IMG/VR virus record: IMGVR_UViG_3300048606_000068
Location: 1-61,421 of that record
Length of the DNA: 61,421 bases
DNA from: a virus
Lineage: Duplodnaviria > Caudoviricetes
Strand: one strand, 5' to 3'
The notes beneath the pieces were generated by a model. It made no database searches. It was not told the origin of the DNA and worked only from the letters and a program-made list of their open reading frames with translations. This document shows positions 1-61,421 of the stretch, in pieces. Position 1 is the first letter of the stretch. The number at the start of each line of letters is the position of its first letter. The position numbers were made by a program, and so were the translations under genes.

Positions 1-159
1 CCCCGTGCCACTGGCACGGGGCGTCTCTCGTTTCACATGATTCTTGTCAGACCACCGTCTCAAGGGTGATTCGGATCTTTGCGCCATCGGGGTGAAGCGC
101 TGCGATCCGGTCCACTTCTTCTGAGAAGTCCACAGTGTTGGTGGACGTCTCAGAAGAAG
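1..159. repeat. Terminal direct repeat, copy 1 (probably circular assembly overlap)
   Basis: 1-159 equals 61263-61421 except A127 vs C61389. Confidence 0.95.
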
Positions 160-243
160 TGGACCGACACTCAGAAGCCGGACTGGGGCGCTACCGAACT
201 CATCCCGTTCCACCTGAATGATGAAGTCCATTTTGAGTTTCAT
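47..243 (-). pseudogene. Small gene apparently frameshifted at a 26-bp hairpin
   Basis: ATG at 243 reads MKLKMDFIIQVERDEFGSAPVRLLSVG; a different frame after the hairpin reads VDFSEEVDRIAALHPDGAKIRITLETVV* (stop 47-49); 197 nt is not a multiple of 3. Confidence 0.35.
108..166. repeat. 26-bp inverted repeat with 7-nt loop
   Basis: CGGTCCACTTCTTCTGAGA(A/C)GTCCAC-agtgttg-GTGGACGTCTCAGAAGAAGTGGACCG; perfect with the C allele seen in the end copy. Confidence 0.95.
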
Positions 244-247
244 CGTC

Positions 248-364
248 TCAGCGTCCCGTCTCAGCGCGGCGGCCGTTGCGGATCTCGCGCCTGTTCCTGA
301 CACGCTTGGGACGGCGGGCGTCGGTGAGGGACTCCCAGTGGGCTGCGGTAGCTCGAATGATCAT
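248..364 (-). CDS. Small basic hypothetical protein (38 aa)
   Basis: AGGAG RBS before ATG at 364; MIIRATAAHWESL... Confidence 0.55.
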   Translation of the reverse strand: MIIRATAAHWESLTDARRPKRVRNRREIRNGRRAETGR

Positions 365-376
365 GGTGCTCTCCTG

Positions 377-510
377 AAGTGTGTTGGTAAGCGTGTAGAG
401 CGTGTTGGTGAAGCGTGTAGCGAAGTGCGTCACGCTTCGCGGGAAGCGTGTGCTGCCGCTTGTGGCGGCCGGGAGAGGGGATCCCGGCCGCCCGGACCGT
501 GTAAGTGTGT
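377..510. repeat. Intergenic cluster of AAGYGTGT-like octamers with two hairpins
   Basis: AAGTGTGT 377, AAGCGTGT 389, GAGCGTGT 398, AAGCGTGT 411, AAGTGCGT 423, AAGCGTGT 444, AAGTGTGT 503; hairpins 431-450 and about 464-492. Confidence 0.8.
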
Positions 511-513
511 AGC

Positions 514-1011
514 TCAGCCCTGGAGATGATCGAGCAGCGCGCGGGCGGCGATCGTCAGCTGAGCCACGGCCCCGCCTTCCGGGTCGGGATCGCGGTCGCC
601 GTACTTGTCCAGAGCCTTGCTCAGATCGGTGACCAGATCATCGAAGCTCGGGATACGAACTGAGGCGTTCCTGACGGCATCCTCGATCAGGGTGTCATTG
701 GTGAAGCCGTACGGAGCTTCGCCGGCAACGAACTTGGCCAGCTCGATACGGAGTTGAGCCTCGTACGCTGCGTACTCCGGCGTGCCTTTGGGGAAGGCTG
801 GCTGAGATACGAGTGCCAGACCGAACTGATCATCCGCCTCACATTCGGCGGTGTACCGGCTCTCGTGCTCGTTGGTCCGGACAACTCCGCCGATGAAGTT
901 CATGAACATCCACAGGCCGTTATCGGCGCGCTGGTGAACGCTGGCCAGTAGTTCGCCGTTCGAGGCCGTGTACTTGGTGTGGTTCTCGGTGCGGGTCTTC
1001 GTGATGGGCAT
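514..1011 (-). CDS. Hypothetical protein
   Basis: 165-aa ORF, GAGGAG RBS, upstream promoter motif. Confidence 0.8.
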   Translation of the reverse strand: MPITKTRTENHTKYTASNGELLASVHQRADNGLWMFMNFIGGVVRTNEHESRYTAECEADDQFGLALVSQPAFPKGTPEYAAYEAQLRIELAKFVAGEAPYGFTNDTLIEDAVRNASVRIPSFDDLVTDLSKALDKYGDRDPDPEGGAVAQLTIAARALLDHLQG

Positions 1012-1037
1012 CCCAGACTCCTCGGTGCGGCGTTTCT

Positions 1038-1092
1038 TGCTGACAGGTAGAGCCTCTCATCTTGGGCTCTACCTGTCAAGTACTACAGGTCA
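1038..1092 (-). promoter_or_regulatory. Early promoter with operator-like sites
   Basis: TTGACA on minus strand at 1074-1079; 14-bp IR 1041-1054/1065-1078; TCTACCTGTCAGCA motif downstream. Confidence 0.7.
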
Positions 1093-1401
1093 GGAATGAT
1101 TCGGGTTTTTCGCCCACTCGCCAACCCAGTCAGCCGGCGTACGGAGCTGCTCGCTGACCACGTCGGCCGTGGTCGGCATCGGGTGGTCCTCCGGTCGGTC
1201 CTGGGTCGGAACGTCAGCATCGATCGCCTGGAGCCACGCGATCATGGCGCGGCGCTCGTCCCTGTCCAGCCAGTACCGCTCTTGGGCGGGCTGCATCCGC
1301 GCCACGACGAACGGCGAGCCGTCTTTCTGGGTGAGCATGAAGACGTCCTCGTCCCTGTCGACGAGGATCAGCGCGTTCCGGTCGTTCTGGGTCACTGCCA
1401 T
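1090..1401 (-). CDS. Hypothetical protein
   Basis: 103 aa, GAAGG RBS. Confidence 0.75.
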   Translation of the reverse strand: MAVTQNDRNALILVDRDEDVFMLTQKDGSPFVVARMQPAQERYWLDRDERRAMIAWLQAIDADVPTQDRPEDHPMPTTADVVSEQLRTPADWVGEWAKNPNHS

Positions 1402-1476
1402 GGTCGTGCCTTCCGTGGGGATGTCCAGCCGGGTGGCTGAGGTCCCGGCCCGTAGGCCGGGTGGACTGCTGCCCGA

Positions 1477-1734
1477 TCAGAGAGGGAGATGGCTGGCGCA
1501 CGCTGGGCACAGGTCGTACTTGATCGTGCCCGTCTCACCCGCCGGCTCGTTGCGGAAGATCGGCATCTGACGGGACTGGCGGACCCAGCCCTGCTGCTTG
1601 GCGGCCGTCCGTGCCTTGGTGCTGGTCGGCTTGCCGAAGCTGAAATCGAAATGGCCTGGGGCGACGGATCGATTCAGGCGGAGCGCCAGGCCCACGCCGT
1701 CACACTGGACCTGGTACGTCCTGAAGAGGCTCAT
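1477..1734 (-). CDS. Hypothetical protein, possible Zn-binding
   Basis: 85 aa, CDG near the N-terminus and CPAC near the C-terminus; start overlaps the upstream stop. Confidence 0.7.
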   Translation of the reverse strand: MSLFRTYQVQCDGVGLALRLNRSVAPGHFDFSFGKPTSTKARTAAKQQGWVRQSRQMPIFRNEPAGETGTIKYDLCPACASHLPL

Positions 1735-1901
1735 TCGGCCGGCTCCGTCACTGTGAACTGCTCCGAGTTGGTGTCGAGGGTCCAGTAGTCGCCGGCCTCG
1801 TAGCGGATGCCCATCACGCCATCCTCATCAGGCTTCCGGGTGATCGTGGCCGACCCGTAGACCGTCTGGATCTTGGTGCCCCGAACGAGGTGCTGGTTCA
1901 T
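1731..1901 (-). CDS. Hypothetical protein (56 aa, not in ORF track)
   Basis: MNQHLVRGTKIQTVYGSATITRKPDEDGVMG...; GAAGG RBS; directly after a promoter. Confidence 0.75.
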   Translation of the reverse strand: MNQHLVRGTKIQTVYGSATITRKPDEDGVMGIRYEAGDYWTLDTNSEQFTVTEPAE

Positions 1902-1923
1902 CGTCGTGCCTTCCGTCGTTTCT

Positions 1924-2038
1924 TGCTGACAGGTAGAACACTACAGAGGACCAAGGGGAGTGTCAAGTAAAGCATGTCATTGAATCTTCCCGACACTTAG
2001 GTGTTGACACGGGTCTCACTGACATGCTTTACTTGTCA
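1924..2038. promoter_or_regulatory. Divergent promoter region with two 19-bp operators
   Basis: Minus strand TTGACA(1961-66)-17-TAGTGT(1938-43); plus strand TTGACA 2004-09; 1961-1979 and 2020-2038 are near-perfect inverted copies of TGACATGCTTTACTTGWCA. Confidence 0.8.
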
Positions 2039-2039
2039 C

Positions 2040-2225
2040 ATGACGCCGCAGACACAGATCGAAGCCGCCGAGGCCCGTGGGTATGACCGGGCGTTCGCCC
2101 TCTACAAGAACGGGGAGCCTTCCAACGCCGACAACCGGGCCCGCCTGCTCTATCCCGATAACACCGAGTTGCAGAACGCCTGCGCCAAGGGTATGCGTCG
2201 TGGTTGGGCCGAGGCTTCCAAGTGA
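2040..2225 (+). CDS. Hypothetical protein, probably leaderless
   Basis: ATG immediately after promoter/operator; 61 aa. Confidence 0.65.
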   Translation: MTPQTQIEAAEARGYDRAFALYKNGEPSNADNRARLLYPDNTELQNACAKGMRRGWAEASK

Positions 2226-3229
2226 GCGGCGTGATTGCGGCTCTGGGCCTGTTCTCAGGCGTCGGCGGTTGGGAGTTCCACGATGCGGAGCTGGGTATCC
2301 GGACTACCGGCATCGAGAACAACAGCGCTGCCGCCGACACGGCTGAGGCCGCTGGGCTCCACGTCCAACGTCAGGACGTGACACAGGCGACGCTTCTGCC
2401 CGGCCACGGCTACAAGCTGCTGAAGGCCGGGCCGCCGTGCCAGACCTTCAGCGCCGCCGGTAAGGGCGCGGGCCGCAAGGCTCTAGACCTCGTGCTGGAT
2501 GAGCTGGACTACCTCGTGAAGGCGGCCAAGGCGGGGAGCTGGCGGGACCAGACCCAGTGGATTCGGTACGCGCTGTTTGATGACAAGCGCACCGGGCTGG
2601 TGCTGGAGCCCATGCGTTACATCCTCGCTGCCGTGAAGCTCAGGCAGCCCTTCCGGGCCATCGTGCTGGAACAGGTGCCCGCAGTGCTGCCGGTGTGGCA
2701 GGCGTACGCCGAGGTGCTCCGCGAGCTGGGATACTCCGTTGCGGTGGGCATCCTTCACGCTGAGCAGTACGGCGCTCCCCAGACCCGCAAGCGCGCGGTG
2801 CTTATCGCTCGTCTGGACGGTGAGGCCCACCTCCCGACCCCGACACACAGCAAGTACCACAATCGAACCCCAGAACGCCTAGACGAAGGCATGCCGTCCT
2901 GGGTGAGCCTGGCCGGGGCGTTGGGCACTACCGCATGGTTGTCATCCAGCACCCAGCCGAACGCCACACACCGCCACGCCGCACAGCCTGCACCTACCTT
3001 GGCATTCGGAAACGACATGGCTAGTTTCGTCTTCCACAACGGAGAACCAGATATCCGCATCGCCAAAGCTACTGGGTGCGTACAGCGGCTCACTGTCCAG
3101 GAAGCTGCCGTGCTTCAGACCTTCCCTACTGACTATCCGTGGCAGGGCACTAAAACCCAGCAGTACCAGCAGGTGGGCAACGCCATCCCGCCGGTACTGG
3201 CCAGGGCGATTCTGAAGCAGGTGGTCTAG
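2222..3229 (+). CDS. DNA cytosine-5 methyltransferase
   Basis: LFSGVGG (motif I), GPPCQTFS (IV), EQV (VI), QTRKR (VIII), RLTVQEAAVLQTFP, QQVGNA (X). Confidence 0.95.
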   Translation: MSGVIAALGLFSGVGGWEFHDAELGIRTTGIENNSAAADTAEAAGLHVQRQDVTQATLLPGHGYKLLKAGPPCQTFSAAGKGAGRKALDLVLDELDYLVKAAKAGSWRDQTQWIRYALFDDKRTGLVLEPMRYILAAVKLRQPFRAIVLEQVPAVLPVWQAYAEVLRELGYSVAVGILHAEQYGAPQTRKRAVLIARLDGEAHLPTPTHSKYHNRTPERLDEGMPSWVSLAGALGTTAWLSSSTQPNATHRHAAQPAPTLAFGNDMASFVFHNGEPDIRIAKATGCVQRLTVQEAAVLQTFPTDYPWQGTKTQQYQQVGNAIPPVLARAILKQVV

Positions 3230-3388
3230 GTGTCGGTGTGGGTCTGCCGGTTCTGCGAAGGCAAAAGGATCCGGCATATGGGAGTCCCCAACCATCGCGC
3301 GATGCATCGGCAGCGCAAGGACGGGCCGGTCGTGATGGAGAGCCCAACGCACCGCTACAGCTACGACTTTCGGGATACCAAGCAGTAA
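3230..3388 (+). CDS. Small C2H2 zinc-finger-like protein (52 aa, not in ORF track)
   Basis: MSVWVCRFCEGKRIRHMGVPNHRAMHRQRK...; abuts the MTase stop and is followed by a terminator. Confidence 0.6.
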   Translation: MSVWVCRFCEGKRIRHMGVPNHRAMHRQRKDGPVVMESPTHRYSYDFRDTKQ

Positions 3389-3399
3389 GCTCCGATCCA

Positions 3400-3436
3400 G
3401 AACCGCCCTGCCGACGACTCTTCGGCAGGGCGGTTC
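3400..3436 (+). terminator. Intrinsic terminator-like hairpin
   Basis: GAACCGCCCTGCCGA/TCGGCAGGGCGGTTC 15-bp stem. Confidence 0.75.
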
Positions 3437-3488
3437 GCTGTTTCCTCACTGTCCGTAGCCAAAATCACGTCTGGTCCAGTACGGGCGG

Positions 3489-3748
3489 TCCCGGGTGGTA
3501 CGAGCGGTACGGCGTACCACCCGGGGAAGATTTCAACTTTGAGATTTTAAGTAAGTTTAGTTAAAATATAAACAGAGAGTTACAGAAGTAACTTAAAGTA
3601 GTCATAATCACGCTTGCTTACAAAAGCGTGAGGTACGGGCGTGTCGGATTTCTCGTTTTCAAATGGTCTCCGGGAGGTACGTACCTCCCGTACCTCCCGG
3701 CTGAGCGTGGGGCGTACCTGACGGAGCCCCCGGCCGTACCACCCGGGA
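3489..3748. other. Origin-like element A (AT-rich core with GGTACG inverted iterons)
   Basis: AT-rich 3525-3625; repeated CCGGGWGGTACG/CGTACCWCCCGG; homologous to 46386-46639. Confidence 0.7.
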
Positions 3749-3796
3749 GCGTGCACTCTCCGTAGATGTGACATCGATCCGTGGTACTGTGGGTTT

Positions 3797-4009
3797 GTGA
3801 ACGATTCCTGGACTCTGACCCGCGAGTGGCTACCGATCGCAGCGGCCGTAGCCGGCGCTTGGGCTATAGCTTCCGCGTTATGGCTGGCTCGCGATTGGCG
3901 AAGCCATGTGAACGATCGGCAGTACCTGATCGTGCTCGGACTCTGCGCCCTGGCGTTCGTCGGTGGAGGAGTCACACTCATCCTGGCCAGCCTGGAGATG
4001 GTCTCGTGA
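3797..4009 (+). CDS. Small membrane protein
   Basis: 70 aa, two hydrophobic helices. Confidence 0.7.
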   Translation: MNDSWTLTREWLPIAAAVAGAWAIASALWLARDWRSHVNDRQYLIVLGLCALAFVGGGVTLILASLEMVS

Positions 4010-4491
4010 GTACAGACACCTGGCATCGGGTGACGGGCGTAGATCATGAGACCTCCACAGGTACCTGTTCAAGATGCGGGCTAGTGCCTGTCGCGTTCGT
4101 GAAAAACTCCCGTGGGTTTCGCTACGCCCTGTGCCGTATCGCCCAGCGAGAGGTTTCTGCTAAACGTCGGAAACGGATCTCGGGCACAGAGGGTTATCGG
4201 GCGTACCACCGCGAGTATCGGAGGCGAACGAAGTTCAATCTCTCGCCAGGTGGAGTAGAAGACCTGATCACGTCTGCGGGGTTCGAGTGCGCTATATGTC
4301 GAGAAGAGGTAACTCTTCGTTCGGCTCATATCGATCATGACCACGCATGCTGTGCCGACAACAACAAGACCTGCGGGGAGTGCATTCGCGGAGTTTTGTG
4401 CTCTTCGTGTAACACCGGCCTCGGGATGTTCAGAGATGACCCAAGGCGGCTGCTAGCTGCGGTTGAGTACTTAAAGGAGGCTGCTAAATGA
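4006..4491 (+). CDS. Recombination endonuclease VII family protein
   Basis: CAIC...HIDHDH...CGECIRGVLCSSCNTGLG.FRDD. Confidence 0.9.
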   Translation: MSTDTWHRVTGVDHETSTGTCSRCGLVPVAFVKNSRGFRYALCRIAQREVSAKRRKRISGTEGYRAYHREYRRRTKFNLSPGGVEDLITSAGFECAICREEVTLRSAHIDHDHACCADNNKTCGECIRGVLCSSCNTGLGMFRDDPRRLLAAVEYLKEAAK

Positions 4492-4988
4492 TGGGCCGAA
4501 ACCATCTCCAGACCGGAATAATCTCCGGATCTGCCGTAGCGGTGGCTGTGCACCTACCCTCAGAACAGGTTTTGGTCTTCATTCCTCTTGTAGCAGCCTG
4601 TGCCCTGCTCCCTGACTTCGATCACCCGAGCGCCATGGCTCCCCGGGCCTTCGGCTGGCCGGGCAGGATGCTGGCCACACTGATCAGCGCGGTCTTCGGC
4701 CATCGGACCCTGACGCACTCGGTTCTAGGCGTAGGGGTACTAAGTGCGGGAATGGCGTTCATCCCCCACCTTCCGGAGTTTTGTTACTGGGCTGTGATCT
4801 TGGGCTGCGTGACGCATATCGTGGGTGACATGCTCACCGTGTCTGGAGTGCCGGTCTTCTGGCCGGCTCAGCGCTGCTACCGGATCGGCCGGATGCGGAC
4901 CGGGGGCGACTTCGAGAATCTGTTCATGACGCCGCTGCTGGCCCTGTGCGCCGTCGGCAGCACCGCGTGGGTGATCGCTAGTGCCTGA
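4488..4988 (+). CDS. Membrane metal-dependent hydrolase (YdjM-like)
   Basis: MMGRNH, LLPDFDHP, GHRTLTHS, HIVGD motifs and TM helices. Confidence 0.85.
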   Translation: MMGRNHLQTGIISGSAVAVAVHLPSEQVLVFIPLVAACALLPDFDHPSAMAPRAFGWPGRMLATLISAVFGHRTLTHSVLGVGVLSAGMAFIPHLPEFCYWAVILGCVTHIVGDMLTVSGVPVFWPAQRCYRIGRMRTGGDFENLFMTPLLALCAVGSTAWVIASA

Positions 4989-5229
4989 GGTCGGGATGGC
5001 TTGGACCCTCGGAGTCGAACGGCGCGAAGAGCTATCGGACCTCATGGAGGAGATGGCCCGGCACGCGTTTTCCCATCGGTTCCCCCGCGCCGAGCTGACC
5101 GAGATGGAGTACCGGTACGACCCTGGCGGCTTGCGCTACATCGACGAAGAGACCGGCGAAGAGTGCGTTACCCCTGCTAGGTGGCTGCTGCTAGTCACCG
5201 GCGTCCAACGAGAGGACATCCCCGAATGA
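4981..5229 (+). CDS. Hypothetical protein
   Basis: 82 aa, coupled to neighbours. Confidence 0.65.
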   Translation: MPEVGMAWTLGVERREELSDLMEEMARHAFSHRFPRAELTEMEYRYDPGGLRYIDEETGEECVTPARWLLLVTGVQREDIPE

Positions 5230-5708
5230 CCGGCGACACCGCAGTACCGTTCCCGTCCGACGCGAACGAGACGGTTCCGGAGAAGACAGCTCTGAGCCCA
5301 TCCCAGCAACAGCGCGTGGAAGCGCTTTCCGTAGCGGCCAATCTTCTGAGGGTTGTAACAGGACCGTTCGGGATAAAGACCACCCTGGTCAAACGAGAGA
5401 CCTCGGTCGGCGACCTGACCTACCTGGCCGAATGGATCCTGGAAGGGTCAGAGGATCTTGCCGACGATCCGGAAGAGGAAGATCAGACCGAGGAGCAGAA
5501 CCGGCAGGCGGAGAACCGCGCCTTGCTCGACGGACAGATTCCAGGCTCTGGCGCGAAAGACACTGCCGCCAGTCAGTCGGACGTCTGCGGTGCTCGACAG
5601 GTGCGCGGGATCTCCTCCTACGAATGCGAGCTGAATCCCGGACACGAGTGCGATCACGTCTTCAGCCGGCTCGTAGGCCGGGCCCTCGCGGATAACCCGC
5701 AGGCGTAG
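5226..5708 (+). CDS. Hypothetical protein
   Basis: ATGA overlap; acidic linker; C-terminal Cys/His cluster. Confidence 0.65.
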   Translation: MTGDTAVPFPSDANETVPEKTALSPSQQQRVEALSVAANLLRVVTGPFGIKTTLVKRETSVGDLTYLAEWILEGSEDLADDPEEEDQTEEQNRQAENRALLDGQIPGSGAKDTAASQSDVCGARQVRGISSYECELNPGHECDHVFSRLVGRALADNPQA

Positions 5709-5829
5709 TCTGGTTCCACCACAGCGCGGTTTCTCCTCAGCAGCCCTCGGGGGCGATCCTCCCGGGGGCTGTCGCACGTCTGCCGTACCATCTGACGTGA
5801 CAGTGAATACGGCCCATGGGGAGTGACTG

Positions 5830-6192
5830 ATGCCGTTCTGGCTCGCAACGGTGCTCGGTTTCTTCATCGTGGCCCGCAGTACCCGGTTCGTGAATTCGGA
5901 CGTGCTCGCCGAACCGCTGCGGATGTGGGCCGAGGGAGTCAGCCATCCCGGCCGGTTCCGTTCCCTGAAACGCCTGGCCCGCCGGCCGCTGCGATCTGTC
6001 TTCGGCGACGACCTACCAGTCTTGTTCACCTGTCCCTGGTGCCTGTCGATCTGGTTCGCCCTGCCGGTCGCCGTGATCGTCTCTGTTGTGTTCGGCGGCT
6101 TCGATGCCTTCGGCACCATCTGGAGTAGCGTCGGCCTATGGCTGGCCTACAGCTACCTCTACGGCCTGGCCGCGAACAACCTGGACGACTGA
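5830..6192 (+). CDS. DUF1360-like membrane protein with CPWC motif
   Basis: TM helices, LFTCPWCLSIW, position just before portal. Confidence 0.75.
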   Translation: MPFWLATVLGFFIVARSTRFVNSDVLAEPLRMWAEGVSHPGRFRSLKRLARRPLRSVFGDDLPVLFTCPWCLSIWFALPVAVIVSVVFGGFDAFGTIWSSVGLWLAYSYLYGLAANNLDD

Positions 6193-6240
6193 TGACCCGC
6201 CCTCATCTCCATCCCCACTCGACCGGAGGGCACTCAGACC

Positions 6241-8172
6241 GTGACCGATGAAGTGTTCGACGCTGAGACCAGCGGTCCGGAGTTCGGCAGCCCGGAGCTG
6301 ATTCGGTTCCACGATTCCCAGGGCCGCGCCATCACGGCGGCCGTGCAGATCCTGAACGGGCCGAAGATCAAGCGGCCGAACAAGCCGAAGCAGAATGGCA
6401 AGGGGCTGCCCTGGCAAACCGCGTCCTGGGAGTACGTGGACGAGATCGGGGAGTACTCCCTGGCGGTCGAGATGCTGTCCACGGCGGTCTCAAAGGTGCA
6501 GCTAGTCGCTGGCCGGGACGTGCTCGGGGTGGACGAACCGATCATCATCAACGGCGAGGAGTACACCCTCGAAGGCGATACCGTCCAGGCATCGCAGCTG
6601 GACAAGGATGCCGCTGCCCTCGTGAACGGCTTCGCCGGTGGAACGACCGGCCAGCAGCAGGTCATGTACCGGGCAGCCTTCCAGCTGATCGTCGCGGCCG
6701 AGTCGTTCATCGTCGGTCGGCAAGACGCCGAGGGGAACTCCCGCTGGGACGCCTACAGCAACGAGGAGATGTCGTACAGCCAGAAGGGCTGGACGATCAA
6801 CGACGGCACCGAGAACTACACGCTGACGCCGGAAGACATCCTGATCCGGGTATGGCGGCCGAGCCCCCGCAGGCGCTCCGAGCCGCGTTCGTCGAGCAAG
6901 CCGCTGCTGCCGGTGCTGGCCGAGATCAAGGGGCTCACGCAGTCGATCGCCGCCCGGATCGATTCTCGCCTGGCCGGTGCGGGTGTGCTGTTCGTGCCGG
7001 AGTCCATGAGCCTGATGTCTGCTTCGGATACCAGCAAGCTGGCCGAGGGCGAAGACCCGTTCGTGGCCGAGCTGACAGACGCCATGCTGACTCCGATCGG
7101 TGACCGCGACTCCGCTGCCGCCGTTGTACCGATCGTGGTCCGCGTGCCGGACGACTCGATCGGCAAGGTCCAGCACATCCGCTTCGAGGTCACGGCCAAG
7201 GCCGAAGAGGCGGCTCAGCGCCAGGACGCGATCCTCCGGATGGCCCGCAGCATGGATCTCCCGCCGGAGCAGATCCTCGGCATGGGTTCCATGAATCACT
7301 GGGGGGCCTGGCAGGTCGACGAGGCCACGCTCAAGGGCCCGGTCGACACCCTGGTCATGATCATCGTGCACGCGCTCACCGTCGGGTACGTCCGGCCGGG
7401 GCTGATCGCTCTCGGGCACGACCCGGCCGACGTCGAGGAGTACCTCGCCTGGCGCGACCTCACGCAGCTGATCCAGCGGCCGGATCGCAGCGAGCAGGCG
7501 CTGAAGGTCTTCGAGCTGGGCGGTATCGGCTACGACGCGCTGAACCGCGAGTCCGGCTTCGACGACGCGGATAAGCCGACCGAGGAGGACACTTGCCGGC
7601 AGCTGATGCTGACCCTGGTGAAGTCCGACCCGGCCAACGCCGTGCATTACATCCAGACCTTCGGGCCGTGCGCCGGCATCGAACTGCCGAACCTGGTTGA
7701 TCTCCCGGTAGCCGGTGCAGCTGTGGTTCCTGCCGTCGACACCCAGCAGATTCCCGAGCTGCCACAGAACAACCGGGAGATTCCGCAGCTGGCGGCCGCC
7801 ATCGCGCCGACGCATCGCTGTCTCAGCTCGGTTGACGGCCTGTACCCCCTCTGTGAGATGGCCGTACTGCGGGCACTGGAGCTGGCCGGGAAGCGGATGC
7901 GTGGCAGTTCGCCACGGAACGAGCGTTCGGGCCTCCTGGAGATCCCCGCCCACGAACTGCACACCAACGCGGTTGTCGCCGCACAGATGTCCCGGCACGG
8001 GATCGACACGCTGCTGGAGGGGGCCTGGGCTCCGCTACGTCAAATCATGCTGGGCCATGAGCCCGACGGCTTGGTTCCGGCCCTGGACGAATATGTCCGG
8101 CTGCTGATCGAGCGTCGCGAGCCACATACCCCGGACTGGCTCCGGCCGATCATCGCGAGGTACGCAGCATGA
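6241..8172 (+). CDS. Portal protein
   Basis: 643 aa; RVWRPSP, SRLAGAGVLFVP, NHWGAW motifs typical of actinophage portals; first large head gene. Confidence 0.85.
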   Translation: MTDEVFDAETSGPEFGSPELIRFHDSQGRAITAAVQILNGPKIKRPNKPKQNGKGLPWQTASWEYVDEIGEYSLAVEMLSTAVSKVQLVAGRDVLGVDEPIIINGEEYTLEGDTVQASQLDKDAAALVNGFAGGTTGQQQVMYRAAFQLIVAAESFIVGRQDAEGNSRWDAYSNEEMSYSQKGWTINDGTENYTLTPEDILIRVWRPSPRRRSEPRSSSKPLLPVLAEIKGLTQSIAARIDSRLAGAGVLFVPESMSLMSASDTSKLAEGEDPFVAELTDAMLTPIGDRDSAAAVVPIVVRVPDDSIGKVQHIRFEVTAKAEEAAQRQDAILRMARSMDLPPEQILGMGSMNHWGAWQVDEATLKGPVDTLVMIIVHALTVGYVRPGLIALGHDPADVEEYLAWRDLTQLIQRPDRSEQALKVFELGGIGYDALNRESGFDDADKPTEEDTCRQLMLTLVKSDPANAVHYIQTFGPCAGIELPNLVDLPVAGAAVVPAVDTQQIPELPQNNREIPQLAAAIAPTHRCLSSVDGLYPLCEMAVLRALELAGKRMRGSSPRNERSGLLEIPAHELHTNAVVAAQMSRHGIDTLLEGAWAPLRQIMLGHEPDGLVPALDEYVRLLIERREPHTPDWLRPIIARYAA

Positions 8173-8681
8173 GCCGCCTTCAGACCGCGTTTCCGGATGG
8201 AGCTGCGTTCTACTGGAACGAAGATGGGGAGCTGTGCGTCTGCTGGAGCTTCGACGATCCGGCGACAGTACAGGATCCATTCGCTCACGAGCCCTTCCCC
8301 GGACATCGGGAACTGAGTCGGATAGAACGGCATATGACCGTGTCCGACTGGGTAGATCAGAACACCATCGCCGGCACCGATTACGACGTGATCGCAACCG
8401 GTGGGAACGACATTGTTACCGTCGTGCTTCAGCGACCAACGGGCGGTACGTCGAACGGGCTCACCGTTGGTCGCCGGTTCATCTTGGTCCGCCACGAAGA
8501 CGTCTCGAAGGTCTCCGGGACTGGTGTTGTTGCGCAGGGCATTCAGTGGCCGGACGGGACCGTCAGCATGCGCTGGAGTAACCCCGGCCTGCCGTCCAGC
8601 TTCGCCTGCTGGGACAACATCGAAGCGATCGAGCGGATCCACGGACACCAGGGCAAGACTGAGATCGAGTGGATCGACTGA
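8169..8681 (+). CDS. Conserved actinophage hypothetical protein
   Basis: RRFILVRHEDVSKVSGTGVVAQG...IHGHQGKT. Confidence 0.7.
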   Translation: MSRLQTAFPDGAAFYWNEDGELCVCWSFDDPATVQDPFAHEPFPGHRELSRIERHMTVSDWVDQNTIAGTDYDVIATGGNDIVTVVLQRPTGGTSNGLTVGRRFILVRHEDVSKVSGTGVVAQGIQWPDGTVSMRWSNPGLPSSFACWDNIEAIERIHGHQGKTEIEWID

Positions 8682-9040
8682 TGGACTGCATCTTCTGTCA
8701 GATCATCGCGGGCACTAGTCCCGTGAACATGGTTGAGGAGTGGCCGGAGGCAATCGCTTTCGTGCCGCTCAATCCAGTAACGCCTGGTCATCTACTAATC
8801 GTGCCCAGGGCTCACGTAAGAGACTTCGTACAGGATCCGATCGTGACGGCTGGAGTCTTCGCTCGCGCTGCCGAGTTAGCAGCGGAAGAGGGCGAAGAGG
8901 GCGAAGAGGAAGGGCTCAACCTGATCACGTCGGCGGGGGAAGCCGCTACGCAGACCGTGTTCCATATGCACGTGCATCTAATCCCGAGAGTGTCCGGCGA
9001 TCGGGTTTCTCTGCCCTGGGATGTGCGCCATGGTCGCTGA
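8681..9040 (+). CDS. HIT-family nucleotide hydrolase
   Basis: CIFC, GHLLIVP, QTVFHMHVHLIPR. Confidence 0.92.
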   Translation: MDCIFCQIIAGTSPVNMVEEWPEAIAFVPLNPVTPGHLLIVPRAHVRDFVQDPIVTAGVFARAAELAAEEGEEGEEEGLNLITSAGEAATQTVFHMHVHLIPRVSGDRVSLPWDVRHGR

Positions 9041-11789
9041 CCCCTTCGCCCGGTTGCTGTTCCAGCGAGAGCGCGAGCATGCCGAACTAGAGCGTTTGCT
9101 CGAAGCTGTCGGCCAGGCAGCCCTGGCGGAGACCTTCGCCGGTCTCTGGCGGCACACCCTTGGTGAGCGCACTGTGGTGCTGGCCGCCGGCACTCCGCCG
9201 AACGGGAACGGTCTGGAGCAGGCAGCGCAGCGGCTATGGGTGGCCGCGCTGAATCGATGGATTAAGCCGGTAGCGGATTCGGTCTGGCGGACTCAGCACA
9301 CCGATGCCAGCGCGACGGCGAAGGATCAGCTTTGGGACAAGATCTCCGCCCGGATCAAGTGGACTATCGAGCTGGTTGTGGAAGCCATCACGGCCACCCT
9401 GACGGCGAACTCCCGGCAGAGTCCGGACTACCAGCGGACCTTGGTCGCCGAGCTGCTGAGCTTGGACTCGTTCACGCTCAGCCTGTGGGAGCAGATCCAC
9501 GCGATCGAGGCCGATCTCCTGGATCCGAACAGGGGCCGGGTTGATACCGATGCGATCTACGCCCGTCGGGTCAGGATGCAAGCCAACGCCTTCCTGCTGA
9601 ACGCCAGCCGGGCGCGATCCAAGGGCTTCGCCGCGCTGGCCGTCGCCGAGCCGGACAAAGCCGCTGACTACCGCCGGCTGGCCCGGGAAGCGAACCGGCC
9701 GGCTACCGATGTGAACCGAGCCGCCCGTGATCTCGATCGGTTCGACGAGAAACTGTTCCACAACCCCGACCTCGAAGCCGAGCAACTCGCGACCTTGCGC
9801 GCCAAGCTGGACAAGATCGTCGGCGAGGGTCGCCACGGACACGAGACGTGGCGGAATTCCATCACCCGCGATGCCCGTGCGATCGCGACTGGCCTGCTCA
9901 ACGCGTCCACGCTGCGTTATGGCCTGGATCAGCAGCATGCCACCGGGCAGCCCTGGATCAAGCAGTGGCACTCCACACATGACGAGCGCGTCCGGCCGAC
10001 GCACAAAGCTGCCGACGAACAGGTCCGTGCGATCGCCCTGCCGTTCGACGTCGGCGACGCACCCCTGGATCACCCCGCTGATTTCGACGCACCACCGCAG
10101 GAGTTCTACGGCTGCCGGTGTGGCATGTTCGTGATGTCCAAGGCTCAGCATGATGAGCTGATTGCAAACTTCGTACCGTTCGACGCCCTCGCCGCCGCGA
10201 GCACACAGGAGGACCTGATGACCGTAGCTGCCGACGAGGAGCTGGCCGACCTACCACCGGTGATGTGGCACGGCGTGATCAGCCAAGAGGACACCTACAC
10301 CGGAGACCGCCGGTTCTGGTACCCCGGAGCGATGCGCACTCAGGCGATGCCGCTGCCGATCCGGTTCCAGCGCGAGGACTGGGGTGGCCACACTGGCGCT
10401 GTCGTCGTGGCCAACGCGGACGCGGTTCGGCGCTTCGACAACAACATCCGCGCCTGGGGCACCTTCGCCGATGGAACCCTCACGCCTGAGGTCGAGGAGG
10501 TCATCGGGCTGATGGCGACCCGGATGATCCGGGGCGTGAGCATCGACGGCGATGACGTGCTGGACTCGCAGTTCACCCTGGAGCTGGATGCCGAGGGCAA
10601 CGTCTACGAGAAGTACAACTCCATCCGTCTGCGGGGCTCGACCTTCTGCGCGATCCCAGCATTCGACGGCGCTGAGGTCTACCTCGGTCCGCCTCCTCCT
10701 GAGTGGCTGCTGGAAGGTGAGCCGGTCTCCGTCGAGCAGAACGTACCGGGAGAGACCCGGCCGCTGGACCAGATCTCGGATACCGAGCTGGAGGCGATGC
10801 TCGCCGCGTCCCGGATCCCGGAGAACCTCGCGCAGTACTGGACCTTGGGTGAGGGCGCGGCGAAGATCCGCTGGGGGACCGAGGGCGACTTCGAGCGCTG
10901 CCGGCGGAACCTCGCGCAGTACATCGGCCCCGGCCAGCTCAGCGGCGCGTGTGCGAACCTCCATCACCGGGCGCTCGGCGTTTGGCCCGGCCGGGAAGCC
11001 GCAGCGCTGAAGACGCCGTACCTGATGGCCGGCGCGTTGCTGTCCGAGGACACGCGGGCCAACGAGGCTCCGGGTCTGCAAGAGCACGATCTGACGACCG
11101 ACGCCGACTGGGTCATGACGCGGGACCAGTTCATGCCGCGCGAGCTGGGAGAGCTGACGGCGGTCACGATCGATGACGACGGCAACGTCTACGGACACCT
11201 GGCCGGCTGGGCCTCTTGCCACGCCGGCTTCTCGGACATGTGCGTCACGCCGCCGCACAGCAAGACCGGGTACTCCCTGTTCCACACCGGCGCGGTCCGG
11301 CTCTCCACCGGGGAAGACCTTCCGGTCGGCAAGCTCACCGTGGGATCTGGGCACGCCAGTCCGACCGGCCTCGGCGTCCGGGGCGCGGTCGCGCACTACG
11401 ACAACAGCGCCGTGGCGGTCGCCGTAGTACGGGCGACGGAGGACAAGTGGGGGATCCAGGTCGCCGGCCGGATCATTCCAGGCACGCCGCGTGAGCGCGT
11501 CGAGGAGCTACGCCGGTCGCCGATCTCGGGTGACTGGCGGACGTACCAGGGCAACCTGGAATTGATCGCTGGGCTCGGCGTGAACTCACCCGGCTTCCCG
11601 GTACCGCGCGCAATGGTCGCGTCGGTCGAGGGGCGGCAGCTGTCGCTGGTGGCGGCCGGATACGTTGCCCCGGACAACAGCAAGATGATCGAGGAGCTGG
11701 CTGCGCGCATCGCGCCGACTCCGGCTGAGATCGATCGGCGTGTGGCTAAGCTGGCCACGCGTATGGCGACTATCAACGGAGGGCAGTAA
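9030..11789 (+). CDS. MuF-like minor head protein fused to capsid maturation protease
   Basis: KQWHSTHDERVRPTH...GCRC (MuF) followed by a protease-like region; internal GGAGG-ATG at 10218. Confidence 0.8.
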   Translation: MVADPFARLLFQREREHAELERLLEAVGQAALAETFAGLWRHTLGERTVVLAAGTPPNGNGLEQAAQRLWVAALNRWIKPVADSVWRTQHTDASATAKDQLWDKISARIKWTIELVVEAITATLTANSRQSPDYQRTLVAELLSLDSFTLSLWEQIHAIEADLLDPNRGRVDTDAIYARRVRMQANAFLLNASRARSKGFAALAVAEPDKAADYRRLAREANRPATDVNRAARDLDRFDEKLFHNPDLEAEQLATLRAKLDKIVGEGRHGHETWRNSITRDARAIATGLLNASTLRYGLDQQHATGQPWIKQWHSTHDERVRPTHKAADEQVRAIALPFDVGDAPLDHPADFDAPPQEFYGCRCGMFVMSKAQHDELIANFVPFDALAAASTQEDLMTVAADEELADLPPVMWHGVISQEDTYTGDRRFWYPGAMRTQAMPLPIRFQREDWGGHTGAVVVANADAVRRFDNNIRAWGTFADGTLTPEVEEVIGLMATRMIRGVSIDGDDVLDSQFTLELDAEGNVYEKYNSIRLRGSTFCAIPAFDGAEVYLGPPPPEWLLEGEPVSVEQNVPGETRPLDQISDTELEAMLAASRIPENLAQYWTLGEGAAKIRWGTEGDFERCRRNLAQYIGPGQLSGACANLHHRALGVWPGREAAALKTPYLMAGALLSEDTRANEAPGLQEHDLTTDADWVMTRDQFMPRELGELTAVTIDDDGNVYGHLAGWASCHAGFSDMCVTPPHSKTGYSLFHTGAVRLSTGEDLPVGKLTVGSGHASPTGLGVRGAVAHYDNSAVAVAVVRATEDKWGIQVAGRIIPGTPRERVEELRRSPISGDWRTYQGNLELIAGLGVNSPGFPVPRAMVASVEGRQLSLVAAGYVAPDNSKMIEELAARIAPTPAEIDRRVAKLATRMATINGGQ

Positions 11790-11791
11790 TT

Positions 11792-11956
11792 GTGGGCTGT
11801 GGCTGTGGAGGTGGCGGCGCGGCTGCCGCGATGAAGGTGGTCCAGACGTACGAGATCACCGACGATCCGGAGGGGATCAAGTACCTCACGGAGCGGGACG
11901 CGATCGATCAGGCGCGCGAGCGCGACCTACCAGGGGCCGTAGTACCCTCGGCTTAG
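11792..11956 (+). CDS. Small MGCGC protein (54 aa, not in ORF track)
   Basis: GTG-GCGCGGGG...; GGAGGG RBS; lies between protease and terminator. Confidence 0.7.
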   Translation: MGCGCGGGGAAAAMKVVQTYEITDDPEGIKYLTERDAIDQARERDLPGAVVPSA

Positions 11957-11982
11957 ATCCAGTGGCTGTACTGATCGAGGCA

Positions 11983-12020
11983 GAAACGCCCCTCCCGGTC
12001 ACAATCGGGAGGGGCGTTTC
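11983..12020. terminator. Bidirectional terminator
   Basis: GAAACGCCCCTCCCG/CGGGAGGGGCGTTTC between convergent genes. Confidence 0.8.
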
Positions 12021-12024
12021 GCTG

Positions 12025-12198
12025 TCAGACCGTTTCGAGCACGAAGACGCGGCGCATGCCCACGAAGTAGCTCCGGTACGAAACCCGGAGCCCGGTTGCC
12101 TTTGCTTCTTTCCTGATCTCAAGAGCCAATCCGAGACGGGCATTCGCTCCGGTCAGGGTGAGCCTCTTGTAGATCCGGAGCGTTTCCAGCGGAGTCAT
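12025..12198 (-). CDS. Small basic protein inserted antisense in the head operon
   Basis: 57 aa; GAAAGG RBS; own promoter. Confidence 0.7.
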   Translation of the reverse strand: MTPLETLRIYKRLTLTGANARLGLALEIRKEAKATGLRVSYRSYFVGMRRVFVLETV

Positions 12199-12223
12199 CT
12201 TTCGTGCCTTTCTCGCAGTGCCA

Positions 12224-12266
12224 TGCTGACATGTAGAACAGTACAGCACGGCTCGACACGGAGCAA
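12224..12266 (-). promoter_or_regulatory. Early-type promoter
   Basis: TTGCTC-17-TACTGT-TCTACATGTCAGCA. Confidence 0.75.
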
Positions 12267-12326
12267 CCCCGAACTATCGCCCTACGGCAATCACCGATCC
12301 ACGCGGTAATCTGTGCTTGAACGTTC

Positions 12327-12347
12327 GCCGCTGTGCCTCGGGCCGGG
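12327..12347 (+). promoter_or_regulatory. Conserved structural-gene leader motif, copy 1
   Basis: GCCGCTGTGCCTCGGGCCGGG downstream of TAATCT. Confidence 0.7.
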
Positions 12348-12381
12348 TGCACCCATCCGACTCTTGATGAGAGGGCACACC

Positions 12382-14247
12382 GTGGACCCGATCACCCTCC
12401 AGAATCTTCTGGACGAGCTTGCCCGTGAGGGCGGCAACCTCACCGATTACCTGGCCGCAGCCATCGCGGACGGCCGTTTGACGGCTGAGACCGCAGAGGC
12501 GCTGAGCAATGAGGCGCTCGAAAGCTTCACCGCGTTGCGGAACGCCGAAGAGCGCTCCCCGGCCGACCTCTCGACCATGGAGACCCTGGTCGAGACCGTC
12601 GAGGCCGTACGCGTCGCCAACGAGACCATCGCAGCCACAGCGACCGCCGAAGCCGAGCAGATCGCCGCTCTGGCCGCGCGGATGACGCCGGCCACCGACA
12701 CCGCTACCCCGGCCGAAGAGCCCGAGGCTGGCGAGACGCCCGAGGGTGAGACCCCGGCCGAAGAGCCCGAGGGTGAGACCCCGGCCGGAGAGCCGCTCGA
12801 CGTCGCCAACGCGCCCGTGGTCGATCTGACCGGCGAGCCGGCACAGGAGCCCGCTCTCGTGGCCTCCACCCCGCCGGCCCGGCCACGTCCGCATGTCAGC
12901 CTGGCCAGCATCGCCGCCCGGACCCAGCGCCCGGTGCCGACGACCGGTGGCCGTGAGCTGCCCTTCGGCGGAGCCCTCGTGGCGTCCGCCGGCGCACCCG
13001 GTGTCACGCCCGGCCAGATGTACGGGTCGTGGGAGGACCTCGGCCGAGCGGGCATGCAGGCTTTCGGGGCGATGTCCCAGGGGCAGCTCCGCCAGCTCAG
13101 CGCGTCGGCGCAGTCCAGCGGGCAGCCGTTCCGGCAGCGCAACGGTCTGGCCAACTTCCGGATCGAGTTCCCGGAAGAGCTGACGATCAACGATCCGAAC
13201 GCCGACAGCGCCGCGATCCTCGCGCTCGCTGCCGATCAGTCCCGTCTCCCGGGTGGGTCGCTCCTGGCCGCCAACGGCTGGTGCTCGCCGTCGGAGACCA
13301 TGTACGACCTGTGCGACCTGCCGTGTTCGCTCGACGGCATCCTGTCCGTGCCCGAGGTCAACGCCCCGCGTGGTGGCCTGAGCTGGACCAAGGGGATCGA
13401 CTTCGCCGCGATCTACGCCGGCACGGGGTACTTCCACTTCACCGAAGCGCAGATGATGGCCGACCCCCGGCCGGACAAGCCCTGCATGGAGATCCCGTGC
13501 GTCGAGTTCGACGAGGCACGGCTCGACGTCGACGGCCTGTGCATCACCGGCGACATCATGCAGTCCAAGACGTACCCGGAGACGGTCGCGCAGTTCATGC
13601 AGGGCGCGATGTGCGCCCATGCCCACCGCGTGAACGCGTTCAAGCTGGCCGCGATCTCCGCCGGCTCGCAGAACATCGGCTCTGTCACCCAGGCCGGCTA
13701 CGGCGCGGTCTCGAACGTGCTCTACGCGATCGAGCTTCAGATCCAGGCGTACCGCTACCGGGGCCGTCGTGCCCAGGAGGGCAGCGTCTCGATCCTGGAA
13801 CTGGTCGCGCCGTTCTGGCTGAAGGGCGTCCTGCGGGCGGACATCGCCAACCGCAACGCTCCGAGCGGCATCGGCAACCCGCTGATGGTGACGGACGCTG
13901 ACATCGTGGCCTGGTTCGCCAGCCGTGGCGTGGCGATCCGGTTCGTGTACGACTGGCAGGACCTGGAGCCGATCGGCGTCGAGCCGGACCTCACTCCCGT
14001 CGTCGACTACCCGAACACCGTCGAATTCCTGCTCTACGAGGCGGGTACCTGGGTCGTGCCGATGCTCGACCTGATCACCCTGGAGTCGATCTACGACAGC
14101 ACCCTGATCGCCCAGAACAAGTTCACGGCGCTGTTCACCGAGCAGGCGTTCACCGTGATCAACCGCTGCAACGGTTCGATGCGTTTCCAGGTCCCGATCT
14201 GCGCCAACGGCAACACCGGGGCTCAGGTCGCGGCCGTCTGCGCGTAG
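12382..14247 (+). CDS. Major capsid protein with N-terminal scaffold-like extension
   Basis: Acidic helical N-terminus with EEPEGETPA repeats, then LLAANGWCSPSETMYDLC, DKPC..IPC motifs; strong codon bias; followed by terminator. Confidence 0.88.
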   Translation: MDPITLQNLLDELAREGGNLTDYLAAAIADGRLTAETAEALSNEALESFTALRNAEERSPADLSTMETLVETVEAVRVANETIAATATAEAEQIAALAARMTPATDTATPAEEPEAGETPEGETPAEEPEGETPAGEPLDVANAPVVDLTGEPAQEPALVASTPPARPRPHVSLASIAARTQRPVPTTGGRELPFGGALVASAGAPGVTPGQMYGSWEDLGRAGMQAFGAMSQGQLRQLSASAQSSGQPFRQRNGLANFRIEFPEELTINDPNADSAAILALAADQSRLPGGSLLAANGWCSPSETMYDLCDLPCSLDGILSVPEVNAPRGGLSWTKGIDFAAIYAGTGYFHFTEAQMMADPRPDKPCMEIPCVEFDEARLDVDGLCITGDIMQSKTYPETVAQFMQGAMCAHAHRVNAFKLAAISAGSQNIGSVTQAGYGAVSNVLYAIELQIQAYRYRGRRAQEGSVSILELVAPFWLKGVLRADIANRNAPSGIGNPLMVTDADIVAWFASRGVAIRFVYDWQDLEPIGVEPDLTPVVDYPNTVEFLLYEAGTWVVPMLDLITLESIYDSTLIAQNKFTALFTEQAFTVINRCNGSMRFQVPICANGNTGAQVAAVCA

Positions 14248-14256
14248 CCCTGGCCG

Positions 14257-14288
14257 GGGTGGGCTGTCTCCTCCGTGACAGCCCACCC
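14257..14288 (+). terminator. Hairpin after major capsid gene
   Basis: GGGTGGGCTGTC/GACAGCCCACCC. Confidence 0.7.
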
Positions 14289-14329
14289 TTCCCAGTCCTG
14301 AAAGCCAAGACGACCAGGGGATACCAGCC

Positions 14330-15199
14330 ATGCCGTTGCCTCCGAAGACTGTGATCGACCCACCGGCGGTAGAGCGGTACGCCGGTGGTCTGTACTCCGC
14401 TGCCAGCTTCCCGGAGCTGGACGCCGAAACCATGCAGCGCATGTTCGGTGGCGAGGGCGTCACGTTCCTGGCGGAGACCTGCGCTCAGCCTCAGGGCTGG
14501 GCCATCACCTGTCCGGACGACGTCGCCCGGGTGGACAAAGAGTTCACCCTGGAGTTCCCCGAGATGGGTGGCTCGCCGTTCGTCGAGTACCTCGGCGTTC
14601 AGTGTGGGTTGGTCGGCCGGACCCTGGAGGAGTACTCCACTATCGTCCGGCGGGCACTCGACCTGTGTGAGCAACGCGCGGTCGAGCACACCTTCTGGAC
14701 CGGGGACATGGGCAACGATCCTCACCTGGCCGACAACACCGCGCCGGACGCGGCCGTCGTACTGAATCCCGGCCTGACCGCCGTGCCCCTGCTGGAAGGG
14801 ATCAGCCGGCTGGAGGAGGCGCTCGGCGACAACTACTGCGGGGTCGGCGTACTGCACGCCCCACGCACGATCGCGCCGTACGCTTCCAACCTGCTCCAGG
14901 CCATCGGTACCCCGAAGCAGCTCACCACTGTGCTGGGTACTCGCTGGGCCTTCGGTGCGGGGTACAGCGTCAACACCGGGCCGACTGGCGTGGAAGCGCC
15001 TGACGGTGAAGCCTGGATCTACGGTACGGCCGGGGTCCAGATTTATCGCTCGGACATGTGGCTCCAGCCCGACGTGCTGGAGCAGGCTTTCCGTACCCGT
15101 ACCAACTTCGTCGAGCTATTGGCGGAACGAGCGATCCTCATCACGATGGACTGCCCGGTGAAGTTCGCCGTACGAGTGAATCTGGAGTGCAGCTGCTGA
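14330..15199 (+). CDS. Putative minor capsid/head-associated protein
   Basis: 289 aa directly after MCP; EQRAVE..FWTG. Confidence 0.6.
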   Translation: MPLPPKTVIDPPAVERYAGGLYSAASFPELDAETMQRMFGGEGVTFLAETCAQPQGWAITCPDDVARVDKEFTLEFPEMGGSPFVEYLGVQCGLVGRTLEEYSTIVRRALDLCEQRAVEHTFWTGDMGNDPHLADNTAPDAAVVLNPGLTAVPLLEGISRLEEALGDNYCGVGVLHAPRTIAPYASNLLQAIGTPKQLTTVLGTRWAFGAGYSVNTGPTGVEAPDGEAWIYGTAGVQIYRSDMWLQPDVLEQAFRTRTNFVELLAERAILITMDCPVKFAVRVNLECSC

Positions 15200-15567
15200 T
15201 GACTGACGTCAAGATGATCCTGCCTGGCGCGGCGCGCGGGGCGATGGCGACCAAGCTTCTGGAGGCGGCCGACCATCTCGGTCTGCCGGCCAGCGTGATC
15301 CGCTCCCAGGCGCGCGGGTTCCTGGTGCCGGAAGAGGTTCACGCCTACCTCTTCCCCTCGGAATACGACGGGGGCAGTCCCGATCCGGACGTTGATGGCG
15401 ATACGCCTGATGCTGGCGACCCGGACCAGTACGACGAAATGGAGTTTCCGGAGCTGCGCGAGACAGCCAAGAAACGCGATCTGAGTGCGGGCGGTAGCGC
15501 CGACGAGATCAAGGCTCGGCTACGGGAGGCCGACGCCGCTGCGACCCAGCCGGGTGCGAGCGAGTAG
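15199..15567 (+). CDS. Hypothetical protein with C-terminal SAP/HeH-like motif
   Basis: ELRETAKKRDLSAGGSADEIKARL. Confidence 0.65.
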   Translation: MTDVKMILPGAARGAMATKLLEAADHLGLPASVIRSQARGFLVPEEVHAYLFPSEYDGGSPDPDVDGDTPDAGDPDQYDEMEFPELRETAKKRDLSAGGSADEIKARLREADAAATQPGASE

Positions 15568-15734
15568 GACCAGCTCATGACTGCGGGCACTGAGCGATCA
15601 GTGCCCGCAGTTTGCATGTCCACGGCAACTATCACCTACCGTGAGAGGGGAACTCCCTGACGGCATAAGCGCCGGAACAGTTACTGCCTGACCAACAGCG
15701 ACTGTATACGAGCGTTACGAGAGAGGCACCGTGA

Positions 15735-16007
15735 GTGACTAGCGGGGATATCGTGGCGATCATCGGGGCAGCCGCCACACTGGTAACCGCAGGGGCAGGC
15801 GCGATATCCCTGGTGCGCCGCCATTCGGATGACATGTCCAAACGAGAGATCCAGTACCAAGAGAACCGCGACAGGCTACTGCGCGTCTACCGGCGGATTG
15901 TCACGGAGTTGCGGGATCTCCTGGCCGAGCATGGGATTGCGGAACCAGAAGGTATCGATGACGAACTTAGAGGACGACAAAGAGCTGAGTCCGATGCGGA
16001 AGCGTAG
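15735..16007 (+). CDS. Membrane protein (possible lysis accessory)
   Basis: N-terminal TM helix then coiled coil; GAGAGG RBS. Confidence 0.65.
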   Translation: MTSGDIVAIIGAAATLVTAGAGAISLVRRHSDDMSKREIQYQENRDRLLRVYRRIVTELRDLLAEHGIAEPEGIDDELRGRQRAESDAEA

Positions 16008-16683
16008 GGGCGTCAAGTGGCCTGCGCTGCTGGTCGCCACGTCCCTCATCGCTCTGGCTGGAATCTTCGGGTACGCCATGCGCGGGAAGCTCATAGAAGC
16101 TACCCGCGCAGATCAGGCAACGGTCCAGGGCCAGCAGCAGCAAGCTGACGCCAAAGCTCTTGCTCAGGGCATTCGCCGAGCTTGTGCCCGGAAGGTGCCG
16201 GAGGTGTCGGCGTACTGCACGCGGGCGCAGAAGGTGATCGAGCAGAAGACGATCGAAGGGCCACGCGGGGAACAGGGCGTCCAGGGAGCTGTCGGTCCGG
16301 TGGGGCCATCGGGTCCTTCCGGAAAGCCGGGGGCCAACGCGACCGGCGTACCAGGCAGAGCGGGACCTTCCGGCCCACCCGGAAAGCCAGGGGCCAACGC
16401 GACCGGCGTACCAGGATCACAGGGCAGCCCCGGCCAGGGCGGGCCTGGTGGTCCTGAAGGATCTCCAGGAGCGCAAGGTCCCATAGGACCAGAAGGGAGC
16501 CCTGGCGCTCCTGGAGGGCAAGGAGAGCGTGGGCCAGAGGGCAAGGGCGTGACGTCTGTGGAGTGCACGGGGGATCAACTTCAGACGTTCCGCTTCACCT
16601 TCACCGACGGCACGACCCAGACGGTTGAGTGCGCGCCGGCTCAGCCGCCAAGCCCAACTCCCGACCCGACTCCCTCCGGGTAA
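15958..16683 (+). CDS. Membrane-anchored collagen-like protein
   Basis: TM helix, long G-X-Y run, duplicated [12 protein letters not shown]; start uncertain (15958 or 15994). Confidence 0.8.
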
Positions 16684-16696
16684 CCTGTAGGGGCAT

Positions 16697-16715
16697 CGCT
16701 GAGCCTTGGGCCGGG
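16697..16715 (+). promoter_or_regulatory. Leader motif, copy 2
   Basis: CGCTGAGCCTTGGGCCGGG after TAACCT. Confidence 0.6.
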
Positions 16716-16747
16716 TCGCCGAACACCTGACTGGATTGGTTGCGAAG

Positions 16748-18133
16748 ATGGCTCGTTGCGGCTGTGCATCCTCCTCCTGCGCCTGCCTGCTCGAAGGCGG
16801 CAACGGGATCACCATCACCGGCAACGGCAACTCCGGTTCGCCGTACGTCGCCGAGATCGACTGTGATGCCGTCGAAGCTTGCATCGGTGGTGGAGGTGGG
16901 GGCGAGGCGCTGTTGTCGCCGCGCTACGCACAGGGTGCCGTCGTCTTCACCTGGGATGATGGCTGGGACACGCATCCGAGCGTTGCCGACATGCATGCCG
17001 CGCGAGGCCAAAAAGCCACCTTCTATGTGACCACCAATCTGCTCGGCACTGCGCAACACATGACGGCCGGAGCGATCGCGCCGATGGTTGCGCAAGGCCA
17101 CGAGATCGGCGCGCACTCCGCCGACCACCTAGATATGACCACGCTGACACCGGTCACCCGCGCCCCGCAGTGGGCCTCCCAGCAGACCCTGGAGGGGATC
17201 ATCGGGGGCGGCTACCAGGTGCGCTCGTACGCGTACCCGTTCGGCACCCACAACCTGGCCACCGATCAGGAGTCGTACGGCCGGTTCGACCGGATCGCCT
17301 CGGTCGGCCTGTCGCAAGGATTTGCAGGCTCTTCGACGTCCGCTGGTCAATGGATGTACGAGCCGGGGAAGATCGAGAACTACCGTCACGGCCGGTTCCC
17401 CTGGAGCCAGACCACCCACGCTCAGTTCATGCGGATCCTGAAGGACTACGTACTCAAGCGTCCTGTGATCCTGACCGCGTACGCGCACCAGATCGGCAAC
17501 CCCGACACGCCCACCCTGATTCAGGTCACCGAAGCCATGGACTACTGCCAGGCCAACGGGATTCCGTGCCTGACCAGCGCGCAGGCATTCCCTGGCCCGA
17601 AGGTGGTCAATGCCGGATTCGAGAACAGCATCGATGGCTGGGTGGTCATCACGGCCGGAACTGGTGCGACCGGTCTGACCGTCGACAGCTTCACCGATGC
17701 GCCGTCGGCAGGGCTCCCCGGCACGAAGTCGCTTCGGGTCATTTCGCCGAACACCCCCACCACCAACGACACGGTGGAAGTCATGCAGACTTTCCCGGTG
17801 GACGGTGATCGGCCGTACACCTTCTCAGGACGAATCCGGCACGACCCGACCCCTGTTGGTGTGGGTGCGGGGGTCAAACTCCGTATCAACGAGATGGCTG
17901 CTGACGGCACTGTGATTTCGGGACGGGCCGTCAGCGGGGCAGCGTCCACAACCGCGTGGACTCAGGGCACTGTGACGCCAGCAGCACTGAATGACGGCCG
18001 GACCATCGCCGGACGCTCTCATCCTGAGGCGCGTTACTGGGAGGTCGGCGTCCGGATCAACAACGTGACCGGTACTTTCTACGCTGATCACCTGTACTTC
18101 GGCCCCACCGAAGCTGCCGGGGCCATCGGCTGA
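16748..18133 (+). CDS. Virion-associated polysaccharide deacetylase (NodB/CE4) with C-terminal carbohydrate-binding-like domain
   Basis: Cys-rich N-terminus MARCGCASSSCAC; VFTWDDG, GHEIGAHSADH, YAYPFG; NAGFE...GW...YADHLYFG jelly-roll pattern. Confidence 0.8.
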   Translation: MARCGCASSSCACLLEGGNGITITGNGNSGSPYVAEIDCDAVEACIGGGGGGEALLSPRYAQGAVVFTWDDGWDTHPSVADMHAARGQKATFYVTTNLLGTAQHMTAGAIAPMVAQGHEIGAHSADHLDMTTLTPVTRAPQWASQQTLEGIIGGGYQVRSYAYPFGTHNLATDQESYGRFDRIASVGLSQGFAGSSTSAGQWMYEPGKIENYRHGRFPWSQTTHAQFMRILKDYVLKRPVILTAYAHQIGNPDTPTLIQVTEAMDYCQANGIPCLTSAQAFPGPKVVNAGFENSIDGWVVITAGTGATGLTVDSFTDAPSAGLPGTKSLRVISPNTPTTNDTVEVMQTFPVDGDRPYTFSGRIRHDPTPVGVGAGVKLRINEMAADGTVISGRAVSGAASTTAWTQGTVTPAALNDGRTIAGRSHPEARYWEVGVRINNVTGTFYADHLYFGPTEAAGAIG

Positions 18134-18167
18134 CCTGACGGACCACTCCCATAGGAGAGATCACCAG

Positions 18168-18473
18168 ATGTACACCTACTTCTCAGCCACTGACGCACCG
18201 AGCCGTGCCCTGTTCATCGCCGATTCGGAAACCAACGGAATCGCCCAATTCATCAACGACGAAGACCTGACTGTCTGGGTCCTCGGCGGCCTGGAGTACG
18301 AAGGGGGGCCGGGGACTCTCGGCACCTGGACTACCTATCCGTCCGACTTGCAGCCTGGCTTCTGGTCCGTGCGCAACCCCGCTGGCCAGCGGATCGCCTT
18401 CGCGTCCAACCAGGCGCTAGCTGAGGTCATGGTTGACGCCATGACGAACTACCCGGTAGAGCCGCCCGGCTGA
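18168..18473 (+). CDS. Hypothetical protein
   Basis: 101 aa, AGGAG RBS. Confidence 0.75.
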   Translation: MYTYFSATDAPSRALFIADSETNGIAQFINDEDLTVWVLGGLEYEGGPGTLGTWTTYPSDLQPGFWSVRNPAGQRIAFASNQALAEVMVDAMTNYPVEPPG

Positions 18474-18512
18474 CCGATCGATCGGCTGTAACCTAGAGCT
18501 GACGTTTTCTTT

Positions 18513-18533
18513 GCCGCTGCGCCTCGGGCCGGG
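18513..18533 (+). promoter_or_regulatory. Leader motif, copy 3
   Basis: GCCGCTGCGCCTCGGGCCGGG after TAACCT. Confidence 0.7.
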
Positions 18534-18563
18534 CTTCCTTCTCCTGAGAGGAACCCCGGCGAA

Positions 18564-19259
18564 ATGCCATCTGAACCGTGGAAGTCTGTACACGGCCGCA
18601 CGATGCGGCTGACCCGGCTCGACGAGTGCTGCGCGCCGCTGCCGGCGCTGGCCCCCTGTGCATACCTCGTGACTAAGGGCTTTGTATCCGTGGCGTACAG
18701 CCCGGAGATCAGCGAGGCCGAAGAGATCGAGGTCAAGAACGCGGCTGGTGAGATCTGCATCTCGGATCCCGGCTGTGACGTCCTGAAGTGGATCAACACG
18801 ACCCTGTCCATGTGCGCGGTGGACCCGGACGTGCTGAACTTCGTGACGGGTGCTCCGGCCGTGCTCAACACGTCTGGCAACACCGTCGGCAACCGGATCC
18901 AGGCAGGATCGGCCTGTGCCACCAACTTCGCGCTGGAGGTCTGGACTGACATCCCACTGGAGCAGTGCACCGACGGCAAGGAATACGGCTACTTCCTGGC
19001 CGCCTGTGTCGGTGGCGGCATCCTCGGGGACTGGACGATCGAGAACGACGCGCTGAACCTGGAGCTGAACGCCAAGGCGCGCAGCGGCACGGGGTGGGGC
19101 GTCGGCCCGTGGGACGTCGACAACTCCACCATTCCGCCGGCCGCCGTGGTCGCTGGGCCGTTGCTGTTGCCGATGGGTCCGCTGGACATCCTCGATCTGC
19201 ACAAGACCACGATCGCGCCGCCTGCCGTCACGGTGGGTTGCCAGCCGATGCCCGCGTAA
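18564..19259 (+). CDS. Major tail protein
   Basis: MRLTRLDECC, KNAAGEIC, FALEVWT, GWGVGPWDV; followed by terminator. Confidence 0.8.
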   Translation: MPSEPWKSVHGRTMRLTRLDECCAPLPALAPCAYLVTKGFVSVAYSPEISEAEEIEVKNAAGEICISDPGCDVLKWINTTLSMCAVDPDVLNFVTGAPAVLNTSGNTVGNRIQAGSACATNFALEVWTDIPLEQCTDGKEYGYFLAACVGGGILGDWTIENDALNLELNAKARSGTGWGVGPWDVDNSTIPPAAVVAGPLLLPMGPLDILDLHKTTIAPPAVTVGCQPMPA

Positions 19260-19275
19260 CCTCGGGATCACCGAA

Positions 19276-19314
19276 TTTGAGCCGGGCGGTTAGGGGATGG
19301 CCGCCCGGCTCAAA
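19276..19314 (+). terminator. Hairpin after major tail gene
   Basis: TTTGAGCCGGGCGG/CCGCCCGGCTCAAA. Confidence 0.75.
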
Positions 19315-19331
19315 ACCCAGAGGAGACACGA

Positions 19332-20222
19332 GTGAGCACACCGGTACTGGAATGCTCCGGCCCGTGGGAGAGCGAATGTCTCTGCGGGTCGCACGGCCCG
19401 TGCTGGCCGCGCCCCGACACGAGCTGCTGCGCCGCCCTGGAGCCGGTCGATCCCACGGCTGATCAGCTGGCGACGATCGAGCGCGTGTTGCATGTGGCAA
19501 CAGAGATCATCCACAACCTCTCCGGTCGCCAGTACGGCGCGTGCCCGGTGATCGTCCGGCCCTGCCGCCAGCCTTGCGCCAGTCGGCCGTCGTACGGCTA
19601 CTGGGCCGGCAACATGTGGACGCCCGTGCTCGACGCGGGTACCTGGTTCAATGTCCGGTGTGATTACTGCCCGAGCGGTACCGCCTGCTCTTGTTCCAAC
19701 CTCTGCGAGCTTGTGCTCCCTGGCCCGGTGGCCGAGATCATCCGGGTCATGCGAGATGGTCTGGTGCTCGATCCTGATGAGTATCGCGTCGACAACAACC
19801 GGCGGCTGGTGCGTACGGACGTCACCGTCTCTGCAGCGGGCGCTCTAGGCTGCTGGCCGACCTGCCAGGAGCTGTCCAAGGCCCCTACTGAGGTCGGCAC
19901 CTTCAGCGTGGAATACCGGCTCGGAAAGCCGGTCCCTCAGGCAGGTCTCTGGGCTGCCGGACTGCTCGCCTGCGAGCTGATGAAAGCCTGTGCCGGCCAG
20001 GCGGAGTGCGCGCTTCCGTCGAACGCTCAACGCATCTCGCGCCAGGGCGTCACCGTCGAGCTGACTCCCGTGCTGGTCAAGGCCGGGGAGTTCAACACCG
20101 GCATTCCCGAGGTGGACCTCTGGCTCCAGTCGGTCAACCCGTACAAGGCGAAGATGCCCTCGCGGGTGTTCAGCGTTGACCGGCCGTCGCCGCGTCAGAC
20201 GACCTGGCCGTGCCCGCTGTGA
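19332..20222 (+). CDS. Head-to-tail adaptor
   Basis: LSGRQYGAC, ISRQGVT, TGIPEVDLWL..VNP. Confidence 0.75.
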   Translation: MSTPVLECSGPWESECLCGSHGPCWPRPDTSCCAALEPVDPTADQLATIERVLHVATEIIHNLSGRQYGACPVIVRPCRQPCASRPSYGYWAGNMWTPVLDAGTWFNVRCDYCPSGTACSCSNLCELVLPGPVAEIIRVMRDGLVLDPDEYRVDNNRRLVRTDVTVSAAGALGCWPTCQELSKAPTEVGTFSVEYRLGKPVPQAGLWAAGLLACELMKACAGQAECALPSNAQRISRQGVTVELTPVLVKAGEFNTGIPEVDLWLQSVNPYKAKMPSRVFSVDRPSPRQTTWPCPL

Positions 20223-20779
20223 TCGGAACTCAGGCGGGAGTGTTCGCCGACCGGCTGCTGGTCTGCCTGTGCGCCTATCTGGCCGACACGATCGCCGGCC
20301 CGGTCTGTCAGTGCTCTGTCCGGCCGGGATCGCCTCTACCACCGGCTGACGTCTGTTGTGATTGCACTGTGGGCCAGGGGCAAGCATCGATCCAGGTAGG
20401 TCCGATCTACCCGATGGTCGCTGGGAAGTTCCCCTCGCGGGGCGTGTCCGGCCAGCTGACCAATTGCAGCTCTTTCGAGTGGGCCGCCGAGCTGACCCTG
20501 GTGGTCTACCGCTGTGTCTCCGTCGCGGATGAGGACGGCTTCCCCTCGGTCAACGAGCTGACCGTCGATGCGGCCAAGATCGCCAGTGACGCCGACGCGA
20601 TGTGGCAGGCCGTGTTCTGCTGCCCCGGCTGGCGAGACATCGGCGACCCTGACGGAGAGCTGGCCCTGATCGCTCCGGGAGAGTGGCGGCCGGCTGAGCC
20701 TATGGGTGGCTGCGCGGGCGGTCAGCTCTCGGTCATCGTGAACCTCGGCTCGATCTGCTGCCCTCCGCCAGCGGGGTGA
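20210..20779 (+). CDS. Putative tail terminator/neck protein
   Basis: Position; YRC, PMGGCAGG; Cys-rich. Confidence 0.55.
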   Translation: MPAVIGTQAGVFADRLLVCLCAYLADTIAGPVCQCSVRPGSPLPPADVCCDCTVGQGQASIQVGPIYPMVAGKFPSRGVSGQLTNCSSFEWAAELTLVVYRCVSVADEDGFPSVNELTVDAAKIASDADAMWQAVFCCPGWRDIGDPDGELALIAPGEWRPAEPMGGCAGGQLSVIVNLGSICCPPPAG

Positions 20780-20808
20780 CGACGGCTCGCTGTCGTACTC
20801 TGGGTGTC

Positions 20809-21150
20809 ATGGACCAAGTCACGATCAAGGCGAACATCGCCGCTCACGGAGTGCCTCAGAACGCTACCGTCACCGTTGCCGAAACGCCGTTGATCGCCGG
20901 TGCGATCGCCAACGGCGTATTCAGTGTGATCGACCGGATCCCGGGCAAGACGCCCGAGCCGATAGACCCGCCCGGCTTCGAGGAGACCGATCCGAACGCG
21001 CCGACGCTGATCGAGGACGTCGATCTGCCGGACGGCATTCGTGATGGGCAGATCGAGCCGCTGGAGCCCGGCAACGAGCTGGCCAACGACCTTGTTGCGC
21101 CGAAGGACCCGGAGCCACCCGTTGCCAAGCGCACCCGTCGCAAGACATAG
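20809..21150 (+). CDS. Hypothetical protein
   Basis: 113 aa within the structural operon. Confidence 0.7.
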   Translation: MDQVTIKANIAAHGVPQNATVTVAETPLIAGAIANGVFSVIDRIPGKTPEPIDPPGFEETDPNAPTLIEDVDLPDGIRDGQIEPLEPGNELANDLVAPKDPEPPVAKRTRRKT

Positions 21151-21153
21151 CCC

Positions 21154-21579
21154 GTGGTCGAGGTCCGCGTCACCTTGCACCAGGGAGCCCTGGACCGGCT
21201 GCTCCGCCGGCCGGGTGGCCCCGTCTATGACAACGTCGTAGCGGGAACCCTGCTCAAGACGCGCGCCATCGCGACAGTGACCGCGCCTACCGATACCGGC
21301 TTCCTGAAAAACAACACGTCACCCGAGATAGATGCCGGTGCCGGCTCCATGCACGGCAGCCTCATCTATCACGCCTTTTACGCGATCTTCGTAATGAAGG
21401 GGACCGGGCTTCATGGCCCGACCCACAGCCTGATTCACCCGAAATTCGCCGAGCACATGGTCTTCCGTGGCCGCGACGGCTCACTAGTGGTCACCCGAAC
21501 AACCAAGGGTCAGCGCGCGCAACCTTTCCTCAGGGATGCCTTCATCGCCGCATCACCCTGGCCAGTCACCCTTCACTGA
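21154..21579 (+). CDS. HK97 gp10-like neck protein
   Basis: APTDTGFLK, YAIFVMKGT, AQPFLRDA. Confidence 0.75.
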   Translation: MVEVRVTLHQGALDRLLRRPGGPVYDNVVAGTLLKTRAIATVTAPTDTGFLKNNTSPEIDAGAGSMHGSLIYHAFYAIFVMKGTGLHGPTHSLIHPKFAEHMVFRGRDGSLVVTRTTKGQRAQPFLRDAFIAASPWPVTLH

Positions 21580-21592
21580 AAGGCACATCCCC

Positions 21593-22171
21593 ATGCGCTT
21601 CGATATCGCGAAAGACGACGCCGCCAGAGCATCCGAAGATCAGGTTTGGGAGCTGTATGTCTTCCAACTGCCCAACCGGGCAGGTGATGGCGATGAGGAC
21701 TACGCTGCGGTCAAGCCCTCGGAGGAGTTGCTCCTCACGCTGACCCAGGACGTCTACCTGTTGCAGGAGTCGCCGCAGCAGTCGATCGACATTCTGAACC
21801 GGATCCTGCTCCAGGTGTTCAACCCCGAAGACCTCTACGAGGCGCTTGTAGAGGACGGCGGCTACGAGGACACGGCAGGTGATGGTGACGGCGACATCAG
21901 CGCGGCCGGCCTGGAGCTGGTCCGCAGCAGCGCCCGGCTGAAGTACCGCCACGCCTCCCGACGCGATCCGCTCGGCACGTTGACCATCGCCCAGATCGCG
22001 GTGCACATGGTGGAGCGGTGGTCGGGAAAAGAAGCTACTGGGAAGCCGCGAGACTTTCTGCCGCGATCGTCCACAACTGGGACGCGTTCGAAGCGGACCG
22101 GTTCCTCACGCTCGGGCTCGCCGGCGACCCGTTCGCGCTCCTCAAAGGCGTTGGCTTCGCGCGATTCCTGA
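21593..22171 (+). CDS. Tail assembly chaperone (short form)
   Basis: Precedes tape measure; slippery G GGA AAA at 22024-22030. Confidence 0.8.
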   Translation: MRFDIAKDDAARASEDQVWELYVFQLPNRAGDGDEDYAAVKPSEELLLTLTQDVYLLQESPQQSIDILNRILLQVFNPEDLYEALVEDGGYEDTAGDGDGDISAAGLELVRSSARLKYRHASRRDPLGTLTIAQIAVHMVERWSGKEATGKPRDFLPRSSTTGTRSKRTGSSRSGSPATRSRSSKALASRDS

Positions 22172-22359
22172 ACCTCTTCTGGTTTTGGTTCATCCGCAAC
22201 GTGGACGAAAAGGACCTGATGCGGATCCGGGCTGCGATCGAGAACCCTCCGCCCTGGGCCGACCCGGATCAGATCTCTCCGGAGCGGGCAGCCGCAGACG
22301 CTGCTGCCTGGAACGCCGCAGCGTCCGGCGGAGGACAGGGCGTACGAACTAGAGTGTAG
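21593..22359 (+). CDS. Tail assembly chaperone, -1 frameshifted long form
   Basis: GGGAAAA at 22024-22030 shifts into the -1 frame ORF 22018-22359. Confidence 0.8.
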
Positions 22360-22362
22360 GCA

Positions 22363-22383
22363 GCCGCTGCGCTTCGGGCCGGG
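22363..22383 (+). promoter_or_regulatory. Leader motif, copy 4
   Basis: GCCGCTGCGCTTCGGGCCGGG after TAGAGT. Confidence 0.7.
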
Positions 22384-22407
22384 CATCTTCTGGAAGGTGC
22401 CCGGCCC

Positions 22408-25400
22408 GTGACCGCTGAGACAGTCGGCTCCGCACAGGTCACCATCGATGCCGATTTCTCGACGTTCGACGACCAGCTGAGAGCCGGGCTCACCGCAGCC
22501 GCCCGTCGGGCCGGTGGCGAAGCCGAGAAGATCCTGAAGCGCTCCGGTACCAACGCTGGCAAAGAGTTCTCCCAGGGTGTGGCCAAGGCCGCTGATTCCA
22601 CCAAGACAATCGATAAGATCCAGGCCAGTCTCGGTCGCCTGGAGGTGGCGGCCAAGCGTGCGGGTGATGCTCAACTCGACTCCGCTGCGCGTGTTCGTTC
22701 GGCGGAGGAGGCGCTGGCCAAGGTCAAGCGGACTACGTCCACGGTCACGCTCGACGGGGCTGCCAAGATCGTCGCGGCGGAGGAGCGGGTAGCCAAGGCG
22801 CATCGTGACGCGGCTCGATCCGGCAACCTGGCCCAGACCGCAGAGAACGCCCTGGCCGACGCCCGCGCCAAGCTCGCCAATGCGATGAACGGCGATGGTG
22901 TCGCCGACGACTTCGCTCAGCGCTTCGAGCGCAAGCTCAAGCCGGCCGTGGCCAAGGCGGGCAACGACTCCGGCGGTTTCTTCAGCCGGGCGTTCTCGAC
23001 CGCCGCATCCAAATCGATCGGCAAGGGGCTCTTCACAGGTCTGATCGCCAGTCTCGCCGGCTTGATCACGGCAGCGTCGCCGCTGTCGACTGTTCTGGGT
23101 GGCGGGACAGCGGCTGTGATCGCCCTGGCCGCTGCGCTCGGTCAGGCGTCCGGAGCCGCCCTTTCCCTGGGTGGGGTGCTCGGATCCCTCGGATTGGCTG
23201 CCATCGCCCTGAAGGTTGGTTTCTCGGGCGTAGGCGATGCTGTGAAGGCTCAGGCCGCAGCACAGGCGGAGCTGGTCAAGACCGGCACGATCAGCGCGGC
23301 CACTCAGAAGAAGCTCGACGAGTCGCTGAAGGGGCTCGCGCCGTCGGCCCGTTCCGTCGTGGTCGAGCTGGGGAAGATGACCCCGGCCTGGAACGCCGTC
23401 AAGCGGTCAGTCCAGCAGAACCTGTTCGCTGGGGTATCCACCGAGCTGGCCAACCTCGGGCAGCGCTTCCTTCCGATCTTGCGGCAGCAGCTCGGCACCA
23501 CGGCGACCACCCTTAACCAGGCGTTCGTCGGCCTCTCGAAGTTCCTGACCACGGGTGCCCGATCGAACCAGATCAGCGTGATCTTCACCGGGCTGAACGG
23601 CATCCTGAAGACCTTGCTATCCCCACTCAAGACCCTCGCCGGCGGATTCCTGGACATCTTCACAGCGTCACTTCCGTTCGCGCAGCAACTCGCCACCGTC
23701 CTGGCCAACGTCGGTACCCAGTTCGGCACCTGGCTCGGGAAGGTTGCCGACGGCGACGGCTTCCAGAAGTTCATGCAGACCGCCATGCAGACGGCGGGCA
23801 ACCTGTTCCAGCTGCTCGGCAACATCGGCTCGATCATCGGGTCTGTGTTCGCGGCCGGGTCGGCGACCGGCGGCAACCTGCTCCAGCTCTTGCGAGACAT
23901 TACCGGCCAGTTCGCGCTGTTCCTGAAGTCGTCTGAGGGCAAAGCCGCCCTGGCGTCATTCTTCGGCCTGGTCGCCCAAGCAGGTGGCGTGCTGGTCGGC
24001 GTGTTCAAGACCCTGTCCCCGCTGCTGTCCGGGATCGGCTCTCTGTTCCAGGCGCTCCAGGGGTCGCTTAAGGTCTTCGGTACCGCACTCACAGGCTCGA
24101 TTGGGCTGATCGCCACCACCCTGGGTGGGATCTTCGCTCAGCTCGGGCCGGTGATCGGGCAGCTGGTCGTTGCCCTGGCCCCCATCGTGACGATCCTCGG
24201 AGGCGTGCTCGCGGGTGCCCTTCAGGCGTTGGCTCCCGTGGTGATCGCCGTAGTGTCCGCCTTGGCTCAACTGCTCCCGGTCCTGACTCCGCTACTCGGA
24301 CTGCTCGGTACCGCGTTCATCGGGATCCTTCAGCAGCTGTCTGGCGCGCTGCTGTTGATCGTCCCGGTTCTGGCTCAGTTCATCGCAGCGATCCTGACCG
24401 GTCTTCAGCCGGTGATAGCTGCGCTCCTGCCTGTCTTCAGCCAACTGGTTACCGCCGCTCTGGGTCTCATACCGCCACTTCTTCAGATCCTGACTTCCAT
24501 GCTGCCGCTGGTACCCGTCGGCGCACAGCTCTCCCTAGCCTTCGCTCAGCTGATCGTTGCCCTGGCCCCCTTGGTCACTTCGATCCTAGGATCCCTGGCC
24601 TCGCTGCTGGTCCAGCTCGCCCCGGTCATCGCTGCTCTGGTGCCGATCATCGCCCGCGTGATTCAGATGTTCGTCGGCATGGTGCAAGGCGTGACCGGCG
24701 TAGTGACGGCCGTCGTTGGCTTCGCGGTGCGAGTGATCGCCAAATTCAACGAGGTGCGCGGGGCAGTGATCGCGGCTGTCAGCGCTCTGGTTTCCAGAGT
24801 CGTTGCCTTCTTCGCCGGCCTGCCCGGCAAGATCAACACCCTGATGATTCAGTTCGGGGACAAGGTTCGTGGCGGAATCGACAAAGTGGGCGCGTTCTTC
24901 CAGTCTCTGCCTGGCAAAATCACCGGCGTGCTTTCTGGCCTGGGTGGGCAGCTCGCACAGGCAGGTCGCAACGCCATGGACGGCCTGATCGGTGGACTCG
25001 AAGGCGCGTTGGGCCGGGTGCGGGAGGTCGCTGGCAACATCGCCAAGGCGATCACTGGTCCTGTGGCTAAGTTCCTGGACATGCACTCCCCGTCCCGCGT
25101 GCTGAAGAAGATGGGTAACGACGCGGTACAGGGCATCATCAACGGGATCAAGGAAAAGATCCCGGGCGTCTCTGCCGCGATGACGATCCTGGCCCGCGCC
25201 ATCCCGGCCAAGGTCGAGCCCGCAGTGAACAAGCTGAACACGGCACTCAATTCTCTGGGTAAGAATCTGCCATCCTCGATCCGGACCCGGCTCAACCAAG
25301 CTGTCGCCGTGGCGCGAGTCGGCATCGCCACGATCGGCCGTTCTCAGGACGTTCTGAACGCCAAACTGAAGACGGCGCAGGACAAGCTCACGAGCCTGCT

Positions 25401-26202
25401 CCAGAGCCAGCAGCAGCTAGCACAGAGCGTTGCCAGCAGCATCCTTCAGACTGGCAACATCGCTGCTGGCCAGGGCGTTCAGACGTTCAAGGGAATCGTC
25501 GATCAGCTCAAGGGTGCGGTCACCCAAGCGAAGGCATTCGGGACGACCATCGCGGCTCTCACGAAGGCCGGGCTGAACAAGACCTCGCTCCAGCAGATCA
25601 TCGACGCCGGCCCGGAGGCCGGGCTCGCAGCGGGCCAGGCAGTACTCAGCGCCGGCAAGGCCGGGGTCCGCCAGATCAACACTCTCCAGAGTCAGCTCCA
25701 GACGGCAGCGAACAAGGCCGCGACGACGGCCGCCAATGCGATCTTCGGCCAGGGCGTACAGATTGCACGCGGGATCGTGGCCGGGCTCCAGCGGCAGAAG
25801 AGTTCCCTGGACGCCCAGATGCTCCGACTGGCTGACGTGCTCGTAGCGCGCGTCCTGCGGGTGCTGCGCCAGGTCAAGCTGAAGGGCACCGGGACGCTCG
25901 ATATCCCGGGCTTCCGTCGGGGCGGCATCATCTCGCAGGACTCGCTGGTCCGCGCCGGTGAGGGCGGCAAGCGAGAGGCCATCGTCCCGCTGGAGCGCCC
26001 GCGTGACCGTGACCGGGTGATGCGGCAGTCCGGCCTGGATCAGGTGGCGGCCGGCAAGGGTAGCAAGACCCGAGAGGTTCACGTTCCGATCTACGCGCGG
26101 GAGGCGTCGGCGGCAGAGGTCGGCAAGATGGTCGAGGATATCCTGAAGCGATACGGCTTCAAGCCCGTGCTGGGGCTGCAAACTGCGGGAGGGGTCGTCT
26201 AG
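22408..26202 (+). CDS. Tape measure protein
   Basis: 1264 aa, Ala/Gly/Leu-rich helical repeats, MHSPSR, GEGGKREAIVPL. Confidence 0.95.
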   Translation: MTAETVGSAQVTIDADFSTFDDQLRAGLTAAARRAGGEAEKILKRSGTNAGKEFSQGVAKAADSTKTIDKIQASLGRLEVAAKRAGDAQLDSAARVRSAEEALAKVKRTTSTVTLDGAAKIVAAEERVAKAHRDAARSGNLAQTAENALADARAKLANAMNGDGVADDFAQRFERKLKPAVAKAGNDSGGFFSRAFSTAASKSIGKGLFTGLIASLAGLITAASPLSTVLGGGTAAVIALAAALGQASGAALSLGGVLGSLGLAAIALKVGFSGVGDAVKAQAAAQAELVKTGTISAATQKKLDESLKGLAPSARSVVVELGKMTPAWNAVKRSVQQNLFAGVSTELANLGQRFLPILRQQLGTTATTLNQAFVGLSKFLTTGARSNQISVIFTGLNGILKTLLSPLKTLAGGFLDIFTASLPFAQQLATVLANVGTQFGTWLGKVADGDGFQKFMQTAMQTAGNLFQLLGNIGSIIGSVFAAGSATGGNLLQLLRDITGQFALFLKSSEGKAALASFFGLVAQAGGVLVGVFKTLSPLLSGIGSLFQALQGSLKVFGTALTGSIGLIATTLGGIFAQLGPVIGQLVVALAPIVTILGGVLAGALQALAPVVIAVVSALAQLLPVLTPLLGLLGTAFIGILQQLSGALLLIVPVLAQFIAAILTGLQPVIAALLPVFSQLVTAALGLIPPLLQILTSMLPLVPVGAQLSLAFAQLIVALAPLVTSILGSLASLLVQLAPVIAALVPIIARVIQMFVGMVQGVTGVVTAVVGFAVRVIAKFNEVRGAVIAAVSALVSRVVAFFAGLPGKINTLMIQFGDKVRGGIDKVGAFFQSLPGKITGVLSGLGGQLAQAGRNAMDGLIGGLEGALGRVREVAGNIAKAITGPVAKFLDMHSPSRVLKKMGNDAVQGIINGIKEKIPGVSAAMTILARAIPAKVEPAVNKLNTALNSLGKNLPSSIRTRLNQAVAVARVGIATIGRSQDVLNAKLKTAQDKLTSLLQSQQQLAQSVASSILQTGNIAAGQGVQTFKGIVDQLKGAVTQAKAFGTTIAALTKAGLNKTSLQQIIDAGPEAGLAAGQAVLSAGKAGVRQINTLQSQLQTAANKAATTAANAIFGQGVQIARGIVAGLQRQKSSLDAQMLRLADVLVARVLRVLRQVKLKGTGTLDIPGFRRGGIISQDSLVRAGEGGKREAIVPLERPRDRDRVMRQSGLDQVAAGKGSKTREVHVPIYAREASAAEVGKMVEDILKRYGFKPVLGLQTAGGVV

Positions 26203-27560
26203 TGGCTAGCGAGTCGTGGCTGTGCCTGGGCGGTACGGAGCTGTTCTCCGTCTGCCGGACGGCCGCCTACGCCGGCAACGGATTCCGGCCGATGGCGGTA
26301 GGGATCAATCCCTGTGGCTGCTGTGGCACTCCCGCGCAATGGGCGGCCGCCATGGGCGACGCGGCCTACACCAACCCGACCGCAGACCAAGCGCCGTGGT
26401 ACTCCGCCAGCGAACCGGACTCCGGAGACTTCGGCGGGTTCATGCCGGTCAGCATCGATGGTCTGGGCGCGGGTCCGATTACGCGCGAATTAACGCAGCG
26501 GGTGAACGGCCGGGGGTCGTTCATCGGCCCGAAGATCCAGGCGTCACCCACGATCGTTGTCGAGGGCTACCTCTTCGGGAAGACCTGTTGCAGCGTCGAC
26601 TACGGACTGCGCTGGCTCGGGACAGTACTCCAGGGTTCCTGTGATTCCGACTGTGACGGCGACGAGCTGAGCTTCCTGAACTGCTGCCCTGACTTCTCCG
26701 GGTGCGCCGGTGAGCTGCCGGCGGTGACGCCGTTCGACTGCCTCACGCCCCACCTGCGCTACCTCGAAGGCGTCAAGCTGGTCCAGTCGCCGACGATCGT
26801 AGAGAAGTTCGGCAGCTGCTGCGGATCCTGCTCGGGCGCGTCGTACATGCGGATCCGGTTCCAGCTCGCATCGACGGCTCCGTGCGTCTACCGCGATCTC
26901 GTGCCGATCGTCACCGGGCAGCACTTCGACGCGGCCGACCCGACCAACTGCGATATCACCTGGGTGCTTGTGCCGGATGGCGGGACCTGCCCCGACGACG
27001 CTGCGTGCCCTGGCGACCCGGACTGCCTGGCTGACCCGGACTGCGCGAACGTCCCTGCTCCGCCGACGGCCCCGCTACCCAGCAACCCCTGTATCTGTAC
27101 GTCGTTCAACACCCGCAGAACCTGCGTTGACATCCCGGCCGGCAGTATCCCGGAGTTCACTGAGGGTCTGCCGGTAGCAACGATCAACTCCGGGAGCAAC
27201 GAGCTGCGGCAGATCCGCGTCCGGTTCTGGGTGAACAACTCCGGCCTGCCTGTCGACGAGCTGGATGCGTGTGACGCCTGTGGTGAGATCACCCTCTCGA
27301 AGATCCCAGCCTTCTCCGAGTTCGTCTTCGACGCCAAGACCCGGAAGGCGACCATCACCTGCCCCGGCTCCGCGCCGACCGACGCCACTACGCTGATGGG
27401 CTCGGCGGGGGGTACGTTGCCGGTCGCCTGGCCAGAGATCGCCTGCGCCAGCTCACGGTTCACGATGTGCATAGAGGCCGACAGCGATTCGGTAGCGGCA
27501 GACGCCACGATCTCACTGAGCATCGCCCCGGCCGAATGCTACGGATCGGCGGGCGGATGA
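26202..27560 (+). CDS. Minor tail protein (Dit position), very Cys-rich
   Basis: Follows TMP; about 31 Cys in 452 aa. Confidence 0.75.
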   Translation: MASESWLCLGGTELFSVCRTAAYAGNGFRPMAVGINPCGCCGTPAQWAAAMGDAAYTNPTADQAPWYSASEPDSGDFGGFMPVSIDGLGAGPITRELTQRVNGRGSFIGPKIQASPTIVVEGYLFGKTCCSVDYGLRWLGTVLQGSCDSDCDGDELSFLNCCPDFSGCAGELPAVTPFDCLTPHLRYLEGVKLVQSPTIVEKFGSCCGSCSGASYMRIRFQLASTAPCVYRDLVPIVTGQHFDAADPTNCDITWVLVPDGGTCPDDAACPGDPDCLADPDCANVPAPPTAPLPSNPCICTSFNTRRTCVDIPAGSIPEFTEGLPVATINSGSNELRQIRVRFWVNNSGLPVDELDACDACGEITLSKIPAFSEFVFDAKTRKATITCPGSAPTDATTLMGSAGGTLPVAWPEIACASSRFTMCIEADSDSVAADATISLSIAPAECYGSAGG

Positions 27561-28600
27561 GCTGCCGACTGGGGTCCTGCGCAGCCGACAGCTACCGGGT
27601 GACGATCCGCGACCGGACCGGTGTGGAGATCGTCGAACTGACGGACCTAGAGCAGATCGACTGGGATCGCCGGCTGAACGATCGATCCGAGGCTACGGTG
27701 TCCGGCATGGTCAACGCCGAGTGTTGCGAGCGGCTGAAACGCGTCCGGACCTGGCGCTGTGATCTGGCGATCGCCCGTGACGGCGAAGAGGTCTGGGTCG
27801 GCCCGATCCGGACCGTGCCGAATACGGTCGGCCGGGTGACGGTCAAGGCGACTGACGTGCTCGGCTGGCTGGAGCGTCGGGTCATCCATTCCAACCACGA
27901 CTACACGCCGCTGCCAGGGATCGGTTCCGTGGCGCTGGCGGTCGAGCTGATCCGAGACGGCTTCGCTCCTGATGACCCGGACGTGCTGCGGTTCCTGAAG
28001 TCATACGGTGTCGGCGTCATGGGCGGCTGGAACTATGTTGCCTATAGCAATTACGTGTTCGACACTCTGACCGAGCTAGCCAAAGGATCGATCGACTTCA
28101 CCGCTATCGGTCGCCGGATCGTCGTCATGCCGAACGGCTACAAGCTGGGTCAGACGCCGTTGCTCACCTGTGACAACTTCCAGGGCAATGATCTGGCCAC
28201 GACCGAGGACGGCGACGCGTACGTATCCAAGGCGTACGTGACCGGGCTCGGACTGGTCGGAATCGCGGGTGGCACCGATGACTACTACGGCTTGGTCGAG
28301 ACGCTGGTAGACGATCAGCAGATCGGCCGGCAGACCACAGCGGACGGGAAGGCGGCCGGGCTGGTCACCGACGCCCCGCCCCTGCTGGTTCAGCCGCCCA
28401 ACGGATCGAGCTTGTCTCCGGACACACCGATCTGCCTGAGCGCTCTGGTGCCAGGCGTGACGGTGCCGGTGAACATCGACTGCACATGCCGGACCGCCTC
28501 GCAGGACATGCGCCTGACACAACTGAAAGTCACCGTCAACAACTCTGGTGAATCGATCTCCCCGCTGCTGACCCCGGTCGGCCTGGATGCCGGGGCATAG
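27557..28600 (+). CDS. Minor tail protein (hub/Tal position)
   Basis: WDRRLND.SEA, RDGEEVWVGPI, LVPGVTVPV. Confidence 0.75.
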   Translation: MSCRLGSCAADSYRVTIRDRTGVEIVELTDLEQIDWDRRLNDRSEATVSGMVNAECCERLKRVRTWRCDLAIARDGEEVWVGPIRTVPNTVGRVTVKATDVLGWLERRVIHSNHDYTPLPGIGSVALAVELIRDGFAPDDPDVLRFLKSYGVGVMGGWNYVAYSNYVFDTLTELAKGSIDFTAIGRRIVVMPNGYKLGQTPLLTCDNFQGNDLATTEDGDAYVSKAYVTGLGLVGIAGGTDDYYGLVETLVDDQQIGRQTTADGKAAGLVTDAPPLLVQPPNGSSLSPDTPICLSALVPGVTVPVNIDCTCRTASQDMRLTQLKVTVNNSGESISPLLTPVGLDAGA

Positions 28601-28614
28601 GGAGGATAGGGAGC

Positions 28615-29148
28615 ATGGCTAGCACTGCGTGTGCCGACAGCAACGATTTCCAGACCGACAGTGGCGGCCGGTTGCAGCTGAACCCGGAAGGGCTGCAAAC
28701 CGCTCTGACGACCTTCGCCCGGACAATCCCAGGCGCGGCCAACGTCTACAGCGAGATCCTCACCACCGAGGTCAGTCACCTGACGGTCGTGGTCCCAGGG
28801 AAGTACATCGTCAACTGGGACGCGCACGCGAACGTCGTGATCACGTCCGCCGCTGCCGGGATCGGTGTATCCGCTTCGGCATCAGTCGCGATCAGCCTGA
28901 ACCACGGCGGGATCATCGGCGGTACGGAGACCCTGTGCCAGACCAACATCCAGGGCGCGGCCGTGACTACGGAGCCCGCACTCCAGCTGCACGGCTCCGG
29001 CTCGGGTACGCGCATCATGGACTTGGTTGCCGGTGACGTCATTTCGATGTACATGTCTCGGAACTCTGACCCTGGTACTACGTCCGAAATCCTTTCCAAT
29101 GGGCAGGGCCGTACCCGTATCACCATGTGGCGGATTGGATCGAGCTGA
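28615..29148 (+). CDS. Minor tail protein
   Basis: Beta-rich; GKYIVNW, LVAGDVISMY. Confidence 0.6.
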   Translation: MASTACADSNDFQTDSGGRLQLNPEGLQTALTTFARTIPGAANVYSEILTTEVSHLTVVVPGKYIVNWDAHANVVITSAAAGIGVSASASVAISLNHGGIIGGTETLCQTNIQGAAVTTEPALQLHGSGSGTRIMDLVAGDVISMYMSRNSDPGTTSEILSNGQGRTRITMWRIGSS

Positions 29149-29876
29149 TGACGAAAGCCTTTAGCCAGAACGGATATCTGGCCAACGATGAAACCCTGAT
29201 CAAGACCTGGGACATTCCCGGTACTACGCGGCGGATCCGGCTGCACGAGGGCGCGCCCGGCGCGCTGCTGGTGCACTTCCTGGCCTGGTTCCACGCCAAC
29301 ATCGAACCTCTCGACACCGGCATACTCGACGACTGGGGTTTCGCTGTCCGGCCGATACGGGGTGAGGAGGTCGAGTTCGATGACGACGGCAACGCGATCA
29401 ACCTCAGCAACCACGCCTCCGGCACGGCAGGCGACGCCAACGCCACGAAGCACGGGCTCGGGCAGCGCGGGACCTTCACCAAGACCCAGACCGCCAAGAT
29501 CCGCGCCGAGCTGGGCCGGCCGGAGTACGGCGGCTGCATCCGTTGGGGTGGCGACTACACCAAGCGTGCCGATGAGATGCACTTCGAGATCGTCAAGAGC
29601 ATCGCGGCTTGCCAGGCTGCGCTGTCCCGCCTCACCACACCCCCACCGCAGGAAGGACTCACCGTGGCAGACGTAGACAAGATCCTGGCCTATCAGAAGG
29701 CTTGCACGATCCAGATTCAGGCGAACTTCAAGCAGCTGCTGACCAACTCGACGGCAGCGATCCTGAAGGCCGTCAACGCGACTGATGCCGACGTGGACGC
29801 GCTCAACGCCGAGCTGGACCTGCGTGACGCGCAGATGCTGAAGGCGATCGACGATATCCCCGGTGGTCCGGCGTGA
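29148..29876 (+). CDS. Endolysin, peptidase M15 family
   Basis: SQNG, LSNHASGTAGD, WGGDY...DEMHFE; possible internal start after GGAAGGA near 29666. Confidence 0.88.
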   Translation: MTKAFSQNGYLANDETLIKTWDIPGTTRRIRLHEGAPGALLVHFLAWFHANIEPLDTGILDDWGFAVRPIRGEEVEFDDDGNAINLSNHASGTAGDANATKHGLGQRGTFTKTQTAKIRAELGRPEYGGCIRWGGDYTKRADEMHFEIVKSIAACQAALSRLTTPPPQEGLTVADVDKILAYQKACTIQIQANFKQLLTNSTAAILKAVNATDADVDALNAELDLRDAQMLKAIDDIPGGPA

Positions 29877-30193
29877 CCGCGCCGAGCGTGGGCCGGATTG
29901 TCCACTATCGGTCGTACGGCACTCCGAACGGTGAGTACGAGCCAGAGTGCCGAGCGGCGATCGTCACTGAGGTCGGTGCCTGGATCGACACCCACACTGG
30001 TCCGGTGTTCGTGGACGGCGATCGGGACTACCGAGAGGTAACTCAGATTCACGATCCGATGGCTTGCCGGCTGAAGATCGAGAACCCCACTGGCACGTTC
30101 AATAACGTCTGCCGGTTCGACGTACCACCGACAGCGGAGGACGGCACGACCACGCCGACTCCCGGAACCTGGCACTGGCCGGAAAGGGTCTAA
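29873..30193 (+). CDS. Conserved phage hypothetical protein
   Basis: PSVGRIVHY...AAIVT...GTWHWPERV. Confidence 0.8.
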   Translation: MTAPSVGRIVHYRSYGTPNGEYEPECRAAIVTEVGAWIDTHTGPVFVDGDRDYREVTQIHDPMACRLKIENPTGTFNNVCRFDVPPTAEDGTTTPTPGTWHWPERV

Positions 30194-30195
30194 CG

Positions 30196-30483
30196 ATGAC
30201 GCTCAAAGATCGACTCGCCTCTCTGGTGCGCACCGGCGTGCCGTACCTGGTGGGGCTCGCACTGGCCTGGCTGGCTCGCAAGACCGGCGTAGTGCTGAGC
30301 GACGGCTCCAGCGCCGAGCTGACGGCCTGGGTGGGCTTCCTGGCTGGTACGGCGTACTACGCCGTCGTGCGCTGGGCAGAGGCTCGCTGGCCGCGTGTGG
30401 GCTGGCTCTTGGGCCTGGCCAAGACACCTACGTACGACGTCGTGCCGGGACAGGTTCTCGGTACGAAGGATCAGCGGCTGTAA
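30196..30483 (+). CDS. Holin
   Basis: Two TM helices; RTGVP, YYAVVRWAE.RWP..GWLLG. Confidence 0.8.
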   Translation: MTLKDRLASLVRTGVPYLVGLALAWLARKTGVVLSDGSSAELTAWVGFLAGTAYYAVVRWAEARWPRVGWLLGLAKTPTYDVVPGQVLGTKDQRL

Positions 30484-30563
30484 ACTGTGGCAACGGAAGC
30501 TGACCGGTGACTCATGGGCGGGTAGCCGGACCCAGTTCCCAGCCTCTCGCAGGGCGCTGACAG

Positions 30564-30600
30564 GAAGACCCCTCCGGCTGATCGGCCTGGAGGGGTCTTC
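30564..30600 (+). terminator. Terminator at the end of the late operon
   Basis: GAAGACCCCTCC/GGAGGGGTCTTC. Confidence 0.75.
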
Positions 30601-30649
30601 TGCGTCTAGCCGGGGAATGCTGCTGACATGCTTAACGTTGAAACATGTC

Positions 30650-30979
30650 ATGGACCTGATTGAGCCGCCGAAAGCTGTCGACGTTGAGATCCTCACGATC
30701 CCGGAAATCGCGTACCTCACTGGCCTAGAACGCGGCACGGTTGAGCGCTGGCGACGTGCTGATCCCGAGAAACGGTTCATTGATCCAGATGACTACCTAG
30801 GTTCGATACCTGTATGGCGGTTAGAACGCGTCACTGCGTGGCTGGACGAGTCCTGGCTCAAGATGAAAGACCACAAGGACTATCCGACCCGTCTCCGTTC
30901 CTATGACGTGAAGGCTTGGCGGCAGCATCGCGCTGACGGTGGATTCCGTCGCCGGACTATCCACCGTGCCATGCGGTAA
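30650..30979 (+). CDS. HTH DNA-binding protein, paralog 1 (repressor candidate)
   Basis: LTIPEIAYLTGLERGTVERWR...PVW; TGACATG and CATGTCA sites just upstream. Confidence 0.75.
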   Translation: MDLIEPPKAVDVEILTIPEIAYLTGLERGTVERWRRADPEKRFIDPDDYLGSIPVWRLERVTAWLDESWLKMKDHKDYPTRLRSYDVKAWRQHRADGGFRRRTIHRAMR

Positions 30980-31027
30980 CGTACAGTGTTACATGTCAGC
31001 ACAACCCTGATCCCCCGACGAAAGGAC

Positions 31028-31318
31028 ATGACCATGACCGCCAGCACCGTCCCCAAGGCCAAGGCCCTCACTGAGGACTTGCTCACCATCCCCGAGATCG
31101 CGTTCCTGACCGGCTTCGAGCGGGGCACGGTTGAGCGCTGGCGACTGCGTACGCGCAACGACGAGCCCGTCTTCATCGAACCGGACGACTACATCGGTTC
31201 GACGCCGGTCTTCCGCCTGGGCCGGGTCGTGGCCTGGTGCGAGCTGAACGGCCGGCCAGCCAAGGTCGACGAGTGGCGTGAGCACCGTGACGCCGGCGGC
31301 TTTCGCCGGCGTGCCTGA
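31028..31318 (+). CDS. HTH DNA-binding protein, paralog 2
   Basis: LTIPEIAFLTGFERGTVERWR...; AAAGGA RBS. Confidence 0.8.
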   Translation: MTMTASTVPKAKALTEDLLTIPEIAFLTGFERGTVERWRLRTRNDEPVFIEPDDYIGSTPVFRLGRVVAWCELNGRPAKVDEWREHRDAGGFRRRA

Positions 31319-31597
31319 ATGGCCAGCCAGCAGGAAACTCGTGCGCTGATGCTGGACGCCGTAGGCGAAGTCACGGAGATTGAATCGGCCCAGATTCAGT
31401 ACCGGGTGGGCTTTCGCAACGCAAAAGGTGAAGGGGGCGTTCACTGGCCAGCGGGGAACACTCTGGACGGCGCGAAACAGCAGCTGGCTGAACGGCAAGC
31501 TGCGGAGGCGGGATCGCCCAACGGGATTGCCTACTGGTACGTCGAGGAGCAACGCTCGATCCAGCGCACTTGTGTCGTGCTGGCGGTGGAGCCCTGA
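31319..31597 (+). CDS. Hypothetical protein
   Basis: 92 aa, coupled. Confidence 0.7.
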   Translation: MASQQETRALMLDAVGEVTEIESAQIQYRVGFRNAKGEGGVHWPAGNTLDGAKQQLAERQAAEAGSPNGIAYWYVEEQRSIQRTCVVLAVEP

Positions 31598-32073
31598 TGT
31601 GGTGGTCGTGGTCCCTGGCAGCGATCGGCGTTACCGGGCTGTACCTGGTCACCAGACGAAACTGGCGGGGGTACCTCATCGGCGTAGGCGTTCAGTTCCT
31701 CTGGGTCGCCTACGCCGTCGTCACGCGCCAGTGGGGTTTCATCCTGTCGGCGCTCGTCTACGGCGCGGTCAACATGATCGGGCTGGTCGGGTGGCGTCGA
31801 GAGGCCAAGCGATGCGCGGTAATCCCCTGCCCTGATTTCGAACCGGTTCGGCTGAATCCGCGAGTAACAACGGCTGACTGGCCTCACCTTCCGCCGGCTG
31901 AAGCCTGGGTGGAAGCAGTGCGCATGCAGTACTTCCGGCTGGCCGATTCGATGAGCGCGCTTCCCGTCACCCCTTGCGACTTCCCCGATTGGCATGTGCC
32001 ACATCAGCATGTGGATCACGAAGCGACTCCACCGCTGTACTACGAATGCCCGGGGGATCCGATTCGACGCTGA
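31597..32073 (+). CDS. PnuC-like small membrane protein with soluble C-terminal extension
   Basis: WSWSLAAIG..G.YL...W.G..IG...Q.LW..YA....QWGFI. Confidence 0.65.
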   Translation: MWWSWSLAAIGVTGLYLVTRRNWRGYLIGVGVQFLWVAYAVVTRQWGFILSALVYGAVNMIGLVGWRREAKRCAVIPCPDFEPVRLNPRVTTADWPHLPPAEAWVEAVRMQYFRLADSMSALPVTPCDFPDWHVPHQHVDHEATPPLYYECPGDPIRR

Positions 32074-32160
32074 TCCCGTGACTCCGCTGCTGGACTGACG
32101 TACGGTGAAGGCATAACCCCCCTGGCTGGACAACCCCCGAGGTTCGGCCAACCGCAGAAT

Positions 32161-32194
32161 AGCCCCGGCTCTCAGTGAGAGCCGGGGCTGTTTT
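32161..32194. terminator. Terminator between convergent operons
   Basis: AGCCCCGGCTCTC-agt-GAGAGCCGGGGCT-gtttt. Confidence 0.85.
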
Positions 32195-32205
32195 GGTGTC
32201 AGGGG

Positions 32206-32427
32206 TCAGTCGCGGAAAGCAGCTCGGAAGTTCAGGGCTTCCTCTTGCAGCTCCAGCACCGCCTGGTGGAGAGTTCCGATCTCCCGAAGCGCTTGCTCAG
32301 CAACACCAGGCTGGCCGTGAATCGCGGCCTGCATGACCATTCCCATGATTCGGCCGAGGTCGCTCTCGATCGTTGCCAAGCAGTGTCCTACGCCTAGCGC
32401 GTGGGCTTTGACCAGCTCGGCGCTCAT
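32206..32427 (-). CDS. Hypothetical protein
   Basis: MSAELVKAH..., coupled start. Confidence 0.65.
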   Translation of the reverse strand: MSAELVKAHALGVGHCLATIESDLGRIMGMVMQAAIHGQPGVAEQALREIGTLHQAVLELQEEALNFRAAFRD

Positions 32428-32675
32428 ACCGTCACCAACAGGATTCGGTCGCCCATCCAGAAGCCCTCGCTGCGGCCGTCGTCGCCGAGCGGAGGCAGGG
32501 CCAGTGCGGTACGCCATTGCTCGACGTGCTCGCTCTCAGCGGCTACCAGAGCGATCCGGCCGGACAGGAACATCCGCTCGAAGGGCGGCAGGTCGTGCAG
32601 CTTGGCCAGATTCTTCAGTGCTGATCGCAAGGGACAGCTCACCTCATCGCTCATGTCGATCACGGCGCTGGTCAT
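32424..32675 (-). CDS. Hypothetical protein
   Basis: MTSAVIDMSD..., ATGA overlap. Confidence 0.6.
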   Translation of the reverse strand: MTSAVIDMSDEVSCPLRSALKNLAKLHDLPPFERMFLSGRIALVAAESEHVEQWRTALALPPLGDDGRSEGFWMGDRILLVTV

Positions 32676-32893
32676 CGGCCAGCGCATTCGGCGTCGCAGT
32701 AGCTCCGGTTGCTCTTCTCCTGGATGGCGATCCGGAGCGACCGGCCGGTGACGCACTCGACGTCGCCGACCGTGTTCCGGGTCACGGCCCAGTCTGCGCC
32801 GATGGCTTCCACCCGTCGGCACTTGTACGAGTCGCGGCCGAAGGCTCCACCGCAGAAGCCGTGAATGACTTCGCCCACCTGAAGGGGGTTCAT
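32672..32893 (-). CDS. Hypothetical protein
   Basis: GFCGGAFGRDSY..RVEAIGADW. Confidence 0.7.
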   Translation of the reverse strand: MNPLQVGEVIHGFCGGAFGRDSYKCRRVEAIGADWAVTRNTVGDVECVTGRSLRIAIQEKSNRSYCDAECAGR

Positions 32894-32997
32894 CAGTTGC
32901 TCCAGTACGTGCAGTCATCGTCCGGGCAGCTGACCTCAATCGTGCCGACGCCAACCCTGTAGACCTCTACGGTTCCTTCGCCCTGGCATTCGCACAT
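32893..32997 (-). CDS. Small Cys-containing protein (34 aa)
   Basis: GGAGG RBS; MCECQGEG...CPDDDC. Confidence 0.6.
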   Translation of the reverse strand: MCECQGEGTVEVYRVGVGTIEVSCPDDDCTYWSN

Positions 32998-33026
32998 GTG
33001 ACTCAGCCTCCCGGCCCTCGCTGTTG

Positions 33027-33083
33027 CTCTGACATGCAGAACATTACAGGAGCCGGAAGGCTGTTGTCTAGTAGAACATGTCA
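33027..33083 (-). promoter_or_regulatory. Early promoter with operator
   Basis: TAGACA-18-TAATGT-TCTGCATGTCAG; operator 33065-33083. Confidence 0.7.
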
Positions 33084-33266
33084 TTTCGGGTGGGCGAGAT
33101 ACCAGAGATCCCGCTCCAGCTCCCACCGGTTGGTGCTGTCGAAGATCCGCCGAGCCGGCCGGCCACACTCCGCCAGCCATTGGTCTTGCAGATCACCGGT
33201 TTCATGGAAACGGGCGTTGCTGAAGCCCTGGCACCCGTCGTCGCAGTACGGCGCGCGGTCGCTCAC
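33081..33266 (-). CDS. Hypothetical protein
   Basis: 61 aa, coupled. Confidence 0.6.
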   Translation of the reverse strand: MSDRAPYCDDGCQGFSNARFHETGDLQDQWLAECGRPARRIFDSTNRWELERDLWYLAHPK

Positions 33267-33814
33267 TTCGGATGCCGGTCGTCCGTACAGCGTCGAGCAT
33301 CCAGCGGGCTGACCGAGATCAGTCGCCGGTACTTGGTCCGGCCACCGCAGCTCGGACAGGCACGCGGCGCTGGTTTGCTGCGGGTCGCGCCGCCAGTCTC
33401 ACTGTTGCACTTCGAGCATGCGGGGCGGATGTTGTTGCGGCGGTAGGTGCCACCCTGACAGCCCGGGACGATCCGGTCCACGGTGACGGTGTCGACGGTG
33501 CAGAGCTTCCCGCAGCGGTAGCACCGGCAACATAGGATGGCGTCATCGCCGTAGACGTCCAGCGCGCTGGCCGGAACCTCGCGAGGGTTGCTGAACTCAT
33601 CGTGCACCAGGAACACGTCGGCCGTGAACGTATCGACCAGCCATTGCCGACGGCGACGCCGGTCCTCGCTGTTGCCATTCGAGTTCCCGTTGCTCGCGCC
33701 CCGGTGGGTCTTCGGCATGTCTTCCACCGGCCGCCCTACCCCCATTTCGTCCAGCTCCAGTTGGAACGTACGTGCACGGCTGGCTCGCTCGACCATGCCC
33801 GGCGGGACGCTCAC
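33263..33814 (-). CDS. HNH endonuclease
   Basis: CYRCG...TVDRIVPGCQGG....NIRPACSKCN. Confidence 0.85.
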   Translation of the reverse strand: MSVPPGMVERASRARTFQLELDEMGVGRPVEDMPKTHRGASNGNSNGNSEDRRRRRQWLVDTFTADVFLVHDEFSNPREVPASALDVYGDDAILCCRCYRCGKLCTVDTVTVDRIVPGCQGGTYRRNNIRPACSKCNSETGGATRSKPAPRACPSCGGRTKYRRLISVSPLDARRCTDDRHPK

Positions 33815-33987
33815 AGCTTCAGATCCTCAGGTCGGGCGGTCGGAAAGCTGCTGCGAATGTTCCTGGCCTGCCAGCGCGCCATGCGCCATCCAGCATCGTC
33901 TCCCGCTGCCTTCCGGTGGGTGGCGACCACATCCCACAGCCGGGCGCGGTCACCAGCGGGGATTAGAAGCAGGCTCTGCCTAGCCAC
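33811..33987 (-). CDS. Hypothetical protein
   Basis: Fills the gap between coupled genes. Confidence 0.5.
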   Translation of the reverse strand: MARQSLLLIPAGDRARLWDVVATHRKAAGDDAGWRMARWQARNIRSSFPTARPEDLKL

Positions 33988-34339
33988 GGGGAGCCCGCAG
34001 CGCCATCGCTTCCGTACGCGAACGGGTAGGCACGTTGTTGCGGGCCAGGACCTTGAACACGGTGGCCGGCTGGATGCCCAGGGCACCCGCGACCACCTTG
34101 GACGACTTCAGCTCGTCGCGGTACAGCCGGATCACCTTCTGCTCTATCGCCTGGGACAGGCGTTTCCGGGAGTTGGTGCTCTCTGCCTTCGGCGGCTTGG
34201 GCTCTGCCAGTTCGCCGTCGTCCTTCGGCTTGGCCGGGGCTGCTGCCGCCTTCCAGACCTCGGGCCGGTGGGGGCTTCCATCGTTGCAGATGGACCAGTC
34301 GAGCCCGACCGGGATCCGGTCCTCATATCGCAGGGTCAT
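33980..34339 (-). CDS. HTH DNA-binding protein
   Basis: IRLYRDELKSSKVVAGALGIQPATVFKVL; GAGGAG RBS. Confidence 0.8.
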   Translation of the reverse strand: MTLRYEDRIPVGLDWSICNDGSPHRPEVWKAAAAPAKPKDDGELAEPKPPKAESTNSRKRLSQAIEQKVIRLYRDELKSSKVVAGALGIQPATVFKVLARNNVPTRSRTEAMALRAPRG

Positions 34340-34364
34340 TGTGGAACTCCTCTCGCAGTGACGT

Positions 34365-34411
34365 TCAAATGAAACTTGCACGGAGTCAAGCATGACAGGT
34401 TCTACGTGTCA
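34365..34411. promoter_or_regulatory. Adjacent type-2 and type-1 operators
   Basis: TCAAATGAAACTTGC at 34365-79 and TGACAGGTTCTACGTGTCA at 34393-411. Confidence 0.65.
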
Positions 34412-34617
34412 AGATAGAGACGGCCGGCGTCACGCATCTGGTATATCCGCGAACGGGTCAGTCCCGTTTCATCAGCCAGCCGCCGAACCGAGACACCCGT
34501 GTCGATCGCGATAGCCACGTACAGCTCAGCGCTGCGCTTGGCCTCCTCGATCTTGGCCCGGCCGATCAGCACCCGCTTGATCGCCAGTTTCTGCTTCAAG
34601 GTCAGCTCTTTCATCAT
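34402..34617 (-). CDS. HTH DNA-binding protein
   Basis: GVSVRRLADETGLTRSRIYQM. Confidence 0.8.
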   Translation of the reverse strand: MMKELTLKQKLAIKRVLIGRAKIEEAKRSAELYVAIAIDTGVSVRRLADETGLTRSRIYQMRDAGRLYLDT

Positions 34618-34624
34618 GTGCGCC

Positions 34625-36451
34625 TCATTTCGTGTAGCGATCGACAACGTGACCCTCGACGTTCAATGGCAGGCCGTCGGCCCAGTCAGGGTGTCGGACC
34701 ATCTCCCGGGAGATCACTTCCAGGTGATCGCCGTCGGCAACGATCTCGTCGTGCACGGTCGCGACGGTGGGGATCCCGAGCTGCTCCAGCTTCGGCAGTA
34801 CGCCGGCCATCAGGTCCCGAGCGATCGCCTGGACCGTGTTCTCTATCGTGATCCCCGGCCAGAGCTTGGCCAGCTTGCCGTTGGGGTGGTTGAACACGAC
34901 CTGCTTGCGTGGCCTGCCCTCGCGGTCAACGCCGTCGATCTTGCGTACGTTGCGGTAGACGATCTCCCGGCCGGACGGCAGAAGGATCCGCCGGACCCCA
35001 CGGGTTGATGCGTCAACCGATACCCGGCCGGCCTGACCGCCCTTCTGGAAGGCGTCCCACAGTTCGTACCAGTAGCTCTTGATGTTCGGCGACGCGGCTC
35101 GCCACTTGTCCACCAGCCACTGTAGGTGCTGGTCGTCGCCGAGCGAGTCCCCACCCATCTTCCGCAGCGCGCCGACGCCGCCAACGAAGCCCAGGGCCAG
35201 GGCCGACACCTTGCCCTCTTGCCGGGTCCGAACGCCCATCTGCTTGGCCGTCTCGACGTAGATGTCCCGGCCGCCGGCGAAGGCTTCCAGCATCCAGGTC
35301 TCCCCTGCCAGCCACGCCGTCACCCTGGCTTCGATAGCGCTGTAGTCCACCACGGTTATGGGTCCGAGCAGCAGAGGGCGTACAAGGGCTTTCAGGGCCT
35401 GCGGGTCGGCACCGAATCCGCACAGCAGATCCAGGATCGCGAGGGGCTCCAGCTCACCCAGGGACTTGCGGGGAAGGTTCTGGAGCTGCACGCCCTTGCC
35501 GGACCAGCGACCGGTGTGCGCGCCGTAGTACTTCGACTGGCCACGTAGCCGATTGTCGCTGTTGACCATGACCACGGCGGCCGTGAACTTCGCCGACGAC
35601 GCGGGGGCCAGCAGTTGGCGCAGCTCGAAGACCCGGGCGACGTCGGCGGGCAGATCGGTGTCCAGCAGTTCGGTCACTGTTTCGGCTCGCAGGTTGGTGA
35701 CTGTGACGCCCTGTTCCTCCAGCCAGGCACTCATCTGCTGGACGCTGGCGGGATTCTCGACACCGGTCAGCTCGATCACTTCCCGACGCGCGTTGGCCCG
35801 GTTGTCGGCCGCAGCGGCAACGGCTGCCTTCGCCATTTCCCGATCGATTCGGACGCCCCGGTCGTTGATCAGTTGGTCCGCGATCCAGACGGCTCGCTCG
35901 TCCGCGCTCTGCTCCGGCATTCGGTGGGACGCCTCGCGCATCGCCTCCACATCGTTGGCGCAGTACTGCACGAAGGCGTCCCACTTCTCAGGGTGCGTCT
36001 CCGCCGTGTTCCGGGTGCCGTCGCGCCTGGGCTTGCTGAAGGTGTTGATCAGCAGAGTTCCGGCACTGTCCTTCTGGTGCACCCGCAGCGCCTTGGTGAG
36101 CCTGTCCAGGTTCTGCGGGTAGGACTCCATCGCGGCCTGGATCATGGAATCGCCCCAACTGCGGGGGTGGAGGTACTGGCCGACCGGCATGCCGAGGTGG
36201 GAGCTGGTAGCCACCCGATCGAAGTTGCTGTTGTGCGCGACGGCGAGCACGTCCGGCCGATCGAGCAGCTCGATCAACGGTTCGAAGTGGTCGAACAGCT
36301 CGACAGGGCCGACGGCAACTTTCACCGGGTCGTCATCGATCGCGTATGCCGCCATCAGCACTTCGAAGGACTCGTGCTCGACGTACCGGTATACACCTAC
36401 CTTGCGGATGTCCAGCTCGCAGTAGGTCTCCAGGTCGAGCCAGAGCCTCAC
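34625..36451 (-). CDS. DNA polymerase family A
   Basis: Exo DLET and AHNSNFD; TGRWS, DYSAIEAR, RQEGKVSALALGF, TVHDEIV. Confidence 0.95.
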   Translation of the reverse strand: MRLWLDLETYCELDIRKVGVYRYVEHESFEVLMAAYAIDDDPVKVAVGPVELFDHFEPLIELLDRPDVLAVAHNSNFDRVATSSHLGMPVGQYLHPRSWGDSMIQAAMESYPQNLDRLTKALRVHQKDSAGTLLINTFSKPRRDGTRNTAETHPEKWDAFVQYCANDVEAMREASHRMPEQSADERAVWIADQLINDRGVRIDREMAKAAVAAAADNRANARREVIELTGVENPASVQQMSAWLEEQGVTVTNLRAETVTELLDTDLPADVARVFELRQLLAPASSAKFTAAVVMVNSDNRLRGQSKYYGAHTGRWSGKGVQLQNLPRKSLGELEPLAILDLLCGFGADPQALKALVRPLLLGPITVVDYSAIEARVTAWLAGETWMLEAFAGGRDIYVETAKQMGVRTRQEGKVSALALGFVGGVGALRKMGGDSLGDDQHLQWLVDKWRAASPNIKSYWYELWDAFQKGGQAGRVSVDASTRGVRRILLPSGREIVYRNVRKIDGVDREGRPRKQVVFNHPNGKLAKLWPGITIENTVQAIARDLMAGVLPKLEQLGIPTVATVHDEIVADGDHLEVISREMVRHPDWADGLPLNVEGHVVDRYTK

Positions 36452-36627
36452 TGTGGATCCAGGATCGCTCGGATCTTGTCAGCTGCCCATTCACACGCCA
36501 CGCCCGCAGGACAGCTGTCACGGGCCAAGTCGTCCAGCTCAGCTAGCAACTCTTCCAGCTGTGCCTGTTGGGCTTCTACCTCATCGGCAGCGTAAACCCG
36601 CTCGCCGATCCGTCGCAGTCTCGCCAC
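36448..36627 (-). CDS. Hypothetical protein (59 aa, not in ORF track)
   Basis: GAGGAG RBS; MARLRRIGERVYAADE...; GTGA overlap with the polymerase start. Confidence 0.65.
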   Translation of the reverse strand: MARLRRIGERVYAADEVEAQQAQLEELLAELDDLARDSCPAGVACEWAADKIRAILDPQ

Positions 36628-36650
36628 GATTCACTCCTCTCAGGTACGAC

Positions 36651-36690
36651 GATGGGCCGGTGCCCTCCCCAGTGGAAGCACCGGCCCATC
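36651..36690 (-). terminator. Hairpin after SSB gene
   Basis: GATGGGCCGGTGC/GCACCGGCCCATC. Confidence 0.65.
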
Positions 36691-36701
36691 ATCAGGGCGG
36701 A

Positions 36702-37319
36702 TCAGATGAGGTTGTCGTCCCCATCGGCCGGCGCGTCGGCGTCTTCGAAGTCGTCCCCGAAGACCTCCTCGGCCTTCTCACGGGCCGCACCCAGCGGCTC
36801 GCCGTAGCCCAGGATCTGAACCGAGTTCAGGCCGAAGCTGACGCCCTTGTTGCCTTGGGTGGAGTACGCGTAGGCCGAGAGGCTGACCCGCGCGTAGACG
36901 CCGCCGTAGACCTCGGACTGGTCCAGGATCGGCTCCAGGTCCTTGTTCACGACCTGCGGCTTGTACTGCTCGGCGCTGCGGGCGTTCATGAACCAGTGGC
37001 CGGCGCGCTCGGGGCGGCCGTCCTGCTCGTCCTCGTCGTCCCCGTCCCGCAGGGTGTCGCTGAACTTCTTGTGCGGGAACTTCTCCGCACCCCAGGTGGG
37101 GATCGCGTCGCCGAGCGCCTTGCGGCCCTTCTCCGAGTTGGCCGCCGCGTTCTGCGCGTTCCGGATCTTCGCGACGGTCTTGGTGTCCCCCTTCGGGATC
37201 AGGATCTCGACGCTGAACTTCGCGTCCTGGCCCTCTTCGGCAGCCCGTGCCTTGAACAGGTTCGGGAAGCTGAGACGGACCCGGCCGGTGACGACCTTGA
37301 CGTTACTGTTGTCTACCAT
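36702..37319 (-). CDS. ssDNA-binding protein (DUF2815/Gp2.5-like)
   Basis: VRLSFPNLF, LRDGD, VYGGVY, GNKGVSFGLNSVQ, acidic tail. Confidence 0.9.
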   Translation of the reverse strand: MVDNSNVKVVTGRVRLSFPNLFKARAAEEGQDAKFSVEILIPKGDTKTVAKIRNAQNAAANSEKGRKALGDAIPTWGAEKFPHKKFSDTLRDGDDEDEQDGRPERAGHWFMNARSAEQYKPQVVNKDLEPILDQSEVYGGVYARVSLSAYAYSTQGNKGVSFGLNSVQILGYGEPLGAAREKAEEVFGDDFEDADAPADGDDNLI

Positions 37320-37358
37320 TTTTCCTGTGTCTCCTGACGTTCGGGTTGTTTCGAGTTG

Positions 37359-37402
37359 TCAACTGCAATTTGAACATTACCGGATAGCGACGGGTAGTGC
37401 AA
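37359..37402 (-). promoter_or_regulatory. Promoter with type-2 operator
   Basis: TTGCAC-17-TAATGT abutting TCAACTGCAATTTGA. Confidence 0.7.
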
Positions 37403-37403
37403 G

Positions 37404-37607
37404 TCAGATGGGGTTCGCGTTGACGCGCTTCCCACAGTTGCCGCAATGAGCCGTGGCCCAGTACTCGCCGTCACCATCCATTGTGCTGTGAAGTGTTGTC
37501 AGCTTGACGAAACGCCCGCACAGATCACACTTGTGCGGCCAATTCCGGTTCTCCGGCAGGTTGGGGAGTTCGGTGCCGATCAGCTCGGCTAGCAAATCAG
37601 TTCCCAT
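37404..37607 (-). CDS. Small Zn-ribbon-like protein
   Basis: CDLC...CGNC. Confidence 0.6.
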   Translation of the reverse strand: MGTDLLAELIGTELPNLPENRNWPHKCDLCGRFVKLTTLHSTMDGDGEYWATAHCGNCGKRVNANPI

Positions 37608-37706
37608 CTTCGCCCTCGTAGCAATCGATGTGGACGAACCTGCCGTGATCATCGCGGGTGAAGGTGTCCTCGGAACGGATGAGTTCGCCGCAGACGTGGC
37701 AGCGAT

Positions 37707-38006
37707 TCATGCCAAGCCCTTGGGCTTGTACGACCGGACCAGCTTCCGGATCTCCGGGGGAAGATCAGCGAAGTGCGCCGCAGCCGACGCACGCGTTGAA
37801 CCGAGCGAACCATCCGCCTTGTACCGAACGCCCACCAGATACAGGGTCTTTTCACCAGAAGTAAGCAGCTCATGCATCTCGATTCGCTTGACCTGCATGG
37901 TGAAAAACCCCGAGCGTGACCGCTGATTGCTGTTGGCAATCGTGGCTTCCACGTCAAACCATTCGTCCGAATCAAGGGACAGGTCAGTCTTCCGGTAGCT
38001 CCACAT
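37707..38006 (-). CDS. Hypothetical protein
   Basis: 99 aa, coupled. Confidence 0.65.
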   Translation of the reverse strand: MWSYRKTDLSLDSDEWFDVEATIANSNQRSRSGFFTMQVKRIEMHELLTSGEKTLYLVGVRYKADGSLGSTRASAAAHFADLPPEIRKLVRSYKPKGLA

Positions 38007-39232
38007 CAGTCCTCCAGCGGTTCTGCGAAGTCCCGGACCGCGATGTCCAGCGCGACCACAGACGGACGGCCGTCGGACTCAGGGACCAGCGCCGGCTTGC
38101 CTTCCGGCTTCTTCAGGAGATCGCCGAGCACCTGCTCCAGCACGACCTTCTTACCGACCCTGACAACCTTCTCCAGGTCACCCAGGGTACGGATCTTGAC
38201 TTCAGGCGGCCGGACGATCTTGTCCCGGTCATAGCCCGCAGCAACCAGTTTCTCGATCGCGGCCAGCTCGTCGGGGATCTTCCGGATGCCACCGGACAGC
38301 ACGGTCTTCCAGCCAGGGATCTCTTCGCCCTTGCTGTAGACGCGCTCCAGGGCCTTCTCTTCCACGGCCGCCGCCCACGCGCGGACCAACGGCAGGATCT
38401 TCAGCGCCTTGGCGTAGTCGTCGCCGCCCATCAGATCCAGATCGTCGGTGCCGAAGTCGCGCTGCACCACGAACTGCATCTGCGCCTTGCACTGGCCGCG
38501 CGCCGGACAGAACCGGCACGCCGTGTCGCTCGGGCCGAACGGCGCATCGTCAGTTACCGCCAGGGCAGCCGCCGGCTCAGCGATTTCGTCACGCCACTTC
38601 AGCAGCTGCACGGCTGGGATCTCGTACTCGCTGACGTGGTCCAGCCGGGGCTGGACGATCACCATGCGGACCGTCTTCACCAAGCCGATCAGATCGGCCA
38701 TCAGCGCACCGAGCCCGTAGAACATCAGCTGCTCGTTGTCAGGAGCATCCACCCGTACGCCGGTGCCGTACTTGTAGTCCACGATCGTCACCATGTCGGT
38801 GCCGATCATGACCCAGTCGCCGGTACCCCAGACGCCCTCGACACCCGGATAGACCTTCAGCTCCGCGTGCATCTGAACCGGGCCGATGTGACGATTCCGT
38901 TCCGCCTGAAGGGCTTCAACGTAAGTCACGGCGTGAATGATCATCTCGTCCTGAACCTCCTGGACGGTCTGATCGCCCAGCCATTCCGCGCCGGCATTGC
39001 TGCCCCGCCACGTAGCCAGGGCAGCCGTGTACATGTCGTCAGTGATCATCCCGAAGTGGTGGCTGGCCACGATCTCGGCGATGGTGTGCGCCGCCGTACC
39101 CTCAGCCGCGTAGACACTGCCGGTGTCCGCCCCCTCGATCTCCAGGGACTCAGCGACGCGGACGGATGCCGGACAGTGGATCCAGCGGTGCGCGGCTGAA
39201 GGACCCAGCCGCGCATGGTCGCGGGACTCCAT
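38006..39232 (-). CDS. Cas4-like PD-(D/E)XK nuclease (DUF2800)
   Basis: HARLGPSAAHRWIHCP, EGTAAH, GTGD, DYKYG, QLMFY, CRFC...C. Confidence 0.9.
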   Translation of the reverse strand: MESRDHARLGPSAAHRWIHCPASVRVAESLEIEGADTGSVYAAEGTAAHTIAEIVASHHFGMITDDMYTAALATWRGSNAGAEWLGDQTVQEVQDEMIIHAVTYVEALQAERNRHIGPVQMHAELKVYPGVEGVWGTGDWVMIGTDMVTIVDYKYGTGVRVDAPDNEQLMFYGLGALMADLIGLVKTVRMVIVQPRLDHVSEYEIPAVQLLKWRDEIAEPAAALAVTDDAPFGPSDTACRFCPARGQCKAQMQFVVQRDFGTDDLDLMGGDDYAKALKILPLVRAWAAAVEEKALERVYSKGEEIPGWKTVLSGGIRKIPDELAAIEKLVAAGYDRDKIVRPPEVKIRTLGDLEKVVRVGKKVVLEQVLGDLLKKPEGKPALVPESDGRPSVVALDIAVRDFAEPLED

Positions 39233-39870
39233 CAGGCCAGGGCCTTGGTGAGCGCGTCGGCCAGCTTGCCGTACTGGTCTTCGGGAACCGCCGAGACGCG
39301 CGGGACGCCGAAGCCCTTCAGGATCGTCTTCAGCGCCTCACGATCGGTGCTGAGCAGATCCGTCGCCAGCTTGGTGATGTCCTGAATGGTGACGCCGCCG
39401 ACGTCTTCGGAAGCCGGCCCCTCGCTGTCGTCGATTCCGGCCGTCTCCTCCTCGCCGAGCCCCGCCCCGGCCTCAGTGGCCTTGTCCTCGGCGGGACCGT
39501 CGCTCTCAGGCGCGGACTGCTCTGCCTTCTCCACCCCGGTCTGAATCGTCGCGAACTGGACCAGGCGCTCATCGTTCGCGTCACGCTTCCGCAGCTCGAA
39601 AGCAGCCATCTGAAGCGCGTCGTACGCCGTGCCATCGCCCGTGTTCGGCCCCTTGAATCGAGCGAGCGCCTCGTCATAGGCGATCTGCTGCTTGTTGCGA
39701 CGGCCCCGGGTGCTGGTCGGCTTCTCCGCCTGCTCCTGGGTGAAGGCACGGCCGTCGGCCGCGAGTCGTTCGCTCAGCGGCTTCTCGTCCACGTTGGACG
39801 GGTCGATCAGGAGGCGCAGGAAAAACAGGTCCGTGTCGCTCAGGTTGTTCGTGTCGATCTGGATGATCAC
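39232..39870 (-). CDS. Hypothetical protein typical of DUF2800-DUF2815-PolA clusters
   Basis: C-terminal ILKGFGVPRVSAVPEDQYGKL. Confidence 0.75.
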   Translation of the reverse strand: MIIQIDTNNLSDTDLFFLRLLIDPSNVDEKPLSERLAADGRAFTQEQAEKPTSTRGRRNKQQIAYDEALARFKGPNTGDGTAYDALQMAAFELRKRDANDERLVQFATIQTGVEKAEQSAPESDGPAEDKATEAGAGLGEEETAGIDDSEGPASEDVGGVTIQDITKLATDLLSTDREALKTILKGFGVPRVSAVPEDQYGKLADALTKALA

Positions 39871-39895
39871 TGAGGATTCCTTCCGTCGGGATTTG

Positions 39896-39936
39896 TCAAA
39901 TGTTACTTGAAACTGAGTGTCAAGCTTAGCACGTCA
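39896..39936 (-). promoter_or_regulatory. Type-2 operator plus degenerate type-1 operator
   Basis: TCAAATGTTACTTGA at 39896-910; TGTCAAGCTTAGCACGTCA at 39918-36. Confidence 0.6.
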
Positions 39937-41271
39937 GACGAGAGCGTCAAGCAGAGCTTGTTGCACTGACACTTTTTTCTCCAGCGCGGCCAGCACGTTC
40001 TCATCCATCGTGCCGGGAACGGTGAGGACGTGGACCATCACGCGGTTGCGCTGGCCCTGCCGGTGCAGCCTGGCGTTGGCCTGCTCCCATTCCTCCATCG
40101 ACCATGACAGCGACGTCCAGACACAGGTGTTGCCGCCATACTGGAGGTTCAGCCCGTGGCCAGCCGACGCGGGGTGAGCCACCATCACCGGCAACTCGCG
40201 CCGGTTCCAGGCGTCGATCGCGCCTTTACTCGTGACCATGGTCGCCTGTGGGATCGCCTTCAGGATGGCTTCCTGCTCGAAGCGGAACCGGTAGAACACG
40301 AGGACCGGGCCGTCGGCCTGCTCAACGATCTCTTTCAGGGCGGTCAGCTTCTCGTCATGCAGACGCACGAGTCCAGCGGGGTTGCCCTCGTCGTCACGAT
40401 CCCGGTAGATCCCCCCGGCCGTGATCTGGGAGAGCTTGCTGGACAACACACCAGCGCTCGGAGAGGAGAACATCTCGACCCCACCGATCAGTTCAATGCT
40501 GCCAACCATCTCCTGTTTCATCTCGTAGTACAGGGCGTGAGCCTTGGCCGGCATCCCAACCGGTACGACGTTCACGACCTTCTCCGGCAGGTCCAGGTCG
40601 TCGAGTGGGATGTGGAGGCAGACGTCTTCGATCGCCTTGTAGATAGCCTTCTCCGCTCCGTCCTTCAGCTCCCACTTCGCAACGACGCCGTTCGGCAGTA
40701 CGACCTTCGGGTACCAGTAGCGCGAGCGGAACTTAGTCAGGGTGTCGTGCAGCCGCTCGCCGTTGTCGATCAGGTACAGCTGCGCCCACAGATCCATCAG
40801 GCCGTTGCCGGCCGGCGTACCGGTGAGAGCCCAGACGTTCTCCGCCAGATTGGTCAGCTTGCGCGCAGCCTTCCAGCGCTGGCTGCTACGGGTCTTGAAC
40901 GACTGTGACTCGTCGAGCACGATCGTCCGGTACTTCGGCTTTCCCCTGACTGAGAGAAGCGAGACCAGGTTGTCCCTGCTGATCACGGTGATGTCCGCAC
41001 CGGCTTTGATCGCGGCCAGCCGCTGAGCCGGGGAGCCGACCGCAGCGGCCAGAGAGAGTTCCGGCCGCCAGCGTTGGGTCTGCTCAGGCCAGACATGCTC
41101 TGCAACCTGCTTCGGCGCGACCACCAACGCAGGCAGGTGATCCGACGTCAGCGCGTCCAGCACGGACAGCGTCTTACCTGCGCCCATCGGCAAGAAGAGC
41201 CCCGCGCGCGGATTGGCGTGCAGATGCTTGACAGCGGCAACTTGGTGATCGTGCAGCTGGTACGCCGTCAT
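39934..41271 (-). CDS. SNF2-family helicase
   Basis: MGAGKT, VLDES, LTGTP, HPASAGHGLNLQ, QANARLHRQGQ. Confidence 0.93.
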   Translation of the reverse strand: MTAYQLHDHQVAAVKHLHANPRAGLFLPMGAGKTLSVLDALTSDHLPALVVAPKQVAEHVWPEQTQRWRPELSLAAAVGSPAQRLAAIKAGADITVISRDNLVSLLSVRGKPKYRTIVLDESQSFKTRSSQRWKAARKLTNLAENVWALTGTPAGNGLMDLWAQLYLIDNGERLHDTLTKFRSRYWYPKVVLPNGVVAKWELKDGAEKAIYKAIEDVCLHIPLDDLDLPEKVVNVVPVGMPAKAHALYYEMKQEMVGSIELIGGVEMFSSPSAGVLSSKLSQITAGGIYRDRDDEGNPAGLVRLHDEKLTALKEIVEQADGPVLVFYRFRFEQEAILKAIPQATMVTSKGAIDAWNRRELPVMVAHPASAGHGLNLQYGGNTCVWTSLSWSMEEWEQANARLHRQGQRNRVMVHVLTVPGTMDENVLAALEKKVSVQQALLDALV

Positions 41272-41504
41272 TCATCCCCCGCTGGTTGGTAGTTCCAATA
41301 CTCATCGCTATCTTTGGTCCACACGCCGTCGGTGTAGCCCAGCCAGCGAGCGGCCGTCTTTTCCACGTATGACTTGATCTTCCGGAGTGACCGCGCGGCT
41401 TGCAGGCCGTCGGCAACGTCCGTCAGAGGAACGTTGCACATCCAGACAGCAGGGTCCACGGAAGACCTGAACACAGAACAGGTGTCCTCGTCTTGATCGC
41501 TCAT
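41268..41504 (-). CDS. Hypothetical protein
   Basis: 78 aa, coupled. Confidence 0.65.
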   Translation of the reverse strand: MSDQDEDTCSVFRSSVDPAVWMCNVPLTDVADGLQAARSLRKIKSYVEKTAARWLGYTDGVWTKDSDEYWNYQPAGDE

Positions 41505-41788
41505 CGGCCCTTCGTTTCCGGCAGATTCTCCAGCCAGGCGTTGACCTCGGGGACGGTCCAGAGCACAGCTACCGGATAGCCGCGCTTCAGCAACTGCTGA
41601 TGGCGAAACAACTGGATGGCCGACACCTTGCCCTTGGGCTGCTTCAGCTCCACCAGATACATCCGGCCACCCGGCAACAGCACCATGCGGTCAGGGATAC
41701 CGGCCTTGGTGGGGACCAGCTTCAGGCACCAGCCCCCGCGCTTCTGCACCTCGGCGAACAGGTGCGCTTCCACGGTTGACTCACGCAT
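41501..41788 (-). CDS. VRR-NUC nuclease
   Basis: MRESTVE, GIPDR, VELKQPKG..S..Q. Confidence 0.9.
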   Translation of the reverse strand: MRESTVEAHLFAEVQKRGGWCLKLVPTKAGIPDRMVLLPGGRMYLVELKQPKGKVSAIQLFRHQQLLKRGYPVAVLWTVPEVNAWLENLPETKGR

Positions 41789-42029
41789 GCCGGAGCCCCG
41801 GGGAAGGGCAACCGGCCGGACCCCAGTGGGGCGTTCCGTCGCAACCGCACTCGTACTTCTGCTCGACCGGCTTCGGCGAAGGGCAGTGGTGGGAAGCAAT
41901 GGCCTTTCGCGGACGGCGCACCTCGTCTGCCAGGTGACCAGCAACGGTCGGCCAGTGGCCGGCGTTTCCGGCGTCAGCAGCGGCTAGGGCGATCTCTACG
42001 AACTCACGCTCTTCTTCTGTCTGGCTCAT
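41781..42029 (-). CDS. Hypothetical protein
   Basis: MSQTEEEREF..., coupled. Confidence 0.6.
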   Translation of the reverse strand: MSQTEEEREFVEIALAAADAGNAGHWPTVAGHLADEVRRPRKAIASHHCPSPKPVEQKYECGCDGTPHWGPAGCPSPGLRHA

Positions 42030-43471
42030 ACGATCACCACCGGCTGAGTCTGGATCCAGTCCAGGGCTTCGCACGCCAGCACGTTCCGGGCGCGGGTGAC
42101 GGCGACGTATGCGAGCATCGCCTCGTCCTTCGGCAGCTCGATCACGCCGGTCTCTTCGTCGGGGGTCTGGCTGAAGTCGTCGCCGATCCGGACGGAGTCC
42201 CATTCGCGACCCTTGGCCTTGTGCGCCGTCGAGACGATCAGGGAGGAGCGCTCTTCGTTGTCGAAGCGGTTGCAGGCATACAAGATGCCCTTCGCGCCGT
42301 ACCGACCGATCAGCTTGACCATCGGCTTCAGGTCCTCGCCGCCATCCTCGGAGTACGCCACGACCTCATCCCAGGAGCCGAAGGCAACGAGTTCCGGGTG
42401 AATCGAGTTGCCCTTCTCCTGCAACTCCAGGCACGCCTTGGCGAGGTCCTCGATCTGCTTCGTACCGCCGACGATCGCAACCTTCTGGCCACGCTCCAGC
42501 CCGAGCATCGCCTCACCCATGCAGCCCATGTTCGTCCGGCAGAGCACGGTGCCGGCGTCCGGGAACCAGCCGACGACACGCGAGTCCACCTGATCGAAGC
42601 CGGTGAGCCGGATGTCCGCGTCGAGCACGTCCAGCCACTCGTTGGCCACCTCCGCGATCGCGTCGCCGAAGCGGAAGCTCTGGCTGAGCGTGAGCTGATC
42701 GCCCGGCAGCACCTTCAGCGCGTCCTTCGCGCCGCGCCATCCGTAGATCGACTGGGCGGAGTCGCCGACGCTCACGCGCTGGAGATGGGTCTGTTCCGCC
42801 ACGACGCCGGTCAGTGCCGGGTTGGCGTCCTGCGCCTCGTCCAGGAACAGGAAGTCATCGCTGATCGTCGGGTGGCTCATGGCCCACATCTTGAAATAGT
42901 GGTCGTGCTCGAAGCGGAGCCGGCCGTCCACGTTGGTGATGTCCGCCCACGCCTTGCGGGCGTAGGGCAGCAGGTACCGCGCGAGTTCCTTCTGCTCGGC
43001 CTCGCTGAAGCCGTTGATCTCGGATACGTGGTCCAGCTTCAGGTCGTCGTCGGCCGAGTAGGTGAACCGCCGCAGCATGTCGCTCACGAGACGGGTCAGC
43101 ACGAAGTTGCCGAACACAGGATGCTCGCCGATCTGGAGGGGCTTCACTCCCATGATCTCGGCGGTCTGCTTCACCGTGAGACGGCTGCCGTTCAAGCGAT
43201 GCTTGTACTTCACACCGACGGCGCGGAAGGCCAGCGAGTGACTCGTCACGGCCTCGGTGTTGAACGGCAGCTTGGCCGCCGCGTCGTCTTTGATCGCGCG
43301 GTTGTACGCGATGAAAGTCCCCGTGTCGTCGAGCTTCTCCCGGGCCAGCAGCACCAGCGTGCTGGTCTTGCCCGAGCCCGCGCCGGCCTGGACACGGATG
43401 TCCTGCCCCGACTCGAAGGCGTCCAGGATCGCGGTCTGCTCGTCGGTGGGCTTGATTTTCAGCGTGCTCAT
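42026..43471 (-). CDS. UvrD-like SF1 helicase
   Basis: AGAGSGKT, LDEAQD, GDSAQSIYGWRGA, SFRFG, TAHKAKGREW, YVAVTRAR. Confidence 0.93.
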   Translation of the reverse strand: MSTLKIKPTDEQTAILDAFESGQDIRVQAGAGSGKTSTLVLLAREKLDDTGTFIAYNRAIKDDAAAKLPFNTEAVTSHSLAFRAVGVKYKHRLNGSRLTVKQTAEIMGVKPLQIGEHPVFGNFVLTRLVSDMLRRFTYSADDDLKLDHVSEINGFSEAEQKELARYLLPYARKAWADITNVDGRLRFEHDHYFKMWAMSHPTISDDFLFLDEAQDANPALTGVVAEQTHLQRVSVGDSAQSIYGWRGAKDALKVLPGDQLTLSQSFRFGDAIAEVANEWLDVLDADIRLTGFDQVDSRVVGWFPDAGTVLCRTNMGCMGEAMLGLERGQKVAIVGGTKQIEDLAKACLELQEKGNSIHPELVAFGSWDEVVAYSEDGGEDLKPMVKLIGRYGAKGILYACNRFDNEERSSLIVSTAHKAKGREWDSVRIGDDFSQTPDEETGVIELPKDEAMLAYVAVTRARNVLACEALDWIQTQPVVIV

Positions 43472-43695
43472 CGGGCCGGCTCCTCGTAGAGGGCTTCGGT
43501 CTTGAGCAGGTTCACCAGCACCGGGGAAGGCGGGCCGCCGATGCCGCCCTGGAAGAAGTAGCTGTGGCTCTCAACGACGAAGTGCACGCCGTTCAGGTAG
43601 ACGTGGTCACCTTTCACCGGGATGGTCTCCACCGGCATCGGGTTGCGGTACGCGGGTGGTACTTCGTCCGTGGGGAGGAATCGGATCAGTTGCAC
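43468..43695 (-). CDS. Hypothetical protein
   Basis: AGGAG RBS, 75 aa. Confidence 0.7.
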   Translation of the reverse strand: MQLIRFLPTDEVPPAYRNPMPVETIPVKGDHVYLNGVHFVVESHSYFFQGGIGGPPSPVLVNLLKTEALYEEPAR

Positions 43696-43794
43696 TGTGC
43701 TCTCCTACCGTTTCTCACCAGGCTCTTGGGGTGTCCTGGTGTGGTAGCGTCACCCTAGCACCAAAATGCACCACTACCAACCGAAAGGGTGGAT

Positions 43795-43959
43795 ATGAGC
43801 GGAGAGACTGTGAGCCTGACGATCCGGCTCCCGAAAGATCTGCATGCCGCGCTGACCCGGCTGGCCCAGCAGGAGCACCGATCCTTGAACGGCCAGGCTG
43901 TTGCGATGCTGAGCGCCGCCACCGCGCCGAAGATGCGTGCCGAGCGACGGGCGGGATGA
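43795..43959 (+). CDS. Arc/ribbon-helix-helix DNA-binding protein (54 aa, not in ORF track)
   Basis: LTIRLPKDLHAALTRLAQQEHRSLNGQAVAML; GAAAGGG RBS. Confidence 0.85.
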   Translation: MSGETVSLTIRLPKDLHAALTRLAQQEHRSLNGQAVAMLSAATAPKMRAERRAG

Positions 43960-44082
43960 GCTGCGGAAGCTTGCCGTCGGCAAGTCTTACACTGACGATC
44001 TCGATCACTGGGGATGTGGAACGGCCCCGGACGAGGCGACTAGTCCGGGGCCGATCTGGTGACCCCCTGCAAGGAAGGATCG

Positions 44083-46365
44083 ATGACGAGTATGACAGAG
44101 ACTGATATGGCTGTCACACCGCTGTCCGAGGCGCAACGACATGCCCTGGAGGTGACGCGCGAGTTGATCAAGCGCGGCGCTCCGGTGTTCATCGCCAAGC
44201 CGGCGCTGGACGCTGACGGCGTGTGGGATCCGAAGGCGGGGATGGGCGGCTACCAGCTTCCCCTCCGCTGGCAGCGCACCAAGCCTGACCCCGGAGTGGT
44301 TGACGAATGGCAGCCCGGAGACGCGCTGTGCATGGTGACCGGAGTCGTGCTGGACCTCGTGGACATCGACACCCAGAAGGGTGGCTCGGCGGACGCGGTC
44401 CCCTTCTTCATGTCGCTGGGGTGTGCCAGTACGCCGAGCGGGGGAACTCACGAGTTCATCGCCCCGCTGCATGTCCGGTCCCTCGACGGCGTTGCGGCCG
44501 GCGTGGACGTCAAGTCCGGGCTGCCGGACGGCCACGGGCGTGGCTTCGCCTTCCTGGCCCCCACGGTCAAGGCGTCGAAGGTTACCGGCGAGCTGGCCGA
44601 GTACGTCTGGTGCGGCGAGCTGCACCTGGACGCGATCGACGGCCAGCCCGACCCGAGCAACGCCGAGCTGGCCGACCTGATCAACTCCCGTCGCGCGCTG
44701 GTCGTGACCTCGTACGACGGCCCCGGGTACGCCGAGCTGGACGAGGACCAGCGGGCCGAGGCCGATCTCTACGTGCTCGACCAGGTCACCTACTGGCGAT
44801 CCAAGCTGGCCGAGGCGGCGACCTGGGAGGACGGGGAGACCGATGACCGGTTCAGGGGCTGGGAGCGGCTGACCGCCGATTTCACCTGGTCATTGACATC
44901 GATGGTCGTGACGCCCTGGCTGAACCTGACCGAGGTCCGCGCAGAGCAGCTGTACGCCGAGGTCCTGCCGTCGGTGATGGCCGACGACCCGAAGTGCTCG
45001 GGCAAGTGGGCACCGACCCTGCGCAAGGCGATGCGCGAACCGTCCTACGATCCGCCACCCTGGGCTGTCGACGGCACCGACCCGGCCGGCGATCTCGGCT
45101 CGGGCATCGCGGGACTGTTCGACTCCAGCAAGCAGCTGAAGCACATCCAGGCCGCCGCGCACTCCCGGGGCGTGAGCGCCATGAACGTCATGGCCTGGAT
45201 GCTGGCGGAGATGCTGATGGGTACGCCGCACGACCTGTATCTGCCGCCCGTGGTCGGAGGACGGGCGAGCATGAATCTCGGGTTTGCACTGGTCGGCGAC
45301 TCTGGAGCGGGCAAGAGCGCGGCTCAGGCCGTCGCCCGGGACCTGATGCCTGAGGCGCTGTACCCCGACGACGACATTCAGCCGATCGGCACCGGTGAGG
45401 GTGTCGTGGACCAGTTCTGCGACTGGACCGACGTCGGCGACGAGAAACAGAAGCTCGTGCTGATGCCGGTCGCCGGCTCCGCGTGCGTCTTCACGGCCGA
45501 CGAGGGCGAGTCGTTCAAGCGCTTGGCTGAGGGGCGTAACGGCGCGACGCTCGGCGAGGTTATCCGGACCGGCCTCACCGGCGGCAAACTCGGCTTCACC
45601 AACACCAAGACCGGCGGCCGCAAACGGGTCGTCCCCGGCAACTCCTACCGCATGCTGATGATGATCAACATCCATCCGGATCAGGCCGACGTGCTACTGG
45701 CCGGTAACGGCGTCGGCACACCGCAGCGGTTCCTGTGGGTGCCGAGCAACGATCCGACCATGCCCGAGACGGTGGAGGAGCTGCCGGAGTGGCCCGGTCA
45801 GCTGCCGTGGTTCCCGCCCGAGGTCCCCGAGGGTGACATCCAGTACCCCGAGCACATCGCCTACGAGATCAAGGACCAGCGGCTGAAGCAGGCGCGCGGT
45901 GAGGGCGACCCCCGCAACGGGCACCGGATGCTGGTTCAGCTGAAGGTCGCCTACGCCCTGGCGATGCTGCACGGTCAGGCCGTGATCGACGATCAGTGGT
46001 GGGCTCTGGCCGGCCGGCTCCTGGACCTGTCGTTCCAGGTCCAGGACATGTGCTTCGAGCGGATGGGCAAAAACAAGCTGAAGGGTCGAGTCGCTCAGCT
46101 CGACGTTGAGCACACCGCAGCTGGCATGTCAGTCGAGGGTCGTATCCAGGAGGCCGCCCTGGCGGTCGTCAAGAAGCTCCAGGCCACCCCCGGGCAGCCA
46201 AAGACCTGGAGCGAGGCGCGACCGTCCTACAAGCGCCGTCAGGGCCTGGAGGCAGCCGAGATCGTAGACCTGGTGCGCCAGCAGATCGGGATTACGGTGC
46301 AGGAGGCAGTCGATCCGATCCGGGGCACTCAGCAATGGACTATGTGCTTCGATCCGACTGGGTGA
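44083..46365 (+). CDS. Bifunctional primase-polymerase/helicase replication protein
   Basis: LDLVDIDT, STPSGGTHEF, FLAPT (prim-pol); GDSGAGKS Walker A, FTADEG Walker B. Confidence 0.85.
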   Translation: MTSMTETDMAVTPLSEAQRHALEVTRELIKRGAPVFIAKPALDADGVWDPKAGMGGYQLPLRWQRTKPDPGVVDEWQPGDALCMVTGVVLDLVDIDTQKGGSADAVPFFMSLGCASTPSGGTHEFIAPLHVRSLDGVAAGVDVKSGLPDGHGRGFAFLAPTVKASKVTGELAEYVWCGELHLDAIDGQPDPSNAELADLINSRRALVVTSYDGPGYAELDEDQRAEADLYVLDQVTYWRSKLAEAATWEDGETDDRFRGWERLTADFTWSLTSMVVTPWLNLTEVRAEQLYAEVLPSVMADDPKCSGKWAPTLRKAMREPSYDPPPWAVDGTDPAGDLGSGIAGLFDSSKQLKHIQAAAHSRGVSAMNVMAWMLAEMLMGTPHDLYLPPVVGGRASMNLGFALVGDSGAGKSAAQAVARDLMPEALYPDDDIQPIGTGEGVVDQFCDWTDVGDEKQKLVLMPVAGSACVFTADEGESFKRLAEGRNGATLGEVIRTGLTGGKLGFTNTKTGGRKRVVPGNSYRMLMMINIHPDQADVLLAGNGVGTPQRFLWVPSNDPTMPETVEELPEWPGQLPWFPPEVPEGDIQYPEHIAYEIKDQRLKQARGEGDPRNGHRMLVQLKVAYALAMLHGQAVIDDQWWALAGRLLDLSFQVQDMCFERMGKNKLKGRVAQLDVEHTAAGMSVEGRIQEAALAVVKKLQATPGQPKTWSEARPSYKRRQGLEAAEIVDLVRQQIGITVQEAVDPIRGTQQWTMCFDPTG

Positions 46366-46385
46366 GGCTCGGCTGGTACCTGTCT

Positions 46386-46639
46386 GGTCTCGTTAGGTAC
46401 GACAGGTACGGCGTACCTAACGGGGAAAAATTGAAAACAGTAAATTTAAGTAAGTTTAAGTAAAATATAAGCATAGAGTTACAGAAGTAACTTAAAGTAG
46501 TTAAAATCATGCATTCCCGCGAGTCCTGTTATTCACAGCCTGTGGATAACTCCATTTTCAAATGGTCCCCGTTAGGTACGTACCTCTCGTACCTAACGGT
46601 TGAGCGTGAAATGGCTCTGGCCCGTACCTAACGGGGACC
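46386..46639. other. Origin-like element B (candidate replication origin with DnaA boxes)
   Basis: Directly after prim-pol; AT-rich core; CGTTAGGTACG/CGTACCTAACG iterons; TTATTCACA 46529-37 and TGTGGATAA 46541-49. Confidence 0.78.
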
Positions 46640-46665
46640 GCGTGGCTCGGTGGTACAGTGAAGGC

Positions 46666-46887
46666 ATGCCGACAGAGAACGTGGAACCGCAGATCGACTG
46701 GGAGAGCCGGGCCGACGGAGAGCCTCACCTCCTGCTGCTGGACACCCACTACAGCCGCGACGTGCGCCTGGTCCGGCGGGCGGCCGGCATGTGGGCTCTG
46801 CGCCACGGGTTCCGCTGCCTGACCGACATCAGTGCCGACCCGAGCGGACTGATCGTGAGATTCCTACCGAAGACCGGAAAGGTGTGA
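46666..46887 (+). CDS. Hypothetical protein
   Basis: 73 aa. Confidence 0.65.
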   Translation: MPTENVEPQIDWESRADGEPHLLLLDTHYSRDVRLVRRAAGMWALRHGFRCLTDISADPSGLIVRFLPKTGKV

Positions 46888-46890
46888 CAG

Positions 46891-47070
46891 ATGAGTGCAA
46901 CGGAGGGACTCCTCCTGGAAGACCCGGAGGGTTCCAAGATCATGCTGACCCGGATCGATGATGCGGTGTTCACCGTCGCGGCCGAGCTGGCTCCCGGAGC
47001 TGTCGCGTTCCGGATGTTCGAAGAGAACCGCGCCAAGCTGCGCAGCTTCCTCAAGACCCTGGACGGCTGA
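46891..47070 (+). CDS. Hypothetical protein (59 aa, not in ORF track)
   Basis: MSATEGLLLEDPEGSKIML...; GAAAGG RBS. Confidence 0.7.
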   Translation: MSATEGLLLEDPEGSKIMLTRIDDAVFTVAAELAPGAVAFRMFEENRAKLRSFLKTLDG

Positions 47071-47073
47071 GCC

Positions 47074-47391
47074 GTGAAAGACATCGTCTACCTGACGGTC
47101 TCCCGGGCCGGCGTGCAGAGCATGCGCAAGAGCCTGCCGTCACTGCGCCGAGGTGAGATCGCGGTCAAGGTGCACATCACGGCCGCTGACAAGGCGTTCG
47201 CACCGCCCACGATCGAGCAGCACATCGATATCCAGGACCCCTACCAGGGGGTAGATCTGGAAGATGTGCACTTCAGCGGCTCGACCATCACCCAGCAGGA
47301 AGCCGAGATCATCCGGCAGCGCCGGCTGGCGAAGGCCGCTGAGATCCTGGCCGCCAACGGCTACGCCGTCACTCCCCTGGAGGGCAAGTGA
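47074..47391 (+). CDS. Hypothetical protein
   Basis: 105 aa. Confidence 0.75.
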   Translation: MKDIVYLTVSRAGVQSMRKSLPSLRRGEIAVKVHITAADKAFAPPTIEQHIDIQDPYQGVDLEDVHFSGSTITQQEAEIIRQRRLAKAAEILAANGYAVTPLEGK

Positions 47392-47855
47392 AGATCACTG
47401 ACCGCGCTGAGCGGGAAGCCTGGACGGCGTACATGAACGCCAACCACACTCTCGACACCTGCCGCCTTCCTGGTGTTCGGGCCGCCTTGGAAGCCGCCGC
47501 GCCGTACATGCTGGCCGACGACACGACCTCGGACGGGTATCACACCGTCGGCGAGCTGTACCGGCATCGGCTGCTCTTGACCGCCACGATGTTCCATTCG
47601 TGGGTCTTCAGCCCTTCGGGCTGGAGCTGTTATCGGACCCGCCGGCATAACCCCGAGGACAGCGAGCCCATGTTTCCCGGCATGTTCAAGGTCGGCGCGG
47701 AGCTGCCCACTGGCGAGATCACCTATCACTACCCGGATGGGTGCTGGGACCTGTTCGCGACCACACCCGAGATCGAGCACTCGCCGAAGTACGACGGACA
47801 CACATCCACCGAGGTTTCGAATCGGCTTGAGATGTATCTACGGGGGCAGTGGTGA
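47388..47855 (+). CDS. Conserved phage hypothetical protein
   Basis: SDGYHT..ELYRHR, GEITYHY...W..F, YDGHT. Confidence 0.8.
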   Translation: MKITDRAEREAWTAYMNANHTLDTCRLPGVRAALEAAAPYMLADDTTSDGYHTVGELYRHRLLLTATMFHSWVFSPSGWSCYRTRRHNPEDSEPMFPGMFKVGAELPTGEITYHYPDGCWDLFATTPEIEHSPKYDGHTSTEVSNRLEMYLRGQW

Positions 47856-48049
47856 GCGAGAACTTGAAACCCGGCCCGGCTTCCCCGAGCGTCGCCCTGG
47901 CATTCATCGCGATCGTGCTGATCGGCACCGGGGTCTGGATGGAGTACGGCAGCAGCTTCGCGCTCATCGTCGCGGGCCTGCTCATGCTGGCCTCTGTTGC
48001 CCTGGCCGCCCGGTATCGCTACGTCTGGGGAGACCCGGCTGACAAGTAG
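47852..48049 (+). CDS. Small membrane protein
   Basis: Two TM helices. Confidence 0.7.
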   Translation: MSENLKPGPASPSVALAFIAIVLIGTGVWMEYGSSFALIVAGLLMLASVALAARYRYVWGDPADK

Positions 48050-48095
48050 TGCTTGACAGGCAGTTCGACAGTCCGTAATGTTCTGCCTGTCAGCA
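48040..48095 (+). promoter_or_regulatory. Early promoter with operator
   Basis: TTGACA(48053)-17-TAATGT(48076)-TCTGCCTGTCAGCA; operator 48040-58. Confidence 0.85.
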
Positions 48096-48119
48096 GCACT
48101 CAGTGAGAGGACCGGAACC

Positions 48120-48821
48120 ATGAACGCTCAGACCTTCGGAAACGGCGACGCACAGGCCCGCGTGGAAGCGCGCTATGCCGACGTCGACTGGGCCGCCGAG
48201 CACCAGGCGCAGATCGAGCGGAACCAGGCTGAGCACTACGTGATCAACGGGGGCGTCAGGTACGACGTACCGCAGGAGCCGAAGACGGCCACCGTCACCC
48301 CGATCAAGGTCGCGACGGACAAGGCGATCAGTTTCCTGATCGACCTGAGCCGTGAGCGCTTCCCGGACGTCCAGCCGATCGAGATCCGCAAGTGGGCGGC
48401 GAGCGTGCACTGGTCCGAGGTCAGCGCCAAGATCGACTGGCTGAAGACCCAGCCGAAGGTTTTCCTTCAGGCCACGGGTAACTCCGGGATCGGCACCGAT
48501 ACCCACGCGGACATCCCCGAGGGCCGGTACGCCGTCACCGGCGAGCGCGGCCAGACCGTGTTCGTCAAGGTGACCATCGGCCAGCGCGCTCCCTTCGAGG
48601 GCCGGACCTTCGTGAACGTCCAGGCCGGCGACGAGCTGCACCGGGTCTCCCCGACCGCCCGTGACGCGCTCCTGGCCAAGATCGAGGCGGACGGCCCCGA
48701 GGCGGCCAGCAGGCGCTACGGCCGGGAGATCGGCGACTGTGGCCGCTGTGGGCGCACTCTGACCGACGAGGTCAGCCGCGCTGCCGGTATCGGCCCTGTG
48801 TGCGCGGCGAAGGGCTGGTGA
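48120..48821 (+). CDS. DUF6011-like Zn-finger protein
   Basis: CGRCGRTLTDEVSRAAGIGPVC. Confidence 0.8.
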   Translation: MNAQTFGNGDAQARVEARYADVDWAAEHQAQIERNQAEHYVINGGVRYDVPQEPKTATVTPIKVATDKAISFLIDLSRERFPDVQPIEIRKWAASVHWSEVSAKIDWLKTQPKVFLQATGNSGIGTDTHADIPEGRYAVTGERGQTVFVKVTIGQRAPFEGRTFVNVQAGDELHRVSPTARDALLAKIEADGPEAASRRYGREIGDCGRCGRTLTDEVSRAAGIGPVCAAKGW

Positions 48822-48827
48822 GCGGGG

Positions 48828-49079
48828 ATGCGATCGGTCCGGCGGTACGACGAATGCGTCCGCCGGACCGTCCTGCTGGAAATCGAGCTGTTCGGCAAGG
48901 TGCTCTCGACGTCGCTCCAGCAGGACTGCGAGCATCAGCCGGAGACGTTCGTCCGGATGTTCGGCTACACGACTCGTGACGGCCGGCGCGGAGAGCACTA
49001 CACCGGCTGTGGCCGATGCCGTTTGCGCCTCTCTCCCGAAGTACCTGCCGTTCCGCTGGGATGGCAGACAGCCCCCTAG
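48828..49079 (+). CDS. Hypothetical protein
   Basis: 83 aa, CEH...CGRC. Confidence 0.55.
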   Translation: MRSVRRYDECVRRTVLLEIELFGKVLSTSLQQDCEHQPETFVRMFGYTTRDGRRGEHYTGCGRCRLRLSPEVPAVPLGWQTAP

Positions 49080-49081
49080 AG

Positions 49082-49240
49082 CTGGCCGGGTCCGTCCCTC
49101 ACTGCGGACCCGGCCAGGCAGTCTCCAGTCGAAGCCGTAGGGGCGTCCGCGAAGCGCCTTGAACTCCTGGAGAGGGCCGGACCTCCGCTCCAACGGAACC
49201 GGCCAAGCCCCTGACTCTGCGGGAACAGAGTTGGGGGCTT
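49082..49240. other. Four consecutive stem-loops (candidate ncRNA or structured DNA site)
   Basis: Stems 49082-117, 49122-173, 49175-204, 49205-240 in non-coding DNA. Confidence 0.5.
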
Positions 49241-49327
49241 CTGTCGTGTAGTGCTTGCTAAGCTGTCCCAAGGGCTTAGGACAAGTCCTTATGTATAACT
49301 TTGTACTTATAGGACGGGGAGGCGACC

Positions 49328-49846
49328 GTGGGTAAACCAGGCTGGCAGATGACCCCAGCGGAGCGCGCTGAGTCGCGTAACCGGCACGAGGCGTACTCCG
49401 AGCAGGTCCTGGACATGTTCGCCCGTGGGGAGACGTTCCGGGCGATCGAGCGGGCTACCGGCGTACCGAGATCAACCGCTCAGCACATGGTCGGTCGGCT
49501 GAGCGCCGAGTACGTGGAACAGCACTACGGCGACCGTACGACCGTCCTCGGGCGCGAGCTGCACATCCTCGACTCCCTCACCCGGAAGAATCTGAAGCGG
49601 GCGCAGGAGGGCGACGAGAGCGCGGCGCGGATCGTCCTGGCCAGCCACGTACGCCGCAGCAAGCTCCTCGGGCTCGACGCGGCCGTCCGGGCGGAGATCA
49701 CCGTCAAGACCGCGCAGGACATCGAAATCGAGCGCCTGGTGGGTCTCATGAACTCGCAGGGGTCCGAGGGGCTCTACGCCTCTGAAAGCTCGGCAGACGT
49801 CGGCTCAGCCTCAGCCTCAGCCTCAGCAGGAGGCGATTCTCAGTGA
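49328..49846 (+). CDS. Putative terminase small subunit
   Basis: N-terminal HTH, RRSKLLGLDA motif, upstream of TerL. Confidence 0.7.
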   Translation: MGKPGWQMTPAERAESRNRHEAYSEQVLDMFARGETFRAIERATGVPRSTAQHMVGRLSAEYVEQHYGDRTTVLGRELHILDSLTRKNLKRAQEGDESAARIVLASHVRRSKLLGLDAAVRAEITVKTAQDIEIERLVGLMNSQGSEGLYASESSADVGSASASASAGGDSQ

Positions 49847-50013
49847 AGGTCGGATACCACCTGGCTTCAGCACCGGGCTATACCTCGACGGCCTACCTGA
49901 GCGATGAGCCGGACATCCACGGCCGGTACTCCGGGTTCGATAAGCACACAGACGAACCAGTCACCGTCTACTGGGACGAAGACGGCCAGGAATGGACGGA
50001 GATCCCCGAATGA
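49843..50013 (+). CDS. Hypothetical protein (56 aa, not in ORF track)
   Basis: GTGA and ATGA overlaps at both ends; GGAGG RBS. Confidence 0.65.
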   Translation: MKVGYHLASAPGYTSTAYLSDEPDIHGRYSGFDKHTDEPVTVYWDEDGQEWTEIPE

Positions 50014-50432
50014 GCGCCCCGAGCACCGGCGATCTTCTGGCGTTGCTGACCAAATGGGCCAGCTTCGAAGGGGTCTCCAGCAACCCCGGTGACACCGAAG
50101 ACGACGCGTTCGCGAACGGTACGGAGTGGGGGCTACGGATGGCCTCGCGCGATCTCGCTGCGCTACTGACGTCGTACGGCGAGGATCCGGCTCGGCGCGA
50201 TCTACTCGCGAAACAGCCCAAGCCAATGCTGCCAGTCAGCCCGTCTCGCGGCATGCTCTACCCGCCGCCAGCCCCTGAGGGCTGGAAGCTGATCGCGCCG
50301 TCAGAAGCGAAGCCGGGTGATGGCGTGTACCGCGTCGGCTTCGGAGTGGCCTTGCTCGGGCCGATGATGTTCGACCCCATCCCGATCGAGGCTCGCCGCC
50401 AGCTGTGGGCCGTACGGCGAGTGGAAGGGTGA
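50010..50432 (+). CDS. Hypothetical protein
   Basis: Coupled ORF. Confidence 0.65.
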   Translation: MSAPSTGDLLALLTKWASFEGVSSNPGDTEDDAFANGTEWGLRMASRDLAALLTSYGEDPARRDLLAKQPKPMLPVSPSRGMLYPPPAPEGWKLIAPSEAKPGDGVYRVGFGVALLGPMMFDPIPIEARRQLWAVRRVEG

Positions 50433-50590
50433 ACGGCCGGGAGATCGTCTCCGAGATGATGCGTACCCGCATGTACCCGGAACTGATCCTGGAGCTGGAA
50501 CTACGCTTGATGGCTGAAGCTGAGTCCAGCGAACCTCCGATCTGGATCCCGATGCACAGCGGCATGTGGCTGGTGGAGTGCAAGACGTGA
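50429..50590 (+). CDS. Hypothetical protein
   Basis: Coupled ORF. Confidence 0.55.
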   Translation: MNGREIVSEMMRTRMYPELILELELRLMAEAESSEPPIWIPMHSGMWLVECKT

Positions 50591-52194
50591 GTCTCGATCT
50601 CGCGCTGCCGGCGGACTGGCGTTGCTGGGACGAGTCCAGCAAAGAGCGTCTGTTGGCCCGGCTGCGCGCAGAGCTGATCATCCAGCAGAAGCAGCAGACC
50701 TTCTGCACCGACCGCACGCCGTCCGATCTGGCCGCACGTCTGCTCGGCGACCGCTGGCACCACCGCAGCTATCACGATGTGCTCGACCAGCTGGCCCTGG
50801 ATCTCGACGCCCGCGTGATCGACATGGCCACGCTGAGCATGCCGCCGCAGACCGGGAAGTCCAGCTGGGTCAACTGGTTCGTGTTCTGGTGGAACGCCCG
50901 CCACCCCGAAGAGCCGATCATCCGGATGAGCTACGCCGCCGAGCTGGCTGTGAGTCACGCGCACGTCGTGCAGCAATATATCGAGCAGTACGGCGGCGAG
51001 TTCGGATTGCTGCCAGAGAAGGGCTCCTGGGCTCAGCACAACTGGAAGACCAAGACCGGCGCAGCCCTGCGCTCCGGTGGCATGATCACCGGCGTCTCCG
51101 GCTATCCGGCCGTCCTGATGCTGCTCGACGATCCGCTGGCCGGCCGTGCACAGGCAGACAGCAAGCTCATTCGGGACAACGTCTGGAAGGAATACTCAGG
51201 CTCTCTCGTGAGCCGTACGCGGCCGGGCGGAGTCACGCTGATGGTAGCGACCCGATGGCACGAGGACGACCCGATCGGCCGCCTGATCAAGCTGCACGGT
51301 GACGAGGCCAAGGGCGGCCGGGTGCGCGTCATCAACCTGCCCGCGATCGCCGGTGAGGATGACGTCTTGGGCCGGGCCGTCGGCGAGCCGCTGCCTCACC
51401 CCTGGATCGCTGAGGGCGACAAAGCAGCTGCCCTGGCGCACTGGGAGGACAAGCGCCGATCCAGCACACAACGCGACTGGTTCAGCCTGTACCAGGGCGA
51501 CCCGAAGCCGATCGAGGGCGCGTTGCTGACTGAGGAGCAGGTTGCGGCCGCCACATGGCGCGAGCAGGAGCTGCCGGAGTTCGTCAAGACCGTCGTGTCG
51601 ATCGACCCGTCTGGTGGTGGCCGTGACGTGGCCGGCATCATCGGCGCGGGGCTGATGGAGGACGGCCGGCTGATCTGGACCCACGATCGGTCAGCTCAGA
51701 TGGGCTCGGACGAGTGGACCCACGCTGCCTGTGTTCTCGCCCATGAGATCGACGCGAACGAGATCGTCTATGAGAAAAACTACGGCGGCGATACGGCGAA
51801 GTTCCTGCTGCGCTCGGTGTGGAACAGCCTGTCTGAGGAGGCCATAGAGAACGGTGAAGAGGAGTGGGGTCCGTGCCCGCGAATCGTCATGGTCAACGCG
51901 AAGAAAGGCAAGCGGGTAAGGGCTGAGCCGATCTCGGTACAGGTTGCCCTGGGCAAGGTTCTCTTCTGGGGTCTCTTCGTGCTGAACCTGAGCAGCGAGT
52001 GGACGACTTGGCAAGAGGACAGCAAAGAATCTCCCGGCCGGATCGACGCATCGTGCTATGCCGCTTACCGCTGCCTGAAGATCCCGGGTGCTGACAGTGT
52101 CGTGTCGACGGGAACGGCGGAGACGCCGAAGCAGGGCACCGGTAAGAGTGCCCTGGCTTCGAAGCGGGTCGTACGACCATCCGCCGGCCGCTAG
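50587..52194 (+). CDS. terL: Terminase large subunit
   Basis: MPPQTGKS Walker A, LLDDP Walker B, TRWHEDD, SIDPS, EKNYGG, SPGRIDA. Confidence 0.93.
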   Translation: MSLDLALPADWRCWDESSKERLLARLRAELIIQQKQQTFCTDRTPSDLAARLLGDRWHHRSYHDVLDQLALDLDARVIDMATLSMPPQTGKSSWVNWFVFWWNARHPEEPIIRMSYAAELAVSHAHVVQQYIEQYGGEFGLLPEKGSWAQHNWKTKTGAALRSGGMITGVSGYPAVLMLLDDPLAGRAQADSKLIRDNVWKEYSGSLVSRTRPGGVTLMVATRWHEDDPIGRLIKLHGDEAKGGRVRVINLPAIAGEDDVLGRAVGEPLPHPWIAEGDKAAALAHWEDKRRSSTQRDWFSLYQGDPKPIEGALLTEEQVAAATWREQELPEFVKTVVSIDPSGGGRDVAGIIGAGLMEDGRLIWTHDRSAQMGSDEWTHAACVLAHEIDANEIVYEKNYGGDTAKFLLRSVWNSLSEEAIENGEEEWGPCPRIVMVNAKKGKRVRAEPISVQVALGKVLFWGLFVLNLSSEWTTWQEDSKESPGRIDASCYAAYRCLKIPGADSVVSTGTAETPKQGTGKSALASKRVVRPSAGR

Positions 52195-52580
52195 TTGTTG
52201 GCGGGGTTGCGCTCACAGTCCCTGCGGTGATTCTCCAGCCCAGTGCCGTTCTGGTCACACCCAGGACAGTCGCGTTCAGCTAGCCGTCTCTTGCGAGCTG
52301 CGTCGACGGCTTCGCGAAGAGCGCTGACAAGATCGACGATGGGGCTTGCGGGTTCCTGTGTCGGCTTGACGTCCCTGGAGGTTCCCAGCCCTTCGGCGAT
52401 GTCCAGCAGGCCAGCTGCCAACTCGCGCAGGTCTTCGGCGGTCACATCCTTGATCAGCAGGGTCGTGCCGTTGCTGTGCTGCGACCTGTCGTAATCGAAG
52501 CCCTGCACGTTGATCGCCACGGACGGCTCACGGTTCTCGGATCGGTAGAGAACGGCGTCCAGACCTCGATCGGTCGCCAT
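52191..52580 (-). CDS. Hypothetical protein
   Basis: 129 aa; includes VDLVSALREAV. Confidence 0.7.
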   Translation of the reverse strand: MATDRGLDAVLYRSENREPSVAINVQGFDYDRSQHSNGTTLLIKDVTAEDLRELAAGLLDIAEGLGTSRDVKPTQEPASPIVDLVSALREAVDAARKRRLAERDCPGCDQNGTGLENHRRDCERNPANN

Positions 52581-52960
52581 CAGTCCTCATCCGATTCCCA
52601 GCGGCGCATCACAACGAGGACACCGCTGGAGCCGCCACCCTGCCGGCGAGCGGAATAGGTGTCCCAGTCTGGTTGCGTCTGTCGGGCAAGTCGCTCCGCA
52701 CACTCCAGCTGTTCGGCATAGGGGATCCCGTTCAGCTCAGCCCGCGAGTAGATGATCGAGTCGTTGATCATCTGCTTGCCGATCCGATCGAGCTGGCTAG
52801 CAATCTCGCCTTCCAGCCGGACGGAGCCGCCCTTCAGCATGTCCCAGAGCTGTTCGGGGTTCAGCCGAAACCTGACCATAGTGACGCCTGAGATCGTGTC
52901 TTCGACACGGATGTTGAGGCCGTCTTGGTTCTGACCGGATTCGATCCTGAGTTCGGGCAT
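52580..52960 (-). CDS. Hypothetical protein
   Basis: AAAGG RBS after promoter. Confidence 0.75.
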   Translation of the reverse strand: MPELRIESGQNQDGLNIRVEDTISGVTMVRFRLNPEQLWDMLKGGSVRLEGEIASQLDRIGKQMINDSIIYSRAELNGIPYAEQLECAERLARQTQPDWDTYSARRQGGGSSGVLVVMRRWESDED

Positions 52961-52984
52961 GAGCCTTTCCTTTCTACGGGACGC

Positions 52985-53026
52985 GCTGACAGGTAGAACA
53001 GTACAGCACATCTACCCGCCGAGCAA
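52985..53026 (-). promoter_or_regulatory. Early promoter
   Basis: TTGCTC-17-TACTGT-TCTACCTGTCAGC, close copy of 12224-66. Confidence 0.75.
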
Positions 53027-53344
53027 GGCTTTCAGCTGGTCGGCCATGTCGCGATACGCCGCGCGGGCCAGGTGGTTGTGCTCGAAGTCGCCGGCTTGCT
53101 CCCGCGCGTAGATCTCCAGTCTCAGGATCTCGCTCTCGATCGCGCGGCTGGCCCGACGTACCTCGTCCATCGCGGACTGGAAGCGCTCAGCTGCCTCACG
53201 GACATTGCTGGTAGGGACCAGGGGCTGAGCCAGGTCGTACGTCAGTGGACGTTCACCGCAATCCAGGCAGTAACCGGGGTTGTTGGCTGACGTTGTCGCG
53301 CGATGCCCGGGGTACTTCCGCGCGTGCTCGCTGGCCCAGCTCAT
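53012..53344 (-). CDS. Hypothetical protein
   Basis: 110 aa. Confidence 0.7.
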   Translation of the reverse strand: MSWASEHARKYPGHRATTSANNPGYCLDCGERPLTYDLAQPLVPTSNVREAAERFQSAMDEVRRASRAIESEILRLEIYAREQAGDFEHNHLARAAYRDMADQLKALLGG

Positions 53345-54123
53345 CGGTTGACCTCGGCAACGATCCGGGCCGTGTAGAACGCAGCCCAGGCATCACAGCC
53401 GGTGTTGTCCCCGAGAGTGGGCGTGACACTGGAGGTGGGGTGGGTGCCGTCGGGGAGGATGTACGCGGCGATGCGGGAAGGTTTCTGGGCCAGGAAGGCG
53501 AACCAGTCGGCGGTCGGCAGGCCGGACGCCATGATCTGCTGGTTCACCCAGCCGGTGTTCCGTAGGTCCGGGACCTTCGTGCTGACCCGGCCGACGTACA
53601 CCGAGCCCCACAGGAGCCGTGCCTCGATCGTCTTCATGCGCTCGATCTGCCCGGCCATGACAGGGGGACTCATCACGTCGTTGGTCCCCGTCGACATCGC
53701 GACCAGCTTGAACGTATCCGGCAGCCAGATCCGTGAGTACGACAGAACCCGCGTGACGGTGGGCTCGGTCGGCCGTCCGGTCCAGTAGTCGAACACGACG
53801 GACAGTCCCGCAGCTGCGAGCCGGGGCCGTAGGTAGAACCGGCAGCGGTAGACGATGCTGTCACCGGCGACCAGGACATCGGCGGTGGCCGGATCTCCGT
53901 CGACGCCGTGTGTTCCAGCCGCGTACGACCCGAGGCAGCCGGAGCCGTACAGGGTGCAGTCGCCGGTCGCCGTGGTCGCGATGGCCTGCTTCTGCGCCAG
54001 GTGCGGTATCGACTGCTTCGCCGTGGCGCTGGCCAGACTGAAATGCGTGTCGTTCGCTACCAGGCCGGCGGCGAACATGACGGCCGCAGCGAGTGACGCG
54101 ACGACCAGGGTCCTGAGTTTCAT
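53341..54123 (-). CDS. Secreted SGNH/GDSL-family esterase or O-acyltransferase domain
   Basis: Signal peptide MKLRTLVVASLAAAVMFAAG; GDSI, GTND, DGTHP blocks. Confidence 0.85.
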   Translation of the reverse strand: MKLRTLVVASLAAAVMFAAGLVANDTHFSLASATAKQSIPHLAQKQAIATTATGDCTLYGSGCLGSYAAGTHGVDGDPATADVLVAGDSIVYRCRFYLRPRLAAAGLSVVFDYWTGRPTEPTVTRVLSYSRIWLPDTFKLVAMSTGTNDVMSPPVMAGQIERMKTIEARLLWGSVYVGRVSTKVPDLRNTGWVNQQIMASGLPTADWFAFLAQKPSRIAAYILPDGTHPTSSVTPTLGDNTGCDAWAAFYTARIVAEVNR

Positions 54124-54237
54124 GTGCTCTCTTTCTTGTTGCTGTGGGCAATCAGTGAGTGAGGAGATGAACGACGAGATCATCGGCGTAGGTGCTCAGC
54201 CAGACCAGTACTAGGCAGCCGGCGAACAGTGCCAGCC

Positions 54238-54363
54238 TCACTCGTCGTCTCCGAGGTCGATCAGGTCATCCAGCGTCTCGCGCCGAGCCAGCAGAGTGAT
54301 GATCCCGTACAGGAAGACGGAAGCACCTGCCATCGCGACGCCGAACCACACCCAGCCGCTCAT
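54238..54363 (-). CDS. Small membrane protein (41 aa)
   Basis: Single TM helix, ATGA overlap. Confidence 0.6.
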   Translation of the reverse strand: MSGWVWFGVAMAGASVFLYGIITLLARRETLDDLIDLGDDE

Positions 54364-54593
54364 GAGGGGCTCACGGACATCAGGATGACTTCGCCGTCTT
54401 CGATGCTCTCCAGCGCGGTGCCGACCGAGACACAGGTTGACTCGTCCTCGAACATCCATTCGGCCACCCAGGACTCGTTCCGGCAGCGGCGGACGGCCCA
54501 CCGGCGTGCCTGATCCTCGTTCTCGGCGGCCAGGATCATGGCTTCCGGCTCCGAGTAGCCGGTCTCATTCCGTACCAGCTTCCACAGTTCCAC
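54360..54593 (-). CDS. Hypothetical protein
   Basis: GAGGGAG RBS after promoter. Confidence 0.7.
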   Translation of the reverse strand: MELWKLVRNETGYSEPEAMILAAENEDQARRWAVRRCRNESWVAEWMFEDESTCVSVGTALESIEDGEVILMSVSPS

Positions 54594-54611
54594 GGTCTCT
54601 CCCTCTCGTTG

Positions 54612-54720
54612 TGCTGACAGGTAAGACAGTACGGCTATCAAGATACGGTGTCAAGTAATACCTGTCGCGTTTCCCACTTGACCACTGATCTACACTGCCG
54701 TAATGTTCTACTTGTCAGCA
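54612..54720. promoter_or_regulatory. Divergent early promoters; the rightward one leads into the transfer module
   Basis: Minus TTGACA-17-TACTGT; plus TTGACC(54678)-17-TAATGT(54701)-TCTACTTGTCAGCA; operator 54649-67. Confidence 0.85.
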
Positions 54721-54743
54721 ACACCCGCAGAGAGGAACTCCCC

Positions 54744-54872
54744 ATGATGACCGGTGTCTACGCCACCAACCCGAAGCTGGCAGCCGACGTGGCCAAGGTT
54801 CGCACCGACAGGCTCGCGGCCAAGCGCGCCGAGCTGGCCGCCCGCCTGGCCAAGATGGCGGAGGCGAAGTGA
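54744..54872 (+). CDS. Small hypothetical protein
   Basis: GAGGA RBS, 42 aa. Confidence 0.65.
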   Translation: MMTGVYATNPKLAADVAKVRTDRLAAKRAELAARLAKMAEAK

Positions 54873-55096
54873 CCTGGCCGCCCGGCAAGTTCGCGTTGAT
54901 GACCTGCCGCTACGTCAACAGCCTGGAGCGGGAGTGCGGTCGTCCCGTCGGTAACCACGGCATGTGCGACTTCCACGCGGTGCTCGACGCCTTCGAAGGT
55001 CAATGGGCGCTGGACGATGTCGTCCTGCCCCGCTGCCGGCCCGACGTCGCCATACGCGTGCTGGTCGCGCTGACTCAGCAAGCGGTGAAAGCATGA
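54869..55096 (+). CDS. Hypothetical protein, Cys/His motif
   Basis: C...ECGRP...MCDFH. Confidence 0.6.
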   Translation: MTWPPGKFALMTCRYVNSLERECGRPVGNHGMCDFHAVLDAFEGQWALDDVVLPRCRPDVAIRVLVALTQQAVKA

Positions 55097-55185
55097 TCGC
55101 CGCATTGATCACGGCCTTCATCTCCGGCCTCGCGATCGGAAGCGGCCTAACGTCGATCTACATCTCGTCTCGGGGCAAGCGATGA
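55093..55185 (+). CDS. Tiny membrane protein (30 aa)
   Basis: ATGA overlaps at both ends, one TM helix. Confidence 0.55.
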   Translation: MIAALITAFISGLAIGSGLTSIYISSRGKR

Positions 55186-55439
55186 TCGCCCTGGCAGTAC
55201 TGCGCGGATTCTTCTCCGCCATCGGTCAGTTCCTGGGGCCACTGCTGGCCCGCAGGCACGGACGCCACGGTCATCGCTGTCACTGCAAGAGCAAGCCCAA
55301 CGCGGCCTACCCCGGTGATCAGTGGCGCTGCCCGCAGTGCGCACAGATCTACGTGGCTGAGATCTACAGCGGTCGCGTGTGCTGGCTGGTCCGCCTGTAT
55401 GCCCCCACTTACAAGCTCCCTGAAAGGCGGTCCTCGTGA
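55182..55439 (+). CDS. Hypothetical Zn-ribbon protein
   Basis: HRCHC...WRCPQC. Confidence 0.6.
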   Translation: MIALAVLRGFFSAIGQFLGPLLARRHGRHGHRCHCKSKPNAAYPGDQWRCPQCAQIYVAEIYSGRVCWLVRLYAPTYKLPERRSS

Positions 55440-56293
55440 TGACCCCCAAGTCCGGCCGTGTTATCGCGTGGCTGTCGTTTCTGCTGGGGATCGGCGTCTC
55501 GATCGCGGGCAACGTCGGCCACGCGGCCAGCGACGGCATGAAGCCGGGCGAGTGGGCCGGCGCTGCCTTCTGGCCGCTCGCGCTCATGCTCACGATCGAG
55601 ATCCTGACCCGGGTCAACTGGCAGCCTGGCAAGCGCTGGACTGCTGCCCGTATCGCCGGCCTGATCCTCGTCGCAGCCGTCGCCGCGATCCTGTCGTACC
55701 GGCACCTGGCCGGGCTGATGACCTACTGGGGCGAGGACTGGGCCAACGCCCACCTCGGTCCGCTCGCCGTGGACGGCCTGATGCTGGTCGCCGCGACGGC
55801 GCTGTTGTCGATCAGCCACGAGAGCAAGCTGCCGATCGAGTGGCAGGGCACGCCCGAGGAGATCAGCGCGAAGGCGTTCGAGCGTGGCGCGCATGCCGAG
55901 CGAGTAGGAGCGGAAGCCCTGGCGGAGTTCAAAGAGAACCTTCCCGCACCCGGCAGCCTTCCCTGGGATGACCCGAAGGCTGATCCGGTGGCGGACCTTC
56001 AGGCAGCCAAAGAGCGGTACGCACAGACGTACGACGTTCATCCGGGAGCAGTTGCCGTTGACGTGCCGGAAGCTCTCCAGCAGTTCGCCGAGCCGAAGCC
56101 CGAACCGCAGAAGCTTCACATCGTGAACAGGGTCTCCGCGTCGGTCTCCGAGGAAGCAGCACTCCAGGCCTGGATCGACTCCGGCCGGACCATGTCCTCC
56201 AGCCAGGTAGCCGAAATGATCGGTACCTCGAAGTCGACGGCGCACCGGCGTATGAAGACCTGGCCCTCCGAGGGAAGGCGTATCCAGCGATGA
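55436..56293 (+). CDS. DUF2637/SpdA-like membrane protein with C-terminal HTH
   Basis: Four TM helices, SIAGNVGHA, AAILSYRHL, GPLAVDGLM; C-terminal SSSQVAEMIGTSKSTAHRR. Confidence 0.8.
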   Translation: MMTPKSGRVIAWLSFLLGIGVSIAGNVGHAASDGMKPGEWAGAAFWPLALMLTIEILTRVNWQPGKRWTAARIAGLILVAAVAAILSYRHLAGLMTYWGEDWANAHLGPLAVDGLMLVAATALLSISHESKLPIEWQGTPEEISAKAFERGAHAERVGAEALAEFKENLPAPGSLPWDDPKADPVADLQAAKERYAQTYDVHPGAVAVDVPEALQQFAEPKPEPQKLHIVNRVSASVSEEAALQAWIDSGRTMSSSQVAEMIGTSKSTAHRRMKTWPSEGRRIQR

Positions 56294-57975
56294 GCGAACT
56301 GGAAGCGAAGCCCGACAAGCCGCCCAAGCCGGGCATGTCGCTGCGGTCGGTGGCAACGATCACAGGTGCTGTCGTCGGCACGGCCGGTGCCGTGACACTG
56401 CTGGCCGTCGGTGGCTGGATCGCTGTTGCCGGAGGCACCGTTGCCGTTGTCGGAGCGGGCTACACGCGGCACCGTATGAAGAACCCGCGTCGGCCGTCCG
56501 GTCGCCGCTCGACGAACGGAGGGAAGCTCTCATGGCCGTTGACGGGAAACCAGAGCCGCCGAGGACTCTTGGGCAGTGGCTCGAATTCATCCGGTGGGCG
56601 AGGGCGCGGCCGGACTGGTTCCCCGGCAAGCACGCGCTCTCGATCCGCTGGCCGAAAGAGTGGGAAGGGACTCGCGGACCGAGCTGGATCCCTCTTGCCC
56701 AAGACCACCCGTTCAAGGGCCAGAGCTGGTGCTGGAGGTGTCTTGCCGAAGCACAAGGCGTCGAGGGGATTGCCGTCCCGCACGACTCCGAAGGCGGGGC
56801 GATCTGCTGGGGTGGCGGCCAAGCCGCGCCGTCTGCCGAAGACCCCGACCCGGACACCGGCCAAGCCCGGCTCAGCATCACGGCTGATGGCAGGCAAGTC
56901 GTCAGCGCATCGGAAGCCTGGATCACCAAGCTCGACCCGGAAGGGCAGCCGATCCCCGGCACGCGGGAAAGGCTCTTCCCTCCTGCCGAAGGCGTCGACA
57001 CGGGGACGATCTTCTACACGCCGCCCCTCCAGTCGGGGTCAATCGGGGGGTGGGTTGGCGCGACGGTTGACCTCCCCGAAGAAATCCGGCTCTGGACGGC
57101 GCAGCCTGAACCCCCTGAAGCGGACCAGCCCGAGCGGTTTGCACTCGCGTACCCGCAATCCTCTGAAGCGGACCACCGCGACACCTGGCCGCCGTCATGG
57201 ACGGACGACGAGGAGAGCACGCCGGCTGGGGACTCCAGGGCTGAACCGGACGGCGAACCGCAGCCCTAGCCGGTCGGTTCGCCGTCCGAAGACGTTCAAG
57301 CGGACCCGTGCCCGCAAGCTGTTCCGTCTGGCCGTCGGCCTGCCGGTACGGAAGGGCTCGACGTTCAAGCGGCCGAGCCTGGCTCAACGGCGGAAAGCTC
57401 GGCGGACTCTATGGCTCAGAGGTATAACCCGGACGTTATGGCTTCGCAAGCTGCCAGGCATCTACAGCCGCTGGCACTGGGATCGAATTCAGGCTCGGAT
57501 CCCCCAGACCCCTAACCCGGCTTGGCGGCAGACCACGATTCCTCTGCCGAAAGTCAAGACAGAACCTGGACCGCGCCACGCGATTCCGGCCACATCAGCA
57601 ACGTCATCCCCAACCACCACGGAGGTACCGAAGATGTCCGCAGATCCTCACGGCGTGATCGCCGAAGCGTTCAACCAGCTCGCGCAGTTCCAGCCGGGAT
57701 CGGCTAGCGAGATGGAGCGCTACCTGGCCATGCAGCACGAGCTGTTCACCAACATCGGGATGGCCTACACGGTGCTGGCCGACCGGATGAGTTCGGACAT
57801 GCCGTTCGGGCCGGCCGTCGCCGACAGCACCCGCGATCTCGGAGCGGCCTTCAGCAGCCTGTCCGGCCTGGCGCAGGACGTACACGCCACCTTCCGGCAG
57901 GAGCACGAAGCCGAGCTGGCCCGGATCGAGGCTCCGCGCCCGAACGAACAGATCTGGGACACGAACGCGCAATGA
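56290..57975 (+). CDS. Membrane-anchored Arg/Ser/Gly-rich protein with helical C-terminal domain (plasmid transfer-associated, TraA-like)
   Basis: N-terminal TM hairpin, long basic low-complexity region, 113-aa C-terminal domain with its own GGAGG-ATG at 57634. Confidence 0.6.
   Translation: MSELEAKPDKPPKPGMSLRSVATITGAVVGTAGAVTLLAVGGWIAVAGGTVAVVGAGYTRHRMKNPRRPSGRRSTNGGKLSWPLTGNQSRRGLLGSGSNSSGGRGRGRTGSPASTRSRSAGRKSGKGLADRAGSLLPKTTRSRARAGAGGVLPKHKASRGLPSRTTPKAGRSAGVAAKPRRLPKTPTRTPAKPGSASRLMAGKSSAHRKPGSPSSTRKGSRSPARGKGSSLLPKASTRGRSSTRRPSSRGQSGGGLARRLTSPKKSGSGRRSLNPLKRTSPSGLHSRTRNPLKRTTATPGRRHGRTTRRARRLGTPGLNRTANRSPSRSVRRPKTFKRTRARKLFRLAVGLPVRKGSTFKRPSLAQRRKARRTLWLRGITRTLWLRKLPGIYSRWHWDRIQARIPQTPNPAWRQTTIPLPKVKTEPGPRHAIPATSATSSPTTTEVPKMSADPHGVIAEAFNQLAQFQPGSASEMERYLAMQHELFTNIGMAYTVLADRMSSDMPFGPAVADSTRDLGAAFSSLSGLAQDVHATFRQEHEAELARIEAPRPNEQIWDTNAQ
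56532..57269 (+). CDS. Overprinted ORF nested in an alternative frame
   Basis: GGAGGG RBS, 245 aa, GC-rich third positions, globular-looking middle. Confidence 0.45.
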   Translation: MAVDGKPEPPRTLGQWLEFIRWARARPDWFPGKHALSIRWPKEWEGTRGPSWIPLAQDHPFKGQSWCWRCLAEAQGVEGIAVPHDSEGGAICWGGGQAAPSAEDPDPDTGQARLSITADGRQVVSASEAWITKLDPEGQPIPGTRERLFPPAEGVDTGTIFYTPPLQSGSIGGWVGATVDLPEEIRLWTAQPEPPEADQPERFALAYPQSSEADHRDTWPPSWTDDEESTPAGDSRAEPDGEPQP

Positions 57976-58187
57976 TCGGACTGCTGAAGTTCACAGAGCG
58001 GCGGGGCACCCTTCAGTCGCATTCCAGCACGGAAGTATGGGTCAACCCCGAAGCGATCGACTGCCTTCGGGTCATCTCGACCGGAACGGTCATGATCTTG
58101 CGATCAGGGCAGTCGCTGTACCTCAGCGAAACAACTGATGAGATCGTCGCCGCGCTTCAGCTCATCGGCCGGCCGGTCGATTCATGA
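57972..58187 (+). CDS. FlbD-like small protein
   Basis: VWVNPEAI...T...LRSG....LSETTDEIV. Confidence 0.6.
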   Translation: MIGLLKFTERRGTLQSHSSTEVWVNPEAIDCLRVISTGTVMILRSGQSLYLSETTDEIVAALQLIGRPVDS

Positions 58188-58408
58188 TCTCGATCCACCG
58201 CGTACAGAAGGATCTCCGCCCGATCGTCGAAGAGGCGATCGGGCGGGGGTGCTGGGAGCTGGAGAAGCTGAAGCGCGGCAGCCACACCTTCAGGCTCAGG
58301 CACTCATCTGGCCGGATCGTCCCTCTTGCGTCGTCCAGGGTGAGTGAGGCCATGGCTTCGAAGAAACTCAGGTCCCAGCTCCGGAGGATCGAGCGGGAAG
58401 CGAATTAA
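58184..58408 (+). CDS. HicA-like toxin
   Basis: GCWELEKLKRGSHTFRLRHSSGRIVPL; 74 aa, basic. Confidence 0.65.
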   Translation: MISIHRVQKDLRPIVEEAIGRGCWELEKLKRGSHTFRLRHSSGRIVPLASSRVSEAMASKKLRSQLRRIEREAN

Positions 58409-58423
58409 GTAGCCTAGCTACTG

Positions 58424-58462
58424 AAAGCCCCGGCACCCGCGTCTCTGGTGCTGGGGCTTTTT
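58424..58462 (+). terminator. Intrinsic terminator
   Basis: AAAGCCCCGGCACC/GGTGCTGGGGCTTT followed by T run. Confidence 0.8.
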
Positions 58463-58523
58463 GCTGAGCTGCAATATAAGTCACGGCTTTCATAAGCCAG
58501 TGGTTATGTGGGACACTTGTGGT

Positions 58524-59162
58524 ATGCCAGCTACCAAGGGAAAGCCGAGAGGCTATAGCGAAGTCCGGGAGTACATCGAGCATGCGGTGCGGACTCGTGA
58601 CGCCAGCGTGTGCTGGCTCGATTGGCCTTTCAAAGCTCAGTACTCCGAAGGTCGGCCCGGTGTCGGTGTCAAAGGCCGGAAGATCGGCGCAGTGCACTAC
58701 GCATACAGCCTGATTCACGATGAACCGAGCGGACAGCTCAACCACTCCTGTAACAAGGCAGGTTGCTGGAATCCAACGCACGTCTACGACGGAAACCAGA
58801 AGCAGAACACGGCGGACATGGTTCAAGCGGGAACGGGGAGCAACGGAACGGCGACCAAGCTCACAGCTGAGCAAGTCGTAGTCATTCGAGAGCGATACGC
58901 CGATGGGGAGAGTTCAGTCTCGATCGCGTCCGATTTTGGTATCACAGCCAGCAATATCAGTGCTGTTGTTCGGGGCAAAAGCTGGAATAAAGGTGACCAT
59001 CAGCCAGTACAAAAGCGCACTGGAGGTCCAGCGCGGATCGATCCGGAAGTTGTCCGAAAGATACGAGACGCGCATGCCGAGGGCTTCTCAGGAAGAAAAA
59101 TCGCGCGGGCCTTTTCCGTGAGTGAATCGACAGTCAGCCGTATCGTGCGAGGGGTGATGTGA
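58524..59162 (+). CDS. HNH homing endonuclease with two HTH domains
   Basis: CWLDW, NHSCNK..CWNPTHV..GNQKQN..DM, KLTAEQV, two HTHs; lower GC. Confidence 0.85.
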   Translation: MPATKGKPRGYSEVREYIEHAVRTRDASVCWLDWPFKAQYSEGRPGVGVKGRKIGAVHYAYSLIHDEPSGQLNHSCNKAGCWNPTHVYDGNQKQNTADMVQAGTGSNGTATKLTAEQVVVIRERYADGESSVSIASDFGITASNISAVVRGKSWNKGDHQPVQKRTGGPARIDPEVVRKIRDAHAEGFSGRKIARAFSVSESTVSRIVRGVM

Positions 59163-59163
59163 G

Positions 59164-61242
59164 ATGACAAGACGCAAGCAACCCGCCTCGTTCCTAGACG
59201 AGGAGTTCCAGCACTGGCACGTACTCGGGCCGATCCTGTGGGTCGCCCTGGTGTACGCCGCTGCCATCGTGCTGCACCTCCTGGGAGACGCCGTACCCGC
59301 GCGGTACGTCGGGGCCGTCGGCGGCTGCGCTTCGGTCCTCGCACCGCTGGTGGCGATCTACAAGCGATTCAGCTTCCTGCTCATGGCGGGTACCACCGGC
59401 TTACTTACTTACGTCACGGCGACCAGCCCCTGGCATCGCGGCCCGGCCCTCGCAGCTGCGGCCGGCGCGATCATCTTCGGGATGAGTTACCAGGCGCTGC
59501 GCAAGCGCGAGGCGAAGGAAGCCGACACGGACAAGGCAGCTGAGAAGGCGGCCAGCAGGGGCCGGTACGTCGAACTGCTGGAGCAGATCGGGGCCAAGGG
59601 CCTGAAGGAAAAGACCCGCGTACCGTTCGCCGCCGGCAAGACGATCATCTTGCTGCTGCCGGTCAACGGCTCCCTCACGCTGCGCCGGCTGAAGGACCTC
59701 ACGGAGCAGCTGGAGATCGCGGCCGCCCGCGCCGGCCTGGAAGTTACCTTCGAGTTCGAGAAGGGAGCCACGGCCGCCGAGGTGAAGCTCCATGTCTTCG
59801 AGCGGGACATTCTCGCGGAGACTCTGCCGCTGGAGTTTGACCGGGGGCCGAAGAGCGTCAACGAGCCGATTCCGCTCGGGCAGTACGCCACGGGGGAGAT
59901 CTGCACGATCACGTTCCGGGAGATCGCCGCGCTGATGGTCGGCCTGAAGGGTAAGGGCAAGTCGGGTCTGATCAACACTCACCTGGCACACCTGACCGGG
60001 TGCACGGACGCCGTTGTCTGGATGCTCGACGGCAAGGGCGGGGAGACGGTCCGGCCCTGGCTCCAGCCGTTCCTGGACCTGGTCACTGAGCGCCCCGTGA
60101 TCGACTGGGCTGCGGTGACCGAAGCGGAGTTCGACGCTGTGCTGCTGGCGGCAAACGCTGTCCGGAAGTACCGCTCGAAGCTGCCGGGCAAGACCGGGCC
60201 GACGGCCGCCATGCCGTCGGTGATCGTGATCGTCGAGGAAGCGTCAGTGATCACCGGCGTCGGGCGCTACGGCGGATCGAACCGCGTCCAGCTGGCGCAG
60301 GACGGCGTGACGCTTGGCCGGTCGAGCTACCTCGATTGGCTGTTCGCGACCCAGCGCGCCGTGCTGGACATGGTCGGCAGCGGATCGATGAAGGCCAATC
60401 TGGATGCCCGGTTCGGCCTGGGTGTCAGCGATGCCATGGACGCCCGCTCGATCTTCCCGGATGGCCAGATGGCTCAGGGGCTGTTCAAGCTGGCCGATGA
60501 CAACAAGTACCGAGGCACGTTCCTCATGCAGGCTCCGGGCTCGTCCCGCGTCATGCCGGCGAAGGGTTACTGGGTCGAGCCGAAGACCATCCCAGGGATC
60601 GCTGAGACGAATGCCCGCTGGACCGCCGAGCTGGATCGGGGAACGGCTGAGTTCGTTCATACCGCCCTGCTGGACGCCGGCGTCCCAGGTGGATATCAGG
60701 GTCGGTGGAAGCGGTTCAGTGACACGCTAGGAATCGAGACGCCTCAGGGCGTGTCATCCGTCCCAGCGTCCCAGCCCGAGACGCGTCCCAGTGACACGGC
60801 TGAGACGTCTCAGTACGACGGCTCGAAGGGACGCCAGGTGGTCCAGGACGCGATCGCGGCGGGACGTGCCAAGCGGGACGATGACACGTTCCAGCAGTTG
60901 GTCGACGCGAACTTTGAGACGGTCGAGCTGGGAGACGATGACACGCGGCTACGGGACGTCTCGTCGATTCCCGAGGGCGTCCCACCGATCCTGCGGTACA
61001 TGCTCACGATCTTCCGGGCGCACGGTCAGCCCGATGACCTACCGTCTCAGGTCATCGTCAACGATCTGCCGGGCAAGATCACGGTGCACGCTCTGGGCCG
61101 GCTCATGGGTCACTGCAACGTCTCACCAGGGCAGAACATCGTCTGGGAGGGCAAGCGCGCCCGGGGGTACACGAGAGACGCCGTTGAGACGGCTGTGAAG
61201 CGGGGCTCGTGGTCCGGTCCGGCGTTCGACTGGGAGCCGTGA
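59164..61242 (+). CDS. traB: TraB/FtsK-SpoIIIE family DNA translocase
   Basis: N-terminal TM helices, GLKGKGKS Walker A, LDGKGG, VIVEE Walker B, ATQR, C-terminal winged-helix-like ALGRLM...RGYTR. Confidence 0.8.
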   Translation: MTRRKQPASFLDEEFQHWHVLGPILWVALVYAAAIVLHLLGDAVPARYVGAVGGCASVLAPLVAIYKRFSFLLMAGTTGLLTYVTATSPWHRGPALAAAAGAIIFGMSYQALRKREAKEADTDKAAEKAASRGRYVELLEQIGAKGLKEKTRVPFAAGKTIILLLPVNGSLTLRRLKDLTEQLEIAAARAGLEVTFEFEKGATAAEVKLHVFERDILAETLPLEFDRGPKSVNEPIPLGQYATGEICTITFREIAALMVGLKGKGKSGLINTHLAHLTGCTDAVVWMLDGKGGETVRPWLQPFLDLVTERPVIDWAAVTEAEFDAVLLAANAVRKYRSKLPGKTGPTAAMPSVIVIVEEASVITGVGRYGGSNRVQLAQDGVTLGRSSYLDWLFATQRAVLDMVGSGSMKANLDARFGLGVSDAMDARSIFPDGQMAQGLFKLADDNKYRGTFLMQAPGSSRVMPAKGYWVEPKTIPGIAETNARWTAELDRGTAEFVHTALLDAGVPGGYQGRWKRFSDTLGIETPQGVSSVPASQPETRPSDTAETSQYDGSKGRQVVQDAIAAGRAKRDDDTFQQLVDANFETVELGDDDTRLRDVSSIPEGVPPILRYMLTIFRAHGQPDDLPSQVIVNDLPGKITVHALGRLMGHCNVSPGQNIVWEGKRARGYTRDAVETAVKRGSWSGPAFDWEP

Positions 61243-61414
61243 GACGTACCAACAGCGAGACGCCCCGTGCCACTGGCACGGGGCGTCTCTCGTTTCACAT
61301 GATTCTTGTCAGACCACCGTCTCAAGGGTGATTCGGATCTTTGCGCCATCGGGGTGAAGCGCTGCGATCCGGTCCACTTCTTCTGAGACGTCCACAGTGT
61401 TGGTGGACGTCTCA
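60603..61414. repeat. Dense cluster of YGRSACG heptamers (clt/TRS-like), continuing at 244-313
   Basis: About 28 copies of TGAGACG/TGGGACG/TGACACG/CGAGACG/CGGGACG in both orientations here, plus 5 at 244-313. Confidence 0.8.
61257..61289 (+). terminator. Palindromic hairpin after traB
   Basis: GAGACGCCCCGTGCCA-c-TGGCACGGGGCGTCTC. Confidence 0.7.
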
Positions 61415-61421
61415 GAAGAAG
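61263..61421. repeat. Terminal direct repeat, copy 2
   Basis: Matches 1-159 with one mismatch. Confidence 0.95.

Follow-up and report, generated by a model that had tools for sequence, protein, structure and literature searches.

Why should the 3' end of a translocase gene in a tailed phage, and the DNA just behind it, be crowded with copies of one 7-bp word? The question arises in a stretch of viral DNA of 61,421 nucleotides, analysed whole and called the window below, where the word YGRSACG gathers at the end of a TraB-like gene. The window represents a tailed phage, complete or nearly so, with genes for portal, capsid (major head), tape measure, tail, polymerase and terminase proteins. The replicon is accordingly a phage and not a plasmid, which corrects the context of an earlier, sequence-only reading. 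Nor does the carrier look like a conjugative plasmid or an AICE: among the 16 ORFs of at least 300 aa, none is an integrase or a Rep. The capsid is most like those of phages of the Mycobacterium, Gordonia and Microbacterium groups.

All 33 positions at which the sequence-only reading placed YGRSACG hold a match in a strand-neutral pattern scan. The same scan adds sites at 60542, 60865, 61266 and 61274; matches at 4, 12, 56 and 146 belong to the second copy of a 159-bp terminal overlap, in which bases 1-159 equal 61263-61421 with one difference (A at 127, C at 61389). The window holds 147 matches in total. Counted in 500-bp bins, the last two contain 22 and 10 and the first contains 9, against at most 5 in any other. 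On the non-redundant circle there are about 36 copies in 1,162 bp, compared with 106 in the other roughly 60.1 kb, and the claim that the motif is denser at the junction than elsewhere in the genome is thus borne out by these counts, at about 18-fold. The array extends from 639 bp before the stop codon of the TraB-like gene to 327 bp past it. Its parts, and the repeats around it, are the following.

60603..61246, unstranded: coding part of the array, about 26 YGRSACG sites in both orientations
60720..60812, unstranded: dense core of the array, 10 sites in 93 bp at spacings of 5-15 bp, with the palindrome CTGAGACGTCTCAG at its end
61257..61289, unstranded: inverted repeat 15 nt past the stop codon, with perfect 16-nt arms that each carry GAGACG at their outer end
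61370..61421 continuing into 160-166, and entire at 108-166, unstranded: long palindrome with a 7-nt loop between arms of 26 nt, both of which contain TGAGACG
244..314, unstranded: downstream part of the array, five sites at 244, 252, 257, 298 and 307
375..460, unstranded: second repeat set, AGCGTGT(A/T)G in three to four copies, and a palindrome

The sharper form of the word is TGRSACG, with T before the core in 66% of the cluster sites and in 11% of those elsewhere. Within -750/+600 of the stop codon it occurs 27 times, against 21 times between 400 and 60500; 27 of its 48 non-redundant copies therefore share one 1.35-kb stretch, in mixed orientation. TGAGACG alone is found 12 times in the cluster and 3 times elsewhere. 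A scan blind to the motif, which took the commonest 6-mer in 600-bp windows over the whole window, also ranks the array region first (CGTCTC, 14 copies; elsewhere at most 9). Tandem duplication was rejected as the origin of the array, because Tandem Repeats Finder reports only CGTCCCAG at 2.1 copies.

Folded as RNA, the inverted repeat at 61257..61289 reaches -34.6 kcal/mol (z -5.5) and looks like a terminator for the translocase gene. A consensus promoter and terminator scan of bases 1-700 returned nothing; the inverted repeat itself lies outside those bases, and only 15 nt of its right arm recur there, at 14-27. The fold of the long palindrome reaches -49.5 kcal/mol (z -8.3), and its copy at 108-133 has A, not C, at 127. 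The array sites at 244-314 overlap the 3' end of a possible basic ORF of 38 aa (248-364, minus strand). Between this small ORF and a hairpin that follows gene 514-1011 sits the second repeat set, which holds five of the nine ACACGCT copies of the window. In the related locus L009, an analogous set of four AACACGTGT copies lies just past the traB-like gene.

The gene that carries the array and its upstream neighbours are listed below.

55436..56293, plus strand: DUF2637 membrane protein with a C-terminal HTH (Pfam DUF2637, E 9.4e-7; HTH_IclR, E 9e-4) and three hydrophobic segments
56290..57975, plus strand: partner gene, 561 aa, with two N-terminal membrane helices, about 350 aa of very basic Ser/Arg/Lys/Pro-rich low complexity and a conserved C-terminal domain
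58461..59162, plus strand: HNH/HTH protein, 233 aa (Pfam HTH_38, several PHROG HNH endonuclease families)
59164..61242, plus strand: TraB/FtsK-like dsDNA translocase gene, 692 aa (from translation, phrog, NCBIfam, Foldseek and hydropathy)

The translocase has the Walker A motif GLKGKGKS and matches phrog_31069 (FtsK/SpoIIIE-like) with E 3.7e-27. Its best NCBIfam family is plasmid_TraB (NF041214), at E 1.2e-10 and 40.5 bits against a cut-off of 800, and no Pfam family, FtsK_SpoIIIE included, is hit at E up to 0.01. The protein thus falls short of the curated family models and is a distant relative, filed as TraB-like only. Of the earlier label traB, the TraB-like architecture and the best NCBIfam family stand; the name is an analogy. 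The closest match in the phage collection covers 30% of the translocase at 32.5% identity.

A full-length structural model (pLDDT 78) has N-terminal membrane helices at residues 18-39, 46-63, 67-86 and 92-115, a disordered linker at residues 531-556 (nt 60754-60831, pLDDT <50) and a C-terminal winged helix at residues 608-688; a separate model of the C-terminus (pLDDT 89.9) has the topology H1-S1-H2-H3-wing. With the motor, Foldseek finds FtsK (2IUT, 6T8B) and TcpA (6O1W) at E 6e-13 to 4e-12 over about 390-410 columns, and a profile search of PDB sequences finds 2IUS at E 6e-5. The winged helix matches generic winged-helix regulators (PadR, MarR, Rex), with a Foldseek E of at best 0.15 and a VIA Z of at most 5.8; FtsK gamma is not among the matches listed for it by either program. 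As modelled, the protein has the TraB plan of membrane helices, FtsK-type motor, linker and winged helix. In its dense core the array codes for the linker peptide SDTLGIETPQGVSSVPASQPETRPSDTAETSQ, and this core coincides with the low-pLDDT residues 531-556, so that the proposed peak of density in the linker upstream of the winged helix agrees with the predicted disorder.

Is the array a property of the DNA or of the protein? Codon nulls were computed for the coding stretch 60600-61242, with 5000 shuffles each. Under a synonymous-codon shuffle, 7.1±2.1 YGRSACG copies are expected (maximum 15) and 24 are observed, a number reached by 0 of 5000 shuffles. For TGRSACG the expectation is 1.4±1.2 (maximum 7) and the observation 18, again with 0 of 5000. 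Codons drawn from phage-wide usage give 5.2±2.0 YGRSACG copies and a shuffle of codon order gives 2.5±1.5; the observed count is reached by 0 of 5000 in both cases. The claimed excess over a codon-shuffled null is therefore confirmed, and the array is under selection at the DNA level. Selection acts on DNA because copies are also non-coding, stand in both orientations and encode different peptides. In the coding part, forward copies are read as GAG-ACG (Glu-Thr) or GAC-ACG (Asp-Thr), and the reading frame is the same for all eight forward TGRSACG copies.

We compared 15 related metagenome loci as DNA; homologues in Logan assemblies number roughly 50, and at least 13 of 64 homologue clusters lie on contigs of 55-85 kb. 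The motif counts leave out L017, L018, L020 and L021 (3' end missing); L012 ends 33 bp past the stop codon. L011 and L013 were counted as one locus, because their C-terminal 260 aa are identical. EM motif refinement diverged for L008, L010, L011 and L013 and was replaced by explicit word counts. No close relatives were found in IMG/VR (by a single-protein scan and an alignment scan) or in 185,579 species genomes, and the junction DNA finds no match in the phage collection. Among cultured relatives, the nearest are circular Streptomyces replicons of 90 kb that carry a terminase, at 27% identity, and one of these has no array at the 3' end of its translocase gene.

The array position relative to the gene is alike in L007-L010. 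In L011 and L013 it is immediately downstream: there CACGGAT takes the place of the array, with six of six copies within 200 bp past the stop codon. We applied a motif-blind test of the top 6-mer to the last 702 nt of six genes, with 1000 synonymous shuffles, and five were significant: the window (12 against 5.7, 0/1000), L009 (17 against 7.1, 0/1000), L010 (10 against 5.5, 0/1000), L007 (9, 2/1000) and L008 (8, 4/1000). The sixth, L011, was not. The array is absent from the more distant L014-L016, which have an unrelated C-terminal domain, and from L019. L009 has seven more TGAGACG copies farther on, 517-995 bp downstream, and the next gene contains at least five of these.

The word itself changes by clade. 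In the frame YG-NN-AC-R, NN is AG in L009 (20 copies) and AG (16), GG (11) or AC (6) in the window; L007, L008 and L010 have GA (12-15), GG (8-10) and AA (5-8). A conserved peptide Val/Ile-Glu-Thr follows suit, being encoded by GAG ACG in the window and by the rarer synonymous GAA ACG in L007, L008 and L010, each matching its own word. The recognition helix VHALGRLMGH and the wing GKRARGY are nearly identical across clades with different word preference, and among six sequences no winged-helix residue tracks the word in a clean pattern. L009 is no closer to the window than L007, yet has the same word as the window.

Genes downstream differ among the array-bearing loci, and in five independent metagenomic relatives it is the translocase gene that the array accompanies, whatever lies around it. 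A homologue of the 561-aa partner stands immediately before the traB-like gene in L007, L009, L011, L012 and L014-L017; the partner has no match in Pfam, PHROG or NCBIfam. The HNH/HTH gene, which finds no match in the loci of relatives, and two small ORFs (57972-58408) are probably an inserted homing-endonuclease-like cassette, because the partner and traB-like genes are split in this phage only.

What might such an array do? By analogy with plasmid systems, we read it, with some confidence but no great deal, as a clt-like cis site where the phage's own translocase would land or load, written into the codons of the linker. The C-terminal winged helices of a presumably hexameric pump would recognise the 7-bp TGRSACG, and the many close-set copies in and just after the 3' end of the gene would recruit the pump and assemble it on the phage genome. 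Phage DNA would then be pumped as a duplex over a membrane or septum, in the way that TraB handles plasmids in mycelial actinomycetes. Coding DNA could take up the sites here because the stretch encodes a tolerant disordered linker, which would accommodate Glu-Thr, Asp-Thr, Ser-Gln and Val-Pro codon pairs. Both the reading of the word by the winged helix and the translocation of DNA are what we infer from this likeness. Thus, of the earlier proposal of a clt overprinted on coding DNA, the array that occupies the 3' end of a TraB-like gene and the DNA behind it is real and selected as DNA, and a clt-like role is the best available reading of it; the new specificity proposed with it is hypothetical.

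According to PMC4447253, TraB binds 8-bp clt repeats via its C terminus; for the clt/TRS of pSVH1, this source and PMC4170104 have a TraB hexamer recognise repeated 8-bp words by helix 3 of its C-terminal winged helix. The phage protein likewise appears to have a membrane part, an FtsK motor and a winged helix. The plasmid repeats are few and direct, unlike those of the phage, and the phage protein lies far below the NCBIfam TraB cut-off. As in clt loci, a cluster of short (5-9 bp) direct and inverted repeats is present, with two palindromes that also carry the word, and it lies beside and overlapping the tra-like gene. A place beside the tra gene is not universal, the pIJ101 clt being near korB. 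The mixed orientation had been held atypical for a clt, which it is not: the clt loci of pIJ101, pJV1 and pWTY27 all combine direct and inverted repeats (PMC3583192).

Closest is the clt of pWTY27, which according to PMC3583192 comprises 16 bp of traA and 159 bp behind it (175 bp), with four TGACACC repeats and inverted repeats, bound by TraA. Its repeats are of 7 bp and one letter from the TGACACG of the phage, it too overlaps the end of the tra gene and continues behind it, and its Tra protein is described as membrane-anchored and FtsK-like, with 688 aa against 692 aa in the phage. In contrast to these four core repeats on a conjugative theta plasmid, the phage has about 35 copies in about 1.2 kb, mostly coding. 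Binding and a requirement in cis are shown for pWTY27 and would be putative traits of the phage array.

Other systems share single traits. The KOPS and SRS of FtsK and SpoIIIE, with sequences as quoted in PMC8190038, are loading sites of 6-8 bp read by a C-terminal winged helix; short words and an FtsK-type pump with such a domain occur here also, with word-reading putative. KOPS are described as chromosome-wide with strand polarity, whereas the phage words stand in one locus in both orientations, with 21 TGRSACG in the other 60 kb, and no genome-wide polar distribution of TGRSACG was found. SpdA2 of pIJ101 binds the sps palindrome within its own coding region (PMC4170104), which resembles a site within the gene of its putative binding protein, next to traB in an actinomycete mobile element. 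There a small protein meets a single conserved palindrome that affects plasmid stability; here a translocase would meet a multi-copy array. Finally, FtsK/SpoIIIE-like genes are annotated in actinophages, and SpdB2 homologues in phiC31 and VWB (PMC11536984, PMC13587820, PMC10117723, PMC4447253). These too are phage-borne relatives of actinomycete machinery for DNA transfer or segregation; in the passages concerned they are listed, with no function or cis site given.

Several observations count against the clt-like reading. The recognition helix and wing are nearly constant while the word changes, and L009 shares the word of the window without closer kinship than L007. The L009 copies within the next gene are not predicted for a site tied strictly to traB. 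About 35 sites in about 1.2 kb are far above known clt loci, which have 4-9 repeats in 50-175 bp. The Streptomyces 90-kb replicon lacks the 3' array, the winged helix has generic matches only, and a phage has no known need for conjugation.

Could the sites serve another DNA-binding protein of the phage, as repressor operators or as a centromere-like partition site, with the end of the traB-like gene merely a tolerant place? The reader would be the DUF2637-HTH protein, the HNH/HTH protein, the product of the basic ORF 248-364 or another factor. Some plasmid centromere and operator systems, such as that of the omega protein of pSM19035, typically have heptad arrays of mixed orientation. The two long palindromes and the second repeat family are reminiscent of a regulatory hub, the six L011 copies are intergenic and upstream of the next gene, an operator-like place, and L009 has its further copies in the next gene. 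A parallel comes from a Streptomyces 90-kb replicon, where the gene of a membrane protein with a C-terminal HTH-like tail contains a GTGAGCC array (9 of 13 copies); the same may thus hold for other HTH membrane proteins. However, no ParA- or ParB-like gene occurs among the ORFs scanned (about 40 of 74 predicted), homologues of the DUF2637-HTH and HNH/HTH proteins are missing from the loci of relatives that keep the array, and within the window no such array is found in the DUF2637-HTH gene itself. The sequence-only reading had offered the DUF2637-HTH protein as an alternative reader, and this is weakened, because L009 keeps its TGAGACG array with no DUF2637 homologue in the 3 kb upstream. Only the translocase, together with its upstream partner, accompanies the array in every case, and we consider another reader unlikely.

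Still less probable is a site for processing the genome: a pac region, repeats flanking a short direct terminal repeat, or an in-gene replication origin with iterons. The assembly does start and end at the array with its 159-bp repeat, and the long palindromes adjoin it. T7 has a 160-bp terminal repeat flanked by 7-bp repeat arrays, and the iterons of the lambda origin lie within the linker-coding part of gene O. Against this, the ends of the assembly are explicable without real termini, because De Bruijn contigs break at the palindrome: Logan contigs from two runs of one soil sample break within the palindrome at about 120-185, leave the junction 157-185 unbridged and read C at 127. These two were the DNA runs listed as containing the phage, and no RNA run was listed with them. 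The circular junction of the earlier reading keeps its 159-bp end overlap, which is the sole basis for circularity. The large terminase gene is 8.4 kb upstream of the array, with the genes for polymerase, helicase and primase at a distance of 15-27 kb. Cumulative GC skew gives no origin signal at the junction and has its minimum near 43-44 kb. Phages of the Mycobacterium, Gordonia and Microbacterium groups, which the capsid resembles, are known as circularly permuted, and in relatives the surroundings change but the translocase gene and the array remain together.

We disfavour as very improbable a selection on the protein for a linker rich in Glu-Thr, Asp-Thr and Ser-Gln (e.g. for phosphorylation or flexibility) with the DNA words as by-product: ET (6 in the last third, 2 before), DT (4 and 1) and SQ (3 and 0) are indeed enriched and homologues also have odd repeated linker peptides, but no synonymous shuffle, with the peptide fixed, reaches the observed count, reverse-strand copies give unrelated peptides, about ten copies are non-coding or in another gene, and the synonymous switch from GAG to GAA tracks the word of the clade.

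For the clt-like reading, the locus pairs a phage translocase gene with a clear, conserved and clade-specific cis element, so that what was an annotation becomes a system open to test, made up of one domain, one 7-bp word and one 93-bp core. In the literature searched on the topic, which took in main texts other than the primary TraB/TRS paper, we found no phage described with such an array. The locus is also an example of dense putative protein-binding sites overprinted on the codons of a disordered linker, where synonymous codon choice tracks the word of the site. If the pump loads on the array, this virus would have its own conjugation-type origin of transfer, which would bear on the spread of phages through mycelial bacteria and on the boundary between phage and plasmid. 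A bolder idea, and a doubtful one, is that a tailed, apparently non-integrating actinophage lineage carries a complete plasmid-style transfer module, made of the TraB-like pump, its membrane-anchored, highly basic partner and a giant clt in the linker codons of the pump, and pushes its naked dsDNA genome through septa or between hyphae without virions. Such a module would let the phage spread within a multicellular host, or between hosts without virions, as a second, conjugation-like route of viral transmission.

The word YGRSACG crowds the 3' end of the traB-like gene and continues across the window junction. All 33 coordinates at which the sequence-only reading had placed a copy carry a match. 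Matches across the whole window number 147: 22 and 10 fall in the last two 500-bp bins and 9 in the first, every other bin having at most 5. Because the window ends share a 159-bp repeat, the non-redundant circle holds about 36 array sites within 1,162 bp; the remaining ~60.1 kb has 106. The sharper form of the word is TGRSACG: 66% of the sites in the cluster have T before the core, versus 11% elsewhere. TGAGACG occurs 12 times in the cluster versus 3 elsewhere, TGACACG 6 versus 2 and TGGGACG 6 versus 9. A motif-blind scan for the commonest 6-mer per 600 bp across the whole window ranks the array region first (CGTCTC, 14 copies; at most 9 elsewhere). A tandem repeat was ruled out as the nature of the array.

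Codons of region 60600-61242 were shuffled 5000 times, the synonymous version keeping the peptide. Under this synonymous null 7.1±2.1 YGRSACG are expected (maximum 15) and 24 observed; for TGRSACG the figures are 1.4±1.2 and 18. Codon-order shuffles and codons drawn at phage-wide usage give still lower expectations. The density thus exceeds both the rest of the genome and the codon null, and the array is under selection at the DNA level. The gene and its flanking elements are as follows.

59164-61242 (+): traB-like gene, translated to 692 aa
After its stop codon: terminator-like hairpin, perfect 16-nt arms with GAGACG/CGTCTC outer ends, -34.6 kcal/mol
After its stop codon: long palindrome, 26-nt arms with TGAGACG in each, -49.5 kcal/mol
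244-314: five more array sites, downstream
375-460: AGCGTGT(A/T)G, a separate family of repeats with three to four copies and a palindrome, adjoining the heptamer array

The densest run (60720-60812, 10 sites 5-15 bp apart) coincides with residues 531-556 (nt 60754-60831), in the linker before the winged helix, where it had been noticed from sequence alone. Forward copies share one frame, GAG-ACG (Glu-Thr) or GAC-ACG (Asp-Thr) after a codon with T in third position; copies in reverse orientation encode Ser-Gln, Val-Pro and others.

The 692-aa protein matches an FtsK/SpoIIIE-like PHROG (E 3.7e-27). Its best NCBIfam family is plasmid_TraB (E 1.2e-10), though the 40.5 bits scored fall far short of the 800-bit cut-off; FtsK comes behind (E 1.3e-3), and Pfam gives no family at E up to 0.01. 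The full-length model (26-sequence alignment, pLDDT 78) places four N-terminal helices (18-115) before an alpha/beta motor, the low-confidence stretch 531-556, a long helix and a C-terminal domain. In Foldseek the motor resembles FtsK (2IUT, 6T8B) and the conjugation coupling protein TcpA (E 6e-13 to 4e-12). Modelled alone (49 sequences, pLDDT 89.9), the last 102 aa adopt the order H1-strand-H2-H3-beta-hairpin-H4 of a winged helix, whose structural matches are generic winged-helix regulators only (Foldseek E at best 0.15; VIA Z ≤5.8); FtsK gamma is absent among the matches listed. The predicted architecture is that of TraB, but the curated family models do not admit the protein as a member, hence the name TraB-like.

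Homologues of the protein form 63 clusters at 37-75% identity. With its own cluster counted, 13 of 64 lie on 55-85 kb contigs, so it belongs to a phage lineage. Homologue linkers carry odd, clade-specific peptide repeats. DNA of relatives was available as 15 metagenome loci, seven of which (L007-L013) include the 3' end of a full relative; L012 ends 33 bp past the stop codon, and L011 and L013 have the same protein C terminus.

Words at the 3' ends of relatives (identity to the window)
L009 (44%): 15 TGAGACG in the final 722 bp of its traB-like gene
L007, L008, L010 (46-52%): 29-37 YGRRACR words (CGGAACG, CGAAACG, TGGAACA, TGGGACA) between -750 and +600 of the stop codon
L011, L013 (32%): six CACGGAT, all in the first 200 bp past the stop codon, arranged as one palindrome plus two direct pairs; the traB-like gene itself has none

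Top 6-mer in the last 702 nt of the gene, motif-blind (observed; null mean where given; synonymous shuffles of 1000 reaching the observed count)
Window: 12; 5.7; 0
L009: 17; 7.1; 0
L010: 10; 5.5; 0
L007: 9; 2
L008: 8; 4
L011: not significant; 737

In the common frame YG-NN-AC-R the central pair is AG (20) in L009; AG (16), GG (11) and AC (6) in the window; and GA (12-15), GG (8-10) and AA (5-8) in L007/L008/L010. A conserved Val/Ile-Glu-Thr in the last helix is written GAG ACG in the window and with the rarer synonymous GAA ACG, their own word, in L007/L008/L010. The genes 3' of the array differ from locus to locus. The array travels with the translocase gene across differing genomic contexts, while its word has drifted between clades. 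No array was seen in the more distant L014-L016, which have a different C-terminal domain, nor at the 3' end of the 27%-identical gene of a 90-kb circular Streptomyces replicon carrying a terminase. Directly 3' of its traB-like gene, L009 has AACACGTGT four times and AACCCGTGTA twice (5170-5330); this family and that at window 375-460 look like the operator region of the next gene.

The Streptomyces locus (L022, NZ_CP108469.1 72033-83775) belongs to a 'plasmid' that is probably a phage-plasmid, given a terminase gene 3 kb from its TraB-like gene. At 2068-2573 it encodes a membrane protein whose C-terminal tail is HTH-like, and the 3' half of that gene holds 9 of the locus's 13 GGCTCAC/GTGAGCC copies, which parallels the window array, though in another gene.

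The window is the IMG/VR virus record in full. PHROG matches include:

6241-8172: portal
12313-14247: major head protein
22408-26202: tape measure
50566-52194: large terminase
Further matches: major tail protein, head-tail adaptor, minor tail protein
Further matches: DNA polymerase, two helicases, exonuclease, single-strand annealing protein, primase/polymerase

The capsid shares ~35-45% identity with the capsids of Microbacterium, Gordonia and Mycobacterium phages, and none of the 16 ORFs of at least 300 aa is an integrase or plasmid Rep. The replicon is therefore a tailed phage, and plasmid identity is rejected. Unusual cargo includes a YdjM-family membrane protein (4488-4988, Pfam E 1.5e-23) and a 475-aa protein (16706-18133), one region of which weakly resembles a polysaccharide deacetylase (NCBIfam E 1e-8, well short of the cut-off). 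Some 2 kb from the array is a gene for a C5-cytosine DNA methyltransferase (2204-3229, Pfam DNA_methylase, E 8.5e-32); outside the array GAGACG/CGTCTC is neither enriched nor avoided (42 copies in ~60 kb). AGGTACG/CGTACCT, perhaps a recurring promoter or regulator site, occurs 19 times in the window, with 7 copies in 600 bp just 3' of the primase/polymerase gene (46101-46900) and 5 at ~3.2-4.2 kb (3201-4200).

The circular junction of the sequence-only reading has its sole basis in the end overlap: bases 1-159 recur as the last 159 of the window (61263-61421) and differ at a single position, A at 127 versus C at 61389. In two runs of one soil sample the Logan contigs stop within the long palindrome (~120-185), leaving 157-185 unbridged. 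The difference lies in the palindrome's left arm and abolishes one TGAGACG; since these contigs have C at 127, the A could stem from an assembly error or represent a minor variant.

The most economical reading, which we favour by a little, makes the array a clt-like locus at which the phage's own pump loads, enlarged and written over the linker codons. The pump's winged helix would read the array word, its hexamer would load there, and it would translocate phage DNA. TraB reads clt repeats through a C-terminal winged helix (PMC4447253, PMC4170104), and the window protein likewise ends in a predicted DNA-binding-type winged helix. Known clt loci have 7-9-bp repeats, direct and inverted mixed, and overlap a tra gene end, though not universally; that of pWTY27, bound by TraA, takes in 16 bp of traA and has four TGACACC repeats (PMC3583192). 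Against a clt-like locus count the scale of the array, far above known examples, the generic nature of all winged-helix matches, the absence of residue-to-word covariation among six sequences, and seven further TGAGACG in L009 at +517 to +995, at least five inside the next ORF.

The one conserved neighbour could bind DNA as a partner of the pump: homologues of the 561-aa ORF at 56290-57975 lie directly upstream of the traB-like gene in L007, L009, L011, L012 and L014-L017. It combines two membrane helices, ~350 aa of low-complexity sequence that is extremely basic and rich in Ser/Arg/Lys/Pro, and a conserved C-terminal domain, with no family match. In this phage only, two small ORFs and an HNH/HTH protein (57972-59162), which look like an inserted homing-endonuclease-type cassette, separate the two genes.

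That the array serves another DNA-binding protein, as operator or centromere, is unlikely. The sequence-only reading had offered the DUF2637-HTH protein as its binder, a candidate now weakened because no homologue stands beside the L009 gene and its own gene is without array. A pac, terminal-repeat or origin function is more doubtful still: terminase and replication genes are distant, GC skew speaks against it, and in relatives the array is linked to the translocase gene. Protein-level selection on the linker is scarcely credible, rejected by the codon nulls and the non-coding copies.

Phage FtsK-like genes are merely listed in the portions consulted of PMC11536984, PMC13587820 and PMC10117723, and for Bacillus phages a small terminase with a fused FtsK-gamma domain is described (PMC8190038). 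Our literature search, whose scope was main texts other than the primary TRS paper, turned up no TraB-like gene on a phage that is accompanied by a cognate repeat array. The clt-like element would be of an already known kind; new would be its presence on a virus, at about ten times the size of known examples and written into coding DNA.
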